NCBI GenBank assembly: GCA_963775555.1
Contig: CAVZJJ010000004.1
Coordinates: forward strand, 2,971,601-3,035,600
Source: an uncultured Bacteroidota bacterium
GTDB taxonomy: Bacteria; Bacteroidota; Bacteroidia; AKYH767-A; 2013-40CM-41-45
Reading direction: 5' to 3'
Length of the DNA stretch: 64,000 nucleotides
Shown: positions 1 to 64,000 of the stretch, piece by piece
Position numbering within the stretch: the stretch's first letter is position 1
Layout: each line of letters opens with the position of its first letter
The notes under the pieces: generated by a model
What the model saw: the letters and a program-made list of their open reading frames with translations, nothing else
What the model was told of the DNA's origin: nothing
Databases searched by the model: none
Position numbers and translations under genes: made by a program

Positions 1-1543
1 TTCTTCCGCTGCCGCAGGTTATAAAAATCACATTGCCGGGCTGGTAAAATTAATGGCATCGGTTAGAATTGCGGCACTGGAAATAAAGGGTAAATACGAC
101 GAAGAAATTCACGGAGAATATTTTTCCAATTTCAACTGGCATTATTTTACAAAAGAAGAAGCAGCGTTGTGTCCCCCTGTTATTTTAATCGAGGAAACTC
201 AAAACTTATTGGGAAATGAATTACCCCATTTTTCCACATTAATTTCTTCGAACATACCTGTAAAAGTGATGGCCCTCCATCCCTCATTGCCTGTAAAAAT
301 ACATTCGAATGAAACAGAAGCTGATGAAATGCTTTCATTTCAGCAAGAATTAAGTGCGATTGCAATTTCTCATCGCAATGCATATACGCTTCAAAGCACC
401 GTACATCTTCCGATCCATATGTTAAAAGGAATTGAATCGGGCCTGTCTGCTTCTTCGCCTGCTTTGTTTCATGTAATGATACCTGCTGAACTATCCGGCC
501 TTGATTCAGGTTCCATGAAACTTGCCAGTCAACAATTTCTGGATATCAGCGCATCGGTGGAAGGAAGACAATTTCCCATCTTCACCTACAATGCAGGAGA
601 TACAAAATGGGGAAGCCGGTTCGATATAAGTTCAAATCCTCAACCTGCAAAAGATTGGCCGGCATATGAAATAGAAGTCAGGAATCAAAATAGCGAAATC
701 GAAAAACTTGATCTTGCCTTCACTTTCGCTGATTTCTTTGCAGTAAATCGCCTAAATGCAAACAATTTGTTGGTAGTAGATGCTTCCTATTGGACAGAGG
801 ATTTAATCCCCTTAAACGAATACCTTCAACTTCCATCGGACAAACTATATGCTAAAGTTCCATTCATCTGGCTTGTTGATGCAGATAACAAATTGCACAA
901 AGCTGCAGTCCCGTTTTCATTAGTTGTAGCTGCTAAAGAGCGGTTGGATTATTGGAATTTCATACAGGAACTTGGTGGCGTCAACAGCTTTCATGTGGAG
1001 CAGGCAGTAAAGCATACCCGGGAAGAGATGCTTGAACAAAAAGCTGAGGAGATTAAAAAACTGCAAAACGATTTCGAAAAACAAATAGAAGCAGTTCGTT
1101 TATCCGCTGCCGGAGAAGCCATGAATAAATTAGCGGGGATTTTGCTTGATCTTGATAGTATCTCCACGGCGCCTGTTATAAAAACTGCGAATGAATCTGT
1201 CAGGAAGTCTTCAACTGTTGAAATCACGCCCCTTGAAAATAATGCAGCCCCTGCGAATACATCAACGGCTGCGATTGAAAAAGAGACTGAGGCTTCTACA
1301 GAACCCTGGGTTGAAACATTCAGATGTACCTCCTGCAATGAATGCACGGATAAATACCCCAGGGCGTTCAAGTACGATGGCGAAAAGCAGGCCTATTTAG
1401 ATGATCCCACTACCATCACTTTCGCCCAGCTGGTGAAGGCCGCAGAAGCCTGCCCGGCAAAGTGCATTCATCCCGGCATGCCTTTGAATCCGAATGAACC
1501 CGGTTTGCCTGAGCTGATCGCCAAGGCAAAAAAATTAAATTAA
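1..1543 (+). CDS. C-terminal part of a diverged PFOR-like protein; the frame is open to the window edge. It ends in a coiled-coil segment and a ferredoxin-like domain (CTSCNECTDKYP...CPAKCIHPG).
   Basis: The frame is open from nt 2. The region FHVMIPAELSGLDSGSMKLASQQFLD...QFPIFTYNAGDTKWGSRFDISSNPQP parallels the PFOR domain VI/VII tail (VIAYATCINQGL...YWPLFRYDP...LDSKAP). A Lys/Glu-rich heptad-like stretch follows, then a Cx2Cx2C...CP cluster motif. Confidence 0.45.
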   Translation, partial: SSAAAGYKNHIAGLVKLMASVRIAALEIKGKYDEEIHGEYFSNFNWHYFTKEEAALCPPVILIEETQNLLGNELPHFSTLISSNIPVKVMALHPSLPVKIHSNETEADEMLSFQQELSAIAISHRNAYTLQSTVHLPIHMLKGIESGLSASSPALFHVMIPAELSGLDSGSMKLASQQFLDISASVEGRQFPIFTYNAGDTKWGSRFDISSNPQPAKDWPAYEIEVRNQNSEIEKLDLAFTFADFFAVNRLNANNLLVVDASYWTEDLIPLNEYLQLPSDKLYAKVPFIWLVDADNKLHKAAVPFSLVVAAKERLDYWNFIQELGGVNSFHVEQAVKHTREEMLEQKAEEIKKLQNDFEKQIEAVRLSAAGEAMNKLAGILLDLDSISTAPVIKTANESVRKSSTVEITPLENNAAPANTSTAAIEKETEASTEPWVETFRCTSCNECTDKYPRAFKYDGEKQAYLDDPTTITFAQLVKAAEACPAKCIHPGMPLNPNEPGLPELIAKAKKLN

Positions 1544-1548
1544 CCGTT

Positions 1549-2443
1549 ATGGCAAATGAAATTATTACAGCAATAGCCATTCTCACAGGGCTTGGGCTGT
1601 TATTTGCCGTCATCCTTGCCCTTGCGTATAAAAAATTAAAAGTTTACGAAGACCCGCGTATCGATAAGGTGGAAGACATGCTTCCCAAAGCCAATTGTGG
1701 AGCATGCGGTGCTCCCCGGTTGCAGAGCATTTGCAGAAATGGTGGTGGCTAACACTATCAATCCGGGCAAATGCACTGTGAGTTCACCGGAAGGAATCGA
1801 TATGATTGCGAAATACATGGGTGTAGAGGCAAGTCAGGAGGAAAAAGTAGTTGCCAGACTCTTGTGTGCAGGTGGAAAAAATGAAGCACATAGTCTCGCA
1901 AACTATAAGGGAGGTTTGAGTACCTGCCGCGGGGAAGCCGTTGTAGCAGGAGGACCAAAACAATGTTCATGGGGCTGCCTGGGATTGGCTGATTGTGAAA
2001 AGGCATGTGATTTTGACGCGATACATATGAATGAAAACGGGCTCCCGGTAGTAGATATAATTAAATGTACTGCCTGCGGGGATTGTGTGGATATCTGTCC
2101 TAAAGGACTATTTGTTCTGATGCCAATAGGACAAAAACTAATTGTTCAGTGCAAGTCCCTTTTAGAAGGACGTGAAGCAGAAGAACGTTGTTCTGTTGCC
2201 TGCACGGCATGTGGTAAATGCGTAGCTGACTCTGTCCCCGGATTGATTGAAATAAAAAACAATCTGGCAGTGATCAATTACGAAAACAACGCTCTTGCCT
2301 CAGCAGATTCCATCAAACGTTGCCCTACTAATGCCATTGTATGGTTGGAAAATCTCAAGCAATTTGATATCCAACAGGCAACAGAACTTCCCATTGGTCA
2401 TGTAGAGAATTTGTCTGATCTGGAAAATGTATATTATCAGTAA
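1549..2443 (+). CDS. rnfB: Rnf electron transport complex subunit B (RnfB), read from two overlapping ORFs joined by a +1 frameshift in a CCCC run near 1715-1718.
   Basis: N-terminal membrane anchor, then LPKANCGACG in frame 1. Frame 2 continues PGCRAFAEMVVANTINPGKC, matching the RnfB consensus CGxCGYPGCRPYAEA, followed by two 4Fe-4S ferredoxin motifs (CTACGDCVDICP, CTACGKC). Confidence 0.75.
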
Positions 2444-2448
2444 CGAAA

Positions 2449-5400
2449 ATGAAAACAAAATATCATAACCTGTTGGGCAAAAAAATAAGCCTCAATGCCC
2501 GGGATGCTGCCTGGCACATGATGTCTGCAATTTGCGAAAGCATATTATGTTCAGAACACGGCCTTCCTCTTGATAAAAACTTATTCGGGCGGCCGCTAAC
2601 TTCTTCCAGCTCCAATGACATTTCATTTTCCTCCGGGTTTGCATCTACAGGTTTGCGATCAGGTATTATTTTGAATGCAGGGCATCTGTCATCAAATCTG
2701 GAAAACATTGCCCATGCTGTAAGAGTGCATATACCCTTAGTGATCTTTTCAAGTGTCAACTCCCAACTTCAGGTTTCGCAACTTTCTCAAACCGGTGGTC
2801 TTGTATTTTCTGCAAACACTTGTCAGGAAGCAGTAGACCTTTTACTCATTGGCTACCGGATCGCTGAGCTATCACTTATTCCTGTAATAGTGTGCATAGA
2901 TGAAGCACTTTGCAATACCGAAGAAACAATATTTTTTCCGGAGAAAGAACTGCTGGCAACATTTGCCGGAAGTCCCGACATCCTTATTTCCAGTCCTACC
3001 GCATCTCAGCAAATAATTTTTGGCAAGCAAAGAAAAAGAATACCGAATTGGTTTAATCTTGACAACCCCGTTTCCATTGGAGCCGAAAAGCAAGCGAATG
3101 AATCAGCGCTTGAAACAGCTGCTCAGCAGGAATTCTTTTATCAACACCTGCAGGAAACGATACACGATTCATTTCAGGCGTTCCATAAGGCAAGTGAAAG
3201 GAATTACCACGAAGTAGAGGCACATCATTCAAAAGATGCTGAATATCTTTTGCTAAGTTATGGCAGCATTTCTAAGGAAGCACTCAATGCAGTTGAAAAA
3301 AACAATTCAGGTAATAAAGTAAAAACTGCTGCTTTAAGACTTATACAGATCAGTCCATTTCCTGAAAAAGCAGTACGTACCCACCTGGAAAGAATAAAAG
3401 TAGTTACTGTGCTTGAGCAAGCAATTAACGGATTCCTGCAGACACCTGTTTTTAAAGAATTATCCTGTCTCAACGAATTAAAACACATAAAACTATTTTC
3501 AGGGAACTATGGCTCTGTACCTTCCACCGGGAGCTTACTGGATGTAATATCGAATATGTACCCCGGAGGAAAGGGCAAATCAAAATTTTGGATTGACCTT
3601 GAATTTAGCCACACAGATTCTAACTATCCCAAGCATCAGGTATTGATGCAAGCCATAGACAGGGAGTATCCGGATGTAAAAAACAAAACGATTTCTTCGT
3701 CTTCGATATCAAAAGAAAATTTGCAGAATAATAATATTATTCCACAGAGTATAAGAAAATACAAAGACCAGGGCCCTGCTTATGCAAAGCTGTCGCGGTT
3801 TTTTGATGATACAGCAAGTTTCTTTCTTACACATCCCGAAGAACTGGTAGCTGATCCCTTCCAGGCCCTCCCGGTAATGCCACCATTAACCGCTTACCTG
3901 CCGGACGGTCAGACTAATTCCAATGCAGCCGAAAGAAAACTTTTACCGGAATTCAACTCAGCAAAATGCAGTGGATGTGGCGATTGTTTTCTGCATTGTC
4001 CTCATTCAGCAATCAACCCATTGGCTATCGGTATGGAGAATTTTATTAAAGCAGGGGCTTCCATTTCCAGTGCCAACGGAATAAAAATTACCCAACTCAC
4101 CCCACTGATAAAAAATATTGCAAAGAACAGCCATGAAATAATAAAACAAAATGCAGGTGGTATTCATTCCATTTCTGATTTCCTTCCAGCTGCTTTTGAG
4201 AAGGTTGCTCTGCAAATGAAACTCGAGGGTGAAAAACTACAGACGGCAAAACAAGACATGGAATCGGTAACCGCGGCTTTAAAAAACTTACCACTGTCGA
4301 TAACATATACTTTTTATAATAATCCGGATCAAGTCCAGCCAGGAAGCGGCGAACTATTTACTCTTGCAATTGATACAACATCATGCACCGGATGCTCGGT
4401 CTGTGCCAGTGTATGCCAGGACGATGCCCTTGAGATGCGGGAATTAAGCATGGATATCATCTCTTCTCACCGGGAAAACTATGCTGTCTGGGAACAAATG
4501 CCCGACACCGGTGCGGCCATTATAACCCGCCTTCTCGACGATGAAAATTACAATTCATTTTCTGCACTCTTATTAAGCCGCCATTTTAATTTAGCGCTCA
4601 ATGGACGGAGCATGGATAATGAAGGAGACGCTTCCAAATCAATGGTACATCTTATCACAGCCATTGCAGAAGCGGCCATTCAACCCAAGGTAAAAGATAC
4701 CATCAAGACGATCGACGAATTAATTTCCGGCTTGTCTTTGAATATTCAGACTCAATTGGGATCTGCCGTGCCTTCGCAGGATATCGATGCACTTTCAAAA
4801 GCTCTCTCAGAAATAAAAGAAGACAAGAAACCATTTGAGGAAGTGATTGAAAAAATCGGAATGGGAGAACACCTTAAGCTTGTTGATACAAAAAGTTTAA
4901 AACGAAAAGTTGATCTCACCAAATCCCTGAGGACATTAAGCTGGTTGCTCAGCGAGGGTGCCTCGGGATCAGGTCGATCAAGGATGGGGCTTGCATTGGA
5001 CGGCTCATTAAAATGGACGAATTCATATCCCTGGAATAACTTTACTTCGCCTGTTATAATTCAAGTCAGCGGTAGCTCTCCTGAATTAGCAAAAGGCATT
5101 GTTCAGGGGCAAATCAGGCAAGTGCTTGATAACATTAAAATTCTACGGAGGGCAGAACTTGAAATAAACGGAACATACGAGCCCGGGGTGAATGATATTC
5201 AAATTGCATCACTCAACTGGGATGACCTGACAGAAAAAGAAAAGGATCTGGTTCCTCCAATTATTTTGATTGGGAACAAAAGTAAACTTGCAGGTACGGA
5301 GTTGATTTCTTTGGTGAGTATGCTCGATTGTGACTGGCCATTGAAAGCAATTGTGCTGGATGACGCATCTCCTCAGAGTGATAATGCAGGTGCGGAAATC

Positions 5401-6219
5401 ATCGGCAGCGTGGGAAGCCTGCTTCCTGCCCTTTCATTAGGCAAAGTACATGTACTTAAAAGTTCTCTTGCCGCACCTAAACAATTATTCAATGGGCTAT
5501 CACAGGTTTTCAATAGCAACGCACCTGCCCTGGCATGGGTATTTGTTCCGGTTCCTTCAAAGCACATGATTCCCTCTGAGTCATTTCCAAAACTTCATGC
5601 ACTCAGTCTGAACTCAAGAGCATTCACCTTGTTTGATTTTAACCCCCGGCATGAAGGAACTTTGCTTTCCTCTAAAATGGAGCTGGCAGGAAATCCACAA
5701 AGCGAATCGATTTGGATGCAAAGCAATTTATCATTCAAAGAAGAGGGTGAAGAAAAAACCATGCCTTACTCGCTGACATGGGCGGATTGGGCATATACCT
5801 TAAAATCGTGGAGGGAACATTTTATCCTTCATAATGAAGTGATGGGAAAAGCTACCCTGATTTCTGAATTTATTTTATTGCCGGAATCTGATCGTAGCGG
5901 AAAAGCTCCTGTGATATTCCGCATTGACCAACACGAGGAATTAAAAAAATACAAAGTTTCTGATGAAGTGATTGAAGCTACTGAAGCCTGCGTTCAGGCA
6001 TGGCAGGTGCTAAGGGAAATCAGTGGTGAATTGTCCGAGTTCCCCGAAAAACTACAGAAAAAAGTGGAGGCAAATCTTTCAGAGAAGTATGAAAAAAAGC
6101 TATCCGAAGTAAAGAATGAGTTGGAAAATAAAATAACTAACCTGGAACAAGCCTATCTTGAAAAAATACGCATTAAGCTGAAGGAAAAATTGGTGGAGCT
6201 TTCAAATCAAAAGGCATAA
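2449..6219 (+). CDS. Highly diverged pyruvate:ferredoxin oxidoreductase (PFOR)-like protein, 1256 aa. It keeps the domain-V 2x[4Fe-4S] motifs, but the TPP GDG motif and proximal-cluster cysteines are apparently lost. The C-terminus is coiled-coil.
   Basis: YLLLSYGSISKEALNAV...KTAALRLIQISPFPEKAV...KVVTVLEQAINGF parallels PFOR domain II (VIVSMGSSCETIEEVI...IGLIKVRLYRPF...KVITVLDRTKEPG). CSGCGDCFLHCPHSAI and CTGCSVCASVCQ match the PFOR ferredoxin domain. FTLFDFNPRHEG resembles WPLFRYDP. The tail is a Lys/Glu heptad repeat. Confidence 0.5.
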   Translation: MKTKYHNLLGKKISLNARDAAWHMMSAICESILCSEHGLPLDKNLFGRPLTSSSSNDISFSSGFASTGLRSGIILNAGHLSSNLENIAHAVRVHIPLVIFSSVNSQLQVSQLSQTGGLVFSANTCQEAVDLLLIGYRIAELSLIPVIVCIDEALCNTEETIFFPEKELLATFAGSPDILISSPTASQQIIFGKQRKRIPNWFNLDNPVSIGAEKQANESALETAAQQEFFYQHLQETIHDSFQAFHKASERNYHEVEAHHSKDAEYLLLSYGSISKEALNAVEKNNSGNKVKTAALRLIQISPFPEKAVRTHLERIKVVTVLEQAINGFLQTPVFKELSCLNELKHIKLFSGNYGSVPSTGSLLDVISNMYPGGKGKSKFWIDLEFSHTDSNYPKHQVLMQAIDREYPDVKNKTISSSSISKENLQNNNIIPQSIRKYKDQGPAYAKLSRFFDDTASFFLTHPEELVADPFQALPVMPPLTAYLPDGQTNSNAAERKLLPEFNSAKCSGCGDCFLHCPHSAINPLAIGMENFIKAGASISSANGIKITQLTPLIKNIAKNSHEIIKQNAGGIHSISDFLPAAFEKVALQMKLEGEKLQTAKQDMESVTAALKNLPLSITYTFYNNPDQVQPGSGELFTLAIDTTSCTGCSVCASVCQDDALEMRELSMDIISSHRENYAVWEQMPDTGAAIITRLLDDENYNSFSALLLSRHFNLALNGRSMDNEGDASKSMVHLITAIAEAAIQPKVKDTIKTIDELISGLSLNIQTQLGSAVPSQDIDALSKALSEIKEDKKPFEEVIEKIGMGEHLKLVDTKSLKRKVDLTKSLRTLSWLLSEGASGSGRSRMGLALDGSLKWTNSYPWNNFTSPVIIQVSGSSPELAKGIVQGQIRQVLDNIKILRRAELEINGTYEPGVNDIQIASLNWDDLTEKEKDLVPPIILIGNKSKLAGTELISLVSMLDCDWPLKAIVLDDASPQSDNAGAEIIGSVGSLLPALSLGKVHVLKSSLAAPKQLFNGLSQVFNSNAPALAWVFVPVPSKHMIPSESFPKLHALSLNSRAFTLFDFNPRHEGTLLSSKMELAGNPQSESIWMQSNLSFKEEGEEKTMPYSLTWADWAYTLKSWREHFILHNEVMGKATLISEFILLPESDRSGKAPVIFRIDQHEELKKYKVSDEVIEATEACVQAWQVLREISGELSEFPEKLQKKVEANLSEKYEKKLSEVKNELENKITNLEQAYLEKIRIKLKEKLVELSNQKA

Positions 6220-6321
6220 GATAAATCTCAACAAACCTAAGGAACGAATGATGACACCGCCAATCAGCAGCTCATCCACTATATATACTACGCAACAACT
6301 CTGCGCACAGGGCAAGGCAAT

Positions 6322-7659
6322 ATGAAGCAGACACTCACATTCGATCATGGTATTCATCCTGAAGAATACAAAGAGCTGACGGATCATTGCAAGGTAGAGC
6401 GAATGCCTTTTGTAGAAGATTATATCCTGCCGCTCTCCCAGCATTTGGGAGCACCCAACAAACCCCTTGTCCAAAAGGGGAATAAGGTGAGGCGAGGACA
6501 AAAGATCGCAGCGGCAAATGGATTTGTTTCCGTTGCGCTTCATTCTCCGGTAGACGGAACTGTTTCCGGAATAGGTCTCGCTGAACATCCGAATGGACAG
6601 ATGGTACAGAGCATTTTTATAAAAGCCGACCCCTTTTCCACACAACAACTTAGTCCTTCTTTTCCTAAGCCCTACGAAGAAATGACGGTGAAGGAATTTA
6701 TTACTTCCATTCAGGAGTCGGGGATTGTAGGATTAGGAGGTGCTGCATTCCCTGCTCATGTTAAATTTTCCATTCCCGAAGGCAAAACCTGCCGTTACAT
6801 ACTATTGAATGGCTGCGAATGCGAGCCCTTTTTAACTTCGGACCACAGAACCATGGTAGAGTATCCGGACGATGTGATTGACGGCATCCGGATTCTGCAA
6901 CATTTTATAAAAGCAGAAAAAATATTTATCGGCATTGAAACCAACAAACCTGATGCCATTTCCATTCTTGATGACAAGGCAAGAAACTCAGGCCTTCCAC
7001 TGGAAGTAATTCCACTTCAAGTGAAGTATCCACAGGGTGCAGAAAAGATGATGATTACCGCGATTCTTGAAAAGGAGGTGCCCACCGGAAAGCTTCCTCT
7101 GGATGTTGAAACACTGGTGACGAACATCAGTTCCATTGCAGCCATCAGTCAATGGTTCCGGAAAGGTCAGCCCTTAATAGAACGTATCGTTACCGTCACC
7201 GGCACTGCCATTCAACGGCCCGCCAATGTGATGGTCCCATTTGGTACACCAATGAAACATGTAGTGGAATTATGTGGGGGTGTTACATCAAAGGCTTCAA
7301 GGATATTACTTGGCGGCCCGATGATGGGTATGGTACAGAAAACGCTGGACATACCTGTGGTAAAGGGAACTTCCGGCATTCTGATTTTAACATCAGAAGA
7401 AGTACGGGACCTTGAGCAATACAGTTGTATTCGTTGCGGAAGATGTCTTGAGGCATGTCCAATGCATTTAAATCCATCCTTGCTTGGCATGCAGGCGAAA
7501 AAAGGCCTATGGGAGGAAATGGAAGAGAATCATGTTCTGGATTGCTTTGAATGCGGATGTTGTTCTTATGTTTGTCCCTCAGGAATACCCTTGGTTCAAA
7601 GCTTCCGAGTGGGCAAAGGTATCATCAGAGAACAGAAGGCGAGAGAAATGAAGAAATAG
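6322..7659 (+). CDS. rnfC: Rnf complex subunit C (RnfC), the NADH-binding Fe-S subunit.
   Basis: GLGGAAFPAHVKF motif. Two C-terminal 4Fe-4S motifs (CIRCGRCLEACP, CFECGCCSYVCP). Sits in the rnf gene order. Confidence 0.9.
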   Translation: MKQTLTFDHGIHPEEYKELTDHCKVERMPFVEDYILPLSQHLGAPNKPLVQKGNKVRRGQKIAAANGFVSVALHSPVDGTVSGIGLAEHPNGQMVQSIFIKADPFSTQQLSPSFPKPYEEMTVKEFITSIQESGIVGLGGAAFPAHVKFSIPEGKTCRYILLNGCECEPFLTSDHRTMVEYPDDVIDGIRILQHFIKAEKIFIGIETNKPDAISILDDKARNSGLPLEVIPLQVKYPQGAEKMMITAILEKEVPTGKLPLDVETLVTNISSIAAISQWFRKGQPLIERIVTVTGTAIQRPANVMVPFGTPMKHVVELCGGVTSKASRILLGGPMMGMVQKTLDIPVVKGTSGILILTSEEVRDLEQYSCIRCGRCLEACPMHLNPSLLGMQAKKGLWEEMEENHVLDCFECGCCSYVCPSGIPLVQSFRVGKGIIREQKAREMKK

Positions 7660-7669
7660 TTTTTGGTTG

Positions 7670-7734
7670 ATAATGGACAGTTGATAATGGAAAGTGGAGA
7701 ATGGAGAGTGAGAATGGAGAGTGAGAATTTGAGG
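7670..7734. repeat. Short tandem repeats in the rnfC-rnfD spacer.
   Basis: gataatgga twice. The 13-bp unit aatggagagtgag about 2.3 times (7701-7734). Confidence 0.5.
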
Positions 7735-7760
7735 GTTTAAAAAATGATTGAATATAAATA

Positions 7761-8765
7761 ATGAGCGAAGAAAAAAAACTAACCGTTTCGACCTCACCTT
7801 TTTTACACGATACAGCAACTACGCCCTGGATCATGTATCAGGTGGTTTATTCTCTGATTCCTATAATAGGAGCGGCTTATTATTTCTTTGGCTTGGGGGC
7901 ATTGGCGGTAATTACCCTGTCAGTGACAGGTTGTTTGTTCACCGAACAATTATTCAGTAAGTCGTTTTTTAGTTTTGATAAAATAAAAGACGGAAGTGCT
8001 ATTATCACCGGTATCCTCCTGGGATTAACTTTGCCTCCCGGTTTTCCTTTATGGATGGCCTTTTTAGGAGGAGTTGTTGCCATCGGCATGGGAAAAATAA
8101 TGTGGGGAGGATTAGGACAAAATATATTCAATCCCGCATTGGTTGGAAGGGCCTTTTTACAAGCATCCTTTCCTACAGCTATCACTACCTGGTCACCCCC
8201 GGATGGAAGATACTTCAGTTTCAGGGGAACAAACATTGGTGTTCCATTTTTTCAAACTGAAAATGTGGATGGAATAACCACCGCTACGCCCTTATCCAGA
8301 ATGAAATTCGAACATGTATTTGCCGGTTGGCAGGATTTACTTGTAGGAAATGTTGGAGGATCAATCGGTGAAACATGTGGCATCCTGTTTCTTATCGCAG
8401 GAATTTATCTCATTGCAAGGAAAATAATTCATTGGCGCATCCCGGTAGCTATCCTTCTCACAGTGTCCATCTTATCAGGCATCTTCTGGCTGATCGATCC
8501 ATTACGTTATCCCAGTCCTCTATTTATGATTTTTTCAGGTGGCCTGCTGCTAGGCACTGTTTACATGGCAACTGATTTGGTCACGTCCCCCATAACACCC
8601 AAGGGAGCTTGGATTTACAGTATTGGAATAGGAATTTTCGTTGTGTTGATTCGACTCTGGGGTGGACTTCCAGAAGGTGTCATGTATGCTATTTTGCTTA
8701 TGAATGCGGCAACGCCATTGCTAAATAAATATACCAAAGTGAAAACTTACGGTTATAAAAAATAA
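7761..8765 (+). CDS. rnfD: Rnf complex subunit D (RnfD/NqrB family).
   Basis: Polytopic membrane protein with the conserved ATDLVTSP (FMN-Thr attachment region) motif. Confidence 0.9.
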   Translation: MSEEKKLTVSTSPFLHDTATTPWIMYQVVYSLIPIIGAAYYFFGLGALAVITLSVTGCLFTEQLFSKSFFSFDKIKDGSAIITGILLGLTLPPGFPLWMAFLGGVVAIGMGKIMWGGLGQNIFNPALVGRAFLQASFPTAITTWSPPDGRYFSFRGTNIGVPFFQTENVDGITTATPLSRMKFEHVFAGWQDLLVGNVGGSIGETCGILFLIAGIYLIARKIIHWRIPVAILLTVSILSGIFWLIDPLRYPSPLFMIFSGGLLLGTVYMATDLVTSPITPKGAWIYSIGIGIFVVLIRLWGGLPEGVMYAILLMNAATPLLNKYTKVKTYGYKK

Positions 8766-9481
8766 TGGAAGAAGAAATAAATACACAGAACAATCCCACT
8801 CCGGAAATTTCGGAAGAAAAAGAGCCCAGTTCCTTTCGGCTTATTTTTACGCTGGGCCTGGCAGGATTTCTTTCTGGTTTGGTGATGGTGGCTTCTTATC
8901 TATATACTAAACCATTGATAGAAGCCAATAAGGCCGCTGCAATTGAAAAAGCAATTTTAAAAGTGCTGCCCAATTGTTCTTCCTTTAAAACGCTGGAATT
9001 TAAAGATGGGAAGCTTGAAGACTATAATCCAAAGGAAAGTAAACCAGCATCCAAAGCGAATACTCCAAAACGAATTTACTGGGGTTTTGATAAATCAGGT
9101 GCTACAATCGGATTCGCAGTATTAGGAAACGAAATCGGTTTTGCAGATGTAATCACGGTTCTAATAGGATACGATGCAGTTAAAAAAAATATTATTGGTT
9201 TCGAAGTATTGGACTGCAAAGAAACTCCCGGATTAGGAGATAAGATAATTAAAGATGTAAATTTTCAAAAGAACTTTACTGAGCTCCTAACAGAACCGGA
9301 AATCCTGTTTGCCAAAAAAGGAGAAAAGCAAAAACCGAACGAAGTGGAAGCGATTACAGGGGCAACTATCAGTTCGAAAGCGGTTATAAGATTATTAAAC
9401 AAATCAATGAAAGAGTGGAAAGAACCAATTGACAATTTTATTAAACTTAATCCAAATAAATCCATTGAAATAAAAAAATGA
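8765..9481 (+). CDS. rnfG: Rnf complex subunit G (RnfG/NqrC family, FMN-binding).
   Basis: Single N-terminal TM segment. An ITGATISS-type flavinylation motif (EAITGATISSKAV). TAATG overlap with rnfD. Confidence 0.85.
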   Translation: MEEEINTQNNPTPEISEEKEPSSFRLIFTLGLAGFLSGLVMVASYLYTKPLIEANKAAAIEKAILKVLPNCSSFKTLEFKDGKLEDYNPKESKPASKANTPKRIYWGFDKSGATIGFAVLGNEIGFADVITVLIGYDAVKKNIIGFEVLDCKETPGLGDKIIKDVNFQKNFTELLTEPEILFAKKGEKQKPNEVEAITGATISSKAVIRLLNKSMKEWKEPIDNFIKLNPNKSIEIKK

Positions 9482-10110
9482 GTGAGGAAAAAACTAATCA
9501 TGCAATGGAGGTCTTCACAAAAGGACTTTGGAAAGAAAATCAGATTTTCGTTGCCATACTCGGAATGTGTCCTGCACTTGCCGTTACTAATTCCGGAATT
9601 AATGGCTTAGCAATGGGAATAGCGACCACCGTCGTCCTCATTCTTTCCAATTTATTGATTTCCATTTTTAGAAACGTAATTCCAAAACAGGTTCGGATAA
9701 CTGCCTTTATTGTAATCATTGCAACATTGGTTCAGGTTATTGATTTTGCACTAGCCGCTTTAGTACCTGCCATTCACAAAGAACTCGGCGCTTTCATTGC
9801 TCTCATTGTTGTGAATTGCATTATCCTTGGCAGAGCAGAATCCTTTGCAGCAAAAAACAAGCCCTGGCTTTCTGTCCTGGATGGAGCCGGCATGAGCATT
9901 GGATTTACATTTGCCCTGGTGCTTATTGGAGTCATTCGTGAAATTCTCGGCACAGGCGCCATATTCAATTTTCCATTATTCGGTCCAAAATTCGAACCTT
10001 GGGTGATCATGGTGCTGCCACCCGGAGGATTTATCACACTTGGTTTTTTATTGTTGTTCTTTAGCTGGTACACTCAAAAAAAAGAAAATAAGTTAAAAAA
10101 AACTGAATAG
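9478..10110 (+). CDS. rnfE: Rnf complex subunit E (RnfE/NqrD family).
   Basis: Small polytopic membrane protein (GMCPALAVT, IVVNCIILGRAE). ATGA overlap with rnfG. Confidence 0.9.
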   Translation: MSEEKTNHAMEVFTKGLWKENQIFVAILGMCPALAVTNSGINGLAMGIATTVVLILSNLLISIFRNVIPKQVRITAFIVIIATLVQVIDFALAALVPAIHKELGAFIALIVVNCIILGRAESFAAKNKPWLSVLDGAGMSIGFTFALVLIGVIREILGTGAIFNFPLFGPKFEPWVIMVLPPGGFITLGFLLLFFSWYTQKKENKLKKTE

Positions 10111-10115
10111 CCGGT

Positions 10116-10694
10116 ATGGAAAAATTACTCTGGATTTTTATCTCCGCATTATTAATAAATAATTTTACCCTCACTTATTTTCTGGGTCTTTGTTCTTTTT
10201 TTGGAGTTACAACCAAAATTGAGACTGCCATTCGTCTTGGACTTGCCAATATTTTTGTGATGATAATTACCGCCCTTTGTGTTTACGCTTTAAACACTTG
10301 GGTATTGTCTTACGCTCCCTATCTGCGGATGATCAGCTTCATCATTGTAATAGCCAGTGCCGTCCAGTTTGTGGAAATGGCTATTAAAAAATTAAGCCCT
10401 GAACTTTTTAAAGCTCTCGGGATATACCTTCCTCTTATCACCACCAACTGCGCGATACTTGCATTGGCACTTTTCACGACCAACAAGGGATATGGATTTG
10501 TTGAAGGTCTGGTTTATGCTTTGGGTGCGGGGTTAGGAGTAACACTTGCCCTGGTACTACTAGCCGGAATCCGAGAAGAATCAAGATTGCTAAATATCCC
10601 TAAACTGATACAGGGGACTGCAATAAACATGATCATTGCAGGTATATTATCGATGGCATTTATGGGATTTGCAGGACTATTCAGCGGAAATTAA
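10116..10694 (+). CDS. rnfA: Rnf complex subunit A (RnfA/NqrE family).
   Basis: Six-TM protein with LPLITTNCAILA motifs. Last gene of the rnf run. Confidence 0.9.
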   Translation: MEKLLWIFISALLINNFTLTYFLGLCSFFGVTTKIETAIRLGLANIFVMIITALCVYALNTWVLSYAPYLRMISFIIVIASAVQFVEMAIKKLSPELFKALGIYLPLITTNCAILALALFTTNKGYGFVEGLVYALGAGLGVTLALVLLAGIREESRLLNIPKLIQGTAINMIIAGILSMAFMGFAGLFSGN

Positions 10695-10695
10695 T

Positions 10696-10875
10696 ATGGA
10701 AAAATATTTACAATACATTCTACCAATACTTGCGTTTGCACTGTTGGCTTCCGGTTGGGCAGCAGTACAGTTGATTGCAAAAAAGTCCGGAACCAAAAAT
10801 CATATAGACCATGGAGGGGGTTGTTGCGGCGCCTGCGATAATAAAGACAGTTGCAGTAAATCTGAAATAATATAA
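10696..10875 (+). CDS. 59-aa Cys-rich small membrane protein (one TM helix, then GGGCCGACDNKDSC). It resembles the FeoB-associated Cys-rich small membrane protein family.
   Basis: The ATG lies 1 nt after the rnfA stop. Hydrophobic helix ILPILAFALLASGWAAV followed by a GGGCCGAC cluster. Confidence 0.5.
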   Translation: MEKYLQYILPILAFALLASGWAAVQLIAKKSGTKNHIDHGGGCCGACDNKDSCSKSEII

Positions 10876-10951
10876 GTATATTTTCCATTTACTATTAAAG
10901 CTAATGCCAACCTCCGCAAATCCAATCTTCACATTATAAAAATTACCATAA

Positions 10952-12238
10952 ATGGAAATTTTCATTGTATCAATATTCATCCTTGGTTATGCAGCAATTG
11001 CCTTTGAACATCCAATTAAAATCAATAAAGCGGCAAGTGCGCTGCTAACCGGAGTCCTTTGCTGGGTCGTATATGTACTTTTTAGTGGCGAACCGGAAGC
11101 CGTAACGACCGAATTGCAGAATCACCTGGGAAGTTTGTCGGGAATATTGTTTTTCCTCATGGGCGCAATGACCATTGTAGAATTGGTCGATGCACACGAT
11201 GGCTTTGAGGTGATCACCAACCGGATCACCACCACTGATAAACGAAAACTACTCTGGATCGTTTCGATTATCACTTTCTTCCTTTCCGCGGTTCTGGATA
11301 ACCTTACCACCACCATCGTGATGACTTCACTCTGCAGAAAACTTATTTCCAACAAAACAGAAAGAATGTTTTTTGTAGGTATGATTGTTATTGCCGCCAA
11401 TGCAGGGGGTGCATGGAGTCCTATTGGTGACGTCACGACCACAATGCTATGGATGGGAGGGCAAATCACCAGTGGGAACATTATCCTAAAACTCTTTATT
11501 CCTAGTTTAATCTGCCTCATCACCCCATTGATAGCTCTGTCATTCATGCTAAAAGGAACCACAAAGCGACCCGCGGTGATTCCAGCATCAAAAAAAACCA
11601 TCTCTTCAACCCCCTTTGAAAGAAAACTTGTATTCTTTTCCGGCGTGGGGGCACTGGTTTTTGTACCTGTTTTCAAATCCATTACACATCTTCCTCCCTA
11701 TATGGGAATTCTATTCGGACTAAGCATCTTGTGGGTAATTACAGAACTTATTCATCACGAAAAAGGAGAAGAAGAAAAACACGTGTTATCGGTTGTTCAG
11801 GCACTACGAAAAATTGATGTACCAAGCATACTGTTCTTTCTGGGAATCCTGATTGCCATTTCTGCACTGGAGAGCACGCATATTCTCCATCACCTTGCAC
11901 AAGTGATGAATGATAATATTGGGAATCAAAGTTTGATTGTGATCAGTATTGGAATTCTTTCTTCCATAGTAGACAACGTACCCCTTGTAGCCGCAACCAT
12001 GGGCATGTACGATATGCATGCATTTCCTGCAGACGATTATCTTTGGGAATTCATCGCTTATTGTGCGGGAACCGGAGGAAGTATGTTGATTATCGGTTCA
12101 GCTGCAGGTGTTGCAGCTATGGGAATGGAAAAAATCGACTTTTTCTGGTACCTAAAGAAATTAGGATGGCTGGCTATGCTGGGTTATTTTGCCGGCGCCT
12201 TAGTGTATATTGCTCAGGATTATTTATTGTATAAATAA
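10952..12238 (+). CDS. nhaD: NhaD-family Na+/H+ antiporter (ArsB/NhaD permease superfamily).
   Basis: 428-aa polytopic membrane protein with the two-repeat architecture typical of NhaD (GGAWSPIGDVTTTMLW motif). Confidence 0.7.
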   Translation: MEIFIVSIFILGYAAIAFEHPIKINKAASALLTGVLCWVVYVLFSGEPEAVTTELQNHLGSLSGILFFLMGAMTIVELVDAHDGFEVITNRITTTDKRKLLWIVSIITFFLSAVLDNLTTTIVMTSLCRKLISNKTERMFFVGMIVIAANAGGAWSPIGDVTTTMLWMGGQITSGNIILKLFIPSLICLITPLIALSFMLKGTTKRPAVIPASKKTISSTPFERKLVFFSGVGALVFVPVFKSITHLPPYMGILFGLSILWVITELIHHEKGEEEKHVLSVVQALRKIDVPSILFFLGILIAISALESTHILHHLAQVMNDNIGNQSLIVISIGILSSIVDNVPLVAATMGMYDMHAFPADDYLWEFIAYCAGTGGSMLIIGSAAGVAAMGMEKIDFFWYLKKLGWLAMLGYFAGALVYIAQDYLLYK

Positions 12239-12250
12239 AAAAACAATACC

Positions 12251-13285
12251 TTATTTTTCTTCCACTAAAAATTCAGCCATTCCCTTACTGAGCATAGTTT
12301 TCATTTCACCTTTTTCATCCGCAAACACAAGATACACCTGAAGGCTCGTATCAGATCGCAAATAGTTCATGGTCTTATCCATGCCCATCACCATAAATGC
12401 CGTCGCGAAAGCATCAGCTGTCATGCAATCACTTGCAATCACAGTAGCACTCAATAAATTATTCAATGCCGGATAACCGGTCGCAGGATCTATTTCGTGG
12501 CTGATTTTTTTTCCGTTCCTGTAATAAAAGTTACGATAGTTCCCTGATGTAGCCAGCGACTTGTTTTCAAGTTTAAGTATATCTTTCAATTCCTGATGTC
12601 TTCCGCTGGCATCGTCAACGGGTTTTTCAATGCCGATTCTCCAACTGCCTTGTGTTTCATTTTTACCCTTTGTCCTAACCTCTCCTCCTATTTCCACCAT
12701 ATAGTTTTCAATTCCGTTTTTCTCAAGGAGCACAGCCAGCAAATCGACTCCATATCCTTTTGCAATGGCGCTAAAATCAACCTGAATCCTGCTATCCAAC
12801 TTTACAACAAAATATTTCCCACCTGATTCCATTATATTTACTTTCCGGTAATCTGCCAATTGCCTTAGGGAATCCACTACTGAACTATCCAGACTGATTG
12901 TATCCGCGAAACCAAAGCCCCATGCATTCACAAGCGGCATTACAGTTGCATCGAATGCTCCATTCGTTTTTTCAGAAACATCCTTCGCCCGAAGAAAAAC
13001 TTTCACGAAATAGTCATCCACTTCAATTAAGGTATCCCCCCTATTCACCCTTGAAATCGTAGAAGCAGGTATATAGGTAGAAACCGATCTGTTGAATTGA
13101 GCCAGGAGAGTATCAATGTCCGCCTGCAGGTTATCTGTAATATATCCATCAGCTTGCCTGGGGGAAGCTGAACAGGAAACATGATAGGTCGTTCCCATGG
13201 TCTTTCCCTCTAACTTCAACCAAGTTGTTTTATTGCTGTTACAATTGACTAAAAACAATATCGCAATCCAGTAAATCCTCTTCAT
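12251..13285 (-). CDS. apbE: FAD:protein FMN transferase (ApbE family) lipoprotein.
   Basis: Signal peptide with a LVNC lipobox. GKTMGTTYHV and AIAKGYGVD motifs characteristic of ApbE. Adjacent to rnf, whose RnfD/RnfG subunits are flavinylated by ApbE. Confidence 0.8.
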   Translation of the reverse strand: MKRIYWIAILFLVNCNSNKTTWLKLEGKTMGTTYHVSCSASPRQADGYITDNLQADIDTLLAQFNRSVSTYIPASTISRVNRGDTLIEVDDYFVKVFLRAKDVSEKTNGAFDATVMPLVNAWGFGFADTISLDSSVVDSLRQLADYRKVNIMESGGKYFVVKLDSRIQVDFSAIAKGYGVDLLAVLLEKNGIENYMVEIGGEVRTKGKNETQGSWRIGIEKPVDDASGRHQELKDILKLENKSLATSGNYRNFYYRNGKKISHEIDPATGYPALNNLLSATVIASDCMTADAFATAFMVMGMDKTMNYLRSDTSLQVYLVFADEKGEMKTMLSKGMAEFLVEEK

Positions 13286-13399
13286 CGAATTTATTTCAAT
13301 AATTGATACAATGTTCTATCAAGAAATTAAAACAGGATGCATCGAAATTCAAAGCAATGCAATCCCTTTGCAAACAAATTTATTTTTGGCGCCAGTGCC

Positions 13400-16300
13400 T
13401 CATGAAGTTCCCATCACCCTGATCTCTACATGATGTTCTGCTCCGTCATCTATAAGAGTAATCAGCAGTTCCGATTGCTCTACTCCGTCAACAGTCACCT
13501 TCAATTCTTCTGTATTATGAACCTGAGCAACCAGAATATGATAGGGAGTATTCTTGTACTTGTAGTATACTTTAAATGATTCCCAGTCTGCAGGGATGCA
13601 AGGTGCACACCTCAGTTTATCGGCTTCTCTTTGCAGTCCAAGAAAAGATTCAATAATTAAACGGTACATCCAGCCGGCAGATCCCGTATACCAGGTCCAT
13701 CCACCCCGTCCCTCATGAGGAGAACGAGCATAGATATCTGCTGCTAAAACGTATGGTTCCACTTTATACATAGCTATGGTTTTAGCAGTCCTGCCATGGT
13801 TAATCGGATTTATCATATTCAACAATTCCCATACACGTTTCGTATTACCCAATTTGGCAAAAGCCATTATCATCCAAATTGCAGCGTGAGAATATTGGCC
13901 ACCATTCTCCCTTACTCCCGGTACATACCCTTTAATATATCCGGGGTTCATGTCGGACTTGTCAAATGGAGGTTCAAGCAGTTGAATAATACCGATATCT
14001 TTTCTTACAAGGTTCTTGTATGCAGATTCCATAGCAATATTGGCACGGGTAATATCTCCCGCCTGGGATAAAACAGACCAGCTCTGGGAAATGGAATCAA
14101 TCCTGCATTCTTCATTTATTGAAGAGCCCAATGGCGTACCATCATCGAACCATGCCCGCTTGTACCATTCACCATCCCAGGCCGACTTGTCGATATTCTC
14201 TTTCAAACGCTCAGCTTCCTGTATACATTTATCCGCGAAGGCGGAATCGTTGTTCTGACTGGAAATTTTCGAGAATCTGATAAGTATGTCATAGAGGAAA
14301 AATGCCATCCACACACTCTCGCCTTTACCATCCTTTCCCACCTGGTCAAAACCATCATTCCAATCTCCCGCTCCCATCAAAGGAAGACCGTGTTCACCAT
14401 AATTGAAAGCATGTTTTATTGCAAGCACACAGTGATCATACAAGCGGGCTGATTGAAAAGATTGAACAGGAAGGTCATAGTAAGATTCTTCTCCCTGGTT
14501 CAGGGGGCGACCTTCCAGCCAATGCACTTGTTCTTCCAGTATAGCAGAGTCGCCTGTATGAGAAATATAAATTGCAGTAACAAGTGGCAACCAAAGATAA
14601 TCATCTGCGCACCTAGTCCGGACACCCCGGCCAACAGGAGGGTGCCACCAATGTTGAACATCTCCTTCTTTAAACTGACGGGAAGCTGATAATAAGATTT
14701 GTTTGCGAGCCAGATCTGGTACAGCATAGAGAAGCGACAATACATCCTGTAACTGATCCCGGAAGCCAAAGGCTCCTCCGGATTGATAGAATCCGCTTCG
14801 TCCCCAAAGGCGTGAAGAAAGTGTTTGGTAGGTGAGCCATCCATTTGTAATAATATTAATAGCAGTATCCGGAGTTTCCACCTGAACAGCACCAAGGGTC
14901 TCCTGCCAATAACTTATAACTTTTTTTAATGACTCCTGTGCGGCCGCGCTGCCACGAAATTGTTGTGCGAGGCGACTCGCAGTATGATGATCTGTTCCCG
15001 CGCCCAATCTGAAAATAATTTCATGCTCCTCGCCATCTGCCAATTCGAATGAAGCCTGAATCGCAGTGCATGGATCAAGGGCAAGTCCAATTCTCCCGGA
15101 AAGTTTTTGCCTGGACATCGCATCCGGATTTTGTAAAGTTCCATTGCGTCCAATAAATTCTGCACGATCAGCTGTAAATGTTTTTTTGGCATCATCAGTA
15201 TCGAAAAAAGCCACCCGCCTTGAAAATTCAGTATTGTATGGGTTCTTGGCAAAAATGGCTCCTGTGAAAGGATCAACTTCTGTATGAATATACATAGCGT
15301 TTCTTGTCCGATTATCTCCAAGGACCCATTCTGTATAACCTGTTGCAGAGAGCTTGCGGGGTCTGCCTGATTCATTTCGAATTTTTAAGACATTGAATTT
15401 AATGGATGACTCCATATCGACATACACAAGCAATTCTGAATAGATGCCATCTTCCTTGTGTTCAAAAAGACTATACCCAAATCCATGACGACAGATATAG
15501 GGTGCCTGACTGCTACATGGAAGTGCTGTCGCTGACCAGAAATTTCCAATTTCTTCATCGCGAATGTAAAATGCTTCACCGCCGGAATCACTCACAGGGT
15601 CATTCTTCCATGGCGTCAGTCGCAATTCATGTGCATTCTCTGTCCATGTATATGAGGCTCCGCTTTCAGAAATAACTGTTCCGAAACCAGGATTAGCGAT
15701 CACATTCACCCATGGCGTAGGTGTTTTAACATTGTCTTTGATAATTATGACATACTCGGTGCCGTCCGGAGAGAATCCCCCTATACCATTAAAAAATATC
15801 AGATCATATGGAAGCGGAATAGGTGTAAGGTTAGGTTTATATGGCCTCAGAGGAACGATATAAGGAACAACTCCTTTTGAAACCTGCTTACGTTTAACAT
15901 GCTCGGCCAATGAACCTTCAAGGTCTGAAATATTAATGCGCGCTACGGTTTGAAATAAAACGCGATCCTCACTGGAAATTTGATCTGCCGCCCTGACAAA
16001 AATTCCTCCCGGACGATCCGCCAATTCAGAAGGGATAAGTCCTAGAATATCATTCTGAAAATCCTGCCGGTAACCGGTACGTTCTTCATTCCAAATCACG
16101 AGGTCGATGATAAGTCCTTTCAATCGCCAAAAAGCATGTGCTTGTACGAGTTGCTTTACCAATTGCATACTGGTTTGCTTCTCAATTTTCAAAAGCACAA
16201 TCGGTAAGTCGCCTGAAATTGAATAGCCCCATAAACCCGATTGGCCCCTTTGATTGTTAATAAGAATAGCCGGATCGGCCCGGAAAGCAGAATTGGTATA

Positions 16301-19300
16301 CAGTATCGCACTTGCAAGTTGTGCATACAACTGCGCATCCACTTCCGAAGCATTGATTTGCCGGAGCACTACCTGACTGTGTGTCCAGGCCAATTCAAAA
16401 ATGCGATCTTTATGATGTTTGTCCTGGTATTTATTCACGAGGTTCAAACAATGATCTTTTGTTTCAGCAATGCCCAATAACATATCCACCGTCACTGTTT
16501 CATCCGGTTCCAGCTGTACCTTATACCGGATTGAAACGATGGGATCAAGTACAGAACCTTGTTTTCCTGAAAGCGGACCCGGACGTCTTAGGGCCTGTGG
16601 ATTCCTGACAGTATTTCCACGGCCAATAAACTCCATCCTGTCCGTTTCAAAAGATACTTCTTCTCCATTCTTTCCTTGAACAGTCATCAAATGAAACATC
16701 CATGGAGGATGCTCTTCCGCGGAACGTGGCCTGCGTGTGCAAAGAATTGCATTTTTCTGCGGGAGGATCTCAGTCTGCACAAAAAGATTGCTGAAAGACG
16801 GCTGGATAAGATCCGAAGCAGCAGGCGCTAGCACAACTTCCGCATAACTTGTAAATTCAATTAATCTAATTGCATTGGAACGGTTTGTAATGGAGAACCT
16901 CCGCATTTCAATGTCATCTTCCGGAGATACAACAATTTCAGTATGTGTTTCAATTTTGTTGTTAGTTGACCTGAAGTCCGCACGCCCCTGAGAATATACC
17001 GCTTCATATCCTTCTCCCCGGTTCAGAGTTGGCTGATGAGTATTGGACCAATATGCTTCACTCATCAAATCACGTATATATAAAAACGCGCCCCAATTAT
17101 CACAAGTCGCATCTTCCCTCCAGCGTATCACGTTCAGATCTTTCCATCTGCTATACCCACCTCCCGAATTTGTTACCATCACATGGTATTTTCCATTTGA
17201 CAACAATTGCACTTCAGGGCTGGGTGTATTTGGGGTCGTAATGACTCTCATCTCTTTACCGCTCGCCACATAATTCAAATCCGCTACATCCGTAGTATGT
17301 GCAAAGTATGTAGTTGCTTTAGGAATTCTTTCCTGGAGCAAAAGAAGTGCTGCCTTAAATTGTGGCTCCGCTTCAAAGAGTTTTTGCATCGGCTTGTCAA
17401 GAAGCAGGTAAGCAATAGACAACATGCTCATGCCCTGATGGTGAGCCATGAATGAAAAAACTGTTGCGCTCGATTGACCATGAGGCAAACGGGAAGGTGT
17501 ATAATCAATTGCCTCATAAAAGCCATGCCTGCCTTCAAATCCTTTTTCTGAAAGCATCTCAAGGTTTTCGCATGCCTTTTCCGGCTTCACCATGAGTGCC
17601 ATGACAGATGCATAAGGGGCAATTACGGAATCTTCTTCAAGACCCCGCTTGAGACCAAGGCCGGGTGCGCCAAATGCACGATATTGATAATTTAAATTGG
17701 CGTTAATCATATTATACCCGGATTCGGAAATTCCCCAAGGCAATCCTTTTTGTTTCCCGTATTCGATTTGCCATTCAACAGCTGCTTTACATGTTTGATC
17801 GATTAGTGTATTTTCGTATGTAGGCATTACCAGAAGTGGCATCAAATATTCGAACATGGATCCACTCCAGGAAAGAAGGATGGATTTTCCATTGACGTTT
17901 GTTAGTAAGCGACCTAAAGCAAACCAACTTTCCTCAGGTATTTTTCCCTGGGCAATCCCAATAAATATACATAACCGTGTCTCAGAGGCCAGAAGATCAT
18001 AGTAACTAACGTCGATTTTATGCTCCTGAACATTGTATCCAATAGTAAATAAATGGCTTGACTTGTCATACAGGAAGCCCCATTCCATATCCGCAAACTC
18101 ATCACATACTTTTGCGAGATAGTCGGCAATTTTGAGACGTTCATCGGCCACCAAAATCGACTTAGCCAGACTTGTTTTAATTGCATCCAGCCATTCGTTT
18201 TCTGCGGTTGTATTTTCACCTAATTGATGGCGACTGAGTTCCTCCCAAAACTTACGCGCTGCTATTAGCAAGTCAGCGAGCGTTGAATTTGCATTCACCG
18301 AACTTATATTGTCGAATTTTTCCGGAACGTCTTTCAATAATAACCAGGGTGCAAAAATCTGGCACTCCTCCTCCATGCGATCCAGTTGCTCCATGATTTT
18401 TTGCTTCCACCAAAAAGTATCACTCTCCGGATCGCTGTTCAGCCGGTGAAACAGAGAAGCGAAACTATTTCTCAGTCCTGATATTCGGGTTTCTAATTCC
18501 TGAATAGTTCCTGAATCTGTCTTACAGGCAGTTTCAAGTTCCTGTGAAAATTGCCGTAACATTTCGTCTTCACTTTCAAGAAGCGAGTCAGCAAGCACAT
18601 GTAAGGTATCCCGAAGGCCTTCAAATAATTTCAGCCCGAGTATTTCCCGGTGTTCCAGTGTGAGCAAACCCTGTCTCATGACCAATAAATGCCCAACCAG
18701 ATTTCCACTGTCAACAGTGGATATATATCTGGGCAACAAAGGATCCAGCGTCTCGGTATTGTACCAATTATAAAAATGTCCTTTATATTGCTCCAACAGC
18801 TTCATCGTGTTAATCGTCTTCGTTGTCCGTTCGATTAACTGTGCAACAGAAATGTATCCAAAGTCGCAGGCGGTAAGATTGGCAAGGAGGGTGAGTCCTA
18901 TATTAGTTGGAGAAGTACGCTGCGCCAGCTGCTCTGCCGGCTGTTCCTGAAAATTATCAGGTGGAAGCCATTGGCTGTTCTCGTCAACAAATCGTTCGAA
19001 GTAGCTCCACGTTTTTCGTGCGATCTTTCGCAGAAATATTTTTTGTTTTGAGGAAAGAAGAGCCACCTGTTTAGGGGCAGGACGGCTTGTCCAAAGGGTA
19101 ATATATGGTGCAAGAAACCATAGGGACAATATGGGTAATGCAACACTCAATTTAAACGGAGCTACAATTGTTAGATATGTAAAGCCGGAAATGGCAAGAA
19201 AAGGTTCTATCCACATCGCCCAATAGGATGCGAATACACTCTCCGGTTGTTCTTTTTTATCATTGGAAGAGGTGCTCCACTCCAGAAGTTTTTTTCTGCT

Positions 19301-22084
19301 GATGAGCATCCTCCATACGGCCAGACCTATTGACCTCAGGTTAGAATATGCTTCATAAGGAAGGCAGATGAGAGTAAACAAGGTTTTAGTAAAAATGTCC
19401 ACAATACTGGCCCATGAATTTTTTAAGTGATGTGCCAGCTTTACGTCCTTAGGTTTCCGTATAAAACTCCATATCGAACTGATAAGGATTGGAAAGACAA
19501 TAATTCCGGAAACAATAATCGTCCATAAAAAAGTGGAAGGCAATATCAGCCAACCAATCAAAAGGAGTGCAGTAATAGCAAGCGGAATGAAACTGCGACG
19601 GATATTGTCAAAGATTTTCCAGCGTGACAATGTGGAAAGAGGATTTTTTGTCCAATTTTTGTTCGGCCCCGGAACAACAGGCAGAAACCAGGAGAAGATC
19701 TGCCAATCTCCGCGAACCCAGCGGGAAATTCTTTTAATATCCGCACGATAGCTGCCTGGATACTTCTCGAACAAGCTTACGTCGCTTACCAGTCCGGAGC
19801 GGACATAACATCCCTCCAAAAGGTCATGGCTGAGGATTCTGTTTTCAGAAAATTTTCCCTCGAGCACCTGGATAAAAGTATCAACATCATAAATTCCCTT
19901 TCCGATGAAGGATCCTTCTCCGAATAAATCCTGATATACATCGGAAGATGCTCGTGTATATGGATCAATGCCGGGTTCATTTCCATGCATTTGAGCGTAC
20001 GGTGTACTATTCGCATCAGGCAAACTTACCGAAACCCTTGGCTGAAGTATCCCATGACCCATGGTTACCCGCTTTCTTTTTTTGTCGTACCAAGGCCGGT
20101 TCAAAGGATGCGCCATGGTACCTATTAACTTCCAGGCCGAACTTAAGGGAAGTTGGGTATCTGCATCCAGGGTAATCACATATTTAATATGTGGAAACAG
20201 AGATTGGTCACCGATAACAATTGAAAAGCGGTCTTTTGCCCCTCCTCTCAACAATGAATTCAGTTCACTTAATTTCCCTCGTTTTCTTTCATAGCCCATC
20301 CACGCATTCTCCTTCGGATTCCAGTGCCTTGGCCGATGGAAGAGAAAAAACAAGTCCCTTTTTTCAGGGCTGTATTTTTTATTGAGATCCCGGATTTTTT
20401 GCTGCACTAAACTTATCAGGGCCTCGTCACCGGGAAGCGATTCGTGATGAGCATCCGTAAAATCTGTTAATAAACCAAAATGCAAATTACTGTTCCTGTT
20501 TGCCAGGAAACGAACTTCGAGCGATTCCACCAGGTTTTCAATTTCCTCTGAGTTACTAAGCATGGCAGGAATCACAACCAGTGTCCGGAATTCAGCAGGG
20601 ATCTCGTGGGAAAAATCCAATCTTGGTAATAAATGCGGTTTTACCAATAAGGTGGCAAAAAAATTAACCAGGGATATGGCAAGTTGACTCGCACAGAGCA
20701 CAGCAAGAACAGCTATGGAAATTAGAAGCCATCTGTTATGGGTATCCAAATATGCTTCGAACAAAATCCATGAACTTATTGCTGCCGTGACAAGCAATAT
20801 TGAAAAAAAATACATATTAAGGGCATTCCCTTTCGATATATAACGGATGCGTTCACCGCCCGACATTCGCATTCTCGCCAGTTGCCTTGTTTGAATGACA
20901 CCTTTTCCTACCAGGTAATAACCGACATGTGAGGTCCGGTCATCGTTTTCAATCTTGTTTGCATTTTCGTGCATCAACTCAATAGCCAAACGGGCTACTT
21001 GCTGCTCTGACAGCTTACTGTTTTTTGCAATATGTTCTACAACATGCCGGTAACGGTCACGCGTGGCAAAATCCATTAGTCCATATATTCCACCGTTGTC
21101 TTCCCGGAGAGTTTGTTCAACGATACTGTGTGTTTCCACAAAATTGCGCCAGTCCATAGCACTGATCAAACGAATACTACCAATACTATTGCTCATGGAG
21201 ACCTGGTCTGCGGCCTGCTTTTGAATTTCGGCATAGACTAATTCAGTACTCGTCAGGCCACTGTCGGACAATTGCTGCTCCATCCAGTTAAGTGCCAGTG
21301 CTAAATCAGGACCTTGCCCACGCAATTGCCTGGTTAACTCCGAAACAAAAGCACTTGACATAGGTGGCTTGGAACGCGCCATATCAGCGATTACAAGGAT
21401 GAGGTCCTTGGGATTTTTCTCAGCCGTCTCTGTCATTTGCTTCACCCAATAATCCGCAAGGTTGGCATCAATCCTGTCAATGGCGATACGGGCAGCCACA
21501 CGACGAAGATTTTCAATCAATGCCAGGTGAAGCATAATGGGTATCGCCCACAATTCACCTAATTGTAAGGATGTAACCGTCTGGTAGGCTTTAATAAAAC
21601 TACTCAGACTTTCAATATCTACCCTGCCATCGCTGTGAGAAATAATATTCAGTGCGACATCGTAGATGCGAGTACGTCCACCGGATGCTTCATCAAAAAG
21701 TTGAGGAAGGTCTTCGCTATAATCCTTAGGAAAGTTGATCTTAGCATTGCGTATATCTTCTTCAATCAGGTAAAAATTGTCAATAAGCCATTCCCCTGCT
21801 GGCGTAATCTGATATTTCTTTTTAATTGAACTGGTAAGCAGTTTGCGCACCTGATGCAAAACGATTTCATTGTCGGCAAGACGTTTTAACAGGTGATCTT
21901 TAGCAGGCTTGGAACTTAGCCTGTGCGATCCGGCCAGCTTTTTACCAAAGCGTTCCATCTGATCCGAAGTAAATAGCTCTGCCCGCAAAGGTTCTTCATT
22001 CAGGAAGCCTCCTTTAACATTGGCAGTTTGAAAAAAGGCGGCCATATTGGAAATGAGTTCGTGAGCCGCAGGTAATAATTTCAT
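13400..22084 (-). CDS. Cyclic beta-1,2-glucan synthase-like giant protein (2894 aa): an N-terminal region, a membrane-embedded glycosyltransferase with a DxD motif, and a C-terminal GH94 phosphorylase-like domain.
   Basis: Size and layout match Cgs/NdvB/ChvB. The GT motif YVITLDADTQLP is flanked by TM clusters. The C-terminal half has GH94-like (alpha/alpha)6 signatures (e.g. GGWTWYTGSAGWMYR). Confidence 0.65.
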   Translation of the reverse strand: MKLLPAAHELISNMAAFFQTANVKGGFLNEEPLRAELFTSDQMERFGKKLAGSHRLSSKPAKDHLLKRLADNEIVLHQVRKLLTSSIKKKYQITPAGEWLIDNFYLIEEDIRNAKINFPKDYSEDLPQLFDEASGGRTRIYDVALNIISHSDGRVDIESLSSFIKAYQTVTSLQLGELWAIPIMLHLALIENLRRVAARIAIDRIDANLADYWVKQMTETAEKNPKDLILVIADMARSKPPMSSAFVSELTRQLRGQGPDLALALNWMEQQLSDSGLTSTELVYAEIQKQAADQVSMSNSIGSIRLISAMDWRNFVETHSIVEQTLREDNGGIYGLMDFATRDRYRHVVEHIAKNSKLSEQQVARLAIELMHENANKIENDDRTSHVGYYLVGKGVIQTRQLARMRMSGGERIRYISKGNALNMYFFSILLVTAAISSWILFEAYLDTHNRWLLISIAVLAVLCASQLAISLVNFFATLLVKPHLLPRLDFSHEIPAEFRTLVVIPAMLSNSEEIENLVESLEVRFLANRNSNLHFGLLTDFTDAHHESLPGDEALISLVQQKIRDLNKKYSPEKRDLFFLFHRPRHWNPKENAWMGYERKRGKLSELNSLLRGGAKDRFSIVIGDQSLFPHIKYVITLDADTQLPLSSAWKLIGTMAHPLNRPWYDKKRKRVTMGHGILQPRVSVSLPDANSTPYAQMHGNEPGIDPYTRASSDVYQDLFGEGSFIGKGIYDVDTFIQVLEGKFSENRILSHDLLEGCYVRSGLVSDVSLFEKYPGSYRADIKRISRWVRGDWQIFSWFLPVVPGPNKNWTKNPLSTLSRWKIFDNIRRSFIPLAITALLLIGWLILPSTFLWTIIVSGIIVFPILISSIWSFIRKPKDVKLAHHLKNSWASIVDIFTKTLFTLICLPYEAYSNLRSIGLAVWRMLISRKKLLEWSTSSNDKKEQPESVFASYWAMWIEPFLAISGFTYLTIVAPFKLSVALPILSLWFLAPYITLWTSRPAPKQVALLSSKQKIFLRKIARKTWSYFERFVDENSQWLPPDNFQEQPAEQLAQRTSPTNIGLTLLANLTACDFGYISVAQLIERTTKTINTMKLLEQYKGHFYNWYNTETLDPLLPRYISTVDSGNLVGHLLVMRQGLLTLEHREILGLKLFEGLRDTLHVLADSLLESEDEMLRQFSQELETACKTDSGTIQELETRISGLRNSFASLFHRLNSDPESDTFWWKQKIMEQLDRMEEECQIFAPWLLLKDVPEKFDNISSVNANSTLADLLIAARKFWEELSRHQLGENTTAENEWLDAIKTSLAKSILVADERLKIADYLAKVCDEFADMEWGFLYDKSSHLFTIGYNVQEHKIDVSYYDLLASETRLCIFIGIAQGKIPEESWFALGRLLTNVNGKSILLSWSGSMFEYLMPLLVMPTYENTLIDQTCKAAVEWQIEYGKQKGLPWGISESGYNMINANLNYQYRAFGAPGLGLKRGLEEDSVIAPYASVMALMVKPEKACENLEMLSEKGFEGRHGFYEAIDYTPSRLPHGQSSATVFSFMAHHQGMSMLSIAYLLLDKPMQKLFEAEPQFKAALLLLQERIPKATTYFAHTTDVADLNYVASGKEMRVITTPNTPSPEVQLLSNGKYHVMVTNSGGGYSRWKDLNVIRWREDATCDNWGAFLYIRDLMSEAYWSNTHQPTLNRGEGYEAVYSQGRADFRSTNNKIETHTEIVVSPEDDIEMRRFSITNRSNAIRLIEFTSYAEVVLAPAASDLIQPSFSNLFVQTEILPQKNAILCTRRPRSAEEHPPWMFHLMTVQGKNGEEVSFETDRMEFIGRGNTVRNPQALRRPGPLSGKQGSVLDPIVSIRYKVQLEPDETVTVDMLLGIAETKDHCLNLVNKYQDKHHKDRIFELAWTHSQVVLRQINASEVDAQLYAQLASAILYTNSAFRADPAILINNQRGQSGLWGYSISGDLPIVLLKIEKQTSMQLVKQLVQAHAFWRLKGLIIDLVIWNEERTGYRQDFQNDILGLIPSELADRPGGIFVRAADQISSEDRVLFQTVARINISDLEGSLAEHVKRKQVSKGVVPYIVPLRPYKPNLTPIPLPYDLIFFNGIGGFSPDGTEYVIIIKDNVKTPTPWVNVIANPGFGTVISESGASYTWTENAHELRLTPWKNDPVSDSGGEAFYIRDEEIGNFWSATALPCSSQAPYICRHGFGYSLFEHKEDGIYSELLVYVDMESSIKFNVLKIRNESGRPRKLSATGYTEWVLGDNRTRNAMYIHTEVDPFTGAIFAKNPYNTEFSRRVAFFDTDDAKKTFTADRAEFIGRNGTLQNPDAMSRQKLSGRIGLALDPCTAIQASFELADGEEHEIIFRLGAGTDHHTASRLAQQFRGSAAAQESLKKVISYWQETLGAVQVETPDTAINIITNGWLTYQTLSSRLWGRSGFYQSGGAFGFRDQLQDVLSLLYAVPDLARKQILLSASRQFKEGDVQHWWHPPVGRGVRTRCADDYLWLPLVTAIYISHTGDSAILEEQVHWLEGRPLNQGEESYYDLPVQSFQSARLYDHCVLAIKHAFNYGEHGLPLMGAGDWNDGFDQVGKDGKGESVWMAFFLYDILIRFSKISSQNNDSAFADKCIQEAERLKENIDKSAWDGEWYKRAWFDDGTPLGSSINEECRIDSISQSWSVLSQAGDITRANIAMESAYKNLVRKDIGIIQLLEPPFDKSDMNPGYIKGYVPGVRENGGQYSHAAIWMIMAFAKLGNTKRVWELLNMINPINHGRTAKTIAMYKVEPYVLAADIYARSPHEGRGGWTWYTGSAGWMYRLIIESFLGLQREADKLRCAPCIPADWESFKVYYKYKNTPYHILVAQVHNTEELKVTVDGVEQSELLITLIDDGAEHHVEIRVMGTS

Positions 22085-22628
22085 AAATCCTTTCTTTGAT
22101 TTTAATCAATCTAATTACTAAAAACAGCACTCTGAAGTCAAAATTTCGCTGTTAGCAATCATGGCACCATGAGAAGATGCATAACACGAAGGTGCTAAAA
22201 ATAATCCAGCAGCTAAACCGGTTTTACACCTCAAAAAATAATTAAATGAACAAGTAAAATAACAAAATAAATCTCCCACAGCACGGCAATGTGAGCCTGA
22301 TATTCATGGGGAAGCCGTTTATTATTTCATTGAATCCAGAATAAATGGCAAGCTATACTGTCTTATCCTTCTGAATAAAATTGGCTGTGCTAAAGCGTCC
22401 AGACTATGATTCTTTGCAACTGGGTCTAACGTATCTTCACAGAAGTATACTTGGATACTACAATTGAAATAAACTATGAAAATGTGGACGAAAACATATA
22501 AACATCTGTTGGAAAATCAATCAGCAAAATGTGCAAAAGAATGAAATTAAGAAACGAAGTTTCGCCTTGTTCACTCTGTAGTTCAATCGTAAAATAAATT
22601 CATTCCTGCAATTTAAACAATCTTGAAA

Positions 22629-25600
22629 CTATGGCTTTTGCACGCTTATATTCAGGTTGAGATTATTTTCAATCAGACTAAAATCCATAGTCTCAACAAA
22701 GAAATCACCTGTAAGATCATGGAAATTATATTCCGATAAAAACTGCCCGGTTGCGTTTTGCAATTCATAAAAATCGGATAAATTGATTTGCCCATCAGGC
22801 ACCCCTCCGACGACACCATTGCTGATATCGCCACTATAAAATGCATAGACTCCAGGCTCGACAGTGACTTGATTAGAGCCAAATGCCTTGTTTGCGGCAC
22901 TGGCAAAATTATATAGTCCATTGGAAATAAGTGTCACAGGACTTCCGCTCCATGTTTCAAGTGCATTCCTGTGTTTGACAACAATATAATAACTCTTGCC
23001 CAGAGAATTCGAATTCAGTATAAAGTGTCCGATCCCGTTTACGTTTATCGTTCCGCAACAGCTTTCAATTAAAACATAGGGAGGAACAGAATTATGTAAT
23101 TCCAACGTCACTGTATCGCAAAGAGTCGGATACAATGCAGCGTTCACTGCCGCCCTCATTATCCCGTTACCCACAAAGTAGCCTTGAATAAACATTTTTA
23201 AACTATAGCCAAAGGTGCAATTCATAATACTTATATCCGATCCATTGTCGACCCCTACGGTAACCGGTGCCGAGGTAATGATTCTAATCCGATAGCCTGA
23301 ACCATTGCCAATATTAGATGGTATGATGCCAGTAATAGTTCCCCCACTGGTTCCCGAAAAAGTTCCAATTGTAATTGGACTGGAAAAAACACCCAATGAG
23401 TTACTCAGTTGAGCAGTGAAAACATTCCCTGAATTATAAGTACAATTCACGGTATATGGAATATTTACTGTACTATTTGTACACAAGGAAGATGAAATTC
23501 CACCGACTGCGATTGTAGCCTGGTTAAGAGTTACAGTAACAATTGCCGTATCCTGAGCTGATATACCAGACAATTGATGAGTGACAGTTAATACATATTG
23601 CTGTGTGCTGGTTGGTGATGCTGTCGGATTACTTACAATAGCTGAACTCAAACCTATTGAAGGCGACCAACTATAGTCGATTCCCGAGGTTGGGGCAGAT
23701 CCTATTGATGTAGAACTTCCTGCACAAATTGTTTTATCCACTCCGGCTTCTGCCATGACAGTCGCATTGACAGAAACATTATCGATAAATAAATTATTTC
23801 CGTACCGTGCTACGTTTCTAAAAGCAAGAAGAAACCTCTGCCCTATATATGCATTTAAATTGACACTCTCCGTCCTCCACTGGGAAGATGTGGGTACGAA
23901 GGAAGATGTTGAGTTTCCAGTTACGGTCGAGAGGCTTGCGCCTCCTGTATTATACAACTGAGTAAACGTTTGTCCACAGTCAGTAGAAATAAGTACCTGA
24001 AGTGTATCCTGGTAACTTTGGTTGGTATAACTCCAATAAGCGACATCAAATTGTAATGATATGGAGTTATAAGATTCGCCATTCATACTCGCTGTTCTTA
24101 TTTCATCCTTTTTACCTGTAGCATTTTGAGACCAATTGTTAAAATAGAAACTCTTTATGCCTGTTCCGAAACCACTTGCGCTTGAATTTAATTGCCATTT
24201 AATTCCGTCACTTGCATCATCAAATTCACTCCAATATATCGGAAGTGTACTAACACTTTCAAACGATTCACTTAAAGGCAAGTCTGAACCATTTGTATTG
24301 ATATAAGAAGTTTTAGTAATTGTGCTATTCGTGATTCCATCAGAAACGGTGAGAGTCACACTGTAAATTCCGGCAACAGAATATACGACTGTTGGATTGT
24401 CACTGGTTGAGGTTGAAGGAGAGCCTCCTGGAAAACTCCATGACCAGGATACAGGATTTCCGGCTGAAAAATCACTGAATTGCACAGAGCTACCGAGGCA
24501 AGGGTAATTGGTGTTTACGGTAAAATCTGCAAGTAAAGTATGAACACCAGAAATTGGCGACTCCCATATTCCTCTTCCATATGTTGCTACCCTAAGGATA
24601 GTATTAGCAGTACTGTCGTTGTAAATTGACATATCAACAACAGTAGTACGGGATGGAAGATTCTGATTGAATATAGTCCAGGCGGAATGATTCACCTGTT
24701 TATAATAAACCGTATTGTCACTTGCGATAAAAACCAATTCGTTTGACGAATAGTACTCATCAGCCAAAATTCGCGTGTGATTGACCGAAGGTAAATTCGA
24801 AGTAATATTAGTCCAGCTGGCACCATTATCGGCAGAACGATAAACCTTTGTATTGCATGTAATATAGATAGTATTGGGGGAATTTTTTATTGAGGTAATA
24901 CTTGCCGCACTGCCTGTTCCATTAGGCAAGGTATAGGATGCAAAAGTCGGAGTTGCACTGAGCGCATTTATAGAAACATAAATCATGGCATCCGATGTTA
25001 TCACATAAAGCCGATTGGGATCCGCGAAAGAACTATGCATAGCCATTATTTTCTTGTTCAGGTCCGCGATTTGGGTCCAGGAAGGAGTTGATGTCCTGAG
25101 ATTTGTGGTACGGAGAATAACAGTATCACCAACGAATGCAAGATCAGGATTGCTTCTGTGAAATACGATATCCTGCAAGAGGGTCACCCGTGGAGGTAAA
25201 CCATACGTTGCATCACTCCCGTTTACCAATCTACGCTTATTGATATTATGATAATATACCATTGAGCTGCCTGGACGATAATCGAAACTGCATTCACTGG
25301 ACCAATCACCGCCACGATTGGTAAACCATCCCGCTGAACTTGCATATAGTTCTCCATTATCCTGCGTACCAATACTGACCATGTCTCTACGGGTAGGGCT
25401 ACAGTTGCCGTGATAAATTTCATATCCTGCAATTCCATCACTTTTCGGATTCCATGAAGTGCCTCCGTTTGTACTCAGCCAAACTCCTCCATCATTCATG
25501 TTGTAGAGTTGAGTACTATTGTATGGATTTTCTACAATTTGATGCATATCAGTATGAACTGTAGCCCACCAGTCTGTCTGTTGAGTCCAGTTCAAACCAC

Positions 25601-26555
25601 CATCCGTTGATTTCCAGACACAATGTGCAACGTACCACAGAATATTGGGATTCGTCCGGTCAACACCAATGCCATGGTTGTAATCGCCTTGACCTGAACT
25701 AGCTGAACTATTTGTGTAATAAGAAATGTAAGGTGAGGAAGAAGTTTTTTGTGCAGTAAAAGTTGTACCACCGTCTATTGATTTGTAGATCATCCCTCCG
25801 TTCGCTACCATAGCGAGATAAACCACATTACTATCTGAAGGTGTTACTGCAATGCGAACTCCATTTCCATTGCTCACTCCTGAAGGCAAAACTATACCAG
25901 AGCTGATTTGTGTCCATGTGTCACCAAAATTCGTTGACCGGAAAAAAGCAGAATCAGTTGTAGCGGCAAATAAAGTGCGGGTAGTAGAGTTTTCCTTTAA
26001 TTTAAGGTCATCGAAAGTTCGGGCATTCGAAGTAAGAGTCCAGGAACTTCCTGCATCCAGTGTTTTAAAAATACCTGCATTGGTTGCAGCAACGATGGTG
26101 TTTTGATTCGTAGGATCCATGATCATCTCCACCACCAGCTTCCCCGACAGTCCTGAAGGCACAAAAGTATTTCCCCCATCTGTCGACTTCCAAACACCAC
26201 TTCCAGAATAATAATAATTGTGATCACCTGTACCCAGATAAATTACCTGGTCATTTGTAAAATCCACACACACAGAAGCAAGACGGGCATAAGGCATGAA
26301 GTCTGTCCCTGGTGCAACAATCCAATTGGCGCCTCCATTCGAAGTAATAAACAAACCACCACGGGCACTTATAGCATACATTTTATTTGGATTAGTCGGA
26401 TGAAATTTCAATTGACTTACACGACTAATTCCATGAATCTGCCCACTGGCATTTGTCGGGAACGATGCAGGCAACAACGCACTCCAGTTCGACTGCGCAA
26501 ATGAATGCGAAATTGTCAAAAAGAAAAACAATAGAATTTTAACAAATACTCTCAC
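22629..26555 (-). CDS. Secreted 1308-aa protein with a BNR/Asp-box beta-propeller region, PKD and Ig-like domains.
   Basis: Signal peptide. Repeated SxDxGxTW/F motifs (STDGGNTF, SIDGGTTF, STDGGLNW, STNGGTSW, SADNGASW). PKD-like segment WSWSFPGGSPSTS...YSVTLTVSDG. Confidence 0.55.
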   Translation of the reverse strand: MRVFVKILLFFFLTISHSFAQSNWSALLPASFPTNASGQIHGISRVSQLKFHPTNPNKMYAISARGGLFITSNGGANWIVAPGTDFMPYARLASVCVDFTNDQVIYLGTGDHNYYYSGSGVWKSTDGGNTFVPSGLSGKLVVEMIMDPTNQNTIVAATNAGIFKTLDAGSSWTLTSNARTFDDLKLKENSTTRTLFAATTDSAFFRSTNFGDTWTQISSGIVLPSGVSNGNGVRIAVTPSDSNVVYLAMVANGGMIYKSIDGGTTFTAQKTSSSPYISYYTNSSASSGQGDYNHGIGVDRTNPNILWYVAHCVWKSTDGGLNWTQQTDWWATVHTDMHQIVENPYNSTQLYNMNDGGVWLSTNGGTSWNPKSDGIAGYEIYHGNCSPTRRDMVSIGTQDNGELYASSAGWFTNRGGDWSSECSFDYRPGSSMVYYHNINKRRLVNGSDATYGLPPRVTLLQDIVFHRSNPDLAFVGDTVILRTTNLRTSTPSWTQIADLNKKIMAMHSSFADPNRLYVITSDAMIYVSINALSATPTFASYTLPNGTGSAASITSIKNSPNTIYITCNTKVYRSADNGASWTNITSNLPSVNHTRILADEYYSSNELVFIASDNTVYYKQVNHSAWTIFNQNLPSRTTVVDMSIYNDSTANTILRVATYGRGIWESPISGVHTLLADFTVNTNYPCLGSSVQFSDFSAGNPVSWSWSFPGGSPSTSTSDNPTVVYSVAGIYSVTLTVSDGITNSTITKTSYINTNGSDLPLSESFESVSTLPIYWSEFDDASDGIKWQLNSSASGFGTGIKSFYFNNWSQNATGKKDEIRTASMNGESYNSISLQFDVAYWSYTNQSYQDTLQVLISTDCGQTFTQLYNTGGASLSTVTGNSTSSFVPTSSQWRTESVNLNAYIGQRFLLAFRNVARYGNNLFIDNVSVNATVMAEAGVDKTICAGSSTSIGSAPTSGIDYSWSPSIGLSSAIVSNPTASPTSTQQYVLTVTHQLSGISAQDTAIVTVTLNQATIAVGGISSSLCTNSTVNIPYTVNCTYNSGNVFTAQLSNSLGVFSSPITIGTFSGTSGGTITGIIPSNIGNGSGYRIRIITSAPVTVGVDNGSDISIMNCTFGYSLKMFIQGYFVGNGIMRAAVNAALYPTLCDTVTLELHNSVPPYVLIESCCGTINVNGIGHFILNSNSLGKSYYIVVKHRNALETWSGSPVTLISNGLYNFASAANKAFGSNQVTVEPGVYAFYSGDISNGVVGGVPDGQINLSDFYELQNATGQFLSEYNFHDLTGDFFVETMDFSLIENNLNLNISVQKP

Positions 26556-26588
26556 ACCATTATGTTAATCAGGTTGTAGAAAAAGAAA

Positions 26589-27062
26589 TTATTTTTTATC
26601 ACTAAGATTATTTTTCATTTCAACTTGTTGCCTCTCCCAAATTTCTGTCCGCTCTCCGGTGCTGAGTATATGCCCGTCTTCCTGAACAAATGGCTTCATC
26701 TCTTTCATCCAATTACGGAACCGTTTTACCTGGTAAATCATTTGTTCTTTATCAACCAGCGCCTTTCGTTCTTCTTCTGTCAGCATCTTTTTGTTTTCCC
26801 TTTTCATTTCTCTTTCATACTCTATTTTAGAATGAGCATTTCCACTCATTAATTGTTCTTCAACTTCGTCATCGGGTTTGGGATGCGTTTTGAAATAGGA
26901 ATTAAACGCTTCTACTGTTTCAAAGTAATTTACACTTTCGTCGTTCATCATTTGAATCCAGACAGGTTGCTCCTTCGCATCATTCACTGTGGAAGCTGAT
27001 TGTGCATTCGCACCAAAACTGATGCAAGACAATGTTATCAATATAGATCTTGTGAATTTCAT
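26589..27062 (-). CDS. Hypothetical secreted protein (signal peptide MKFTRSILITLSCISFGANAQ).
   Basis: ORF with a signal peptide and a Lys/Glu-rich C-terminus. No recognizable domain. Confidence 0.3.
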   Translation of the reverse strand: MKFTRSILITLSCISFGANAQSASTVNDAKEQPVWIQMMNDESVNYFETVEAFNSYFKTHPKPDDEVEEQLMSGNAHSKIEYEREMKRENKKMLTEEERKALVDKEQMIYQVKRFRNWMKEMKPFVQEDGHILSTGERTEIWERQQVEMKNNLSDKK

Positions 27063-27677
27063 TATATGACGATCAGGAATTAATTGCAAACTAATTTTTT
27101 GTCTATTTTGAAAAATGCAGCCAGATCTCGTAAATGGCTTATGAATCAGTGTTTTCAGCCAATATCTCGGAATACAAGTCTACAAAATATCCTTCAAATT
27201 TGCCAGAGTGAAGAATCCTTGATTATACATTTTTCAGATAATTTAAGCAGATTTGATTAGAAAATTTCCATAAACACGAGAGTTCGAAGGCCCTGTTAAT
27301 TGACCAGTTACAGAAGTGCTTTGCCTGAAGCTCTTTTCATACAGACATGAATTTAGCCTTATTCTATAAGTGAATACCAAAAAAGCAATACTTCATCATT
27401 CCACATAATTATAGCTCAGACTCCATTTGCAAAAAGTTAAGACATGTGTGTTTCACTAAACCTAGAACAAATAAAATCCGGATGCCCCTTCCTCGCCCCT
27501 GCAACACATCCTTTATTTTTAATAACTTCTAATTTTTATAAAGCATTTTTTCACATGGCTAAAAATCCTCTGAAAAATTGATTTGAATTTAAAAGAAATG
27601 ATATACTAAGTCGCCACCCACTTGTTCTTATCCATGGAGTAGATTTTAACATTAAGATACAAGTTTGCACGTAGGAA

Positions 27678-28337
27678 TTGGGAAAAAAAATGAAGCAAAC
27701 ACCTGCTAAAATTGTATCTTTATATTTCAAATTCGCTTTTTTGAAAACACATTTAGTCATTTTAAGCATCTTATTCGTGATTCCGGCATGGGCTTATAGC
27801 CAAACTGAATACAAGCCAAAATATTCCCCACGCAAGGAAAAACACAGAAACAAAAGAGATGAATTGGATCGCAAGCAAGGCCTTTGGAAACACTACAATT
27901 ACTTAGGTACTCTCATTCAGGAGGTAGAATACCTGGATGATAAACGGAATGGAATTCAAAGACTTTATTATGGGAATGGAAGGGTGATGAGGGAAACAGA
28001 GTACCTATATGGTATTAAAGACGGTTCATTCAAAAGATATAGTTATGATGGTTTAGCAACAGAAGGTGAATATGTCGAAGGGAAGAAACAAAATCAATGG
28101 ACTAATTATTACAGTAGCGGACAGATAAAAAACACCGGGTTTTATTTGAAGGGCTATAAGGATGGCATCTGGAAATATTACAATCGGAAGGGAGAACAAA
28201 TAAACACCATAGTTTTCAAGGGCGGCAGGGACGTGCAGGAAATTCTGGAAGCAGAAAAGAAAGCTGCTGACGCAAAGAAAGCTACAGAAGCAAAAAAACA
28301 AGCCGAGAAAAAAGAACTCTATAGAAAGTATAAATAA
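27678..28337 (+). CDS. MORN-variant / YwqK-family repeat protein with an N-terminal signal/anchor and a KA-rich C-terminal tail.
   Basis: Repeats of the form GxWKxYYxNGxxxxExxYxxGKKxGxW. C-terminal EAEKKAADAKKATEAKKQAEKK. Confidence 0.5.
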   Translation: MGKKMKQTPAKIVSLYFKFAFLKTHLVILSILFVIPAWAYSQTEYKPKYSPRKEKHRNKRDELDRKQGLWKHYNYLGTLIQEVEYLDDKRNGIQRLYYGNGRVMRETEYLYGIKDGSFKRYSYDGLATEGEYVEGKKQNQWTNYYSSGQIKNTGFYLKGYKDGIWKYYNRKGEQINTIVFKGGRDVQEILEAEKKAADAKKATEAKKQAEKKELYRKYK

Positions 28338-28509
28338 GTAGTTGCAAATAAAAGCGATCCTGACCTGAACAGATCGTTGACAGAATAATAAATTGCCGGC
28401 AAAATAAACTATTCGACAGTATACTCAACTAAAATAAAAGAATGCAAACTTTTTCCGGATAAGAATCCACAGAAAAAGTAACCAATGAGGAGTGTATTCT
28501 TGAAGTTAC

Positions 28510-29172
28510 TTATTTAATATGGCAACTCAAACAAATAGCGGAACCCTGATTGCTCATGGTCAATAAATATCCATTGGGGTTGCTGTGAACCAGGTGACAA
28601 GAAGTACACTGAATCTTACTATTGGCATCCAATAAATCCTGCACTCGTTTAGTACCTGAATAAATGTGCGTTTTGTCCCATACGCCACCGGCTTGCAATG
28701 AGTCGTACACAAAAGAAATAGGGTGATCATCGCGCAGACTCAAGCCAATCTTTGCATCACTGGTCATACGTGCAAACCCTGTTTGTCCGCCAAAAGCACC
28801 CAAGGCTACCGAACCATCATGACAGGAAAGGCACAATTTAGAAGTTCCGTCAGGAGCTGTTACCCCATAACCAGCACCTCCGGGGCCAAATTCAAAACCG
28901 GTGTACATTTGATAAGTCGCAGTTGTAAAAGCGTGGTTCCAAAGTGGAGCAGCTGTAATTGAAAGGTCGGCATTGTGTGGAGTGTGACAAGGCTGGCAAA
29001 TCTGTCCACCCATCATTGTAGTTGCATTATATGCATTCCACTGAACTGAGGAAAAATCATGGACTGAGCCGGCAATTGAAGTTGTTATTGCGCCGGGACC
29101 AAAATAGGTTTGACTACTACTTAATAAAGGGAGAGTAAAGCCTAGTAATACGATAATAAATATTTTTTTCAT
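28510..29172 (-). CDS. Secreted tetraheme c-type cytochrome (4 CxxCH motifs, doubled-CXXCH-like).
   Basis: Signal peptide. CQPCH, CLSCH, CTSCH and CLSCH motifs in 220 aa. Confidence 0.6.
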   Translation of the reverse strand: MKKIFIIVLLGFTLPLLSSSQTYFGPGAITTSIAGSVHDFSSVQWNAYNATTMMGGQICQPCHTPHNADLSITAAPLWNHAFTTATYQMYTGFEFGPGGAGYGVTAPDGTSKLCLSCHDGSVALGAFGGQTGFARMTSDAKIGLSLRDDHPISFVYDSLQAGGVWDKTHIYSGTKRVQDLLDANSKIQCTSCHLVHSNPNGYLLTMSNQGSAICLSCHIK

Positions 29173-29553
29173 GGTTACGTTGGTGGTTGGAATTTATTCA
29201 AGTGGTTGTAGTGGTTAAAAACTTCATATGTACACAGTGCATCAATATTAAAATTGTAGAAAACAGGTAAGAGAAAAACAGCTTTCATACAACCAACGAA
29301 TCTAGATCAATTTGTCAAAAAGCGGCATGACGGAAATCTTGTTTAAACCTGTATTTTGTCGCAATAATAACTGCGAAAACGCAGATATTTCCCGGGGATA
29401 ATCTTTGGATGTAAGTACTGTTATAGAACTTCCAAAACAGGGTCTATCGACAATCGTCTGATAAATCTTTGCCAAAATGCAGTCCTTTCAACGGCTTTTG
29501 TCATAGTCAAACCGGCAAATTTTCAATTTCTTTGCTATATTAATCATAACCTC

Positions 29554-30308
29554 ATGCTTTTTACCAAAAATGGTAAGGAAGAGTTGGAAGGAAAAGCCAA
29601 CACTATATTTAAGAACATTGAACTGCATCATTACTGCACTGAGGATCAAAAAAAACTCATTACTGACAATTTAAGCTGCAGAAATTACCACAAAGGAGAA
29701 TTGATTTTCTATGAAGGGCAGCCCTCTTACCTGATCTATTTTGTGTACTCAGGGGCAATTAAACTTTGGAAAGAAGGATTACATAAGGTTGAACAAGTTA
29801 TTCGATTCTCCAAAGAAGGAGACATGCTTGGATTCTGGGCTTCCCTGAAAATAAAAATTACACTTTGTCCGCTACCGCATTGGTTGATTGCCAATTATTC
29901 CATATCCGGAAAGATATATTTCTACCTATAGTGCAGGCCAATTCTGCTTTAAATTTAGTTCTACATGATTACATCATTGAATTAAAAAAAACAGAAGAGG
30001 ATTTAAGAAATATGGCAGAGATGAATGTCCGGGAAAAAGTTGCACATTCTCTTCTTGAATTACTTTCCTTGTTCAAAAACAGCATGGACGAAGAGGCCTA
30101 CAAAACCGTTTTGTCAAGAAAAGAAATATCCGCCTTGTCGGCAGTGAGTGAAGACAGGATAAGTAAGCAATTATCTGAATTTAAAAAGGAAAACATAATC
30201 AAAACTGAAGGTCACAGTACTTTCATTGACCGAAACGCTTTGCAGGAAATAATCAAGCCATATCTATCTCTTCAAAACACCTTGATTTTTTTAAATTTTT
30301 TTATTTAA
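29554..30308 (+). pseudogene. Crp/Fnr-family transcriptional regulator, paralog 1, split by a -1 frameshift in an A-run near 29848-29851.
   Basis: ORF 29554-29931 covers the cNMP-binding half and ORF 29865-30308 covers the HTH half. Restoring one A gives SLKNKNYTLSATALVDCQLFHIRKDIF, collinear with paralog 2. Confidence 0.6.
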
Positions 30309-30386
30309 GGCCCTTTTAATGGAGAAGTCTGCTTCTCATCACTTTTAATGATTGATTTTATTTATTGAACCTCGGAATTCCCTATT

Positions 30387-30434
30387 CCGACAAATGTCTC
30401 CTTTTTTATCGCCCACAAACTTTAGTTTGTTCGG
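30387..30434. promoter_or_regulatory. Palindromic noncoding element downstream of Crp paralog 1: CCGACAAATGTC ... ACAAACTttAGTTTGT ... TTTGTTCGG.
   Basis: GACAaaTGTC palindrome. A nested perfect inverted repeat ACAAACT/AGTTTGT. An outer inverted repeat CCGACAAA/TTTGTTCGG. Confidence 0.4.
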
Positions 30435-30640
30435 CTTTGGACAACTCTCAGCGTACCACATGTTGTTTCTTTGCATAGGTATTTGTCGCTAATTCTTATT
30501 AAAAGACGAACAAATACGGTAGGTATCATAAACCAAACCGATGCAAGCATGAAACGAATTCTGATTTATCTGCTGATTTCTGCTCTAAAACGATAAAAAT
30601 ATTCAATCAGTCACTTGCCAAAAAAATAAAATTCCTCAAA

Positions 30641-31414
30641 ATGGCACACCCAAATTCTAAAACATCTTACTTCAATATGATATCCGCAAGAAATGCAAAT
30701 CAAGATATAGATAGCAAAGTTAAAACTATCTTTAAAAACAGCTCTCTCAATCAGAGTTGCACAGAAGAACAGAAAAACCTGATTGTAGAAAATATGAGTA
30801 GCAGGAATTACCATAAGGGGGAAGTTATTTTCTACGAAGGGCAGCCATCATTTCTTATCTACTTTATCTACTCCGGAGTAATAAAACTGTGGAAAGAAGG
30901 ATTACATAAAGATGGACAGATCATCCGCTTTGCAAAGGAAGGCGACATGATGGGCTTCTGGGGGTCTCTGGAAAACGCCAATTATTCTTTAACGGCTACA
31001 GCAATCACGGATGCCCAATTGGTCTATATTAAAAAGGATATTTTCCTACCGGTGGTTCAAACTAATTCGGCACTTAGCACCATTCTTCATGACTATATTA
31101 AAGAACTTAAAAAAACGGAAGAAGACCTAAGAAACATGGCCGACATGAATGTCAGGGAAAAGGTAGCACACTCCATTTTAGTTTTGCTTAACCTTTTCAA
31201 AAATAAAATGGATGAGATCGCCTTTAGAATAGTCTTATCCAGAAAAGAGATCGCTGCATTATCAGCAATATGCGAGGATCGGGTGAGTAAACAGTTATCT
31301 GATTTCAAAAAAGAGAAAATAATAATAGTAAACGGCAAAAATGTATTCATCGATCAAAATGCATTAAAAAAGATCGTACCCATTGCCAATCTTATGGATC
31401 ATGGCAATCGCTAA
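30641..31414 (+). CDS. Crp/Fnr-family transcriptional regulator, paralog 2 (intact).
   Basis: cNMP-binding domain (YHKGEVIFYEGQP...GFWGSL) plus a C-terminal HTH (VLSRKEIAALSAICEDRVSKQLS). About 70% identical to paralog 1. Confidence 0.75.
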   Translation: MAHPNSKTSYFNMISARNANQDIDSKVKTIFKNSSLNQSCTEEQKNLIVENMSSRNYHKGEVIFYEGQPSFLIYFIYSGVIKLWKEGLHKDGQIIRFAKEGDMMGFWGSLENANYSLTATAITDAQLVYIKKDIFLPVVQTNSALSTILHDYIKELKKTEEDLRNMADMNVREKVAHSILVLLNLFKNKMDEIAFRIVLSRKEIAALSAICEDRVSKQLSDFKKEKIIIVNGKNVFIDQNALKKIVPIANLMDHGNR

Positions 31415-31842
31415 GCTGGTAAGCCATTCATTATATTAATTGAGACTAACAATTTGGGGGTTTCTCAAGGTAGTTAATCCACAAGTCTTCAATTCTATGA
31501 ACCATGATTCGACCAGGGTTAAGAATAGTTCCGGATATTCGAATCTATTAATTTATTTCCCTTTTTCAGCAGTTTTAAGAATAGATAAATTTGCAATAGC
31601 ATTACACCCGGCTTTTATATTTTTATAAATCTTTTGTACTGAATATATGCTACGGTCTGTTTACTTACCCTGATATTTCCAGAAAAACCCTTACCAATGT
31701 CTAATGACATCAAGGCAAAATGTGGCTCTGCCCAGGTTTGCCTTTTTTCATGTTTGATGCTTTCATTTTCTTCAAATAACCACACTTCTTTTCTCAGGCA
31801 GGCAAAATTCAAGAGCAAGGTTTTTTAAAATAAAATGTGGAT

Positions 31843-31914
31843 CCCGACAAATGTCGCTGACACGAAAGGCCACAAACTAACTTTTGTCCGTCAACGAACA
31901 ATGTTTTTTATCGG
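31843..31914. promoter_or_regulatory. Second copy of the same palindromic element, downstream of Crp paralog 2 and about 260 bp upstream of the NrfC-like gene.
   Basis: CCCGACAAATGTC ... CACAAACTaacTTTTGTCCG ... TTTTTTATCGG, collinear with the copy at 30387-30434. Confidence 0.4.
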
Positions 31915-32109
31915 GCATGCCACCATCTTTACACCGTGAAATTAGATTCCATCAATACAAATAAGAAGATGATACAGAGCGAAAATCTTTGTTTCACAAA
32001 ATTTGAAACTGCTGAATACTTATCCGGCATGACATTTTTCCACTTCCCGATGCAATCAATTATAAAAGCTGGCACTAATTGTATACATATATAATAGAGA
32101 AATAATTTT

Positions 32110-33057
32110 ATGGAAACTGAAAATAACAATTCAAACTCTAATGAGAAACGTTCAAGCCGCCGGGGCTTTCTGAAATTAGGACTGTTAGCCGGTGGAGCCG
32201 CCTTAGCGGCAACAGAAGTTACGAAACTTCTTGGACAAACCCCTGATGAATCAGGAGAGAAAGTAAAACTCCTGACAAAAGACGGAAAACTTGTTGAAGT
32301 ACCGGGCTCACAAGTCAAAGAGGTTCCCATTGAAAAATTTTCCGGTGAAAAGGTTAGAAAAGGTATCCCCGGAAAAAAATTCGTACGGGTGATCGACCTT
32401 TCCAGATGCGCCAATGAAAGAGCCTGCGTGGAAGGCTGTCAGAAAAAGCACAACTTACTTCCACCGGTAGAATGGATCAAAGTAAAAAAAATGCAGGATG
32501 TCGAGTTGGAATCTCCTTATTGGCTTCCTCAAATGTGTTACCACTGCGACAATCCCCCTTGCACTAAGGTTTGCCCTGTTGATGCTACCTTCAAAAGAAG
32601 CGATGGCATCGTTGCTATTGATGCTGAGCGCTGCATAGGTTGCAAATTCTGTATGGCAGCCTGTCCATATTCAGCACGTACATTCAATTTTGGACGACCA
32701 GAGCAGACTGCATATTTTGAAAAACACAAAGATGATCCGGGCAAATGTCCATCAAGTGATCCAAGTGTGGTCGGCACCGTGTCAAAATGCGACGGCTGTC
32801 CGGATGAAATGGCTAAAGGAATCCTTCCGCAATGCGTAAAGAAATGTCCTAATGGTGCAATATACTATGGCGATGAAATTGAAGATGTGGTATCCAATGG
32901 TGAAGATGTATTTCAACTTACCGCTTTACTGACCGAAAGGGCCGGCTACCGCCAATTTGATGCATTAGGTACTAAACCAAGGGTTTATTATTTGCCTCCG
33001 GTGAAGAGAATTTTCCCATTCCAGGATGCAACTGAAAAACATAATACCATAGAATAA
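32110..33057 (+). CDS. Tat-exported 4x[4Fe-4S] ferredoxin-type subunit (NrfC/PsrB/DmsB/ActB-like).
   Basis: Twin-arginine signal SRRGFLKLGLLAGGAALAAT. Four Cys clusters (CYHCDNPPCTKVCP, CIGCKFCMAACP, CDGCPDE...CVKKCP and an N-terminal variant). Confidence 0.75.
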   Translation: METENNNSNSNEKRSSRRGFLKLGLLAGGAALAATEVTKLLGQTPDESGEKVKLLTKDGKLVEVPGSQVKEVPIEKFSGEKVRKGIPGKKFVRVIDLSRCANERACVEGCQKKHNLLPPVEWIKVKKMQDVELESPYWLPQMCYHCDNPPCTKVCPVDATFKRSDGIVAIDAERCIGCKFCMAACPYSARTFNFGRPEQTAYFEKHKDDPGKCPSSDPSVVGTVSKCDGCPDEMAKGILPQCVKKCPNGAIYYGDEIEDVVSNGEDVFQLTALLTERAGYRQFDALGTKPRVYYLPPVKRIFPFQDATEKHNTIE

Positions 33058-33094
33058 CAGAACTATCAAAAACCAAAAAAACAACTAAATAAAA

Positions 33095-34573
33095 ATGGAA
33101 AATCCAACAATTGCGTATAGATACGGAGTAACGGAAAAGTTGAGGTTAAAACTCCGACAGGAAGAAGCACACCGTCAGGCTCTGGAAAATGGCATGAAGG
33201 AGGACTATACCTCTGCTTCCGAAATAAAGATAACAGAAAAGTACAATGTGATGGAGAAAGACTTGCTTCACCCAATTCAAAAAATTGGTGTTGCGGGGAA
33301 AGTATGGATTGGCTTTCTGATAGCTGTTGTGTTGGCTGGACTTTATGCATATTATTTACAGGAATCTAAAAGTAAATACGAAACAATCGCCTTGCGCGAC
33401 TACGTCATGTGGGGTGTTTACATTTCCACTTTTGTGTTCTATGTTGCCCTTAGTCTTGTAGGCGCATTAATGTCGGCCATACTGAAGTTAATAAATTTCG
33501 AATGGTATCGGCCCTTAGCCCGGATCGCTGAAATAATTGCAGTATCGGCAATAATCATGGCGGGAATTTGTATCGTAGCCGCAATGGGAAAACCCGACAG
33601 GTTACATTACCTGCTTCTTTACGGAAGAATCCAATCACCAATTGTTTGGGACGTAATTGTAATCGTTACTTACATTTTCCTCAGCTGTTTATTTTTATTC
33701 ATGGCTCTGTTACCTGAGATAACTATCTGCCGTGACCGTCTCACCAATATTCCTGCCTGGCAAAAATGGTTATATCGAAACCTTTCTTTCGGCTGGACCG
33801 GTGCACCTGAACAATGGAAAATTGTAAAAAGGAGCGTCAAACTTTTAGCCATCATGGTAATACCGGTTGGAGTCTCCATTCATACAGTAACTGCCTGGTT
33901 GTTCGCAACAACTTTGCGGGCTGAATGGGACAGCACTAACTTCGGACCCTATTTTGTATCAGGAGCGTTTTTATTAGGTGCTGCAGCGATGATTGTTGCA
34001 GTATTCATTTTCCGTAAGGCATATCACTTCGAAAAATACCTGACCACGAAACATTTTAACAGCATGGGTATTATGTTGGTTTTCCTGGCCCTGTGCTATA
34101 CATACTTTAATGTAAATGAATACCTGGTTCCTTCATATAAAATGAGCGGATTACATGCGAATCACCTGCTTGATTTATTTGTAGGAGAAACAGCTCCTAT
34201 GTACTGGATGGTAGCGTTCTTTGGATTCATCATTCCTGCTACCCTTCCAATGTTCCCTGCAATGCGCAAACCGGTACCTCTAACCATCATCGCATTAACT
34301 ACTGTCATTGCAGCATGGTTCAAACGATATTTAATTGTTATCCCCGGACTTTCTCATCCATATCTCCCTATTCAGGATGTACCTCAATCATGGATGCATT
34401 ACACTCCAAGTCTTGTGGAAATGACAGTTGTTATAGGTACACTGGCAGCAATGCTGTTAATTATCACATTATTCTCAAGATTGTTTCCAATTATTTCGAT
34501 CTGGGAAGTTGCAGAAGGAGAAGGAGTTAAAATCGAAAATATTAATCAACCGGCTAAAGTCAAAAAAGTATGA
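33095..34573 (+). CDS. NrfD/PsrC-family integral membrane quinol-interacting subunit (ActC-like).
   Basis: 492-aa protein with about 10 TM helices. Sits directly after the NrfC-like gene. Confidence 0.7.
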   Translation: MENPTIAYRYGVTEKLRLKLRQEEAHRQALENGMKEDYTSASEIKITEKYNVMEKDLLHPIQKIGVAGKVWIGFLIAVVLAGLYAYYLQESKSKYETIALRDYVMWGVYISTFVFYVALSLVGALMSAILKLINFEWYRPLARIAEIIAVSAIIMAGICIVAAMGKPDRLHYLLLYGRIQSPIVWDVIVIVTYIFLSCLFLFMALLPEITICRDRLTNIPAWQKWLYRNLSFGWTGAPEQWKIVKRSVKLLAIMVIPVGVSIHTVTAWLFATTLRAEWDSTNFGPYFVSGAFLLGAAAMIVAVFIFRKAYHFEKYLTTKHFNSMGIMLVFLALCYTYFNVNEYLVPSYKMSGLHANHLLDLFVGETAPMYWMVAFFGFIIPATLPMFPAMRKPVPLTIIALTTVIAAWFKRYLIVIPGLSHPYLPIQDVPQSWMHYTPSLVEMTVVIGTLAAMLLIITLFSRLFPIISIWEVAEGEGVKIENINQPAKVKKV

Positions 34574-35139
34574 AAAATTATTTAAAAAGCAGCCTGCTTC
34601 GCAATTGTTTACTGCTCGTTGCACTATCAACACCCGCTTGTTTATTCGCACAAGAGGACGAAATGAAAATCAAATTAGACTTAGCGATAGAAGACAGCGT
34701 CAGGGTTTGTAATGCAATCGTCACAGATGCCGACTCAAAACCACTTAGCGGAGTATCCGTAAATTTTTACATAAAACGTAGCGTTGGTTTACTGCCGATT
34801 GCACGCATGGAAAACACAGATGAAAATGGGGCAGCGAGCGCTGCATTTCCTTCAAAAATTCCCGGAGACAGCCTTGGAAATGTTACTGTTATTGCAAGTC
34901 TTGAAGACGATGACGCTATTGCGGACCAAAAAATTATTGCATGGGGTACTAAAACGGTTTATACAAATCACCTTGATCAACGATCTCTTTGGGCTTCAAG
35001 GTCAAATGCGCCAACATACCTGATTATCGCTTCTAATACAATCATATTAGGTATCTGGGGTACCGCGGGGTATATCCTTTATATGTTATTCTTCAAAATG
35101 AAAAAGAGTGGATTTAATTATAATCCAAAACAAAAATAA
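34570..35139 (+). CDS. Secreted protein with an Ig-like/carboxypeptidase-regulatory-like fold and a C-terminal TM anchor, translationally coupled to the NrfD-like gene.
   Basis: ATGA overlap with the upstream gene. Signal peptide. C-terminal hydrophobic helix IIASNTIILGIWGTAGYILYMLFF. Confidence 0.4.
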   Translation: MKNYLKSSLLRNCLLLVALSTPACLFAQEDEMKIKLDLAIEDSVRVCNAIVTDADSKPLSGVSVNFYIKRSVGLLPIARMENTDENGAASAAFPSKIPGDSLGNVTVIASLEDDDAIADQKIIAWGTKTVYTNHLDQRSLWASRSNAPTYLIIASNTIILGIWGTAGYILYMLFFKMKKSGFNYNPKQK

Positions 35140-35176
35140 TTTCAGTTCATCAATCAAACAACTAAATATTAAAGTT

Positions 35177-35647
35177 ATGAAAAATGTAATCACAAAATCA
35201 GCACTATTCCTGGTAGGAATAACTGTTGCGAGTATTCTGGCATTTGGTCCCGTCATTTTAGCAGGCGATGATCCGGCAGCAAAACAAACTGGCAAACCTT
35301 GGCCATGTCCTGAAAGCTATGCAAAAATGGAGAACCCTATTAAACCTGAGAAAGGCATCCTGGACGCCGGAAAAGACGTATGGGAAAGTCATTGTAAATC
35401 TTGTCATGGAAAAACAGGAAGAGGAGATGGCACAAAAGCCAAAAATCTTGATATCACTTGCGGAGATTTTAGTTCTGAAGAGTATCAAAGCAAAAGCGAC
35501 GGTGAATTATTCTGGAGAGTCACCGAAGGAAGGAAACCAATGCCTACCAATAAAGACAAAATATCTGACATAGAAAGATGGTCAGTGATATTGTACACAC
35601 GCACTTTTGCAAAGAAAGCTGATGATGCCCAAATACTCATTCAATAA
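35177..35647 (+). CDS. Monoheme c-type cytochrome (copy 1).
   Basis: Signal peptide. CKSCHGKTGRGDGT heme-binding motif. MPTNKD Met-ligand region. Confidence 0.65.
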   Translation: MKNVITKSALFLVGITVASILAFGPVILAGDDPAAKQTGKPWPCPESYAKMENPIKPEKGILDAGKDVWESHCKSCHGKTGRGDGTKAKNLDITCGDFSSEEYQSKSDGELFWRVTEGRKPMPTNKDKISDIERWSVILYTRTFAKKADDAQILIQ

Positions 35648-35757
35648 TAAACACAAGAGCAGTGTGAAGGGCTGCATCTTGTGCTCAATTGTAATCTTTG
35701 AATAAATTTAATAACGCTTAAAAGGATTATTAACTATTAATCACAATTAAATCAATT

Positions 35758-36189
35758 ATGAAAACATCAATTAGAAATCTGAAAACCTTCCTTGTAGGAA
35801 TTACTTTAACCGGTTTAGTATTTTACGGATCAAATTCCCTGGCGGGAGATGACAAGCCCGCAGGAAAACCATGGCCATGCCCTGAGAAAAATGCAAGTAT
35901 GACAAGTCCTGTAAAGGCAGATGCAAGCACGATTGCCGCAGGAAAAGAATTGTGGAGCTTGCATTGCAAGTCTTGTCATGGAAAAACCGGCTTAGGTGAC
36001 GGAACAAAAGCAGAGAGCATAGAAATCTCCTGCGGTGATTTTACTTCGGACAGCTATCAAAAACAATCCGATGGAGAACTTTTCTGGAAAACAACAGAAG
36101 GTAGAAAACCAATGCCTTCTTTTAAACAGAAACTATCCGAAACAGAAAGCTGGTCGATTATATTGTATACAAGGACATTCAAAAAATAA
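35758..36189 (+). CDS. Monoheme c-type cytochrome (copy 2, a tandem paralog).
   Basis: CKSCHGKTGLGDGT. Collinear with copy 1 (KPWPCPE...ELFW...TEGRKPMP...SWSIILYTRTF). Confidence 0.65.
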   Translation: MKTSIRNLKTFLVGITLTGLVFYGSNSLAGDDKPAGKPWPCPEKNASMTSPVKADASTIAAGKELWSLHCKSCHGKTGLGDGTKAESIEISCGDFTSDSYQKQSDGELFWKTTEGRKPMPSFKQKLSETESWSIILYTRTFKK

Positions 36190-36555
36190 AGTCCAATTTA
36201 AATGGACCTAAACCGGTTCCTGAACAAGCAATTTTTTATATAATGCAAAATTTACTCTTAATATTTTCTGAATTTTTCGGGTTATAAAGAAGAAATAAAA
36301 ACCCTTCAACCGGGTGTAGCATCAAAATTTAGTTGTTTGATGTCTATGCCCGGTCTTTTTTTTGACGGTCTTCAATTCAGAATGGATAACCAATGGCAAT
36401 GTTCCAGATTAAATTTTCCCGGCGCCATGATGAACTTCCAAAAGATATTTTATCTACTACCCATCGATCCGCTTCAGGCAACCATGGTTTACGCAGGGGA
36501 AAATCCCCGTCGAGTCGAAGGATAATAAAAGTAAAATATATTAATCGTTTTTTAT

Positions 36556-37068
36556 CTACTCTTTAATAAACCTCTTCAACGAAATTCCATTCCCTGAAAC
36601 AATTTTCAAAAAATAAACTCCGGGCAAGAGCTTCGAAGTATTCAGCACCGCAAATTCTCCATGATTAGCAACCGAAATTGGAAGACTTATCTGCTGAGAC
36701 ATCGCATTATAAACAACTACCCCCACTGAAATAGTTGAAGCCGGCTTATGGACATACAAAACATTTAGTACCGGATTTGGAAATATTGAAAATGGCGTTA
36801 AGGGTTTAGTAATTCCTGTATTGAGCACAATCAATGGAACTGACGAATAGGAACAGCCGGATTGAAGAGTAACTTTCACTTGATAGCTTCCCTGCTGATT
36901 GATCACCAGAAATGAATCAACACCTGAGCTGATCAGTGTACTGTCCAAAAACCAATCATAGTATATTCCTGATAGGTTCGTAAAAAGAGTATCCCCTGAA
37001 ATAGTCAGCACAGGATAAGGTGCCGGTTCCAAGGAAACAGTGTCACTATTTATTGGACAAGAAAACAA
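36556..37068 (-). pseudogene. Gene remnant: the C-terminal piece of a T9SS cargo protein (beta-sandwich plus a type-A CTD) with no signal peptide or N-terminal region.
   Basis: Ends in the canonical CTD IFPNPVLNVLYV...LLPGVYFLKIVSGNGISLKRFIKE. Only about 170 bp lie upstream before the next gene. No secretion signal. Confidence 0.4.
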
Positions 37069-37242
37069 ATACGTATAAATATTTTGATACCCGAAAAGTT
37101 CAGCTTACAAGGCCGTCAAGGGCGAAATGACCGTAAACACGGGCTTTCCCACAACATTCCCTGACGAGGTTTTCAGATTCAATGAACACAATTTCATCCG
37201 GGTGATTGCAATACCCTGTCTGAAGGTTCAAATTGAGAATAA

Positions 37243-38790
37243 TTATTTAAATAATTTTCTCGTGAATGCAGTCTGGTTAGTTTCTACCCTGATAAAATAA
37301 ATTCCGTTTGGCAGCCCTGAAACCGAAAAATCATTTTTAGAATATTCATTTACTAATTTTCCCTGCATGTTAAAAAGTTCAATCTGTTTTATTTTTTGCT
37401 TGCCGGTAAATACATGAACCGTTTCTGTAGACCTATTCAAAGAAACAGCAAATTCATCTGTAGAATAAACCGGAGACTTATTGCTGGTTATATTGTCCAG
37501 ATTTGCTTTCCGAAAATAGATGTCTTCCTTAGTCATTCCATTATTGCGGTTATCCGACCAAACACTATATACATCATTCGTCGTCAAAGCAACTCCCAGA
37601 AAATCATTTCCACGGACAAGATTGATGAACGGGGAAGGGATTGAACTTAAGCAGTAATTGGGTGAGAAACTAAAACCTCCATTTGTAGAAGTAGCAGTAT
37701 AAATTTCATAGTCGGAGGTGTCGTTCGAAAGTCCATTTCTTCTGTCACGCCAAACAACCGCGTAAGTACCATCAGACGAAAATGATCCCCATGACATGTC
37801 TTGCCCCTTTCCGTTGTTGGTAGCATCATCATTCACCCGCACCGGAACGCTGCTCCAGGTATTCCCGCCATCCATAGAAAACAAACTAAGAATATCAGGA
37901 TCACCATATCGCGCATCAACCGCCTGGAAGATTAAATTGCCGGCGTCAGCAGGATTCGCCACCATTGAATAACTTCCCTGATATAAAGTATCAGTAATTG
38001 CAGAGCCGACTACCGGATATGTAATAGTTGTCTGCGCAAAGGTAGTTCCACCATCTGTTGATTTTGTACAAACAAATCGCGGAAAAGGATTTTGAGTAGT
38101 GTCCCAGGATGCATAGGCACAATAAAAGGTTCCATCTGCACCAACTGCAGGCGTGCCCATGATATTGTTCAGGGAACCCACCGCAACCGGATCGTCCAAA
38201 CGGACAAGTGGTGAAAACGTATTAGCGGTGTCCGTTGAAATACTAAGCCATATCTTGTGAGATACCGTAGCCGCGTAATAACTTTTTGTAACAATATAAA
38301 TCCGTCCTCCATACATAGAATTGCTTTGATCACAAACAATCCAGGGTCGGTCAATGGGCAAATCGGGTTCTGCCATTGCATTAGCAGCATTTACAGGATT
38401 ACTCCATGAGATTCCGCCGTCAACGGATTTGGCTACACGAACAAAACCTGAATCAAGCGACAACTTATAGTCTACGTAACAAATAAATGCAGTTCCGGAA
38501 AGATTGAACGCCAGAGATACATCCGCGGAAGTGATCAGAATATTTCCGGAAAAATGCGGGAGGTAATTTACATTTCCCCAGGTAACGCCACCGTCGAAAG
38601 AAGATTTAGTTGCAATTCCCGGAGGATACGAGACAGACATCCAGGCAGCGATCAGGTTATCGGGATTTGCCGGATTTATCGCTATAAAAGGTTCTGTTTC
38701 GCGGGCGATAGTAGCGCTGATATTCAAGTCCGTTTGAGAGAAACAAAAAAGGGACATATTAAATAAAACAAACAATAATACATACTTCAT
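37243..38790 (-). CDS. T9SS-secreted BNR/Asp-box (sialidase-like) beta-propeller protein.
   Basis: Signal peptide. Repeats SFDGGVTW, SVDGGISW, STDGGTTF, SMDGGNTW, STNGGFSF. C-terminal CTD (LPNGIYFIRVETNQTAFTRKLFK). Confidence 0.6.
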   Translation of the reverse strand: MKYVLLFVLFNMSLFCFSQTDLNISATIARETEPFIAINPANPDNLIAAWMSVSYPPGIATKSSFDGGVTWGNVNYLPHFSGNILITSADVSLAFNLSGTAFICYVDYKLSLDSGFVRVAKSVDGGISWSNPVNAANAMAEPDLPIDRPWIVCDQSNSMYGGRIYIVTKSYYAATVSHKIWLSISTDTANTFSPLVRLDDPVAVGSLNNIMGTPAVGADGTFYCAYASWDTTQNPFPRFVCTKSTDGGTTFAQTTITYPVVGSAITDTLYQGSYSMVANPADAGNLIFQAVDARYGDPDILSLFSMDGGNTWSSVPVRVNDDATNNGKGQDMSWGSFSSDGTYAVVWRDRRNGLSNDTSDYEIYTATSTNGGFSFSPNYCLSSIPSPFINLVRGNDFLGVALTTNDVYSVWSDNRNNGMTKEDIYFRKANLDNITSNKSPVYSTDEFAVSLNRSTETVHVFTGKQKIKQIELFNMQGKLVNEYSKNDFSVSGLPNGIYFIRVETNQTAFTRKLFK

Positions 38791-39176
38791 GGGCTCAGCG
38801 CATTTTATTATTCAGGATGAAACCATCTACAAGATACAAATTATATTAAGCCGATTTTATTAATAAGCAAGACTTAATCTACAAAAATCATCAGAAAGAG
38901 TTTTCAGGGAGGTGTTTGCAGAACCTTCTCCTTAATTTATAGTCACTTATAGTATAGCTCTTCTCCAACATAAGACTCAGAGACATTGTGTTGTGATAAA
39001 TATTTTCATACATTTACTTTTCTCATGGCTTGTAATTAAGCTAATTCAGAAGGTAAATTAATCTGAATACAATTCCTTTTAAAGCTAAAGGATTCAACAT
39101 ATTCATTTTAATTTTCTATATTTCACTTTTAAGATCAATAATTCGTAGGTTTATCTATAAATAAATTCATACAATC

Positions 39177-40493
39177 ATGACCAAACTTCTACTCTCAGCC
39201 CTGTTTATCTTATCAATCATAAGTACCTCAATAGCGGCTACAGGTTCCTCCTGTAATTGTTGGCTCACCCGTGATTCCACGTGGTCTGTTGTAGCTTTCG
39301 ATGGTTCTGGTGGTTCGGGAGGTCCCGGCCTTCCTCCTGATTACAGGAACGATGACTGGTCGAGTGACACGATAGGGCTACCTTTTATTTTCTGTTTCTA
39401 TGGTGATACCATTACGGAAGTTTACATCAACAATAATGGAAATATCTCGTTTGGCTCTCCTTATTCAACATTTACTGCTAATTCTTTCCCTGATTCCACT
39501 TATTCCATGATCGCGCCCTTATGGTCTGATGTCGATACACGAGGTGCATTAAGTGGTGTTGTCTATTATAAGGTTTTCTCTGGTGGGCTTGTAGTGCAGT
39601 GGGATCATGTAGGTTATTTCGATAGCTATGATGACAAATTGAATACCTATCAGTTAATTATTACGGATGGAAATTCAAATCTTCTTCCGGAACAAAAAAA
39701 TGTGGGCTTCTGCTATAAGGACATGCAATGGACAACCGGTGATGCCTCTGGTGGTTCTGGCGGATTTGGAGGGACTCCTGCAACAGCAGGTGTCAACTTT
39801 GGAGATGGAATTAATTATATTCAATTAGGCCTTTATGATAATAATACGTTTGCATATGACGGCCCCTTTGGTAACAACGACGGAGTGCTTTCGCTTTCAA
39901 ATCAATCTTTCATTTTTAATGTCTGCGTAAGCAATTTCAATGTGCCTCCCATTCTTAGTGGAGATTTCATTTGTGATACGATTCAACTTTGTTTAGGAGA
40001 CACATTTGTTTACGAAGCGGATTTTCTCTCGCCTGAACAAACACAAATCACATCTGTCTCCATTGATGCCCATGGCCTTTCAGGTGTAAACCTTGTGACA
40101 AGCCCCGGAAATCCTGCCAATGTCCAGGTTTCTATGGTTGCAGCTTCTGTCGGGTATTATATCGTCGACGTAATTGGAACAGACAATGGTTCACCAGCCG
40201 GTACAACGGTATACTCGCTTCTTATGGACATTACTAATTGCACAGTAGGAATAGACGAAAAAGAGATAAACACACTTATGCCTTATCCGAACCCTGTACA
40301 CGATCATCTCACGCTGGATCTAAGTAATGCTTCGAACAGAATTCGAATCAGTACGCCAGAAGGCCTGATCATTTACGAAGGATTTTCTTCGGGCAAGACA
40401 ACAATCAATACATCCGATTGGCCGGGCGGAATCTACTTTGTAAATGTGCAATCAGAAAAACAGCAGAGTACCGTTAAAATTCTAAAAAACTAG
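39177..40493 (+). CDS. T9SS-secreted protein with an N-terminal NIDO (nidogen-like) domain.
   Basis: YINNNGNISFGSP...IAPLWSDVDTRG...VYYK matches the NIDO hallmark (IAPFWADVDTR). C-terminal CTD YPNPVHDHLTL...GGIYFVNVQSEKQQSTVKILKN. Confidence 0.5.
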   Translation: MTKLLLSALFILSIISTSIAATGSSCNCWLTRDSTWSVVAFDGSGGSGGPGLPPDYRNDDWSSDTIGLPFIFCFYGDTITEVYINNNGNISFGSPYSTFTANSFPDSTYSMIAPLWSDVDTRGALSGVVYYKVFSGGLVVQWDHVGYFDSYDDKLNTYQLIITDGNSNLLPEQKNVGFCYKDMQWTTGDASGGSGGFGGTPATAGVNFGDGINYIQLGLYDNNTFAYDGPFGNNDGVLSLSNQSFIFNVCVSNFNVPPILSGDFICDTIQLCLGDTFVYEADFLSPEQTQITSVSIDAHGLSGVNLVTSPGNPANVQVSMVAASVGYYIVDVIGTDNGSPAGTTVYSLLMDITNCTVGIDEKEINTLMPYPNPVHDHLTLDLSNASNRIRISTPEGLIIYEGFSSGKTTINTSDWPGGIYFVNVQSEKQQSTVKILKN

Positions 40494-40946
40494 GCGGGCT
40501 TCAACCCAATTTTCTTCATCAAAGCACAAGCTCCATTGCTGAATGGAGGTGAATGTCTGCGCCTATGTCCATTGGGTTATTGCAATATCTTCTTTCTGTC
40601 AATTTTTTTATCAGGAAGGACTTTTCACCCTTCTCATCTATTACTGAATCGAATCCGCATGCAGGACGCTTGTACTTCTTAGCTATTTTGGAGTTGAATG
40701 AGCAGAAACAATCATCAAACCAGAACAGAATAAGCAAAACGTGTAACTGATTTTTCTGGTTGAATTTTTTGGGAGTTTACAACTATTTATTTTGGGCGAA
40801 TCGTGCTTTTTGCTTGGTAGAAAAACATGGTCAATACAAATCTGACCTAAAAGCTATAAATACACCCCAGAGTGATCCGGACAAACACAAGAAAAGCTGC
40901 GCTTGATTCTTCTACTATCCAATTGCAATATCCCTAATATTAGGGA

Positions 40947-41931
40947 TTGTCAATGACAAAATTTAAATATTCTATTAGCCTCGTGATCATTGCCTCTGTG
41001 CTATTGATTTTTGGCACTTCTTTTCGACCCGCGAACAGTCTTGATGATACTCAAGAATATACTCCCTGTAACAACTTCCAGTCCTTGCGGATCAAGTACA
41101 AGAAACTATGCTATCCGTTCAACGGCAGGTCAACCCGGACCGATTACAGGTCCTAATAAAAGCCTTTGTGAAAAATCCGGAGTTACCTACAGCATCGTAC
41201 CTGTACTCACGGCTACAGGTTACTCGTGGATGGTACCACCGGGTGTTACTATGACATCCCCTAATGGTGGAACATCAATTACTGTAGACTTTACACAGGA
41301 CTTCACTTCAACCGGAAACATTTGTGTAAGTGCAAACAACGATTGCGGATCCGGAATTGCACGTTGCTATCTACTTAGTGCACAACCATACATTCCTGTT
41401 ATTTCAGGAACAGCTTCCGTTTGTAAATCGCAATCTGCTGTTTCCTATTCGCTCGCTCCGGTTCCCGGTGCACTTTCATATAGCTGGTCCGTCTCCGGCG
41501 GTGCATCAATCACTCCTGCCGGAACGAATGCTACAGTGAATTTCACAAGTGCAACAAGCAATACAGCTATTGTTCGTGCAAATGCAAACAATGTCTGTGG
41601 TTCATCTCAACCGGCAGTATTCAGTGTTGCAGTTAACCAACTTTGCCGCACTGCTTCAGATGATGCGGATCTCAAAGCAGGAGAATTCCTGATCTATCCA
41701 AATCCGACTTCTTCTAAAGCAACTGTTTCATTCAATGCTGAAGACCTCTCCAAGGTCCGCATGAATATTACAGACCTTGAAGGGAAAGTAATCGTTGACA
41801 AAGCGATCAGTCCGGTAAATGGTTTAAATATAATCGAACTGAATCTTCATGGTATTGCGCGTGGTGTTTATCTGCTCAATTTGCAATCGGAGAATAAAGT
41901 TCCACAGACTCAAAGGCTGATCGTGGAATAA
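40947..41931 (+). CDS. T9SS-secreted protein with tandem Ig/PKD-like Cys-containing repeats. The signal peptide (40947 frame) and the body (41011 frame) are in different frames, so a frameshift is likely.
   Basis: MTKFKYSISLVIIASVLLIFGTS signal in one frame. Body repeats (PGPITGP...CEKSGVTYSIVPV..., PVISGTASVCKSQSAVSYSLAPV...) and a CTD (IYPNPTSSKATV...GVYLLNLQSENKVPQTQRLIVE) in the other. Confidence 0.4.
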
Positions 41932-41964
41932 TTTAAACTTTTATAATAGTCTAAGGGCAGCTGT

Positions 41965-41997
41965 CAACGGCTGCCCTTTTTTTGTTTTGTATATTAG
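41965..41997 (+). terminator. Rho-independent terminator.
   Basis: GGGCAGCTG-tcaa-CGGCTGCCC stem (9 bp with one G-U pair) followed by TTTTTTTGTTTTG. Confidence 0.6.
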
Positions 41998-42659
41998 GGA
42001 ATGGATGCTTTATTCTAAAGCAATCGGATATAAAATTTATAGGAATAGTCATTTAGCTCCAAAATGCTAAAAAACAGAGGCCTCAATAATTAATGATGCA
42101 TTTCATACTTTTTTCCTTGATGAAAAAAGTATGCAAAAAAATCAAGACCAATTGATCCTGCCAGCCGCACCGGCAGACGCTTCCCGCGCAATTGGTCGGG
42201 CCCACGCGCCGCCATGAACAAGCATAGCCGGAATGAATTTAATTGAAAATAATTTAATGTACAATTGACTTAACGTACCTGTTGGAATCTGCTTCCCTTC
42301 TGTGGCGGATTTATGAACTAAATGGATAATCCAAAAAATTTATAATGCTAGTATCCTTTTTTTTTGCATTATTTTGATTATGGTAAGAGTTAGTTGATGG
42401 ATATTCATTTAAAAAAGGCATTCAATCGGACTACCCCGTTCCGGGATAAAACAATTCCATATCTCTAAAATCTCATGCCGTCTTTCAGATCAAGGGCAGT
42501 ATTATTGATTCAGAGTCCTGAAATAATATCAAAAAAGACATATTTAAGGCTTCATGATGAAGTTTGTTGAATATAACCCCAATACTATCTAACTTAGTCA
42601 GATACAAGTTCACATTACAAAGGTGCGGCGTCAGCACCTTAATCACTGACATTACCTGT

Positions 42660-43514
42660 ATGAAATCAACCTCTACACTATTATTTATTTTTCTCATCTC
42701 TTGCCTTGCCTCTCTCCGTTTGAGCGCCCAGGTTCCTAATGGTGGCTTTGAAAACTGGGTACTGGACATAAATGGCGACTTAAATCCTGTAGACTGGACA
42801 ACAACTAACTCCTCCCCGGATGTGAGTGTTTCACAGTACACCCCTGCCTATTCCGGAAATTATTCGATGAAGGTAGAGGCCTTTGATCCAGGCTTCGGTG
42901 TGTTTGCAGGTCTTGCTACAATTGATTTTCCTTACAGCCAGCAGCCTGACCAATTAACGGCCTGCTTGATGGCAAACGTAATGCCCGGGGATTTTGTTTA
43001 CATCATCCTGGCGCTTCATAATGCAGATTCGGTTGTCGCTGCACCGCTCTACTGTACGTTCAAAGTTGATTCGAACATTACGCAATTTACGTGCATGACG
43101 TTTCCAATTACGTATCAGTCGACCCTTGCACCGGATTCAGCGACGATCATTATAGCGGCCGGCAATTATGGAAGTGCACAAATGGGAACCTATGTAATCA
43201 TTGATGATCTCAGCTTTGGTTTTAGCTCCGGTATCGAAGAGGCAGGCACAAGCAGTTCTATCCTCGGACAAAATTACCCCAACCCGGCTTCGAATAGCAC
43301 GACCTTTCCGTTACGACTTTCCCGTCCGGGTGACGTAATAATTACGGTATATGATGCACAGGGGAAGGAAGTGAAACAAATAGTTTCAGAAAAAATGCCA
43401 GCCGGAGAACAACACATTGAACTTTCCCTGGGAGAGTTGCCATCGGGAGTTTATTCCTGCTCGGTACGAGGAGAGGATTTTCTGCTCACAAGAGCATTGC
43501 TTGTGAACAGGTAG
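42660..43514 (+). CDS. T9SS-secreted hypothetical protein (signal peptide plus type-A CTD).
   Basis: MKSTSTLLFIFLISCLASLRLSAQ signal. C-terminal YPNPASNSTTFPL...LPSGVYSCSVRGEDFLLTRALLVNR. Confidence 0.5.
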   Translation: MKSTSTLLFIFLISCLASLRLSAQVPNGGFENWVLDINGDLNPVDWTTTNSSPDVSVSQYTPAYSGNYSMKVEAFDPGFGVFAGLATIDFPYSQQPDQLTACLMANVMPGDFVYIILALHNADSVVAAPLYCTFKVDSNITQFTCMTFPITYQSTLAPDSATIIIAAGNYGSAQMGTYVIIDDLSFGFSSGIEEAGTSSSILGQNYPNPASNSTTFPLRLSRPGDVIITVYDAQGKEVKQIVSEKMPAGEQHIELSLGELPSGVYSCSVRGEDFLLTRALLVNR

Positions 43515-43865
43515 GTTACTGCGCCCAATCTGCCAGGTGGAGAACAAAGGGACACCAGAATGTTGTAAGGTTTACTGGAGCAAATCGCCGGGCAACTAAG
43601 CTGTGGCACAAAGGATCACCATTTCCTTTTGGCACGAACTATTTGTCACTCCGTCCAATTAGGTTCTCATTGAAAATAAAGTCAAACAATTCCAGAGCAT
43701 GCATTTTGCATACCCTGGAATTTTATTGTATTGGGAAACTGTTATCTTTCGATCACAATAAATCTGTCAACTTTTGCTATAATACAGGGCTTCTTTGATT
43801 TTAATATTAGCAAATCAGACTCAAACTTATTTTATTTGGACACGAGACTAATTCATCTATAGGTT

Positions 43866-44903
43866 TTATTTGAAATTGACCTTTTGTGCCTTCTCACTAT
43901 AAATGAGCGGAAAGTGTTTTTCCATAATCTTCATTGAACTTTTCCATAATGTTTTTCCACCTTTACCGGCCTCACCCGGTGGAGTAAATTTGTCTACCAT
44001 TTTATATTCAAACATTCCTTTGCTCATATTATACTCATGCCCCATTTCCTTGTACATCCTTCCTTTACCTCCTATCTTCACCGTAACACCGCCTGTTCCG
44101 AGAGCTGCAAGAATTTTCATATCCTTTGTGTCAAAAACATCAAACATCGCCATGCCGGATTTTCTTGACCAAATGAGCTTAAAAAAGAGACAGGTATCAC
44201 ATTCCTCATTGATGGCCTTATCAATTACATCGAAATTTACAATTTCAAATTTGTAAGGATATTTTATTTTGATTCCCTCAATAGTAACATCCTTCTTCAA
44301 TATGGCACTGTCTACAAGAAGCGTCTTCGTTTCTACTCTTTGCATATTCTCCGAAAAGACATTAGATTTTTTATATTCATCATATTGAAGAGAAATAGCC
44401 TTAGTGCTTGTTAACGTTTTAAGAAAGAATACAAAATCCGCATCATTTATCTGGGAATTAGGCAGATAAGAGAATTCAAAAATATCCTGATACTCAGATT
44501 CATTATTTACATGTTTCACATGGAAAGAATATAGGTATAACATACCTTGGAATTGTGTGTCCTTCTTAATCCATTCACAGCTAACGAGTACATTACTTTT
44601 TAAATCAGTGATGGACAATGCCGCGATCTCCTTTTGTGTTTTAAATACCACTTCGCCCTTGGTGAGCTTCCAATACCTGGGCAAAGTTCGTTTGGCTGCA
44701 TCATTCAATGTTTTATTAAATTCAGGATATTCTAATTGTTCTTTTTTAGGTAGTACACTTAAATCATTTTCGTTTTCCGGACTTAGCTCAAAAATAACTC
44801 CTTTGTTTTCAATTTCTGCGAGAGTGTTTTTGTCAATGGAATAAAATTGGGCAAAAGACGTTGAGCAGAATAAAATAAGCGACAAGTATAGTGTGACTTT
44901 CAT
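43866..44903 (-). CDS. Hypothetical secreted protein.
   Basis: Signal peptide MKVTLYLSLILFCSTSFAQ. No recognizable domain. Confidence 0.4.
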   Translation of the reverse strand: MKVTLYLSLILFCSTSFAQFYSIDKNTLAEIENKGVIFELSPENENDLSVLPKKEQLEYPEFNKTLNDAAKRTLPRYWKLTKGEVVFKTQKEIAALSITDLKSNVLVSCEWIKKDTQFQGMLYLYSFHVKHVNNESEYQDIFEFSYLPNSQINDADFVFFLKTLTSTKAISLQYDEYKKSNVFSENMQRVETKTLLVDSAILKKDVTIEGIKIKYPYKFEIVNFDVIDKAINEECDTCLFFKLIWSRKSGMAMFDVFDTKDMKILAALGTGGVTVKIGGKGRMYKEMGHEYNMSKGMFEYKMVDKFTPPGEAGKGGKTLWKSSMKIMEKHFPLIYSEKAQKVNFK

Positions 44904-45361
44904 GAGGAGAGTTTAGCTCTATTTGAATAAAATATTAAATAAGAATTCTGCGTATTCGAAAATTGTCTTATGATAAATTTAAAAACAATTTCAGAGCCAA
45001 GTAAATACTAATTCTTTGTTTATACAAATATTATTTCTAATTATTTAACCCGCTTAATCCATTTTGATCCATTGCATTATTAATCTGATTTTTGGCCTAT
45101 TTTGAATGATTAATATCCATAGAATAACCTAACGGATAGAGTAAATCATAATTTAGGGAGAAGGCCACTTGACGAAATATTGCGCGAAAATCCTTAGAAA
45201 GACCCATTCCGTTGGTTCAGATTTTATGAGGTGTGGATAATAATCCTCTCCTATTGAACTTGATTCAATGGAGGTGAATTCGGAAGATTACACCCAAAAC
45301 AAGAATGCTTTACACTAATGCTAAAATTTCAAATCAAAAGATCAGAAAACAAAATATGATT

Positions 45362-46954
45362 CTATTCATTTAACAAAACAACCTTTTTTGTTTCTCTGTT
45401 CATCTTAGACAGAATGCTGATAAAATAAATTCCGGCATCAACTCTGATTCCTAAATTATTGGTCCCATCCCAAAGAAGTTCACTTTTCCCTGGTACAAAA
45501 TCTTCCTGCAAAAAGGTTTTTAATATCCTGCCTTCAATATCACGAATTTCAATACTGAGTTTATCCTGAATCCGGTTTTTAAATGAAAGGCTTACCTGAT
45601 TAGAAAAGGGATTAGGATAAACAGCAATATCACTAATTGACTCCCCTATTTCGTTTATACTTACATTTTGTGATGAATCCAATTTAACAATCCAGTAATC
45701 GGAATTGCCATGATTCACGGTCACGTCTCCGTCATTTGAATTGATTGATCCTGCAATGACATATCCACCATCATTCGTTCGAAGAACCGAATTTGCAACG
45801 TCAATTCCACTTCCGCCCAGTGACTTCTCCCAAACAATGTTTCCAATAACGTCCAGTTTAACAATCCAATAATCGTAGTCTCCATGATTAAACGAAACAT
45901 CTCCATCAACAGAGGTTGAATATCCGCCAACAATATACCCCCCATCAGAGGTTTGTTGAATTGAGTACGCTCCGTCAGAGGTACTTCCTCCCAGTGCTTT
46001 CTGCCACTGAATTATCCCTGCACTGTCTAACTTTACAATCCAGCTATCACTTTCTCCATGATTTCCGGAAACATCATCATCATTTGAACTCGAGGTACAG
46101 GCAACAATAAAACCGCCATCTGCAGTTTGCCGTACATAGCTTGCTGATTCACCGGATGTGCCACCTAAGGTTTTCTGCCATTGAATATTGCCTGTACTAT
46201 CTGCTTTAACAATCCAGGCATCCATATTACCATGATATCCGGTTACATGTCCGTTTTGAGAATAAGTGTATCCGGAAATAATAAATCCATGATCGAAAGT
46301 TTGTTGACAGGATAATGCTTCATCCGTTGCACTCCCTCCATATAAGTGAAACCATTGAATGATCCCTGAAGCATCCAACTTGAGCAACCAGTAATTCTGA
46401 GCATTGAAATTTGTTCCGGCCAAATCTCCATCAATAGAATTTGAATAACCCGCCACTATATAACCTCCGTCGAATGTTTCCTGGACAGAGTAAGCTATTT
46501 CAAAATCTGATCCACCATAATTCTTTTGCCAAACTATTGAACCAATGCTGTCGGTTTTAACAATCCAAAAATCCCTGTGACCATAATTTCCGGCAACATC
46601 ACTATCATTCGATTCTGAATATCCGGCAATAATATACCCTCCATCATTAGTTTGCTGAATATAATTTGCAAAATCATCCGCCGATCCACCAAAGGTCTTT
46701 TGCCATTGTAAAACCCCGATATTATCTATTTTAACGATCCAGTAGTCTCTGCCTCCATTATTTCCTGTAACATCGCCGTCGTTGGAATCGGAAGTTCCGG
46801 CAATAATAAATCCACCATCATTTGTTTGGATGATTGAATTGGCATAATCATTTCCTGATCCGCCAAATGATTTTTGCCATTGAATTGAAGGCTGCCCGTC
46901 AACAATAATGGCAATAGAAACAATATAGAAAATGGCAAGAAAAAATGTTTTCAT
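45362..46954 (-). CDS. T9SS-secreted SBBP-type beta-propeller repeat protein (about 8 blades).
   Basis: About 44-aa repeats of the form WQKxFGGSxxDxAxSxxQTxDGGYIxAGxSxSxDGDVxGNHGxxDxWIVKLD. C-terminal CTD VYPNPFSNQVSLSF...AGIYFISI. Confidence 0.6.
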   Translation of the reverse strand: MKTFFLAIFYIVSIAIIVDGQPSIQWQKSFGGSGNDYANSIIQTNDGGFIIAGTSDSNDGDVTGNNGGRDYWIVKIDNIGVLQWQKTFGGSADDFANYIQQTNDGGYIIAGYSESNDSDVAGNYGHRDFWIVKTDSIGSIVWQKNYGGSDFEIAYSVQETFDGGYIVAGYSNSIDGDLAGTNFNAQNYWLLKLDASGIIQWFHLYGGSATDEALSCQQTFDHGFIISGYTYSQNGHVTGYHGNMDAWIVKADSTGNIQWQKTLGGTSGESASYVRQTADGGFIVACTSSSNDDDVSGNHGESDSWIVKLDSAGIIQWQKALGGSTSDGAYSIQQTSDGGYIVGGYSTSVDGDVSFNHGDYDYWIVKLDVIGNIVWEKSLGGSGIDVANSVLRTNDGGYVIAGSINSNDGDVTVNHGNSDYWIVKLDSSQNVSINEIGESISDIAVYPNPFSNQVSLSFKNRIQDKLSIEIRDIEGRILKTFLQEDFVPGKSELLWDGTNNLGIRVDAGIYFISILSKMNRETKKVVLLNE

Positions 46955-47148
46955 AAAAACTTGGTTTTATTCGAGAGACTCTGTCCTCAATTCATTATAA
47001 AATTAATATTCTCCAGTAAGAAAAGAAATTATTTTGAATGAAGTGACCAGCTCTAACAAATAATATGGCGGTTATGTAAGAGAAGGAGCTCTTTTATATA
47101 ACCGCCATATCAATTATTGACAAAGGTGTCAAATAAAATAAAATTGAT

Positions 47149-48726
47149 TTACTGAACTATAATTTTTCCTGTTTTTAGAATACTTTCTTGGGTTTTTATG
47201 TTATAAAAATAGATCCCGGAATTTAACTCCAATGTTTTGATAAGATTAGCCCCTGTATGGAGAGGGAATTGTTTAATATATTGACCTAAATTATTAATGA
47301 GCACCAATGTCAGGTCATTCGAATAATCAGCACTTAGTATCTCCACTACAAAGGATTCTTTTGCAGGATTTGGGAAGACAGAGGCAAATGATGAATTATA
47401 AGTGGAAGATTGTTTGATTGCTGTAAGCAAACAGGCATCAAATTTAACGAAGCTAATGCCGGATGCATTTGTTCGCGTTAAACTTGTTGGTGTATTAGCA
47501 ACCGTTGCCGGCACAGGAATTGCATTTGATGCTGTCATGTTGACGGTATTCATTACAAAAGCAGTATCGTATTGAAAGCAAGAAGATGTTACTGCGGTAT
47601 CTGTATTGCAAAATGTTTCGAAATTATTAAATCCGAGATGATTCTGGTAAATTGTAAATCCTGAACTGCTACCATAAGCGACATCAGCAACAAAATTATA
47701 TTCAGGATAAATATGGAGCCAGTTTAATTGAGCTGCTGTGTCCATTTTTAAAATCACCGGAAGTGTAACATTACCGGGCAAGTCATAGTTACCTGCCACA
47801 TAAATGGCATTATCTCCGAAAGTATATCCATATAATGAAAGGGATAGTCCGCCGGGACTGCTTTTGCTCCATAGTAAATTTCCTGTTGAATCAATTTTGG
47901 TAACCATACCTCGAGTTCCTGTCAAGCCAACCGTGCTGGCATTTCCTGCGATTAAGACATTTCCATCCGAAAGTTCAGTAAAATTATTAAAGCTGGTTAC
48001 CCATTCGGGGCCTGCGTAAGCCTGACTCCACAAAATGGAGCCGGTGGAATTATAACAGGTAACAATTCCCACACCATTAGATATAGATGGATTGCTATAT
48101 GCAACTCCCACAGCAAGATAATTACCGTTAGCAAGTCGCTTTGCGCTATAATAATGATCCGGGTCGACAGAATAATTTTCGGAATCACTCCATATAATAT
48201 CACCGCTTGAATCTGTTTTTATCAACTCAGAAAATGTGTTACCGGCATTGGTCACAAGTAAAAATCCGTTATCAGAATCATCCAGGGAATAATTAAGTAT
48301 TTGGTTGTTGAATTTTTTCATAAAAACAAAATTTCCTAATGCATCAGTTTTTAAAATAAATCCTCCTCCATTAGCCGTAGTATTAGCGATAATTGCAAAT
48401 CCATTATCCGGCATTTCAATGATTCCCTTGTAATTCACAGTGAAACTGGCTTCACCGTAGATGTAGGTATTCCACAATTTATTTCCATTAACATCAAATC
48501 GAATCAATGAAAATCCATAATCACCGGATGAAATAGCTCCTCTGTATTCATTCCCGGTCAATACTAACATGCCACCATCACGAGTGATGGTCGAAGCATG
48601 AATACGCCGAACCGCCGAATCTACTGAAAAATCATTCAATGCAAAATGATGACCCCCGGATTGGGCTTTTGCCATGTTGAACTGAAGAAATACTGTCATT
48701 GCAAGAAGTAAAATTTTGTTTTTCAT
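47149..48726 (-). CDS. T9SS-secreted beta-propeller-like repeat protein.
   Basis: Signal peptide. Recurring GN/GD-LLWS motifs. CTD VFPNPAKESFVVEIL...SGIYFYNIKTQESILKTGKIIVQ. Confidence 0.5.
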   Translation of the reverse strand: MKNKILLLAMTVFLQFNMAKAQSGGHHFALNDFSVDSAVRRIHASTITRDGGMLVLTGNEYRGAISSGDYGFSLIRFDVNGNKLWNTYIYGEASFTVNYKGIIEMPDNGFAIIANTTANGGGFILKTDALGNFVFMKKFNNQILNYSLDDSDNGFLLVTNAGNTFSELIKTDSSGDIIWSDSENYSVDPDHYYSAKRLANGNYLAVGVAYSNPSISNGVGIVTCYNSTGSILWSQAYAGPEWVTSFNNFTELSDGNVLIAGNASTVGLTGTRGMVTKIDSTGNLLWSKSSPGGLSLSLYGYTFGDNAIYVAGNYDLPGNVTLPVILKMDTAAQLNWLHIYPEYNFVADVAYGSSSGFTIYQNHLGFNNFETFCNTDTAVTSSCFQYDTAFVMNTVNMTASNAIPVPATVANTPTSLTRTNASGISFVKFDACLLTAIKQSSTYNSSFASVFPNPAKESFVVEILSADYSNDLTLVLINNLGQYIKQFPLHTGANLIKTLELNSGIYFYNIKTQESILKTGKIIVQ

Positions 48727-49193
48727 TTTGTTGTTTTAAAATGCTCATTTATTTAAAGCCTTTTATTAAGTCCTGTTTTTGAAGTGGTTGCTGGTCTCCA
48801 CCTGCTGAAATGATGACCATTTCTCACCAATGAGCTTTTTAAACGCAGAGATGTGTATTGTCTTGCAAGTTCAAAAATTAAACTGCGTATTCATGATTTA
48901 TAAATGAATTTACTATTTATTTATCCAAGAGACTCCTAATCGTTCCGGATCACCTCTTTGGTTCAAGTCGACGCTTGAATGACAGGTCTATGCTATCCTC
49001 GTTCAGAACCAGCACAAAGATAATTTTAGCAATCTATTGGATGCTTTTAAATCATCTTGTATAGTTCAAATCCGGACAGCTTCAAAAACGTTGATCCCGC
49101 AGTTCGGAGTGATGTTTTGTGTAGATCCTTACGTAGATGAGTGAGGAAAAAAAATGCAAGGAAAACTTGAAAATAGTAAACTTAATCAAACCA

Positions 49194-52100
49194 TCAATAA
49201 TGAACAGTCACAGTGCCGATAAAAACATGCTGCTTTCCGAAGACATCAGCGACTTTCGCTCTCCAGACATACACATCCTCCTGAACCTTCTCCCCCTTGA
49301 CGGTTCCATCCCACTGACATGAAGACGGCATCCCTTCATTGCCATAGAAGTCCCATGGAATATTTGAACCCTCCTGATGACAAGACCAGATTTGCAATCC
49401 CCAGCGATCGAATATCCACATGTCGTACTCTCTTATTCCCATTCCCTTCGCATAAAAGAGATCATTCTTTTGATTTCCATTCGGTGTAATTGCATTAGGA
49501 ACAAAGAAGGTAAATTCAGGATTAATTTCAATGCTCTTAGCAATGCTGTCTTTACAACCGTGTCCGGTGGTGACGATAAGTGATGCGACATAATGGTAAA
49601 AGTCATTTGCTGTTGCAGAGGAATAAGAATAGGTTTCAACCGGACCTCCATTAAACGTAGCGGAGCCATCACCAAAGTTCCAGGTCCACTGAACAACATC
49701 GGAAGTTGATTGGTCATTAAAAGTAAAGTTCGGTGAATTATAACCGACAATTTCAGAACTAATACTAAAATCAGCACGCGGATTAGGATACACTTTAATG
49801 ATGTTTTTAAATGATTTATTCGCAACGCAACCTAAATCACTCACCACAGAAAGTGTAGCGTCAAAATTTCCGGGATTCTCGTAACATATTTCACCCGGAT
49901 ATTGGGAATCTGAAATAGCAGGACTTCCTCCGGGAAAGCTCCATGACCATTGAGCAATTGAACCATCCGGAGATACGGAATGATCAGTGAATGTATGACA
50001 CAGTGGAACACATCCGGAATCAGGATTATCAATCACAACAAGCGGAAGATTGTATACAGTTATTGTTCCGGAGGAAGTATCCCTGCAACCATGTTGTGTC
50101 TCTGCAATCAAAGAAACAGTGAAAGTTCCCGCTGTGTCGAACCTTATTGAAGGATTTACAGACACTGAAACAGAGGGTTGTCCTTGCGGAACAGACCAGA
50201 AATAATTGCGTATAACGTCACCGCTGACCGCAGATTGATTTGCCAAAACAACTGCCCTGTTTTTACAAACAGGAGGAGATACAAATGAGGAAAGTGGTAA
50301 TGGGAAAACGGAAATAGTATGATTGGTGGTATCAGCACATCCTCCGTCAGAACGGGCAATAAGAGAAATAGTATAGGATCCTTCCGTTAAAAATGAAACA
50401 ACAGGACTTGTTGCAGAAGACGAAGAGACAGAACCACCGGCAATATTCCATGTATAATTGATATTTTGTCCGGCAGGTTGAATGGTTGAAGAATTCATAA
50501 ATGTGATTTCTGAGCCGGCACAAATATCCGGTAATGAGAATGCAGCATGCGGATCAGCAGCAACGAACACTTCTTTTGAAATGGTGTCTTTACATCCGTG
50601 AATAGTCGTTGTGATTAACTCCACCATTGAAGTGTCTACCGCTTGAAAGGTAACAACAGGATGTATAAGTGAAGATGATGCGGGAACTGCATTCCCAATA
50701 GTCCAGGAATAGGAAGCAAGAGTATCACCTGCGGAAGCAGTTGATAAATTAGTGAAAGTATAAGGTGAACCAAAACAATTTACCGGTGTCAAAAAGTCGG
50801 CATGTGGCAAAGGATAAATCGAAATACTTTTCTCCAAAGTGTCTTTACATCCACCCGGAGCAGAAGAGATTAATCGAATTGTCGAATTGCCCGGATTGGC
50901 ATAACTCAGCAATGGCTGCGGATCGGTACTTGATCCGGGATTTCCACCACTAACCGACCATTCATAAGTGAGTAGCTGACCTGTGGGAACACTTGTCGAA
51001 GTATTTTGAATTTGAACCTGGTTTCCAAGACAAATGGAATTTGCAACAAAGGAAGAAACAGGATCTGGAGTGATGATCAATTGTTTTTGAACAGTATCCC
51101 TACAACCACCTCTGTTGGTGGTGATCAACGTAGCAATTACTGTATCCGGCAGATTATACCTTACAATTGGGTCCGTCAAAGTTGAATTAGCCGGAATACC
51201 ATTAGGAAAGGACCAGCTATAAGCAACAATGGAATCTCCCGACACTACGGAAGAATTATTTTGAATCTGGATGGCTGCACCCGCACAAACCTGCGGAGAT
51301 GAAAAACTTGCCAGTGGCATTGGATGAATTGTGATTGATTTTTGTATTGTATCTGCACAACCGAAAGAAGAACTTGCAATTAGCGTGACAGGGAATGTAT
51401 CAGCTGTTGCATAACTTACAGACGGAGTTACCAATGAAGAAACAGAAGGAGTTCCACCCGGGAATGACCAGGAATAATTTAAAGTGCCCCCTGTGATCGG
51501 AAGTGTTGAATTATTTTGAATGGATATTTGTTGCCCGAAACAAGAAGGTGGAGCAGTAAAGGATGCAACAGGAATTTCACGAATATTGATCGTATGTTGG
51601 ACTGTATCGCGGCAACCTTTTGTACTATTTACAATCAGGGTGATCTGTGAAGAACCGGGACTGGAAATTATTGAAACCGGATCGAATGCCGTAGAAGATC
51701 GGGGAATTCCACCAACGAAATACCAATAGTAGGAACTAATCGTATCTCCGGAAGCAATACTCGAAGTATTGGTAACCGGCACCTGAGAACCTGCACAAAC
51801 ACTGGAGGCAGTAAATGAAGCTACAGGAATTTGTGGAACATTTACAGTGTACTGAATCGTATCACGACAACCGGGTGAATAGGTGCCGGAGATTAAAGTG
51901 ACTGTATGGTTTCCCGGTGTAAATGTCACCGAAGACGGATTAGCGGCATTCGAAGTGGATGGAGTTCCACCACTGAAATTCCATGACCAGTAATTTATCG
52001 GATCCTGGGGGGAAGGAGAAAAACTATGCGCTGTGAAATCAGCGTAGCCGCAATGCGTTGAAAATATATAATCAGCTGATACAGTAAAATGTTGTGGTAC

Positions 52101-53339
52101 ATATCGCGCAGCCCAGTTACAACCGGATGGTGAATTAACTTTTACAATAAATGTATCTCCAGGCTGAGCATAAGGGGTAATTATTTGAGTGTTGGCAATG
52201 GGAATCGTATCGTTATTCAGAAACCATTCATAAGAATATGTGTTAACTGAATCAGGGGGTGCAGGAGCAACCAATGTATCGGGAGCATTAGCATAACAGT
52301 TAGGTTTAAAAATTGCGGATGACGATCCACACGCAAAATCCCAATACGAATGAGCAAAGTGTCCACCGAGCCGACAATCGGCATTTGTTATCACCACTGT
52401 CAGTGTCTGTCCGATATACGCAGACAAATTTACACCTTCAATTGTCCAGGGTTTATAGGTGGCTGTATCACGCCGACCGGCACCACCGCCGCCACCACCG
52501 CCACCTCGAAGAGAATTACATTTGTACTGTCCGGGAAATGATTCAGTGGCAATGTATCGCTGATAGGCGCAGGAAATCGTATCACCGCTTGCGTCAAGTA
52601 TCATGAACTCGACATAGGGCATATTTTCAATGGTATGAGAAGAAGCATCCGGATTTTCCATTACGAATGCATAAGCATAAATAAAATTTGTATCTGCTAT
52701 TCCCACCGTAAAACAATAGGTCAGTCGTTCCGCACAACCGGCTGATAACTGGCCCTGTTGTGGTGAACATCCTCCTCCCTGACCATCGGTCTGTGGTTGG
52801 CCAAGTTGAATTGAACTTGCACCAAAACCGGGAGGCGCAACAAGAGTAATTGCAGGATCACCGGGATTCACACCAGGTGTGAGTGGATCAATTCCTGCTC
52901 CTGTAGTAAGATTAAATCTTGGTGGGCTCGGAATTGTTGGGGTCAAATTTAACCCGAGTGAATCAAAGTTTTCTCCTGCTTCCGCCTGCCATACATCCCA
53001 ACCATTTTCAACTCCCATGTCATGGCAGGTTCCACATGCTGATGAAGAATTTGATCTCGAATAACACTGGACTGATATTTTTCTACCCTCCAGTATAAGT
53101 TTTTCATTTTGTTTGCGGATAACCTCTAAAGCAGCTTCCGGAATTTGGTTTGCTTTGATTTGTTCAGAAACCGATAATTTTTCCGGCCAGGAAATAACTG
53201 GATCTATACTATTATCAGAAATATTTTGCGCAAAAGTGAAGCATGGAGCAAAGACCAAAATGGCCATTAGAAAAATGGCGCATTGCTTAGAAAACGAATA
53301 AAAAACAAATCTCAGGGAGTCCATGCTAGGGACATACAA
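49194..53339 (-). CDS. Large PKD-repeat surface protein (about 10 PKD domains) with a gliding-motility-associated C-terminal domain (CHU_C / T9SS type-B CTD). The start is more likely at the internal Met (MAILVFAPCFTFAQ).
   Basis: Repeated WSFPGGxPxxS...TVTLIxxxxxGCxDT PKD units. Poly-Gly linker GGGGGGGGAG. C-terminus FFVPNAITPNGNQKNDLF...VYVWRAKV. Confidence 0.6.
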   Translation of the reverse strand: MYVPSMDSLRFVFYSFSKQCAIFLMAILVFAPCFTFAQNISDNSIDPVISWPEKLSVSEQIKANQIPEAALEVIRKQNEKLILEGRKISVQCYSRSNSSSACGTCHDMGVENGWDVWQAEAGENFDSLGLNLTPTIPSPPRFNLTTGAGIDPLTPGVNPGDPAITLVAPPGFGASSIQLGQPQTDGQGGGCSPQQGQLSAGCAERLTYCFTVGIADTNFIYAYAFVMENPDASSHTIENMPYVEFMILDASGDTISCAYQRYIATESFPGQYKCNSLRGGGGGGGGAGRRDTATYKPWTIEGVNLSAYIGQTLTVVITNADCRLGGHFAHSYWDFACGSSSAIFKPNCYANAPDTLVAPAPPDSVNTYSYEWFLNNDTIPIANTQIITPYAQPGDTFIVKVNSPSGCNWAARYVPQHFTVSADYIFSTHCGYADFTAHSFSPSPQDPINYWSWNFSGGTPSTSNAANPSSVTFTPGNHTVTLISGTYSPGCRDTIQYTVNVPQIPVASFTASSVCAGSQVPVTNTSSIASGDTISSYYWYFVGGIPRSSTAFDPVSIISSPGSSQITLIVNSTKGCRDTVQHTINIREIPVASFTAPPSCFGQQISIQNNSTLPITGGTLNYSWSFPGGTPSVSSLVTPSVSYATADTFPVTLIASSSFGCADTIQKSITIHPMPLASFSSPQVCAGAAIQIQNNSSVVSGDSIVAYSWSFPNGIPANSTLTDPIVRYNLPDTVIATLITTNRGGCRDTVQKQLIITPDPVSSFVANSICLGNQVQIQNTSTSVPTGQLLTYEWSVSGGNPGSSTDPQPLLSYANPGNSTIRLISSAPGGCKDTLEKSISIYPLPHADFLTPVNCFGSPYTFTNLSTASAGDTLASYSWTIGNAVPASSSLIHPVVTFQAVDTSMVELITTTIHGCKDTISKEVFVAADPHAAFSLPDICAGSEITFMNSSTIQPAGQNINYTWNIAGGSVSSSSATSPVVSFLTEGSYTISLIARSDGGCADTTNHTISVFPLPLSSFVSPPVCKNRAVVLANQSAVSGDVIRNYFWSVPQGQPSVSVSVNPSIRFDTAGTFTVSLIAETQHGCRDTSSGTITVYNLPLVVIDNPDSGCVPLCHTFTDHSVSPDGSIAQWSWSFPGGSPAISDSQYPGEICYENPGNFDATLSVVSDLGCVANKSFKNIIKVYPNPRADFSISSEIVGYNSPNFTFNDQSTSDVVQWTWNFGDGSATFNGGPVETYSYSSATANDFYHYVASLIVTTGHGCKDSIAKSIEINPEFTFFVPNAITPNGNQKNDLFYAKGMGIREYDMWIFDRWGLQIWSCHQEGSNIPWDFYGNEGMPSSCQWDGTVKGEKVQEDVYVWRAKVADVFGKQHVFIGTVTVHY

Positions 53340-53634
53340 TTACGTGAAAATGCGGTCATTAACAAAAAATATTTGGCGAACGAAAGCAATGGTCTTTGAA
53401 ATATGCTTTAATTCATAATACATCCTAAATCAAAACCCTCTAAAGAAGCCAGCCAGTCTATAAAATACCAGGTTTTCTACATTAATTTTTTGTCTAAAAA
53501 GTGGAAATTCCAGCTTTACCAATCACCTTGCAGAATGAATGATAATAATCAATATAAATGATTTTTTTGAACAAAAAGTGGCAATTCCCTGGAGAATGGT
53601 TTTGACTCACTCGCAGAGGAGGAGTGGGCGGTTT

Positions 53635-54867
53635 CTAATCCCCAATCTTTACGACTTTAATTCTGATATAACCATCAATAAGAACATAATATATTCCCTC
53701 CCTAAATTTATTCATGTTTATATATCCCCGTTCGTTTATAATTACACAACCCATCAGTGAGCCCAGGCTGTTAAAAATTGACGCTTCTTTGAGTTTCCCA
53801 TTCTCAATATATAATATATCCTTACAAGGATTTGGATATAATTTTATTGGTAAACCTTTTGAATTACTTTCAATTCCTGTTGATGTCTCTTCGAATTTAT
53901 ACCAGTCATGGTAATAGACATTAATATTTGTACTAAAGTAATAATTCCAACCAGCTCCAATATATGCTCCGCTATTTCCAGAAACAGAAACGCCATTCTG
54001 CCTAGAAAAACCGGGAAAATTTATTATTGCCACACCCCATGAATCTGTAGAGGGATCATAGGCATAAAAATCATTGAAGTAATTGAATTGTAAATTTGAA
54101 TCAAGAAAACTTCCAAGTCCACAATACCCGTGAACACCCAATGAAAAACCGAATGCCTCAGACCGTGCCCCCCCTGGGAAATCAGCTTTTTGTGACCAGG
54201 TATCTAATGTAGCATCATATTCAAAAAGAGTATTAATATAATTCCCTCCAAAACTGATGGAAAAAAAACCGCATGCGATATATCCTCTTCCGTTTAAAAC
54301 AAATGTAGATCCATGCGAATGATTAGCGATCGGCATTGGTGATTTCAACAACCAATTCACTCCATCAAATTGCCAGGTCTCATTTAATGGGATAGTTGCT
54401 GAATCAAAACCCCCTACTATATATGCAAAATCACCGACAACAAATACAGATGAGCCAAACCTGTACATATTCTGAGGTACCTGTAATTGAACCCAGGACG
54501 AATCAAGAGGATCGAATTCCCACATATCCGCTAACAATGAATAAATCCCATTCACCGTATCAATATCCTCACCAAATGCAACATATCCCTTATTATGTAA
54601 AGCAAATCCCACGGCTCCATACCTGGTATTCACGCAACCCGGAATGAGGCCAGCCGAAGTCCATGAATTATTCAATGTATCATACACAAAAATATTTCTG
54701 CTTTTCTCTCCTCCCCCTACATATATTTTTCCATTAATCTCAAATGAAAAGGCACCACGATAATCACCGCTGCCCCCTGCAATATCCTGCTTTTGAATCC
54801 AGGATTGTGCATGTAAGAGATTTGTCGCCACTAAAACCATAAACAGGATAAGTATATTCTTGTACAT
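53635..54867 (-). CDS. T9SS-secreted Kelch/galactose-oxidase-like beta-propeller protein.
   Basis: Signal peptide. About 50-aa repeats of the form WxxxxxxPGxxRxxAxGFSxxxxGYxGxG. CTD LYPNPCKDILYI...EGIYYVLIDGYIRIKVVKI. Confidence 0.5.
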   Translation of the reverse strand: MYKNILILFMVLVATNLLHAQSWIQKQDIAGGSGDYRGAFSFEINGKIYVGGGEKSRNIFVYDTLNNSWTSAGLIPGCVNTRYGAVGFALHNKGYVAFGEDIDTVNGIYSLLADMWEFDPLDSSWVQLQVPQNMYRFGSSVFVVGDFAYIVGGFDSATIPLNETWQFDGVNWLLKSPMPIANHSHGSTFVLNGRGYIACGFFSISFGGNYINTLFEYDATLDTWSQKADFPGGARSEAFGFSLGVHGYCGLGSFLDSNLQFNYFNDFYAYDPSTDSWGVAIINFPGFSRQNGVSVSGNSGAYIGAGWNYYFSTNINVYYHDWYKFEETSTGIESNSKGLPIKLYPNPCKDILYIENGKLKEASIFNSLGSLMGCVIINERGYINMNKFREGIYYVLIDGYIRIKVVKIGD

Positions 54868-54942
54868 CGTTATAAGTTTTTGATTTGTTTTTACATCCCG
54901 AATTTCCGGCTATCTTTGAAAATAAAATAGTACAAAAACGAA

Positions 54943-55767
54943 ATGGAATTCAGGAAAATCCTTCCTTCGCCGGTTTTACAACCTTTTGTTCGCTACTACT
55001 GGGTATTTGATGTGGCTGAATCTGATGTTCCATTTTCGCAATTACTTTTTCCATTCGGATCATTTGAACTTATATTTAATCTGACGAATGCACCTGATAT
55101 GCGTTATGTTGGGGAGTGCCTTGAATTTAAACAGCCCGACATCATTTATCTTGGTCAGTTTACCAAACCTTTCATACTCAATTTTACACAACGCAGTCAT
55201 AGTATTGGTGTCAGTCTGTATCCCTGGGTTGGAAATTTATTGTTTGATACCCCCGCAAACGTTTTCAAAAACAGAGTAACATTTGTAGAAAGCATTTGTA
55301 ATTCTGATTTCCTCTATGAAAAGCTTAAAGAAAAAACAAATGAGACCGACTGCATTAAGCAGCTCGAACTATTTCTTAGCGAAAAGTTTACCAGAAATAA
55401 ACCTGACAACTTAGTCTTATCAATTTCGAAGTCTATTATCAGCAATTCATCGAATGATGAACTGATCAATACCTTGTCAACAATTGGTGTGACTCGTAGA
55501 AGAATTGAACAACGATTTCTGGAATCGACCGGACTCACGATGGGATTTTTTATCAGAAAGATCAGATTTCAGAAAGCTGTTCACCTGTTAAAAAACCAAA
55601 TGAAGAAGAATCTTACACAGGTTGGTTTGGAAACAGGTTATTTCGACCAAAGTCATTTTATCAGAGAGTTTAAATCTTTTGCCGGAATTACACCAAAAGA
55701 TTTTCTGAAGCATCAATCGGAAATGCGAGACTTTGTAAGCGGATTGATGGTCGTTAATCAGCATTAA
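54943..55767 (+). CDS. AraC-family transcriptional regulator.
   Basis: C-terminal AraC HTH (LTQVGLETGYFDQSHFIREFKSFAGITPKDF). Confidence 0.75.
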   Translation: MEFRKILPSPVLQPFVRYYWVFDVAESDVPFSQLLFPFGSFELIFNLTNAPDMRYVGECLEFKQPDIIYLGQFTKPFILNFTQRSHSIGVSLYPWVGNLLFDTPANVFKNRVTFVESICNSDFLYEKLKEKTNETDCIKQLELFLSEKFTRNKPDNLVLSISKSIISNSSNDELINTLSTIGVTRRRIEQRFLESTGLTMGFFIRKIRFQKAVHLLKNQMKKNLTQVGLETGYFDQSHFIREFKSFAGITPKDFLKHQSEMRDFVSGLMVVNQH

Positions 55768-56020
55768 TACAGAAAAATAATCATAGTGCTTATTTCAAAA
55801 AATATTTGAACCTAAATTGAAGCAGGTGTCTATCGAGGAAAAATTCTAAAAGCAAACAAAACAATTTATCGCATACTATTCACTACTGGAGAAATCTCCC
55901 ATTCTCCGGAATGCGCATATGCAAATTCGCAAACACAATACTTCGATGCATCAGTCTAAATGGACATGACAGATAGATTTCACTGTAGAAATAATGAATT
56001 TCCCAAAGGATTAGACGAAG

Positions 56021-56374
56021 TTAATTTTCCGGATAATGCTCGTTCTTCCACCTTCTGATTTTATTTAGCGAACAAGAGTCAAGCCGGTAGTCTGGTGGCA
56101 TGGGTGCAGAATAACCATCTTTCATAACAGAACTAAAGAAGCTACCCTCCCTTACAAAACTAAACAATGCAGAGGTATCTTCGAGATTGATACTATGTAA
56201 ATGGATAGAATCTGAATGGCAGGAGTAGCAATTCCCCTGTATGATTGGCCTGATATTTTCGAAGTATCCAATTGTACTTGTATCACACAAAGATTCCTGA
56301 GCAGGCAGAATCAGTGGATCATGAGTGCAGGATATCAGTAGTATTAAAATGAAGATGAAGAATGCTGACCTCAT
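56021..56374 (-). CDS. Small lipoprotein with a PSCyt1-like (planctomycete-type) cytochrome c motif.
   Basis: Signal with LLISC lipobox. IRPIIQGNCYSCH matches the PSCyt1 pattern (IxPILxxxCxxCH). Confidence 0.4.
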   Translation of the reverse strand: MRSAFFIFILILLISCTHDPLILPAQESLCDTSTIGYFENIRPIIQGNCYSCHSDSIHLHSINLEDTSALFSFVREGSFFSSVMKDGYSAPMPPDYRLDSCSLNKIRRWKNEHYPEN

Positions 56375-56611
56375 CCTTCAAAGTTCGATTGAAAATATGC
56401 TGGATTGTACTATTCCGACAAATTTAACTCAAACTTAATATTATGAATTTCAGATCCAATAATCTGAAGATCCTTTCGATGGCGTTTTGTTTTTGATCCA
56501 TTCTACAGGTTCTTTCCTCCGGGCGGGAAGTATTGATCTTTCTCTTAACTATTTGAAATGTGAATCATTTACTAAATTTCTGCTTTTTTTAATGGTTCCT
56601 AACACTTATAA

Positions 56612-56628
56612 TTACAAATCCCTCGCAG
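56612..56628. repeat. Conserved intergenic motif ATTACAAATCCCTCGCA, copy 1 of 3.
   Basis: The same 17-mer (one mismatch at most) occurs at 60567-60583 and 62559-62575, each upstream of a minus-strand gene. Confidence 0.45.
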
Positions 56629-56902
56629 CATAGCTTTTAGCTGACATATATTTTCAATTGAAGGAAACGTCCTGAAGGAAAATTACAATCTTAGATTCAC
56701 TGACACGTAGCCTTAAGTTGAATTTCAAAAAGAATTTGCCAATGGTCTCTACTTTATAAGAGTTAATCAGCCGGGAAATAATTACTATTTTAAGTATTAT
56801 ACTTTATAAAAGCGGCTACGAAAGTTTTCAAGTCCTTCGCAGGCGGGAATAATATTAGAGATTATTAAGACAAATTATTCCTTCTAACATTTTTTGGAGT
56901 GA

Positions 56903-56933
56903 ATAAAAAAGGGCCGTTGAATCAACGACCCTT
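56903..56933 (-). terminator. Rho-independent terminator for the OmpA-family gene.
   Basis: On the minus strand: GGGTCGTTG-att-CAACGGCCC (one mismatch) followed by TTTTTTATT. Confidence 0.5.
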
Positions 56934-56958
56934 TTCATAAAAAATAAAATATACTTGT

Positions 56959-58434
56959 TCAATAGGAAGTTCTTAATTCTACTCTTCTGTTTTTTGCACG
57001 ACCAATACTTGTATTGTTATCTGCTATGGGCTTGGATTCTCCAAATCCAGTTGCCGTCATTCGTGATTCCATAATCCCTTTACCCATCAAGTATGTCTTT
57101 ACTGACTCGGTTCGTTTTTGTGAAAGATTCATATTGTAAGCATCCTCTCCCTGGCTGTCTGTATGACCTTCAATGATCAGGTTCGCTTCTTCATAGCGCT
57201 TAAGAATTGAAGATAATTCATCCAATTGAACCAAGGATGCCACCTTCAACTTATCGCTATTCGTTTCGAAAAATATTTTGCTTGCGATCTGTGTAATCCG
57301 TTTTACATCTTCTATTTTCATTTCGGGACAACCTTTATTTGCGACTGTTCCTTTTACCCCCGGACAACGATCTTCGTTATCCGCCACTCCATCTCCATCT
57401 GAATCAGGACATCCTTTGAGTGCAAGTAAACCTGCACTGTCAGGGCACAAATCTTCTTCGTTTACTAAACCGTCTTTATCATTATCAAGTGGACAGCCTG
57501 TTGAATCAACAACATATCCGGTTTTAGTTCCCGGACATTTATCATCAACGTCAGCAATTCCATCGCCATCTATATCAGGACAACCATTAAGCGCTGCAGT
57601 TCCTTTAGCATCCGGGCAACGATCAGCCTTGTCAGTGATGCCATCACCATCTTTATCCGGGCAACCTTTCAAGGATTCGAGACCGGCAACATCCGGGCAA
57701 TCATCTTTATAGTCAGCAATCCCATCCATATCTTTATCAATCGGACAACCATCTTTATCCACCATTACATTAGGTGGTGTGGCGGAGCATTTATCAAATC
57801 GATCCACTACACCATCCTTATCTTCATCGTGTTTTTTACCGAAATTGAATGTTAAACCAATTGTATGAAGCAGGAAGGCGTCGTTACTGTTGGCCGTATA
57901 ACCATCTTTGTTATCATTGGTTGAATAAAGAAACATCTCCTGCAAGTTCAACATTATGCTTGGCCCCAGGCGGAAGTTTAGTCCTCCCCCAAAAGAAGGA
58001 ACAGCATAATCAATTTTACTTTTTTCAGTTACCGTTGGATTATTAGCAAAGAGCAATGGACCTACTCCTACAAACAAATACGGACGGATAAAGGACTCCG
58101 GCCCCAAAACATTAAACCGAACATTGAATGTAACAGACGAAATGCCACTGCGAAAATGGGCAGTATCATTTCCATATCCAACTTCACCTTTTGTAAAATT
58201 CAGGTTCAAATCCAAATGAGAAATGATATAACGCGATAGTGAAATACCACCAAAACCGTATAAGGGCCCATCAGTTTTATAGAATCCATTTCCAAGGTCG
58301 CCATTATATTGCTCTGCTCCCCCGTGAATCCCGATATTCCATTTCTTATCGATTGTTTGCCCGATAGCGGCGCTTGTAAATACCGTAAAAAAACATACCA
58401 GTAAAAATAATTTCATATTTCGTCTATTTAGCAT
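56959..58434 (-). CDS. OmpA-family outer-membrane protein with an N-terminal beta-barrel, thrombospondin type-3 (TSP3) Ca-binding repeats and a C-terminal OmpA peptidoglycan-binding domain.
   Basis: DKDGDGITDKADRCPD-type repeats several times. C-terminus NRRVELRTSY with the TDSQGEDAYNMNLSQKR OmpA signature. Confidence 0.8.
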   Translation of the reverse strand: MLNRRNMKLFLLVCFFTVFTSAAIGQTIDKKWNIGIHGGAEQYNGDLGNGFYKTDGPLYGFGGISLSRYIISHLDLNLNFTKGEVGYGNDTAHFRSGISSVTFNVRFNVLGPESFIRPYLFVGVGPLLFANNPTVTEKSKIDYAVPSFGGGLNFRLGPSIMLNLQEMFLYSTNDNKDGYTANSNDAFLLHTIGLTFNFGKKHDEDKDGVVDRFDKCSATPPNVMVDKDGCPIDKDMDGIADYKDDCPDVAGLESLKGCPDKDGDGITDKADRCPDAKGTAALNGCPDIDGDGIADVDDKCPGTKTGYVVDSTGCPLDNDKDGLVNEEDLCPDSAGLLALKGCPDSDGDGVADNEDRCPGVKGTVANKGCPEMKIEDVKRITQIASKIFFETNSDKLKVASLVQLDELSSILKRYEEANLIIEGHTDSQGEDAYNMNLSQKRTESVKTYLMGKGIMESRMTATGFGESKPIADNNTSIGRAKNRRVELRTSY

Positions 58435-58865
58435 AAGATGTATAAATTTTTTAATGCAAAACTCTTAGAATAAGCACAATTAGGAGATAAAAGGACTTCA
58501 GGTAAAAAAATTTCACGGCCTAAAGGTGAGGCTCATACTCCGGAAAAACATTACACAATTACATAGAAATGTTACATAATTCATGTACTAAATATGATTT
58601 ATTGATTGTTGCAAAGCATTGCATGTTTGCATTAAGTTGAGAAAAGAGGATTCCTGCCATTATACAGTTGGGCATCATTCACATCTCATAAAATGTTGAA
58701 TTGAAAATGGCATTTGAAAAATCTGTGAAGTAATATTTGGGTGATGAAATTTCCGATAGGAAGAATCGAAAAAGTATAAAACATTAAGCACATGCAACCC
58801 GCTCAGTGGAATCTTGTATGAAATCCTCTGTACAGTTTCTTTCCAGCGAGCGGGCTCAAGTAATC

Positions 58866-60065
58866 TTAAGGCAAATAAGCATAGCCTTTTTTCATCTTCC
58901 AAAGAAAATACTTCTCCAGGAGAACTTTCCCAAAATCATAAATTACGTTTGGCAGCATGATGGCGAAACTTCTTGGCTTGAAAAGGTGATTTGAAAAAAT
59001 AAGCACCTCCTTTTTACCTGCATCCATGATACAAAGTGCCGGAATTTGACCCCAGGGCTTTTCTTTCAACTTGACTTTGCCAACACTTGTTCTGTAAATA
59101 TTTTCAGCTACGACTTTACCTGTTTCATCACTTGGATAACCGGTTTTCGGAACAGAAAAGTGAACCTTTCCTTGTTCGAATGGGGCAGGCACATTAACCG
59201 TTAAACCCGCAACCCAAACATTATTCCATTTTTGATGTCGGTAAGTTGGCAACACATTGAGGAAGCCATTGGGCTCAGCTTCCAGTGTAGGAGAATTTTT
59301 AAGGAGATCAACTCCCAAAAACTGAGGCATGAGCATCGTAAACTTTGATGAAATAACTTCTCCATTACTAAGCACCACCTCGTCTTTTTTTACTTCAGTG
59401 ATGCCAATATCAGTTCTGTAATGTATATTAAACATCTTCATAAAACCTTTCAACATTGTTTCGCCCATCGGCATTCCGTCAATCCCAAAATGACCTAAAT
59501 AGGTTTCCGGAGTAATCCAATACAAATCAACTTTATTACGGATACCCTCTTCTCTGAGCCATTTTTCTATGTTGAATAAAAATTCGTAAGCCGCTCCCAT
59601 GCAGCCCGCTTCCTGTGTTGAACCTATTACAATAGGGCCGGGATTCTTTTTAAATTCATTTAATTTTTCGCGGGTCTTCAGAGCACCATCCGGTGTACCG
59701 ATATAAAATCCATGCTCACGAAGTCCGGGAACGATATCATAATTAACCTTTGGCCCCGTGGCAATCACCAGATGATCATAAGTGAATGTTCCATCTTTAG
59801 TAATCACCTCCTGCTTGTCTGCATCAATTTTTTCTGCGACAGTCTTTACAAATTTAATTCCATACTTTTCAAAAACAGGTCTGCGCTTAATACTGATATC
59901 TTTAATTTCTCTTCTTTTTGTTGGCACCCAAATCAATGAAGGTATATACAAGAAATCTTCATTTCTGTCGATGACAGTAATTTCCACATTGTCTTTGAGT
60001 TTTCTTTTTAACTCCAGAGCGGCGGTGAATCCGGCAAAACTTCCACCAATGATTAAGGCTTTCAT
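58866..60065 (-). CDS. Sulfide:quinone oxidoreductase-like FAD-dependent oxidoreductase (type II NDH/SQR family). The start is set at the internal Met (MKALIIGGSFAG).
   Basis: GxGxxG Rossmann motif IIGGSFAG. EAGCMGAAYE resembles the SQR C-P-G-A-P-x-E cysteine motif. PKTG...VVAENI as in SQRs. Confidence 0.55.
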   Translation of the reverse strand: MKALIIGGSFAGFTAALELKRKLKDNVEITVIDRNEDFLYIPSLIWVPTKRREIKDISIKRRPVFEKYGIKFVKTVAEKIDADKQEVITKDGTFTYDHLVIATGPKVNYDIVPGLREHGFYIGTPDGALKTREKLNEFKKNPGPIVIGSTQEAGCMGAAYEFLFNIEKWLREEGIRNKVDLYWITPETYLGHFGIDGMPMGETMLKGFMKMFNIHYRTDIGITEVKKDEVVLSNGEVISSKFTMLMPQFLGVDLLKNSPTLEAEPNGFLNVLPTYRHQKWNNVWVAGLTVNVPAPFEQGKVHFSVPKTGYPSDETGKVVAENIYRTSVGKVKLKEKPWGQIPALCIMDAGKKEVLIFSNHLFKPRSFAIMLPNVIYDFGKVLLEKYFLWKMKKGYAYLP

Positions 60066-60550
60066 AATGTTTTTTTTAATTCTGATACAAAGTAACAGAC
60101 AAAAGCAGGAGTGGTCCCTGACCAATGTTTGCTAGAATTATGACATAGATCACAAGTAAAAAATTGACATAATAAACTGCCTTAAATGCGCATTAAGGAT
60201 GCTAAATTTCGATCGGTAAAAATCCTTGAGTTTATTCAGAAACTTAACTGCGAAATAGCAGCATATCAAGTAAAAAATATGAGGTAATAATTATGCAATA
60301 ATCGCCCTTCTCCTGACTAAATATTTTGCCACTGACTATACGCAGGATTATTCTTCCCCGGCAAGCTCTTCACTCTGTTAAAATTTAATACTACATCATT
60401 ACGCAAAGAAGATCAATGTCAAAAAACAAAGGCAATATTTTTAATTGAATAATTGCGTCCATTTTACATTTTCGAATTTTCAGGAAAATAAATTTGAAAC
60501 CCAATCACTCTTTGAATAACTGAAATGTTTTTATTGGTAGATTGGAAATT

Positions 60551-60583
60551 TCACATTCAAAAGCAGTGATTACAAATCCATCG
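60551..60583. repeat. Conserved intergenic motif, copy 2 (TCACATTCAAAAGCAGTGATTACAAATCCATCG).
   Basis: About 35 nt shared with the copy at 62537-62575. Lies in the mtnB-SQR spacer. Confidence 0.45.
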
Positions 60584-60637
60584 TAACTTCCAAGCTAAAA
60601 AAACTAAATTCCTTTCACCATCAACAAATTATGATGA

Positions 60638-61231
60638 TCAATAGTCAAGATTCTCCAGAAGATTGCTCAGCGCTTCATCAAGATCTTTTCCGAATGCAAG
60701 GATCCCTTCGGGGTGTCCGCCCATGACGATGATCTTCTCTTTTACTACCTCTTCACCATCGAAAAGATTTCGGATTGCATCAGCCATCTCCACTGTTCCG
60801 TATGCTGCATCCTCGCTTGTCGTCGGAACATTGTGCATGAGTTTTTTCCACATTTCATCACTATGAACATGGATGACCGCATTAGTTTCCGGCGAACACT
60901 CGTAGATCATTGCATGTGTGAGTGATTCAGAGGAAGCCTTCAAAGGACCGATGCAGGTCAGGCTGTTCTCACTGATTTTATAATCCTTGACCAATGAAAA
61001 ATGGTCCCGGTTCAAATTTTCCATCCCTCCTGTCGCAGATCCGGTGATCAGGAATTCGAAACCCTGGGTGCGGACACTGATATTCCCGAAGCCAATGCCA
61101 TCGGGATACGCTCCTATCAATCCCCGCTTGTATAATTTTTCCCTGACCCCATTTATCTTTGTGATGGTCTCCGGTGATCCGCACTCTCCTCTGATCCAGT
61201 TACAGTTGAATTTTATATAGCCTTCTTCCAT
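60638..61231 (-). CDS. Class II aldolase/adducin-family protein, probably methylthioribulose-1-phosphate dehydratase (MtnB-like).
   Basis: GFGNISVRTQGFEFLITGSATG and HVHS metal-binding motifs. Sits immediately downstream of mtnA. Confidence 0.55.
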   Translation of the reverse strand: MEEGYIKFNCNWIRGECGSPETITKINGVREKLYKRGLIGAYPDGIGFGNISVRTQGFEFLITGSATGGMENLNRDHFSLVKDYKISENSLTCIGPLKASSESLTHAMIYECSPETNAVIHVHSDEMWKKLMHNVPTTSEDAAYGTVEMADAIRNLFDGEEVVKEKIIVMGGHPEGILAFGKDLDEALSNLLENLDY

Positions 61232-61232
61232 C

Positions 61233-62342
61233 TCAGCGATTCGATTCAGGAAAGAGTTTCAGAAGCGAAGCCCGATCGGCCTTGCAGATGCCACGTTCGG
61301 TAATGATTCCTGTAACGAGTCGCGCCGGAGTGACATCGAAGCCGTAATTGGCAGCCGGACTCTCTTCCGGTGTCAGCAATACAGTCTTAAAATCTCCTTC
61401 CGCCCAGCCTTCCATATATTTCACTTCCTCTGCACCACGTTCTTCAATAGGAATTTCCTTCAGTCCGTCGTTCAACTTCCAGTCGATCGTCGAAGAAGGC
61501 AGTGCAACATAAAAGGGCACACCATTGTCTTTCGCTGCCAGTGCTTTCAGGTAAGTGCCGATCTTATTGGCTACATCGCCATTAGATGTTGTTCGATCGG
61601 AACCCACGATCACCAGGTCAACCATTCCGTGCTGCATAAGATGACCACCGGTATTATCTGCAATTACTGTATGCGGAACTCCGTGGTTCCCCAGTTCCCA
61701 TGCGGTAAGTCGCGCGCCCTGGTTGCGGGGTCTGGTTTCGTCGACCCATACATGCAGAGAAATTCCTTTATCGAAGGCAGCGTATATAGGAGAAGTAGCT
61801 GTACCGTAATCGACAAAAGCCAACCAGCCCGCATTGCAATGCGTGAGTAGATTGACGGTCTTTCCGCCCTTCTTACGACTCAATGTTTCGATCAGTTCAA
61901 GACCATGCAATCCGATCCTACGACAACAATCCGCGTCTGCGTCTGCGATAGCAGTCGCGGTATCTAAAGCAGCTGAGATTTTAGCATCGAAGGAAGAGGC
62001 AATCCGGATAGCTTGAACTTGCTGATCGACAGCCTGCGATAAGTTAACTGCTGTAGGCCGGGTAGCTTTCAGTTTTTCTGCAGAGCTAAGAACGAAGGCA
62101 TCGAAAGACTCATTCTTCGGTGCCTGAAGTGTTGCAAGGTACATACCGTAAGCTGCAGCGGCTCCTATCAGTCCGGCGCCCCGCAGATGCATGTCTTTGA
62201 TGGCGATGGCCATCTCGTCCGGATTTCTGATGTCCTCAAAGACCAGTTGAAAAGGAAGAAAGCGCTGATCGATGATCCGAATCGTGTTCTCCTCCTGCAC
62301 TTTCAGCCAAATGGTTCGGTAATTTTTCCCTTTAATATTCAT
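61233..62342 (-). CDS. mtnA: S-methyl-5-thioribose-1-phosphate isomerase (eIF-2B alpha/beta/delta-like family).
   Basis: VIVGSDRTTSNGDVANKIGTYLKALAAKDNGVPFYVALPSSTID is the MtnA signature. Confidence 0.8.
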   Translation of the reverse strand: MNIKGKNYRTIWLKVQEENTIRIIDQRFLPFQLVFEDIRNPDEMAIAIKDMHLRGAGLIGAAAAYGMYLATLQAPKNESFDAFVLSSAEKLKATRPTAVNLSQAVDQQVQAIRIASSFDAKISAALDTATAIADADADCCRRIGLHGLELIETLSRKKGGKTVNLLTHCNAGWLAFVDYGTATSPIYAAFDKGISLHVWVDETRPRNQGARLTAWELGNHGVPHTVIADNTGGHLMQHGMVDLVIVGSDRTTSNGDVANKIGTYLKALAAKDNGVPFYVALPSSTIDWKLNDGLKEIPIEERGAEEVKYMEGWAEGDFKTVLLTPEESPAANYGFDVTPARLVTGIITERGICKADRASLLKLFPESNR

Positions 62343-62536
62343 TTGAATGGACTGGTATTGAATCGTCGTCCAAGATACAAATTCGGAACAGAATATTTTT
62401 TTTGATATTCATTTCCGGATATTCAGGCAAAAGAAATTTATTATTCTTTTTCGAAATTTTTTCTTTAGAACTTTCTTGCTTCTTATGCCCTGCTTCCATC
62501 AGGATACCTGATGAGTAGTGAACACTGGATTTAAAA

Positions 62537-62575
62537 TCACACATTTTAAAAGAAAGTGATTACAAATCCCTCGCA
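62537..62575. repeat. Conserved intergenic motif, copy 3 (TCACACATTTTAAAAGAAAGTGATTACAAATCCCTCGCA).
   Basis: About 210 bp upstream of mtnA on the minus strand. Confidence 0.45.
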
Positions 62576-62610
62576 TCGGAAACCTTATGGTTTTTCTTGT
62601 TAGCATTGAT

Positions 62611-63825
62611 TTAATCTATAACAAACTTCTCTACCAAATTATCTGACTTAATAAAATAAATTCCCGCTGAAAAGTTTGAAACATCTAATTCAAAGCTGTT
62701 TTTTGTTACGTTGAGAAACATTGAAACATCTTGCTCCATGACAACTCTTCCTTGCAAGTCGAATACAATTATTTTATTAAGAGGAAGATTCTTAGCTCCG
62801 TTCAGAAAGACAGTTAGTTTTTTAGTGTAAGGATTGAAATATACCGCAGACTTCCATTCAGAAATCAGGGACTCGTTTATACCAGTGGTGCAAGTCCCAT
62901 CTGGTGTGTATTCCCAAAAGTCATGAAATAAAGGACCGCCATCCTCTCCGCCTAAACCAATATATCCCTTATTTTGAATTGAAAAAAATGCGGGTTCATC
63001 ACGACCAGACCCGGGAAAATTAGCTTTTTGTATCCATGCATTTGTAACTGGATTGTATTGCCACAAATCCGCAGCATAGGCATTGCCAAGAATATATTCA
63101 CCAGTTCCGAAATATCCTAAATCACAAATTGAAAATGCTGATGCGTCAGCCCGAGCATCGGATGTAAAATTGGCTTTCTGTGTCCAGGTATCACTGATAC
63201 TATTATACTCCCATAAATCTGCTAAGAAATTTCCATTGTACCCACCCGCTATATATCCATTAGTTCCTATTGTAAAACAATTTGCATCGAATCTTGGCAC
63301 TCCTGTCAAACTGTTTTTTTGTGTCCAGCTATCTGACACAGTATTATATTGCCAAAAATCATCATAATATACAGAATTATAATTCCCAGTACCAGCATAA
63401 CCCATATTGCCAATTGAAAATCCTACAGCTCCCCATCTGTCACCCCCGCCAAAATTTGCTTTCTGAGTCCACACATTTATTGAAGGATCATATTCCCAGA
63501 AATCATGAAGGGCGACACCTGATGAATTTGCCCCTAATCCTGCATATCCTTTATTACCGATAGAAAATCCGATGGCTGCACCCCTCCCAACTCCTCCAAA
63601 ACTTGCCTTCTGCGTCCATAAATTAGTTGCGGGATCATATTCCCAAAAATCATTGTGGTAATTATTGGCAGTGTCCCTGCCTCCTCCAACATATCCTTTA
63701 TCTGCAATAGAAAAAGAAAAAGGATATTCTAATCCTCCGCCCGGAAAATCTGCCTTCCGTGTCCAGAAATCTGCTTTAGTAATAAGAGTGAAACAGATAA
63801 AAATAAGAGTGCAAATTGTTTTCAT
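62611..63825 (-). CDS. T9SS-secreted Kelch-like beta-propeller protein, a paralog of 53635-54867.
   Basis: Repeats FWEYDPxxNxWTQKAxFGGxxRxxAxGFSIGNKGYxGxG. CTD VYFNPYTKKLTVFL...AGIYFIKSDNLVEKFVID. Confidence 0.5.
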   Translation of the reverse strand: MKTICTLIFICFTLITKADFWTRKADFPGGGLEYPFSFSIADKGYVGGGRDTANNYHNDFWEYDPATNLWTQKASFGGVGRGAAIGFSIGNKGYAGLGANSSGVALHDFWEYDPSINVWTQKANFGGGDRWGAVGFSIGNMGYAGTGNYNSVYYDDFWQYNTVSDSWTQKNSLTGVPRFDANCFTIGTNGYIAGGYNGNFLADLWEYNSISDTWTQKANFTSDARADASAFSICDLGYFGTGEYILGNAYAADLWQYNPVTNAWIQKANFPGSGRDEPAFFSIQNKGYIGLGGEDGGPLFHDFWEYTPDGTCTTGINESLISEWKSAVYFNPYTKKLTVFLNGAKNLPLNKIIVFDLQGRVVMEQDVSMFLNVTKNSFELDVSNFSAGIYFIKSDNLVEKFVID

Positions 63826-64000
63826 AAGATTAAATTTTAGAATAGTTTAAACAAATGTAAAGTATTTTGAAGTTCCTAAAACACAAAACCAGTAAACTAT
63901 TAATTTCCTGCTACCCCTTTCGGGAATATTGTGTGGAAGGACTGGTCAGTTCGTGTTAATTATTCAAAACCTAAATCCTCAGGAGGGTCAACTAATGTAT

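Follow-up and report, generated by a model that had tools for sequence, protein, structure and literature searches.

What is a gene for a large, PFOR-like protein doing between rnfB and rnfC? The question is raised by a 64,000-nucleotide stretch of DNA from an uncultured Bacteroidota bacterium (hereafter, the window). A first-pass annotation proposed that the 1256-aa ORF at this site, here called Y, is a catalytically dead PFOR scaffold, and that it provides the Rnf complex with a docking or electron-input module. A second ORF, X, precedes rnfB and was considered to be of the same kind.

The rnf operon and its two PFOR-like proteins

All six Rnf subunit genes (rnfB, C, D, G, E and A) are present in the window, ordered as is usual in Bacteroidota and with the characteristic domains (Pfam, NCBIfam) of the canonical six-subunit complex (A. 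woodii, 9ERI; C. tetanomorphum, 7ZC6). The locus differs from canonical rnf operons in (i) the 1256-aa gene between rnfB and rnfC, (ii) korAB-X upstream, and (iii) a small Cys-rich TM ORF after rnfA. The korAB genes themselves lie outside the window; we infer their presence in this genome from relatives at 53–68% identity. All features described below are on the forward strand.

Y is followed, after a gap of 102 nt, by rnfC (6322–7659; TIGR01945, 527.8 bits; Pfam RnfC_N, Complex1_51K and SLBB), rnfD (7761–8765; Pfam NQR2_RnfD_RnfE, E 1.4e-107), rnfG (8765–9481; Pfam FMN_bind), rnfE (9478–10110; Pfam Rnf-Nqr, E 1.2e-63) and rnfA (10116–10694; Pfam Rnf-Nqr, E 2.1e-54). The small ORF after rnfA (10696–10875; 59 aa) encodes one TM helix and a Cys-rich tail (GGGCCGACDNKDSC). 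No family in Pfam or NCBIfam matched it; homologues are located 3' of rnfA in 37 of 51 loci, gammaproteobacterial ones included. This Cys-rich membrane protein is a candidate extra component of the cluster. There is also a gene for an ApbE flavin transferase nearby, consistent with a working Rnf.

The frame of rnfB (1550–2443) is broken by a 1-nt insertion at about 1712–1719 (GGTGCTCCCCGG): the N-terminal TM helix and CGAC motif are in the frame of the ATG at 1550, and the remainder is in that of ORF 1697–2443. NCBIfam RnfB models match from about profile position 54 onward, with scores below every RnfB equivalog cut-off, and conservation of the C-terminal tail is confined to Bacteroidota. DNA alignment with three relatives (L002, L003 and L005) reveals one extra base in the window's rnfB; the frameshift in this assembly is probably a sequencing error. 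A genuine frameshift may mean that this organism has an inactive module.

Y occupies positions 2449–6219 and, as first annotated, has rnfB and rnfC as its neighbours (here placed at 1550–2443 and 6322–7659). It is collinear with the PFOR superfamily, in homology and in fold, across domains I, II, V and VI; the PFOR domain order originally read in it stands to this extent, but the protein has no domain III, and its domain V is interrupted by an insertion. Domain I (2485–2985; residues 13–179) has a PYR-domain fold from which the TPP-contacting Thr and Glu are gone, and is partially matched by Pfam POR_N (103–167). Domain II (3082–3630; residues 212–394) is matched by Pfam PFOR_II (264–349; E 2.2e-9) and aligns by profile to residues 208–393 of 6cin. 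In place of domain III there follows a low-confidence linker of about 100 residues (pLDDT below 50 at 387–430 of the structural model). Domain V (3940–4443) is a 2×[4Fe-4S] ferredoxin module whose two cluster motifs (Cys507, 510, 513 and 517; Cys646, 649, 652 and 656) are separated by a mostly helical insertion of about 105–120 aa. The pattern CxxCxxCxxxC is present twice, each time within a Pfam Fer4 match (500–522 and 641–662), and the eight cysteines are 97–100% conserved among 72 sequences. The first-pass identification of domain II and of tandem ferredoxin motifs is borne out by these matches, and the quoted strings (CSGCGDCFLHCPHSAI, CTGCSVCASVCQ and GSGRSRMGLALDG) are all located in Y. 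Next comes a domain VI-like region with a PP-domain fold (4546–5958; residues ~700–1170), in which the proximal cysteines and GDG...N are replaced. The structural model ends at residue 1175; beyond it lies a Lys/Glu-rich helical tail (6046–6216; residues 1200–1256), comprising 57 aa after the last Pro, 42% of them K or E, and heptad-like at 1208–1245. This tail is a coiled-coil candidate, as had been proposed, at ~57 rather than ~80 aa.

The window opens within X: positions 2–1543 encode the C-terminal 513 aa of a degenerate PFOR paralogue whose full-length version in this genome (P0056; 100% identical to the partial ORF) has 855 aa. The earlier view of X as a second giant holds insofar as it is a PFOR paralogue in which a helix is followed by a Fer4_13 domain (the strings FPIFTYNAG and SSNPQP are found in it), and fails in that the protein is shorter and is without domains I and II; the domain-V cysteines are also missing. 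Its core is beta-subunit/domain-VI-like, the best Foldseek matches of the AF2 model being PFOR (E 3e-7) and OFOR beta subunits (TMt 0.45–0.51). The core leads into a long helix (989–1147; P0056 residues 672–724), heptad-like at residues 338–375 of the partial ORF and a coiled-coil candidate; alignment of the X and Y families (hhalign) shows it to be homologous to the Y tail. A low-complexity, low-confidence linker (1148–1306; residues 725–777; pLDDT below 50 at 725–772) then connects to a folded, single-cluster [4Fe-4S] ferredoxin (1307–1540; residues 778–855). The latter matches Pfam Fer4_13 above the cut-off (31.1 vs 24.5 bits; E 3.8e-7), and its four cysteines are 100% conserved in 48 X sequences. 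Ferredoxins of the D. africanus ferredoxin I type are physiological acceptors of PFOR. The X-family profile matches this protein (1dax; E 7e-7), and the same CxxCxxC...CP single-cluster pattern is present in both; D. africanus ferredoxin I is a free 64-aa protein, whereas the version in X hangs on a covalent tether from a dead PFOR-like core. The two families align with a probability of 100% (hhalign, E 4e-106), with paralogy beginning at about residue 449 and running onward. Judged by sequence, both X and Y are pseudoenzymes derived from PFOR, and they are paralogues of each other.

Catalytic and cofactor sites

The proteins closest to Y, at 26–30% identity, form a clade of ~1700-aa long PFORs that contain a coiled coil and end in a Fer4_13 domain; we found no literature on this clade. 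Its members are from Acidobacteriota (L069, L074 and L076), Nitrospirae (L079) and Pseudomonadales (L064, copy 2). Long PFORs share the domain-V insertion, a GxGRxR segment, the C-terminal beta region and the helix with Y, and the linker and Fer4_13 tail with X. Unlike Y, they keep domain III and all catalytic and cofactor residues, and are not encoded between rnfB and rnfC. Both X and Y appear to descend from an active ancestor of this type. In the acidobacteriotal L076, intact long PFORs have no membrane complex nearby, an observation that speaks against the tail alone implying docking.

Ten sites—Thr31, Glu64, the four proximal cysteines, G-D-G and Asn—are gone in all 67 degenerate Y sequences, nearly all of which adjoin rnf genes. 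The same sites are intact (TECCCCGDGN) in 5/5 close ~1700-aa relatives, none located between rnfB and rnfC. Since these motif-intact relatives belong to the same clade, the loss of sites in Y is unambiguous. The TPP-binding GDG-(x)n-N motif is found in 0/66 Y and 0/48 X sequences (in X, the GDG, N and Cys columns are intact in none of the 48), and in 5/5 active relatives; in the window's Y, N943-K944-S945 occupies the GDG position, and SNTGGQ is missing. In Y, the Thr31 and Glu64 columns show gaps or varying residues; active relatives have T and E there. All four proximal-cluster columns are non-Cys in every rnf-associated Y, and no conserved Cys was found beyond domain V. The segment GSGRSRMG, first placed at the GDG/CxxC site, instead aligns just before the third proximal Cys (ANATGC in intact relatives).

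The CoA-binding domain III (gamma) is likewise missing from the window's Y, where ~94 profile positions compare with 268 residues in PFOR; alignment columns show it to be deleted in Bacteroidota Y and degenerate in gammaproteobacterial Y. At the level of Pfam profiles, PFOR homology is found as described above, with no TPP_enzyme_C match at E≤0.1 and no POR match in Y. Relative to the homodimeric PFOR/NifJ enzymes (D. africanus, 1B0P; M. thermoacetica, 6CIN), Y thus lacks the TPP motif, proximal cluster, Thr31/Glu64 and domain III, and has in addition the domain-V insertion, an extra C-terminal beta-rich region, the Lys/Glu helix and its place in the rnf operon. With the catalytic sites lost throughout and the eight domain-V cysteines at least 97% conserved, sequence comparison strongly supports the initial proposal of a catalytically dead PFOR that has kept its ferredoxin domain.

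Gene order across genomes

Some 50 genomes, spread over at least five lineages, have the order korA-korB-X-rnfB-Y-rnfCDGEA with the small Cys-rich membrane ORF. Y is directly preceded by rnfB in 60/67 loci and directly followed by rnfC in 56/67, upholding the arrangement in related genomes. X stands upstream, directly after korB, in 51/56 loci; an intact two-subunit OFOR (korAB) plus X lies ahead of rnfB in 47/52; and rnfCDGEA is present in 43/51. Intergenic gaps in the cluster are 2–15 nt or overlaps; the Y–rnfC gap of the window is longer (102 nt). Y co-occurs with rnf genes in Bacteroidota, SAR324, Gammaproteobacteria and Rhodothermales.

Gene order supports a link between Y and Rnf; such order argues for a shared pathway, not for a complex. 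The presence of korAB and X ahead of rnfB means that the module is better read as a KorAB–Rnf adaptor than as the stand-alone input suggested at first pass. In relatives, the genes ahead of X encode the catalytic partner, a two-subunit OFOR of the KorAB type (Sulfolobus tokodaii, 5B46; Magnetococcus OGOR, 6N2N). Its alpha subunit is a fusion of gamma and alpha, its beta subunit holds TPP and a single cluster, and the alpha and beta folds recur in Y and X. This KorAB is intact, with GDG and the Cys motifs in place and a TIGR03710 score above cut-off, and it has no ferredoxin domain; in X and Y the situation is reversed, their ferredoxin modules being kept and catalysis lost.

The module was thought to be undescribed, which appears correct within the literature searched. 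The sole trace is the label 'PFOR-like ferredoxin' given to an X homologue in Endoriftia transcriptomics (PMC11636981). A precedent for a lineage-specific redox accessory subunit on Rnf is provided by Methanosarcina, where the multihaem cytochrome MmcA is encoded in the rnf operon (bioRxiv 10.1101/2022.07.20.500911). MmcA, a c-type cytochrome, belongs to the output side and has no homology to X and Y. The latter are Fe-S proteins of PFOR origin, added at the low-potential input side.

A putative adaptor between KorAB and RnfB

We favour, with a probability of roughly 0.6, the reading that X and Y form a pseudoenzyme-derived Fe-S adaptor passing electrons between KorAB and RnfB, dedicated to the 11-gene module korA-korB-X-rnfB-Y-rnfCDGEA plus small membrane ORF. 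Going by their residues, X and Y have lost the capacity to bind TPP or a proximal cluster and to oxidise a 2-oxoacid. The pair keeps three [4Fe-4S] clusters: two in Y domain V, and one in the ferredoxin-I-like domain of X, tethered via the long helix and a flexible, disordered linker. The two proteins would most likely form a pseudo-dimer mimicking the PFOR homodimer, with their homologous C-terminal helices as a coiled coil. Catalytic KorAB, with its proximal cluster only, would exchange electrons with the X ferredoxin and the two clusters of Y; from these, electrons would pass to the membrane-anchored polyferredoxin RnfB, and through Rnf to NAD+, with ion translocation (or in reverse). In keeping with this reading, intact long PFORs also neighbour membrane pumps (L064 and L079, below), and the KorA, KorB and X homologues of Endoriftia respond together. 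Weighing against it are the lack of a TM segment or recognisable docking motif in X and Y, an RnfB C-terminal tail conserved in Bacteroidota only, the 102-nt gap that separates Y from rnfC in the window, the rnfB frameshift and the location of korAB outside the window. The analysis shows homology, lost catalytic residues, retained clusters, X–Y paralogy and a gene order conserved across phyla; that X and Y form a heterodimer, that they touch KorAB and RnfB, and which way the electrons run is what we infer.

A less probable, still serious alternative is that X and Y are OFOR subunits only, supplying the missing delta/ferredoxin module of a soluble KorAB-X-Y holoenzyme that uses Rnf through transient collisions, without stable docking. 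The position of X directly after korB and the missing ferredoxin domain of KorAB fit this well, as does the lack of a membrane anchor in X and Y. So does co-regulation in Endoriftia, where the neighbouring KorA(3), KorB(3) and X homologue decrease together under H2S limitation (PMC11636981). Further, in L079, korAB and an intact long PFOR occur without rnf genes, followed instead by nuoB-CD-H-I-L-M (nuoEFG is missing). Against this, Y lies away from korAB, with rnfB on one side and rnfC on the other, in 56–60 of 67 loci; in Beggiatoaceae, rnfB–Y adjacency is kept even with the remaining cluster dispersed and no korAB or X adjacent; and L064 pairs a second rnfB paralogue with an intact long PFOR that follows it.

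A new role for Y at what used to be the TPP pocket, be it ligand sensing, regulation or new catalysis, in place of passive electron transfer, is improbable. Pseudoenzymes often turn into regulators, the domain I/VI core of Y is well folded (pLDDT mostly 85–95), and several basic or glycine residues are invariant (G837, G840, G842, R843, K966 and R1057). However, 103 of 118 conserved Y positions, among them G837, G840, G842, R843 and R1057, are identical in the active relatives, and so give no sign of a new active site. The 15 differing positions are scattered, about half being like-for-like (R/K, F/Y, L/V); no new Cys, His or acidic cluster is seen, and the residues replacing GDG differ between lineages.

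That Y is a functional nifJ-like PFOR feeding Rnf directly is very unlikely: its overall fold is that of PFOR, and relatives are auto-annotated 'pyruvate/2-oxoacid:ferredoxin oxidoreductase alpha subunit/ferredoxin', but equivalents of GDG...N, the proximal cysteines, Thr31/Glu64 and domain III are gone, and Y scores 54.9 bits against TIGR02176 (cut-off 911). An assembly chimera or a set of decaying pseudogenes, which the frameshifts in the window's rnfB and in korB and X of a related long-read MAG (L001) might suggest, is hardly credible given the same gene order in about 50 independent assemblies from several phyla, and full-length open X and Y in which 118 and many more positions stay conserved at identities as low as 27–35%.

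An adaptor of X and Y between KorAB and RnfB may be extended, tentatively and at odds we put below even, to a single hard-wired supercomplex in which these proteins are joined by all six subunits of Rnf and by the small Cys-rich membrane protein. It would work as an ion-translocating, ferredoxin-free 2-oxoacid:NAD+ oxidoreductase or, reversed, as an ion-gradient-driven 2-oxoacid synthase. If so, the pseudo-PFOR heterodimer would be a docking platform, and the X ferredoxin a swinging arm between OFOR and RnfB. The motif-intact relatives would likewise serve Rnf (L064) and a NuoEFG-less complex I (L079), and together these systems would make up a general class of 'plug-in' OFORs that serve membrane pumps, in bacteria that are for the most part aerobic or microaerobic.

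Gene content of the window

The genes of interest fill the first 10.9 kb of the window, all on the + strand: the last 513 codons of X (a degenerate, PFOR-derived protein; ending at 1543), rnfB (1550–2443), Y (a PFOR-derived ORF of 1256 codons; 2449–6219), rnfC (6322–7659), rnfD (7761–8765), rnfG (8765–9481), rnfE (9478–10110), rnfA (10116–10694), and a small ORF of 59 codons (10696–10875). X and Y are called as ORFs and the rnf genes by Pfam/NCBIfam matches, with rnfC scoring 527.8 bits against a TIGR01945 cut-off of 246. The small ORF starts 2 nt past the rnfA stop codon, encodes one transmembrane helix and a cysteine-rich tail (GGGCCGACDNKDSC), and has no Pfam or NCBIfam family. The report of a PFOR-like gene within an rnf operon, made in the first-pass annotation, is real, with the corrections given below.

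In the window, rnfB is not a single open frame: the ATG at 1550 sets the frame for the transmembrane helix and for the Fe-S domain's first CGAC, and the remainder lies in the frame of ORF 1697–2443. Alignment with three relatives places one extra base at GGTGCTCCCCGG, near 1712–1719. Since both halves of the gene are otherwise well conserved, and similar frameshifts occur in korB and X of a related long-read MAG, the break probably stems from a homopolymer error in sequencing and does not mark a pseudogene; a real lesion is the less probable explanation. Programmed frameshifting was rejected, as rnfB is a single frame in relatives.

A CitMHS-family transporter gene (10952–12238, +) lies between the cluster and a gene for an ApbE FAD:protein FMN transferase (12251–13285, −; Pfam E 8e-84), 1.5 kb downstream of the cluster. 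ApbE-type enzymes flavinylate RnfG and RnfD. Further along, 13400–22084 (−) encodes a 2894-aa protein whose domains (GT2, glucoamylase-like, and GH94 supersandwich and catalytic) are arranged as in a cyclic beta-1,2-glucan synthase. Of two large surface-type proteins (22629–26555 and 49194–53339, both −), one combines Sortilin/Vps10 with PKD repeats, and the other bears a CHU_C type IX secretion signal in addition to seven PKD repeats. Such proteins fit a Bacteroidota host; taken with the closest relatives of Y, they place the organism near Chitinophagaceae and Saprospiraceae within that phylum. Sigma-70 promoter and terminator scans of the window gave results at or below chance and are uninformative for Bacteroidota, and Rfam and tRNA scans of the window returned no matches.

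Loss of the active site and retention of iron-sulfur clusters in Y

Y is a member of the PFOR superfamily by homology and fold. Pfam detects POR_N (partial), PFOR_II, and two Fer4 motifs, while TPP_enzyme_C and the POR (gamma) domain are absent. A single-sequence phmmer search against the PDB gave weak matches only (E 3e-6), and a family profile was required: a 35-member Y-family profile matches M. thermoacetica PFOR with E 3.3e-43, in collinear segments covering domain I (13–179), domain II (212–394), the two halves of domain V (488–533 and 630–695), and the C-terminal part of domain VI (960–1078). The Pfam domains and this profile match place the PFOR likeness originally claimed for Y far beyond chance. 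In fold comparison, Y scores 39.0 against an OFOR alpha subunit (345 residues, 2.1 A), 37.5 against PFOR (718 residues, 23.7 A), 19.4 against a PFOR beta subunit (247 of 291 residues, 2.8 A), and 8.8 against a PFOR delta subunit (79 of 83 residues, 2.0 A). Two features had gone unnoted in the first pass: domain III is missing, and an insertion of ~105–120 residues, mostly helical, separates the two cluster motifs of domain V. The protein ends in a heptad-like tail (1200–1256; 57 aa, 42% K+E).

Scanning species-representative genomes gave 261 matching stretches, of which the best 80 loci were analysed. Five of the proteins encoded there are ~1700-aa "long PFORs" (from Acidobacteriota L069, L074, and L076, Nitrospirae L079, and, as a second copy, Pseudomonadales L064), which have Y's insertions and C-terminal helix and show ~29% identity to Y over the shared C-terminal region. 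They keep (i) YPITPS and the EGEH Glu of domain I, (ii) a full domain III, (iii) the proximal-cluster cysteines CxxC, ANATGC, and TPC, and (iv) the TPP motif, IGGDGAMxDIG...LDTQVYSNTGGQ. The ten diagnostic columns spell TECCCCGDGN in each of the five; this set is kept in none of the 67 other Y sequences, most of which keep none of the ten residues. In the Y of the window, the GDG position is occupied by N943-K944-S945. The string GSGRSRMG, earlier proposed as the replaced motif, is present in Y, where its aligned position directly precedes the third proximal cysteine; the active long PFORs share its GxGRxR part.

The reading of Y, a PFOR superfamily member, as a functional PFOR is contradicted by the diagnostic columns (0/67), by the absence of TPP_enzyme_C, and by the missing domain III. 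Judged from its sequence, Y passes none of the tests for catalytic competence as a PFOR/OFOR, and should thus not be annotated as one. At the same time, the eight cysteines of its 2x[4Fe-4S] domain are 97–100% conserved, with no other conserved cysteine in the Y family. Together with the lost diagnostic set, these eight domain-V cysteines lend good support to the first-pass interpretation of Y as a dead PFOR scaffold.

Alternatively, Y could have gained a new active site. Among the degenerate Y sequences, 118 positions are at least 88% conserved, and 103 of them are identical in the active relatives, which contradicts this alternative; the other 15 are scattered, with about half being like-for-like exchanges (R/K, F/Y, L/V). 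Y looks instead like an inherited scaffold, in which the wire has been kept and the active site lost.

The paralogue X and the origin of the pair

The protein upstream of rnfB had been taken for a second giant; in the window genome, full-length X (P0056) has 855 aa. When the two families are compared with hhalign, the match (probability 100%, E 4e-106) runs from around residue 449 of Y to its end and identifies X, at the profile level, as a true paralogue of Y. In Bacteroidota, X has neither domain I nor domain II, and the cysteines of domain V are gone; GDG, Asn, and the fourth cysteine are present in 0 of 48 X sequences. Its AlphaFold2 model (pLDDT 81.3) has a beta-subunit-like core, with PFOR (E 3e-7) and OFOR beta subunits (TMt 0.45–0.51) as best Foldseek matches. 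Past the core, the model contains a 53-residue helix (672–724) and a linker of ~48 residues modelled with low confidence. A folded Fer4_13 domain follows; it is a homologue of D. africanus ferredoxin I (E 7e-7), and all four of its cysteines are invariant (n=48 sequences). Neither X nor Y has an NCBIfam family. Judged by these motifs, X and Y are incapable of TPP chemistry, and keep three [4Fe-4S] sites between them. The Y tail is homologous to the X helix, from which we infer that the pair may form a heterodimeric coiled coil.

Domain V and the helix-linker-ferredoxin tail occur together in the active long PFORs, themselves an uncharacterised clade. The simplest history would be duplication of a long-PFOR-type enzyme followed by complementary degeneration, with domain V staying in Y and the tethered ferredoxin in X. 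A neighbour-joining (NJ) tree of the common C-terminal region gathers the X sequences in one group and the active clade in another, and does not resolve Y as a group; it does not firmly place duplication before degeneration or the reverse. One unclassified MAG (L080, 4251–8708) carries an X of 1486 aa with degenerate domain I/II-like and domain III-like sequence, which looks like an intermediate between a long PFOR and the 855-aa Bacteroidota X.

Gene neighbourhood and proposed role

In relatives, the gene order is two-subunit OFOR (korA-korB), X, rnfB; the presence of korAB in the window genome is inferred from these. KorA, a gamma+alpha fusion, scores above the cut-off of TIGR03710; in KorB, both GDG and the cluster cysteines are intact. 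Neighbours were counted over the 81 loci analysed, using only those with enough flanking sequence. Immediately adjacent to Y are rnfB upstream (60/67 loci) and rnfC downstream (56/67); X lies upstream in 51/56 and korAB in 47/52, and rnfCDGEA follows in 43/51. That the arrangement is an assembly artefact is contradicted. Small-ORF homologues follow rnfA in 37/51 loci, gammaproteobacterial ones included, and may encode an extra membrane component of the module. Intergenic gaps are typically 2–15 nt, or the genes overlap. The cluster is carried by Bacteroidota (Saprospiraceae, Lewinellaceae, Chitinophagaceae, Cyclobacteriaceae, Flavobacteriales), Gammaproteobacteria (Sedimenticola, Woeseiaceae, Chromatiales, Pseudomonadales), SAR324, Rhodothermales, and one further metagenomic example; in Beggiatoaceae it is dispersed, with rnfB-Y pairs kept. 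MAGs related to Sedimenticola, Woeseia, Phaeodactylibacter, and Haliscomenobacter are among the carriers of the cluster.

Variations on this layout include an extra rnfC-like gene immediately upstream of korA in three Sedimenticolaceae and Chromatiales loci (L057, L065, L078; ~1600–3500), and a second korA-korB pair, which either closely precedes the first or comes after rnfA, in four Saprospiraceae loci (L009, L024, L027, L030). Among the loci analysed, motif-intact long PFORs never lie between rnfB and rnfC; two nonetheless adjoin membrane pumps. In Pseudomonadales MAG ETNP8_MAG_37 (L064, 18907–24118), a complete korAB-X-rnfB-Y-rnfCDGEA-small-ORF cluster is followed by a second rnfB paralogue (52% identity to the first) and an intact long PFOR, cut by the locus end. 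In Nitrospirae MAG JACPQY010000011 (L079, 6565–23999), korA and korB precede a motif-intact ~1739-aa PFOR with coiled coil and tethered Fer4_13; directly 3' are nuoB, nuoCD, nuoH, nuoI-like, nuoL, and nuoM, without nuoEFG. Here, an active "plug-in" OFOR may feed a complex I that has no NADH module.

In the usual description, Rnf is a ferredoxin:NAD+ pump of six subunits that receives its electrons from freely diffusing ferredoxin. The cluster, found across several phyla, suggests a different arrangement. In it, X and Y are inherited as a unit with a complete Rnf and an OFOR that has no ferredoxin domain of its own. X and Y would form a PFOR-like pseudo-dimer, in which the tethered ferredoxin of X and domain V of Y would relay electrons between the KorB cluster and the membrane-anchored polyferredoxin RnfB. 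Such a chain would couple the oxidation of 2-oxoacids to ion export and NAD+ reduction or, run in reverse, use the gradient to drive reductive carboxylation. Docking on Rnf, as first proposed for Y, is a plausible reading, to which the korAB context and the cross-phylum synteny add weight. A C-terminal RnfB peptide considered as a docking motif was set aside, being conserved only within Bacteroidota. The main rival would assign X and Y, as subunits, to a soluble OFOR holoenzyme and not to Rnf; the chemistry would be unchanged.

The sole trace of the module in the literature searched, a search with most subscription-journal papers outside its scope, is a transcriptomic study of Endoriftia: adjacent KorA(3), KorB(3), and "PFOR-like ferredoxin" drop together under sulfide limitation, the last of which its authors interpret as a possible PFOR isoform (PMC11636981). 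A Ferrigenium preprint proved unrelated, and Reyes-Prieto 2014, on rnf operon evolution, contains no mention that we found of an inserted or additional gene or of pyruvate. The nearest conceptual precedent is the MmcA cytochrome of Methanosarcina Rnf, likewise a lineage-specific accessory redox subunit but unrelated to X and Y in sequence.

Databases label Y "4Fe-4S binding protein" or "PFOR alpha subunit/ferredoxin", and X "ferredoxin". If our reading is true, it would correct a widespread mis-annotation that inflates pyruvate synthase and rTCA predictions in metagenomes, and would provide a clean case of an enzyme turned electron-transfer scaffold. Hosts of the cluster include environmentally abundant bacteria: activated-sludge Saprospiraceae and Lewinellaceae, Woeseiaceae, SAR324, Sedimenticola/Endoriftia, and giant sulfur bacteria. 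In these, a low-potential donor may be attached to Rnf via dedicated pseudoenzyme subunits; oxygen-exposed bacteria could then link the oxidation or synthesis of 2-oxoacids to an ion gradient with no need for a free pool of oxygen-labile ferredoxin.

Follow-up and report, generated by a model that had tools for sequence, protein, structure and literature searches.

A compact NrfCD-type gene module with class I cytochromes c, related to alternative complex III, in an uncultured Bacteroidota bacterium

In a 64-kb stretch of DNA from an uncultured Bacteroidota bacterium (here called the window), we found a compact gene module encoding an NrfC-like iron-sulfur (FeS) subunit, an NrfD-like membrane subunit, a small anchored protein that we call X, and monoheme cytochrome c. 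This combination is a conserved module that is widespread in uncultured bacteria, and it is a stripped-down cousin of alternative complex III (ACIII). We consider it probably a menaquinol:cytochrome c oxidoreductase, with the direction of electron flow deduced from gene context.

Gene content and conservation of the module

The genes of the module are all co-directional and lie on the plus strand. The nrfC-like gene (32110..33057) encodes a 315-aa protein matched by Pfam Fer4_11 and related families, and the nrfD-like gene (33095..34573) encodes a 492-aa protein with about 10 transmembrane (TM) helices that matches Pfam NrfD at 93 bits. The ATG of the gene for X (34570..35139; 189 aa) overlaps the TGA of nrfD as ATGA, an arrangement through which X is predicted to be translationally coupled to nrfD. 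The cytochrome c gene is duplicated in the window, whereas most relatives carry a single copy. Copy 1 (35177..35647; Pfam Cytochrome_CBB3 and Cytochrom_C) and copy 2 (35758..36189; 143 aa, also with a Pfam match) are paralogues with 58% identity. Copy 2 aligns to copy 1 from residue 24 of the GTG-started frame of copy 1 onward, and the true start of copy 1 is probably the ATG at 35177 rather than the GTG at 35108. PDB matches of copy 2 include c552 (7o9u, 9vr0; about 2e-15) and ActE (6btm_E, 6f0k_E; 9e-8), and the module's cytochrome c is assigned by sequence to class I, of c552/ActE type.

Open reading frame calls and Pfam/NCBIfam matches confirmed all genes that an earlier sequence-only reading of the window had named, as well as its order of NrfC, NrfD, X and cytochrome c. 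The same order recurs at about 80 independent loci, far above chance. A metagenome scan yielded at least 569 relatives. Directly 5' of NrfD, 66 of 68 loci encode NrfC; on the 3' side, 71 of 82 carry X as a separate gene or as a fusion, and 66 of the 90 NrfD genes have a cytochrome c no more than four genes away. Natural fusions further tie these proteins together: some genomes join NrfD to X, as in a 674-aa protein (P0021), and others join cytochrome c to X (12 loci), suggesting that the parts belong to one complex.

X itself has no Pfam, NCBIfam or PDB sequence match apart from a sub-threshold hit to Big_1, and an X profile search returned 871 representative clusters. Its AlphaFold model (pLDDT 70) consists of an N-terminal signal/TM helix, a seven-stranded Ig-like beta-sandwich and a C-terminal TM anchor, and a Foldseek search with this model returned generic Ig/macroglobulin folds only.

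The earlier reading had also pointed to a missing molybdopterin subunit, and this holds beyond the window. A Pfam scan of the window's large open reading frames, covering all but one 2,894-aa minus-strand frame (13400-22084), revealed no molybdopterin-type gene. Elsewhere, the window carries T9SS cargo proteins, an Rnf operon and similar genes. Nor does a molybdopterin subunit adjoin the module at any of about 80 related loci, except for a separate, complete napAGH operon in two of them. It is very improbable that the module simply supplies the FeS and anchor subunits of an ordinary complex of the Psr, Phs, Ttr, Nrf, Dsr or ACIII type whose catalytic or heme subunit is encoded elsewhere in the genome. 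Such a reading can draw on the view of 64 kb in a genome of about 3.07 Mb, on homologues named "molybdoenzyme membrane anchor subunit" in databases, and on the best NCBIfam matches, which are DsrO for the FeS subunit (163 bits, cut-off 200) and DsrP for the membrane subunit (106 bits, cut-off 350), followed by TtrB, ArrB and NrfC (102 bits for the FeS subunit, cut-off 378). However, each of these models falls far short of its curated cut-off, as does that of QrcC, and PsrC is undetectable by sequence. Moreover, X and cytochrome c are retained at about 80 independent loci, with molybdopterin, NrfA, DsrMKJ, ActA, ActB1, ActD and ActF genes never conserved as neighbors, and the fusions to X and cytochrome c mark these two proteins as the complex's own partners.

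Predicted electron path and its direction

The FeS subunit bears the Tat motif SRRGFLKLG, and an RRxF motif is found in 61 of 71 homologues. Fifteen cluster cysteines are conserved in all 71, and the second cysteine position of motif I is never occupied by cysteine. This is an ActB2/QrcC-type pattern that predicts one [3Fe-4S] and three [4Fe-4S] clusters, as described for ActB (PMC5928083). PDB matches of this subunit include PsrB, ArrB and the C-terminal domain of ActB.

A PDB sequence search with the NrfD-like subunit gave significant matches to four ACIII ActC chains (142-164 bits) and to nothing else; ActF scored E=5 and PsrC gave no match. Its AlphaFold model (pLDDT 76) is closest in fold to ActC (TM 0.77-0.85), then to ActF, with PsrC at rank 20. 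Both results bear out the kinship with ACIII proposed from the sequence. The quinol-pocket residues W106, I110, F113 and D186 are conserved in the window protein. Based on the list of pocket and channel residues for R. marinus ActC (PMC5928083) and in that protein's numbering, W82, I86, F89, D169, R119, E122, Y176, H247, Y270, E326 and R395 are each kept in 80-89 of 89 family members. Residues proposed for quinol binding or deprotonation in ActC are only partly retained: His139 is replaced by Asp in most members and by Ala in the window's clade, and D253->L, H97->L and E394->K are further signature changes, as is P136->I. The NrfD-like proteins form a separate clade with their own signature residues, which places the window protein, as judged from sequence, as a sister of ActC outside ActC itself and, as the earlier reading had anticipated, outside every characterised family.

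We propose that menaquinol would be oxidized at a periplasm-facing pocket of the ActC-like membrane subunit, and that electrons would enter the Tat-exported FeS subunit at its nearby [3Fe-4S] cluster, pass through its three [4Fe-4S] clusters and reach the class I monoheme cytochrome c. The membrane-anchored, Ig-like X may hold or recruit cytochrome c at the complex, a docking role that is putative. Reduced cytochrome c would then serve the organism's periplasmic or terminal reductase, which in relatives would be caa3 oxidase or Nap and in the window's genome could include the adjacent OmcE-family tetraheme. Proton translocation by the module, if any, is putative. NrfCD-type dimeric modules are able to work alone and deliver electrons to periplasmic proteins (PMC6303296).

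Gene neighborhoods in relatives point in the same direction. In L029-type loci, genes for SCO1, CtaD (668 bits), COX3 and a CoxB-cytochrome c lie directly 3' of the module. At L027 the same position is occupied by NapA (1406 bits), NapG and NapH, and at L085 by an open reading frame that is truncated where the contig ends and has a near-identical NapA-type N-terminus. These oxidase-linked and Nap-linked loci belong to other subclades, with only 46-49% identity to the window protein. The presence of caa3-type oxidase or napAGH genes directly 3' supports the role as quinol:cytochrome c oxidoreductase, and together with the NrfD-X and cytochrome c-X fusions it supports the hand-off to c-type cytochromes put forward by the earlier reading.

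Flow in the opposite direction, from periplasmic or outer-membrane donors into the quinone pool as in Qrc or as suggested for the ACIII-like clusters of iron oxidisers, appears quite unlikely to us. In many relatives, the region immediately 5' of the module encodes a protein with an EB_dh heme domain together with a small CX4CH cytochrome and a DUF5777 "membrane bound beta barrel", which could make up an outer-membrane electron-uptake unit. Qrc provides a precedent for NrfCD-type modules acting as quinone reductases (PMC6303296), and reverse flow has been proposed for ACIII-like clusters of Fe oxidisers (PMC4643136). The EB_dh and DUF5777 genes are absent from the window, however, and the FeS subunit scores 99 bits with the QrcC model against a cut-off of 400. 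Cytochromes of the class I c552 type usually have a much more positive potential than menaquinone, so that a cytochrome c:menaquinone reaction would require input of proton motive force. Forward flow also fits the operons of relatives that run on directly into caa3 oxidase or Nap genes.

Regulators, a shared promoter element and the OmcE-family tetraheme

Two Crp/Fnr-family regulator genes lie upstream of the module on the plus strand, as the sequence-only reading had reported, but only the second is intact. Copy 1 (29554..30308) has its cNMP_binding and HTH_Crp_2 domains on two open reading frames, split by a 1-nt deletion. A single G is missing at 29846/29847 relative to copy 2, and restoring it yields a 251-aa protein; the frameshift reflects either a pseudogene or a sequencing error. 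A terminator-like hairpin follows at 30322-30337. Copy 2 (30641..31414) encodes 257 aa with both Pfam domains. The analysis does not support the suggested Fnr-like redox control. Both regulators lack an FNR-type cysteine cluster, copy 2 scores far under the cut-offs of the NCBIfam Fnr and CRP models, and the regulators' signal is something other than FNR-type Fe-S oxygen sensing.

A search of upstream regions revealed a conserved element 5' of crp and nrfC-like genes, with the consensus GACAAWTGTC-N13-CCACAAAC. In the window it occurs on the plus strand 5' of crp copy 2 (30389..30418; GACAAATGTC-N13-CCCACAA) and 264 nt 5' of the nrfC-like start (31846..31875; GACAAATGTC-N13-GCCACAA), with a TAnnTTTG-like Bacteroidetes -7 box downstream of this second copy. 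The 64-kb window contains just two copies of the core GACAnnTGTC, both in the cluster's intergenic regions. The 30-nt composite element occurs six times in 1.09 Mb (the window plus related loci), each time on the plus strand and 5' of a crp or nrfC-like gene; these copies are spread over the window, L004, L006 and L044. In L006, a copy with one mismatch lies between crp2 and nrfC. One or two orthologous regulators are located 5' of the module in L004, L006, L007 and L044. The element ties the regulators to the operon. As a putative binding site in the promoter, it probably serves the Crp-family regulator or regulators in controlling both their own genes and the operon.

A secreted tetraheme cytochrome had been noted upstream of the module, and this part stands: the gene (28510..29172, minus strand) encodes a 220-aa protein with a Sec signal, four CxxCH motifs and a Paired_CXXCH_1 match. 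It is transcribed divergently from crp1, about 380 nt away, and thus lies on the strand opposite to the operon. The protein aligns over its full length to the OmcE filament of G. sulfurreducens (7tfs_A, E 9.5e-19) and also to OmcE of D. soudanensis (9yuq_N), with all four heme motifs and all four distal histidines aligned (PDB identities from PMC12954529 and bioRxiv 10.1101/2025.10.22.684050). Its position beside the module is not conserved, and the tetraheme is accessory. An OmcE-like gene adjoins the module in just 2 of about 85 loci, and the closest OmcE-like homologues (82%, 74% and 56% identity) do not adjoin the module and lie beside beta-propeller, large unknown and multiheme genes.

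These data also bear on the idea that the module serves as an inner-membrane quinol dehydrogenase for electron export, by a route ending in the OmcE-family tetraheme (possibly as a filament) or in other multihemes, much as CymA, ImcH or Cbc would do in metal-reducing organisms. We regard this as unlikely. In its favor are the full-length OmcE homology with eight aligned heme ligands and the proximity to crp1. In L003, an NHL-repeat protein, an 11-heme cytochrome with an OmcE-like N-terminus and an Fnr-like regulator are encoded about 3 kb 3' of the module, and multihemes adjoin the module in L014, L031 and L070 as well. The EB_dh, small-cytochrome and DUF5777 genes 5' of the module in many relatives would fit too, and such a role has been put forward in genome papers for NrfCD modules that stand alone (PMC3534657, PMC9386147). 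Against it stand the rarity of the linkage and the window's lack of the beta-propeller and large unknown genes found next to the nearest homologues and of any further multiheme cytochrome. The tetraheme has no T9SS C-terminal export domain, and the conserved element is absent from the region between the omcE-like gene and crp1. The conserved partner of the module is a high-potential-type monoheme cytochrome c, and in some relatives the module is linked to an oxidase or to Nap.

Comparison with known systems

With NrfCD and PsrBC the module shares the generic layout of a Tat-exported four-cluster ferredoxin and a cofactor-less quinol site of the NrfD family. The FeS subunits of NrfCD and PsrBC carry four [4Fe-4S] clusters and 16 cysteines. 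NrfCD of NrfABCD passes electrons to the periplasmic cytochromes NrfB and NrfA, and PsrC has eight TM helices; NrfA, NrfB and PsrA are absent from the module. Geobacter Cbc-type complexes are stand-alone modules of NrfCD plus cytochromes.

DsrOP provides the top NCBIfam models for both core subunits and works with a c-type cytochrome, DsrJ. Both scores are below cut-off, dsrMKJ and other dsr genes are missing, and DsrJ is a triheme, in contrast to the class I monoheme of the module. Like the module, QrcABCD, the menaquinone reductase of sulfate reducers, combines an NrfD-type subunit of 10 TM helices with an FeS subunit whose [3Fe-4S] cluster sits beside the quinone site; it lacks an active molybdopterin, and its electron partners are periplasmic c-type cytochromes (PMC6303296). 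In contrast, Qrc includes QrcA, a hexaheme protein, and QrcB, which is molybdopterin-like but has no cofactor, and its direction is from cytochrome c3 to menaquinone; we found no QrcD-like signal for the module.

Stand-alone FeS and NrfD-like pairs lacking a molybdopterin subunit have been described in Melioribacter roseus (Mros1571/1572) and in MBNT15 clusters, and were proposed to act as quinol:acceptor reductases donating to periplasmic cytochromes (PMC3534657, PMC9386147). We compared them with the module by description. These accounts are predictions with multiheme partners, and do not include an X subunit, a monoheme partner, fusions or a position as sister to ActC. The OmcE nanowires (PDB 7TFS, 9YUQ) resemble the window's tetraheme in the homology described above. 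OmcE systems have a large beta-barrel, beta-propeller lipoproteins and two multihemes, all lacking in the window, and are listed in five phyla that do not include Bacteroidota, the phylum of the window (bioRxiv 10.1101/2025.10.22.684050).

The closest relative is ACIII (ActABCDEF; 6BTM, 6F0K, 6LOD, 8K9E). As the earlier reading had stated, the make-up differs from the canonical complex: the module lacks the pentaheme ActA, the molybdopterin-like B1 domain and the second NrfD-like subunit ActF. ActD (DUF3341) is a cytoplasmic protein with two TM helices, whereas X is predicted to be periplasmic, with an Ig-like domain and a C-terminal anchor. Electrons are thought to leave FeS1 of ACIII via the ActA hemes, for which the module has no equivalent, and the NrfD-like clade is separate from ActC, with changed signature residues. 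On the other hand, ActC is closest to the membrane subunit by sequence as well as by fold, the FeS subunit shares the Tat signal and the ActB2-type cluster pattern, and ActE is related to the monoheme class I cytochrome c. The module's order of FeS subunit, NrfD-like subunit, small TM protein and monoheme cytochrome c is colinear with ActB2-C-D-E, and caa3 oxidase genes follow the module in relatives as they do in many act operons (PMC5928083).

Gene content and conservation of the module

ORF listing and Pfam/NCBIfam scans recovered all of the genes named in the sequence-only reading of the window. A tetraheme cytochrome (28510-29172, minus strand; 220 aa, four CxxCH motifs, Sec signal) and two Crp-family regulator genes lie upstream of the FeS protein (32110-33057; 315 aa, Tat motif SRRGFLKLG, Fer4 domains only in Pfam). 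This is followed by the NrfD-family protein (33095-34573; 492 aa) and by X, a 189-aa anchored protein (34570-35139) whose ATG and the stop codon of nrfD overlap in ATGA. The module ends with two monoheme class I cytochromes c of 58% mutual identity; by homology, the start codon of the first is probably ATG 35177 rather than GTG 35108. The 110-nt spacer separating the two cytochrome c genes holds an inverted repeat, CACAAGA...TCTTGTG at 35655-35690, as a possible internal site of attenuation or processing. An Rfam scan of 28000-37300 gave zero matches.

The absence of a molybdopterin subunit was borne out. We found none among the large ORFs scanned in the 64-kb window (all except a 2,894-aa minus-strand ORF at 13400-22084), and none adjoins the module in approximately 80 related loci, where neither a molybdopterin subunit nor a catalytic NrfA, also missing from the window, occurs as a conserved neighbor. 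Two sets of candidates were rejected: oxidase-linked loci contain, 5' of the module, ORFs of ~850-900 aa whose N-termini are CarboxypepD_reg-like or TPR-like, and a 929-aa ORF in locus L027 is NapA, accompanied by its own NapGH.

The remaining genes of the window encode T9SS cargo proteins, an Rnf operon, a PFOR-like protein, ApbE and the like, and the host thus belongs to the Bacteroidia and shows anaerobic traits. The ferredoxin-linked block at 53-13285 (Fer4 proteins, the 1256-aa PFOR-like protein, RnfC/D/G/E/A, a CitMHS transporter and ApbE) suggests that the host has a lifestyle that is either anaerobic or facultative. The region around the module is rich in T9SS (Por_Secre_tail / CHU_C) cargo genes (13400-26555, 36556-54867 and 62611-63825), among them ORFs of 2894, 1381 and 1308 aa, with PKD, Sortilin/BNR and Kelch domains.

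To survey related loci, we scanned metagenomes with an alignment query, which returned at least 569 relatives, 80 loci of which were retrieved and mapped by ORF and BLAST; a genome-contig scan with a single-protein query returned 3 loci. The NrfC-like gene lies directly 5' of nrfD in 66/68 cases, both exceptions being ORF-calling artefacts. X is encoded downstream in 71/82, as a free protein in 58, fused to cytochrome c in 12 and fused to NrfD in 1, and a cytochrome c gene occurs no more than four genes away for 66 of the 90 NrfD genes. The contexts of three homologous proteins (P0028, P0008, P0021) share the order (Crp) - FeS - NrfD - ~160-190 aa protein - cytochrome c; the NrfD-X fusion is found in P0021, where nrfD is joined to the third gene. 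At the sequence level, the NrfD-X and cytochrome c-X fusions argue for a single complex containing all four proteins. Six loci (L022, L024, L025, L038, L083, L087) carry a tandem pair of complete NrfC-NrfD-X(-cytochrome c) modules, in which the second NrfD paralogue branches deeply by itself and shares only ~32-42% identity with the window protein.

The genes flanking the module differ among relatives. In one subclade (L028, L029, L034, L050, L055, L074, L078, L079, L086), the module continues directly into oxidase genes identified by Pfam/NCBIfam as SCO1/SenC, CtaD (668 bits), COX3 and CoxB with a C-terminal cytochrome c domain, as in the caa3-type operon SCO1-CtaD-COX3-COX4-CoxB(cytochrome c) of L029 (12999-17489). 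In L027 (7864-12296) NapA (1406 bits), NapG and NapH come after the module; in L085 (5794-7779) the next ORF, truncated at the contig end, has a near-identical NapA-type N-terminus. Many other relatives have a 5' set consisting of an EB_dh heme-domain protein, a ~125-134 aa protein with a CX4CH or CxxCH motif, and DUF5777, a "membrane bound beta barrel" (L001 6323-9016, L077 2054-4636, L020 2907-6566 and many more loci). This trio may form a redox unit in the outer membrane that is coupled to the module; a literature search on DUF5777 returned nothing. Its EB_dh protein sometimes contains a cytochrome c domain. In the window itself, a 117-aa lipoprotein-like ORF with one CxxCH (56021-56374, minus strand) adjoins an OmpA-family gene and an AraC regulator, is otherwise isolated, and is weakly akin (~23% identity, E 6e-7) to the small cytochromes of the EB_dh/DUF5777 sets elsewhere. 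The module thus seems to be a general hub whose partners differ from genome to genome.

Subunits of the module and their relation to ACIII

Homologues of the NrfD-like protein number in the thousands. Identity to it is 64-88% among the best 120, and the organism-named entries of this set are from Bacteroidia or Bacteroidota MAGs; a distant relative with 44% identity comes from a Candidatus Sysuimicrobiota MAG. Where given, database names of these homologues are generic ("NrfD/PsrC family molybdoenzyme membrane anchor", "polysulfide reductase", "HybB-like"), and such labels would wrongly steer metabolic reconstructions to sulfur or hydrogen metabolism. In a PDB sequence search, the only significant matches were four chains of ActC, the NrfD-type membrane subunit of alternative complex III (ACIII), at 142-164 bits; ActF was reached at E=5 and PsrC was not found even at E≤10. 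Foldseek gave the same order for the AlphaFold model (pLDDT 76), with ActC chains on top (TM 0.77-0.85), ActF next (TM 0.5-0.68) and PsrC at rank 20.

We mapped residues by aligning 89 family members with the four ActC sequences, using the R. marinus residue list and numbering of PMC5928083. W82, I86, F89, R119, E122, D169, Y176, S180, H247, Y270, E326 and R395 of ActC are kept in the family. Six ActC-invariant sites are changed family-wide: H97→L, P136→I, D253→L, Y323→N, E394→K, and H139, which is replaced by D in 72/89 and by A in 12/89 members, the window protein being one of the latter. In a midpoint-rooted neighbor-joining tree, 89/89 family members lie across the root from the four ActC sequences. 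The sequence-only reading had allowed that phylogeny might place the module squarely within a characterized family; the NrfD-like protein instead fell outside the ActC clade, in a tree comprising only the family and four ActC. Because of this split, the NrfD-like protein is, as judged from its sequence, a member of an ActC-like sister family and not an ActC orthologue, which is the weakest step of the argument since the tree holds no other NrfD outgroups.

In 71/71 homologues of the FeS protein, 15 cysteines are kept and the first CxxCxxCxxxC motif lacks its second Cys. From this ligand pattern, the protein is predicted to carry one [3Fe-4S] and three [4Fe-4S] clusters, a complement reported for ActB and predicted for QrcC (PMC5928083, PMC6303296). 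The top curated model was DsrO, at 163 bits against a cut-off of 200, and the TtrB, ArrB, NrfC and QrcC models scored far under their cut-offs. ORFs of 76-100 aa occur just 5' of the nrfC-like gene in L077 (4624-4872) and similarly in L051, L056, L061, L064, L073 and L082; they resemble the N-terminal part of the NrfC-like protein, with a Tat-like signal and a "V(K/Q)xLTxDGxLVEVD" segment.

Neither Pfam nor NCBIfam has a family dedicated to X. In the AlphaFold model (pLDDT 70), a seven-strand Ig-like sandwich is predicted between an N-terminal signal/TM helix and a C-terminal TM helix; the fold has only generic matches, to Ig or macroglobulin domains, and none to an ACIII subunit. We considered X as an analogue of ActD or ActH and rejected this, as neither sequence nor fold backs it. 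An X profile matched 871 representative clusters at 50% identity among 1.84 billion proteins, and in most relatives X is longer, at ~300 aa, with two stretches that match the profile. For the second cytochrome c, free c552 cytochromes are better matches (~2e-15) than ActE of 6BTM and 6F0K (E 9e-8).

Crp-family regulators and the upstream tetraheme cytochrome

The duplicated regulator genes are both on the plus strand; copy 1 (29554-30308) is split into two ORFs and copy 2 (30641-31414) is intact. Alignment of the copies locates one missing G at 29846/29847 (CTGGAA in copy 2, CTGAA here), and restoring it yields an intact 251-aa protein, so that copy 1 is either a pseudogene or an assembly error. 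The loci closest to the window (L004, L006, L044, L007/L008) have one or two Crp-family genes 5' of the module, and both copies are intact in L004 and L006.

A search for sites upstream of the regulators and the operon uncovered a conserved element, GACAWWTGTC-N13-(A/C)CCACAAAC, as a candidate operator/promoter. Its core GACAnnTGTC occurs twice in the whole 64-kb window, at 30389 and 31846 (GACAAATGTC elements), 252 nt 5' of crp2 and 264 nt 5' of nrfC, respectively. The full element is present in six copies in 1.09 Mb (window plus loci), 6/6 on the coding strand, intergenic, and all 5' of crp or nrfC-like genes (window 30389-30418 and 31846-31875; L004 3323 and 4394; L006 7780; L044 635); L006 has one further copy with one mismatch. 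Extended to ~30-40 nt, it reads yyGACAAWTGTC-N13-(A/C)CCACAAAC, with a TAnnTTTG-like box ~20 nt downstream, a geometry that may be that of a class II activator site. A sigma-70 promoter scan, a model unsuited to Bacteroidetes, performed at chance level (25 found vs 26 expected). Small ORFs between crp2 and nrfC in L004 and L006 were rejected as proteins, their weak likeness to the window being that of the conserved DNA element.

The element supports putative co-regulation and autoregulation by the Crp-family regulators, and with it the link between regulator and operon that the sequence-only reading had drawn. The redox (Fnr-like) part of that claim is unproven because the regulators lack the FNR cysteine cluster: crp2 has a single Cys within its N-terminal 50 residues and scores 56 bits with the Fnr model against a cut-off of 228. 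The regulator of L003, by contrast, has the CxxCxxxxC...C N-terminus of an FNR-type cluster.

The tetraheme cytochrome gave full-length HMMER alignments to chain A of 7TFS (E 9.5e-19), the Geobacter OmcE nanowire (PMC12954529; see also PMC9473688 for OmcE), and to chain N of 9YUQ (E 3e-16), the Desulfuromonas soudanensis OmcE bundle (bioRxiv 10.1101/2025.10.22.684050). All four heme motifs align, together with the distal H38, H66, H149 and H196. With > 5400 matches, this family is a very large one in the FCB group. The five phyla in which OmcE homologues are listed do not include Bacteroidota (bioRxiv 10.1101/2025.10.22.684050). Two close Bacteroidia homologues (P0141, P0156) have beta-propeller-like proteins, ~650-700 aa proteins and further multihemes as neighbors, and a third (P0136) adjoins an NHL beta-propeller protein; none of the three adjoins an NrfCD-type module. 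Beta-propeller/NHL proteins accompany OmcE homologues on the contig with P0141, in L091 (10001-17314) and in L089 (2785-5322), and in L091, as with P0141, ~650-700 aa proteins and other multihemes occur too. The P0141/P0156-type neighborhoods resemble the hallmark omcE cluster of a large beta-barrel, beta-propeller lipoproteins and two multihemes (bioRxiv 10.1101/2025.10.22.684050).

One could read the module as part of an extracellular electron transfer route that includes the tetraheme, and in L003 an OmcE-like 11-heme protein and an NHL protein do lie 3 kb from the module. The hallmark omcE genes are, however, absent around 28510-29172, the window has no other multiheme, and the tetraheme has no T9SS C-terminal domain; we therefore keep this as a minority reading beside that of a quinol:cytochrome c oxidoreductase.

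Proposed function and comparison with known systems

Our data point to menaquinol oxidation with transfer of electrons to cytochrome c, which would make the module a compact functional analogue of ACIII. We base this role on the caa3 and Nap contexts, the relationship to ActC and the high-potential type of the cytochrome; electrons would flow from menaquinol to cytochrome c. One of the clusters might serve as the exit for electrons and the module might translocate protons, although the replacements of H139, D253 and E394 make it unsafe to carry ACIII proton translocation over to it. To our knowledge, ACIII is the only non-bc1 quinol:cytochrome c oxidoreductase. Its mechanism is unsettled with regard to the roles of the empty B1 domain, ActF, ActD and an FeS2-4 wire that apparently leads nowhere. 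A minimal relative with an FeS module, an ActC-like subunit, a cytochrome and one new anchor protein would be a simple system for testing these questions. In many uncultured Bacteroidota, the module may also supply a so far missing connection from the quinol pool to oxidases or reductases that depend on cytochrome c.

A much broader proposal, which we regard as improbable, is that NrfC-NrfD-X-cytochrome c is an unrecognized respiratory "mini complex III", widespread among uncultured Bacteroidota and some other phyla, doing the job of ACIII with an FeS/ActC core plus an Ig-like subunit, with the FeS2-4 wire as electron exit and, here, co-regulated with an OmcE-type cytochrome. If true, the Bacteroidia would gain a quinol-to-extracellular (nanowire-like) electron route.

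The module fails membership in ACIII, Qrc, DsrMKJOP, Nrf and Psr-type enzymes alike. It differs from QrcABCD in that QrcC (NF041782) scores 99 bits against a cut-off of 400 and QrcA and QrcB genes are absent, and from DsrMKJOP in that DsrO reaches 163 of the 200 bits required and DsrP 106 bits against 350, with no dsr genes found in the window. Unlike NrfABCD and the Psr-Phs-Ttr-Arr CISM enzymes, the pair is not encoded with NrfA or a molybdopterin subunit, either in the window or as a conserved neighbor. The comparison with the OmcE filament family concerns the upstream tetraheme, whose heme motifs and distal His are in OmcE register. Stand-alone NrfCD-plus-cytochrome modules in Melioribacter roseus and MBNT15 share its general logic and were noted in genome papers without experiments (PMC3534657, PMC9386147); in the literature searched, of incomplete coverage, we found only such generic mentions of stand-alone NrfCD and no description of the four-gene architecture, the X subunit or the fusions. 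As the sequence-only reading had stated, the composition departs from canonical ACIII, lacking ActA, B1, ActD and ActF and having an NrfD-like protein outside the ActC clade: no gene for a pentaheme ActA accompanies the module, the molybdopterin-like B1 domain (fused or as separate ActB1) is absent, X has no DUF3341 match and differs from ActD in topology and fold, and each module has one NrfD gene only, with none for ActF. What the two share is a Tat-exported FeS protein with the B2-type ligand pattern predicted for one [3Fe-4S] and three [4Fe-4S] clusters, and among known systems ACIII is the one that the module would work most like.
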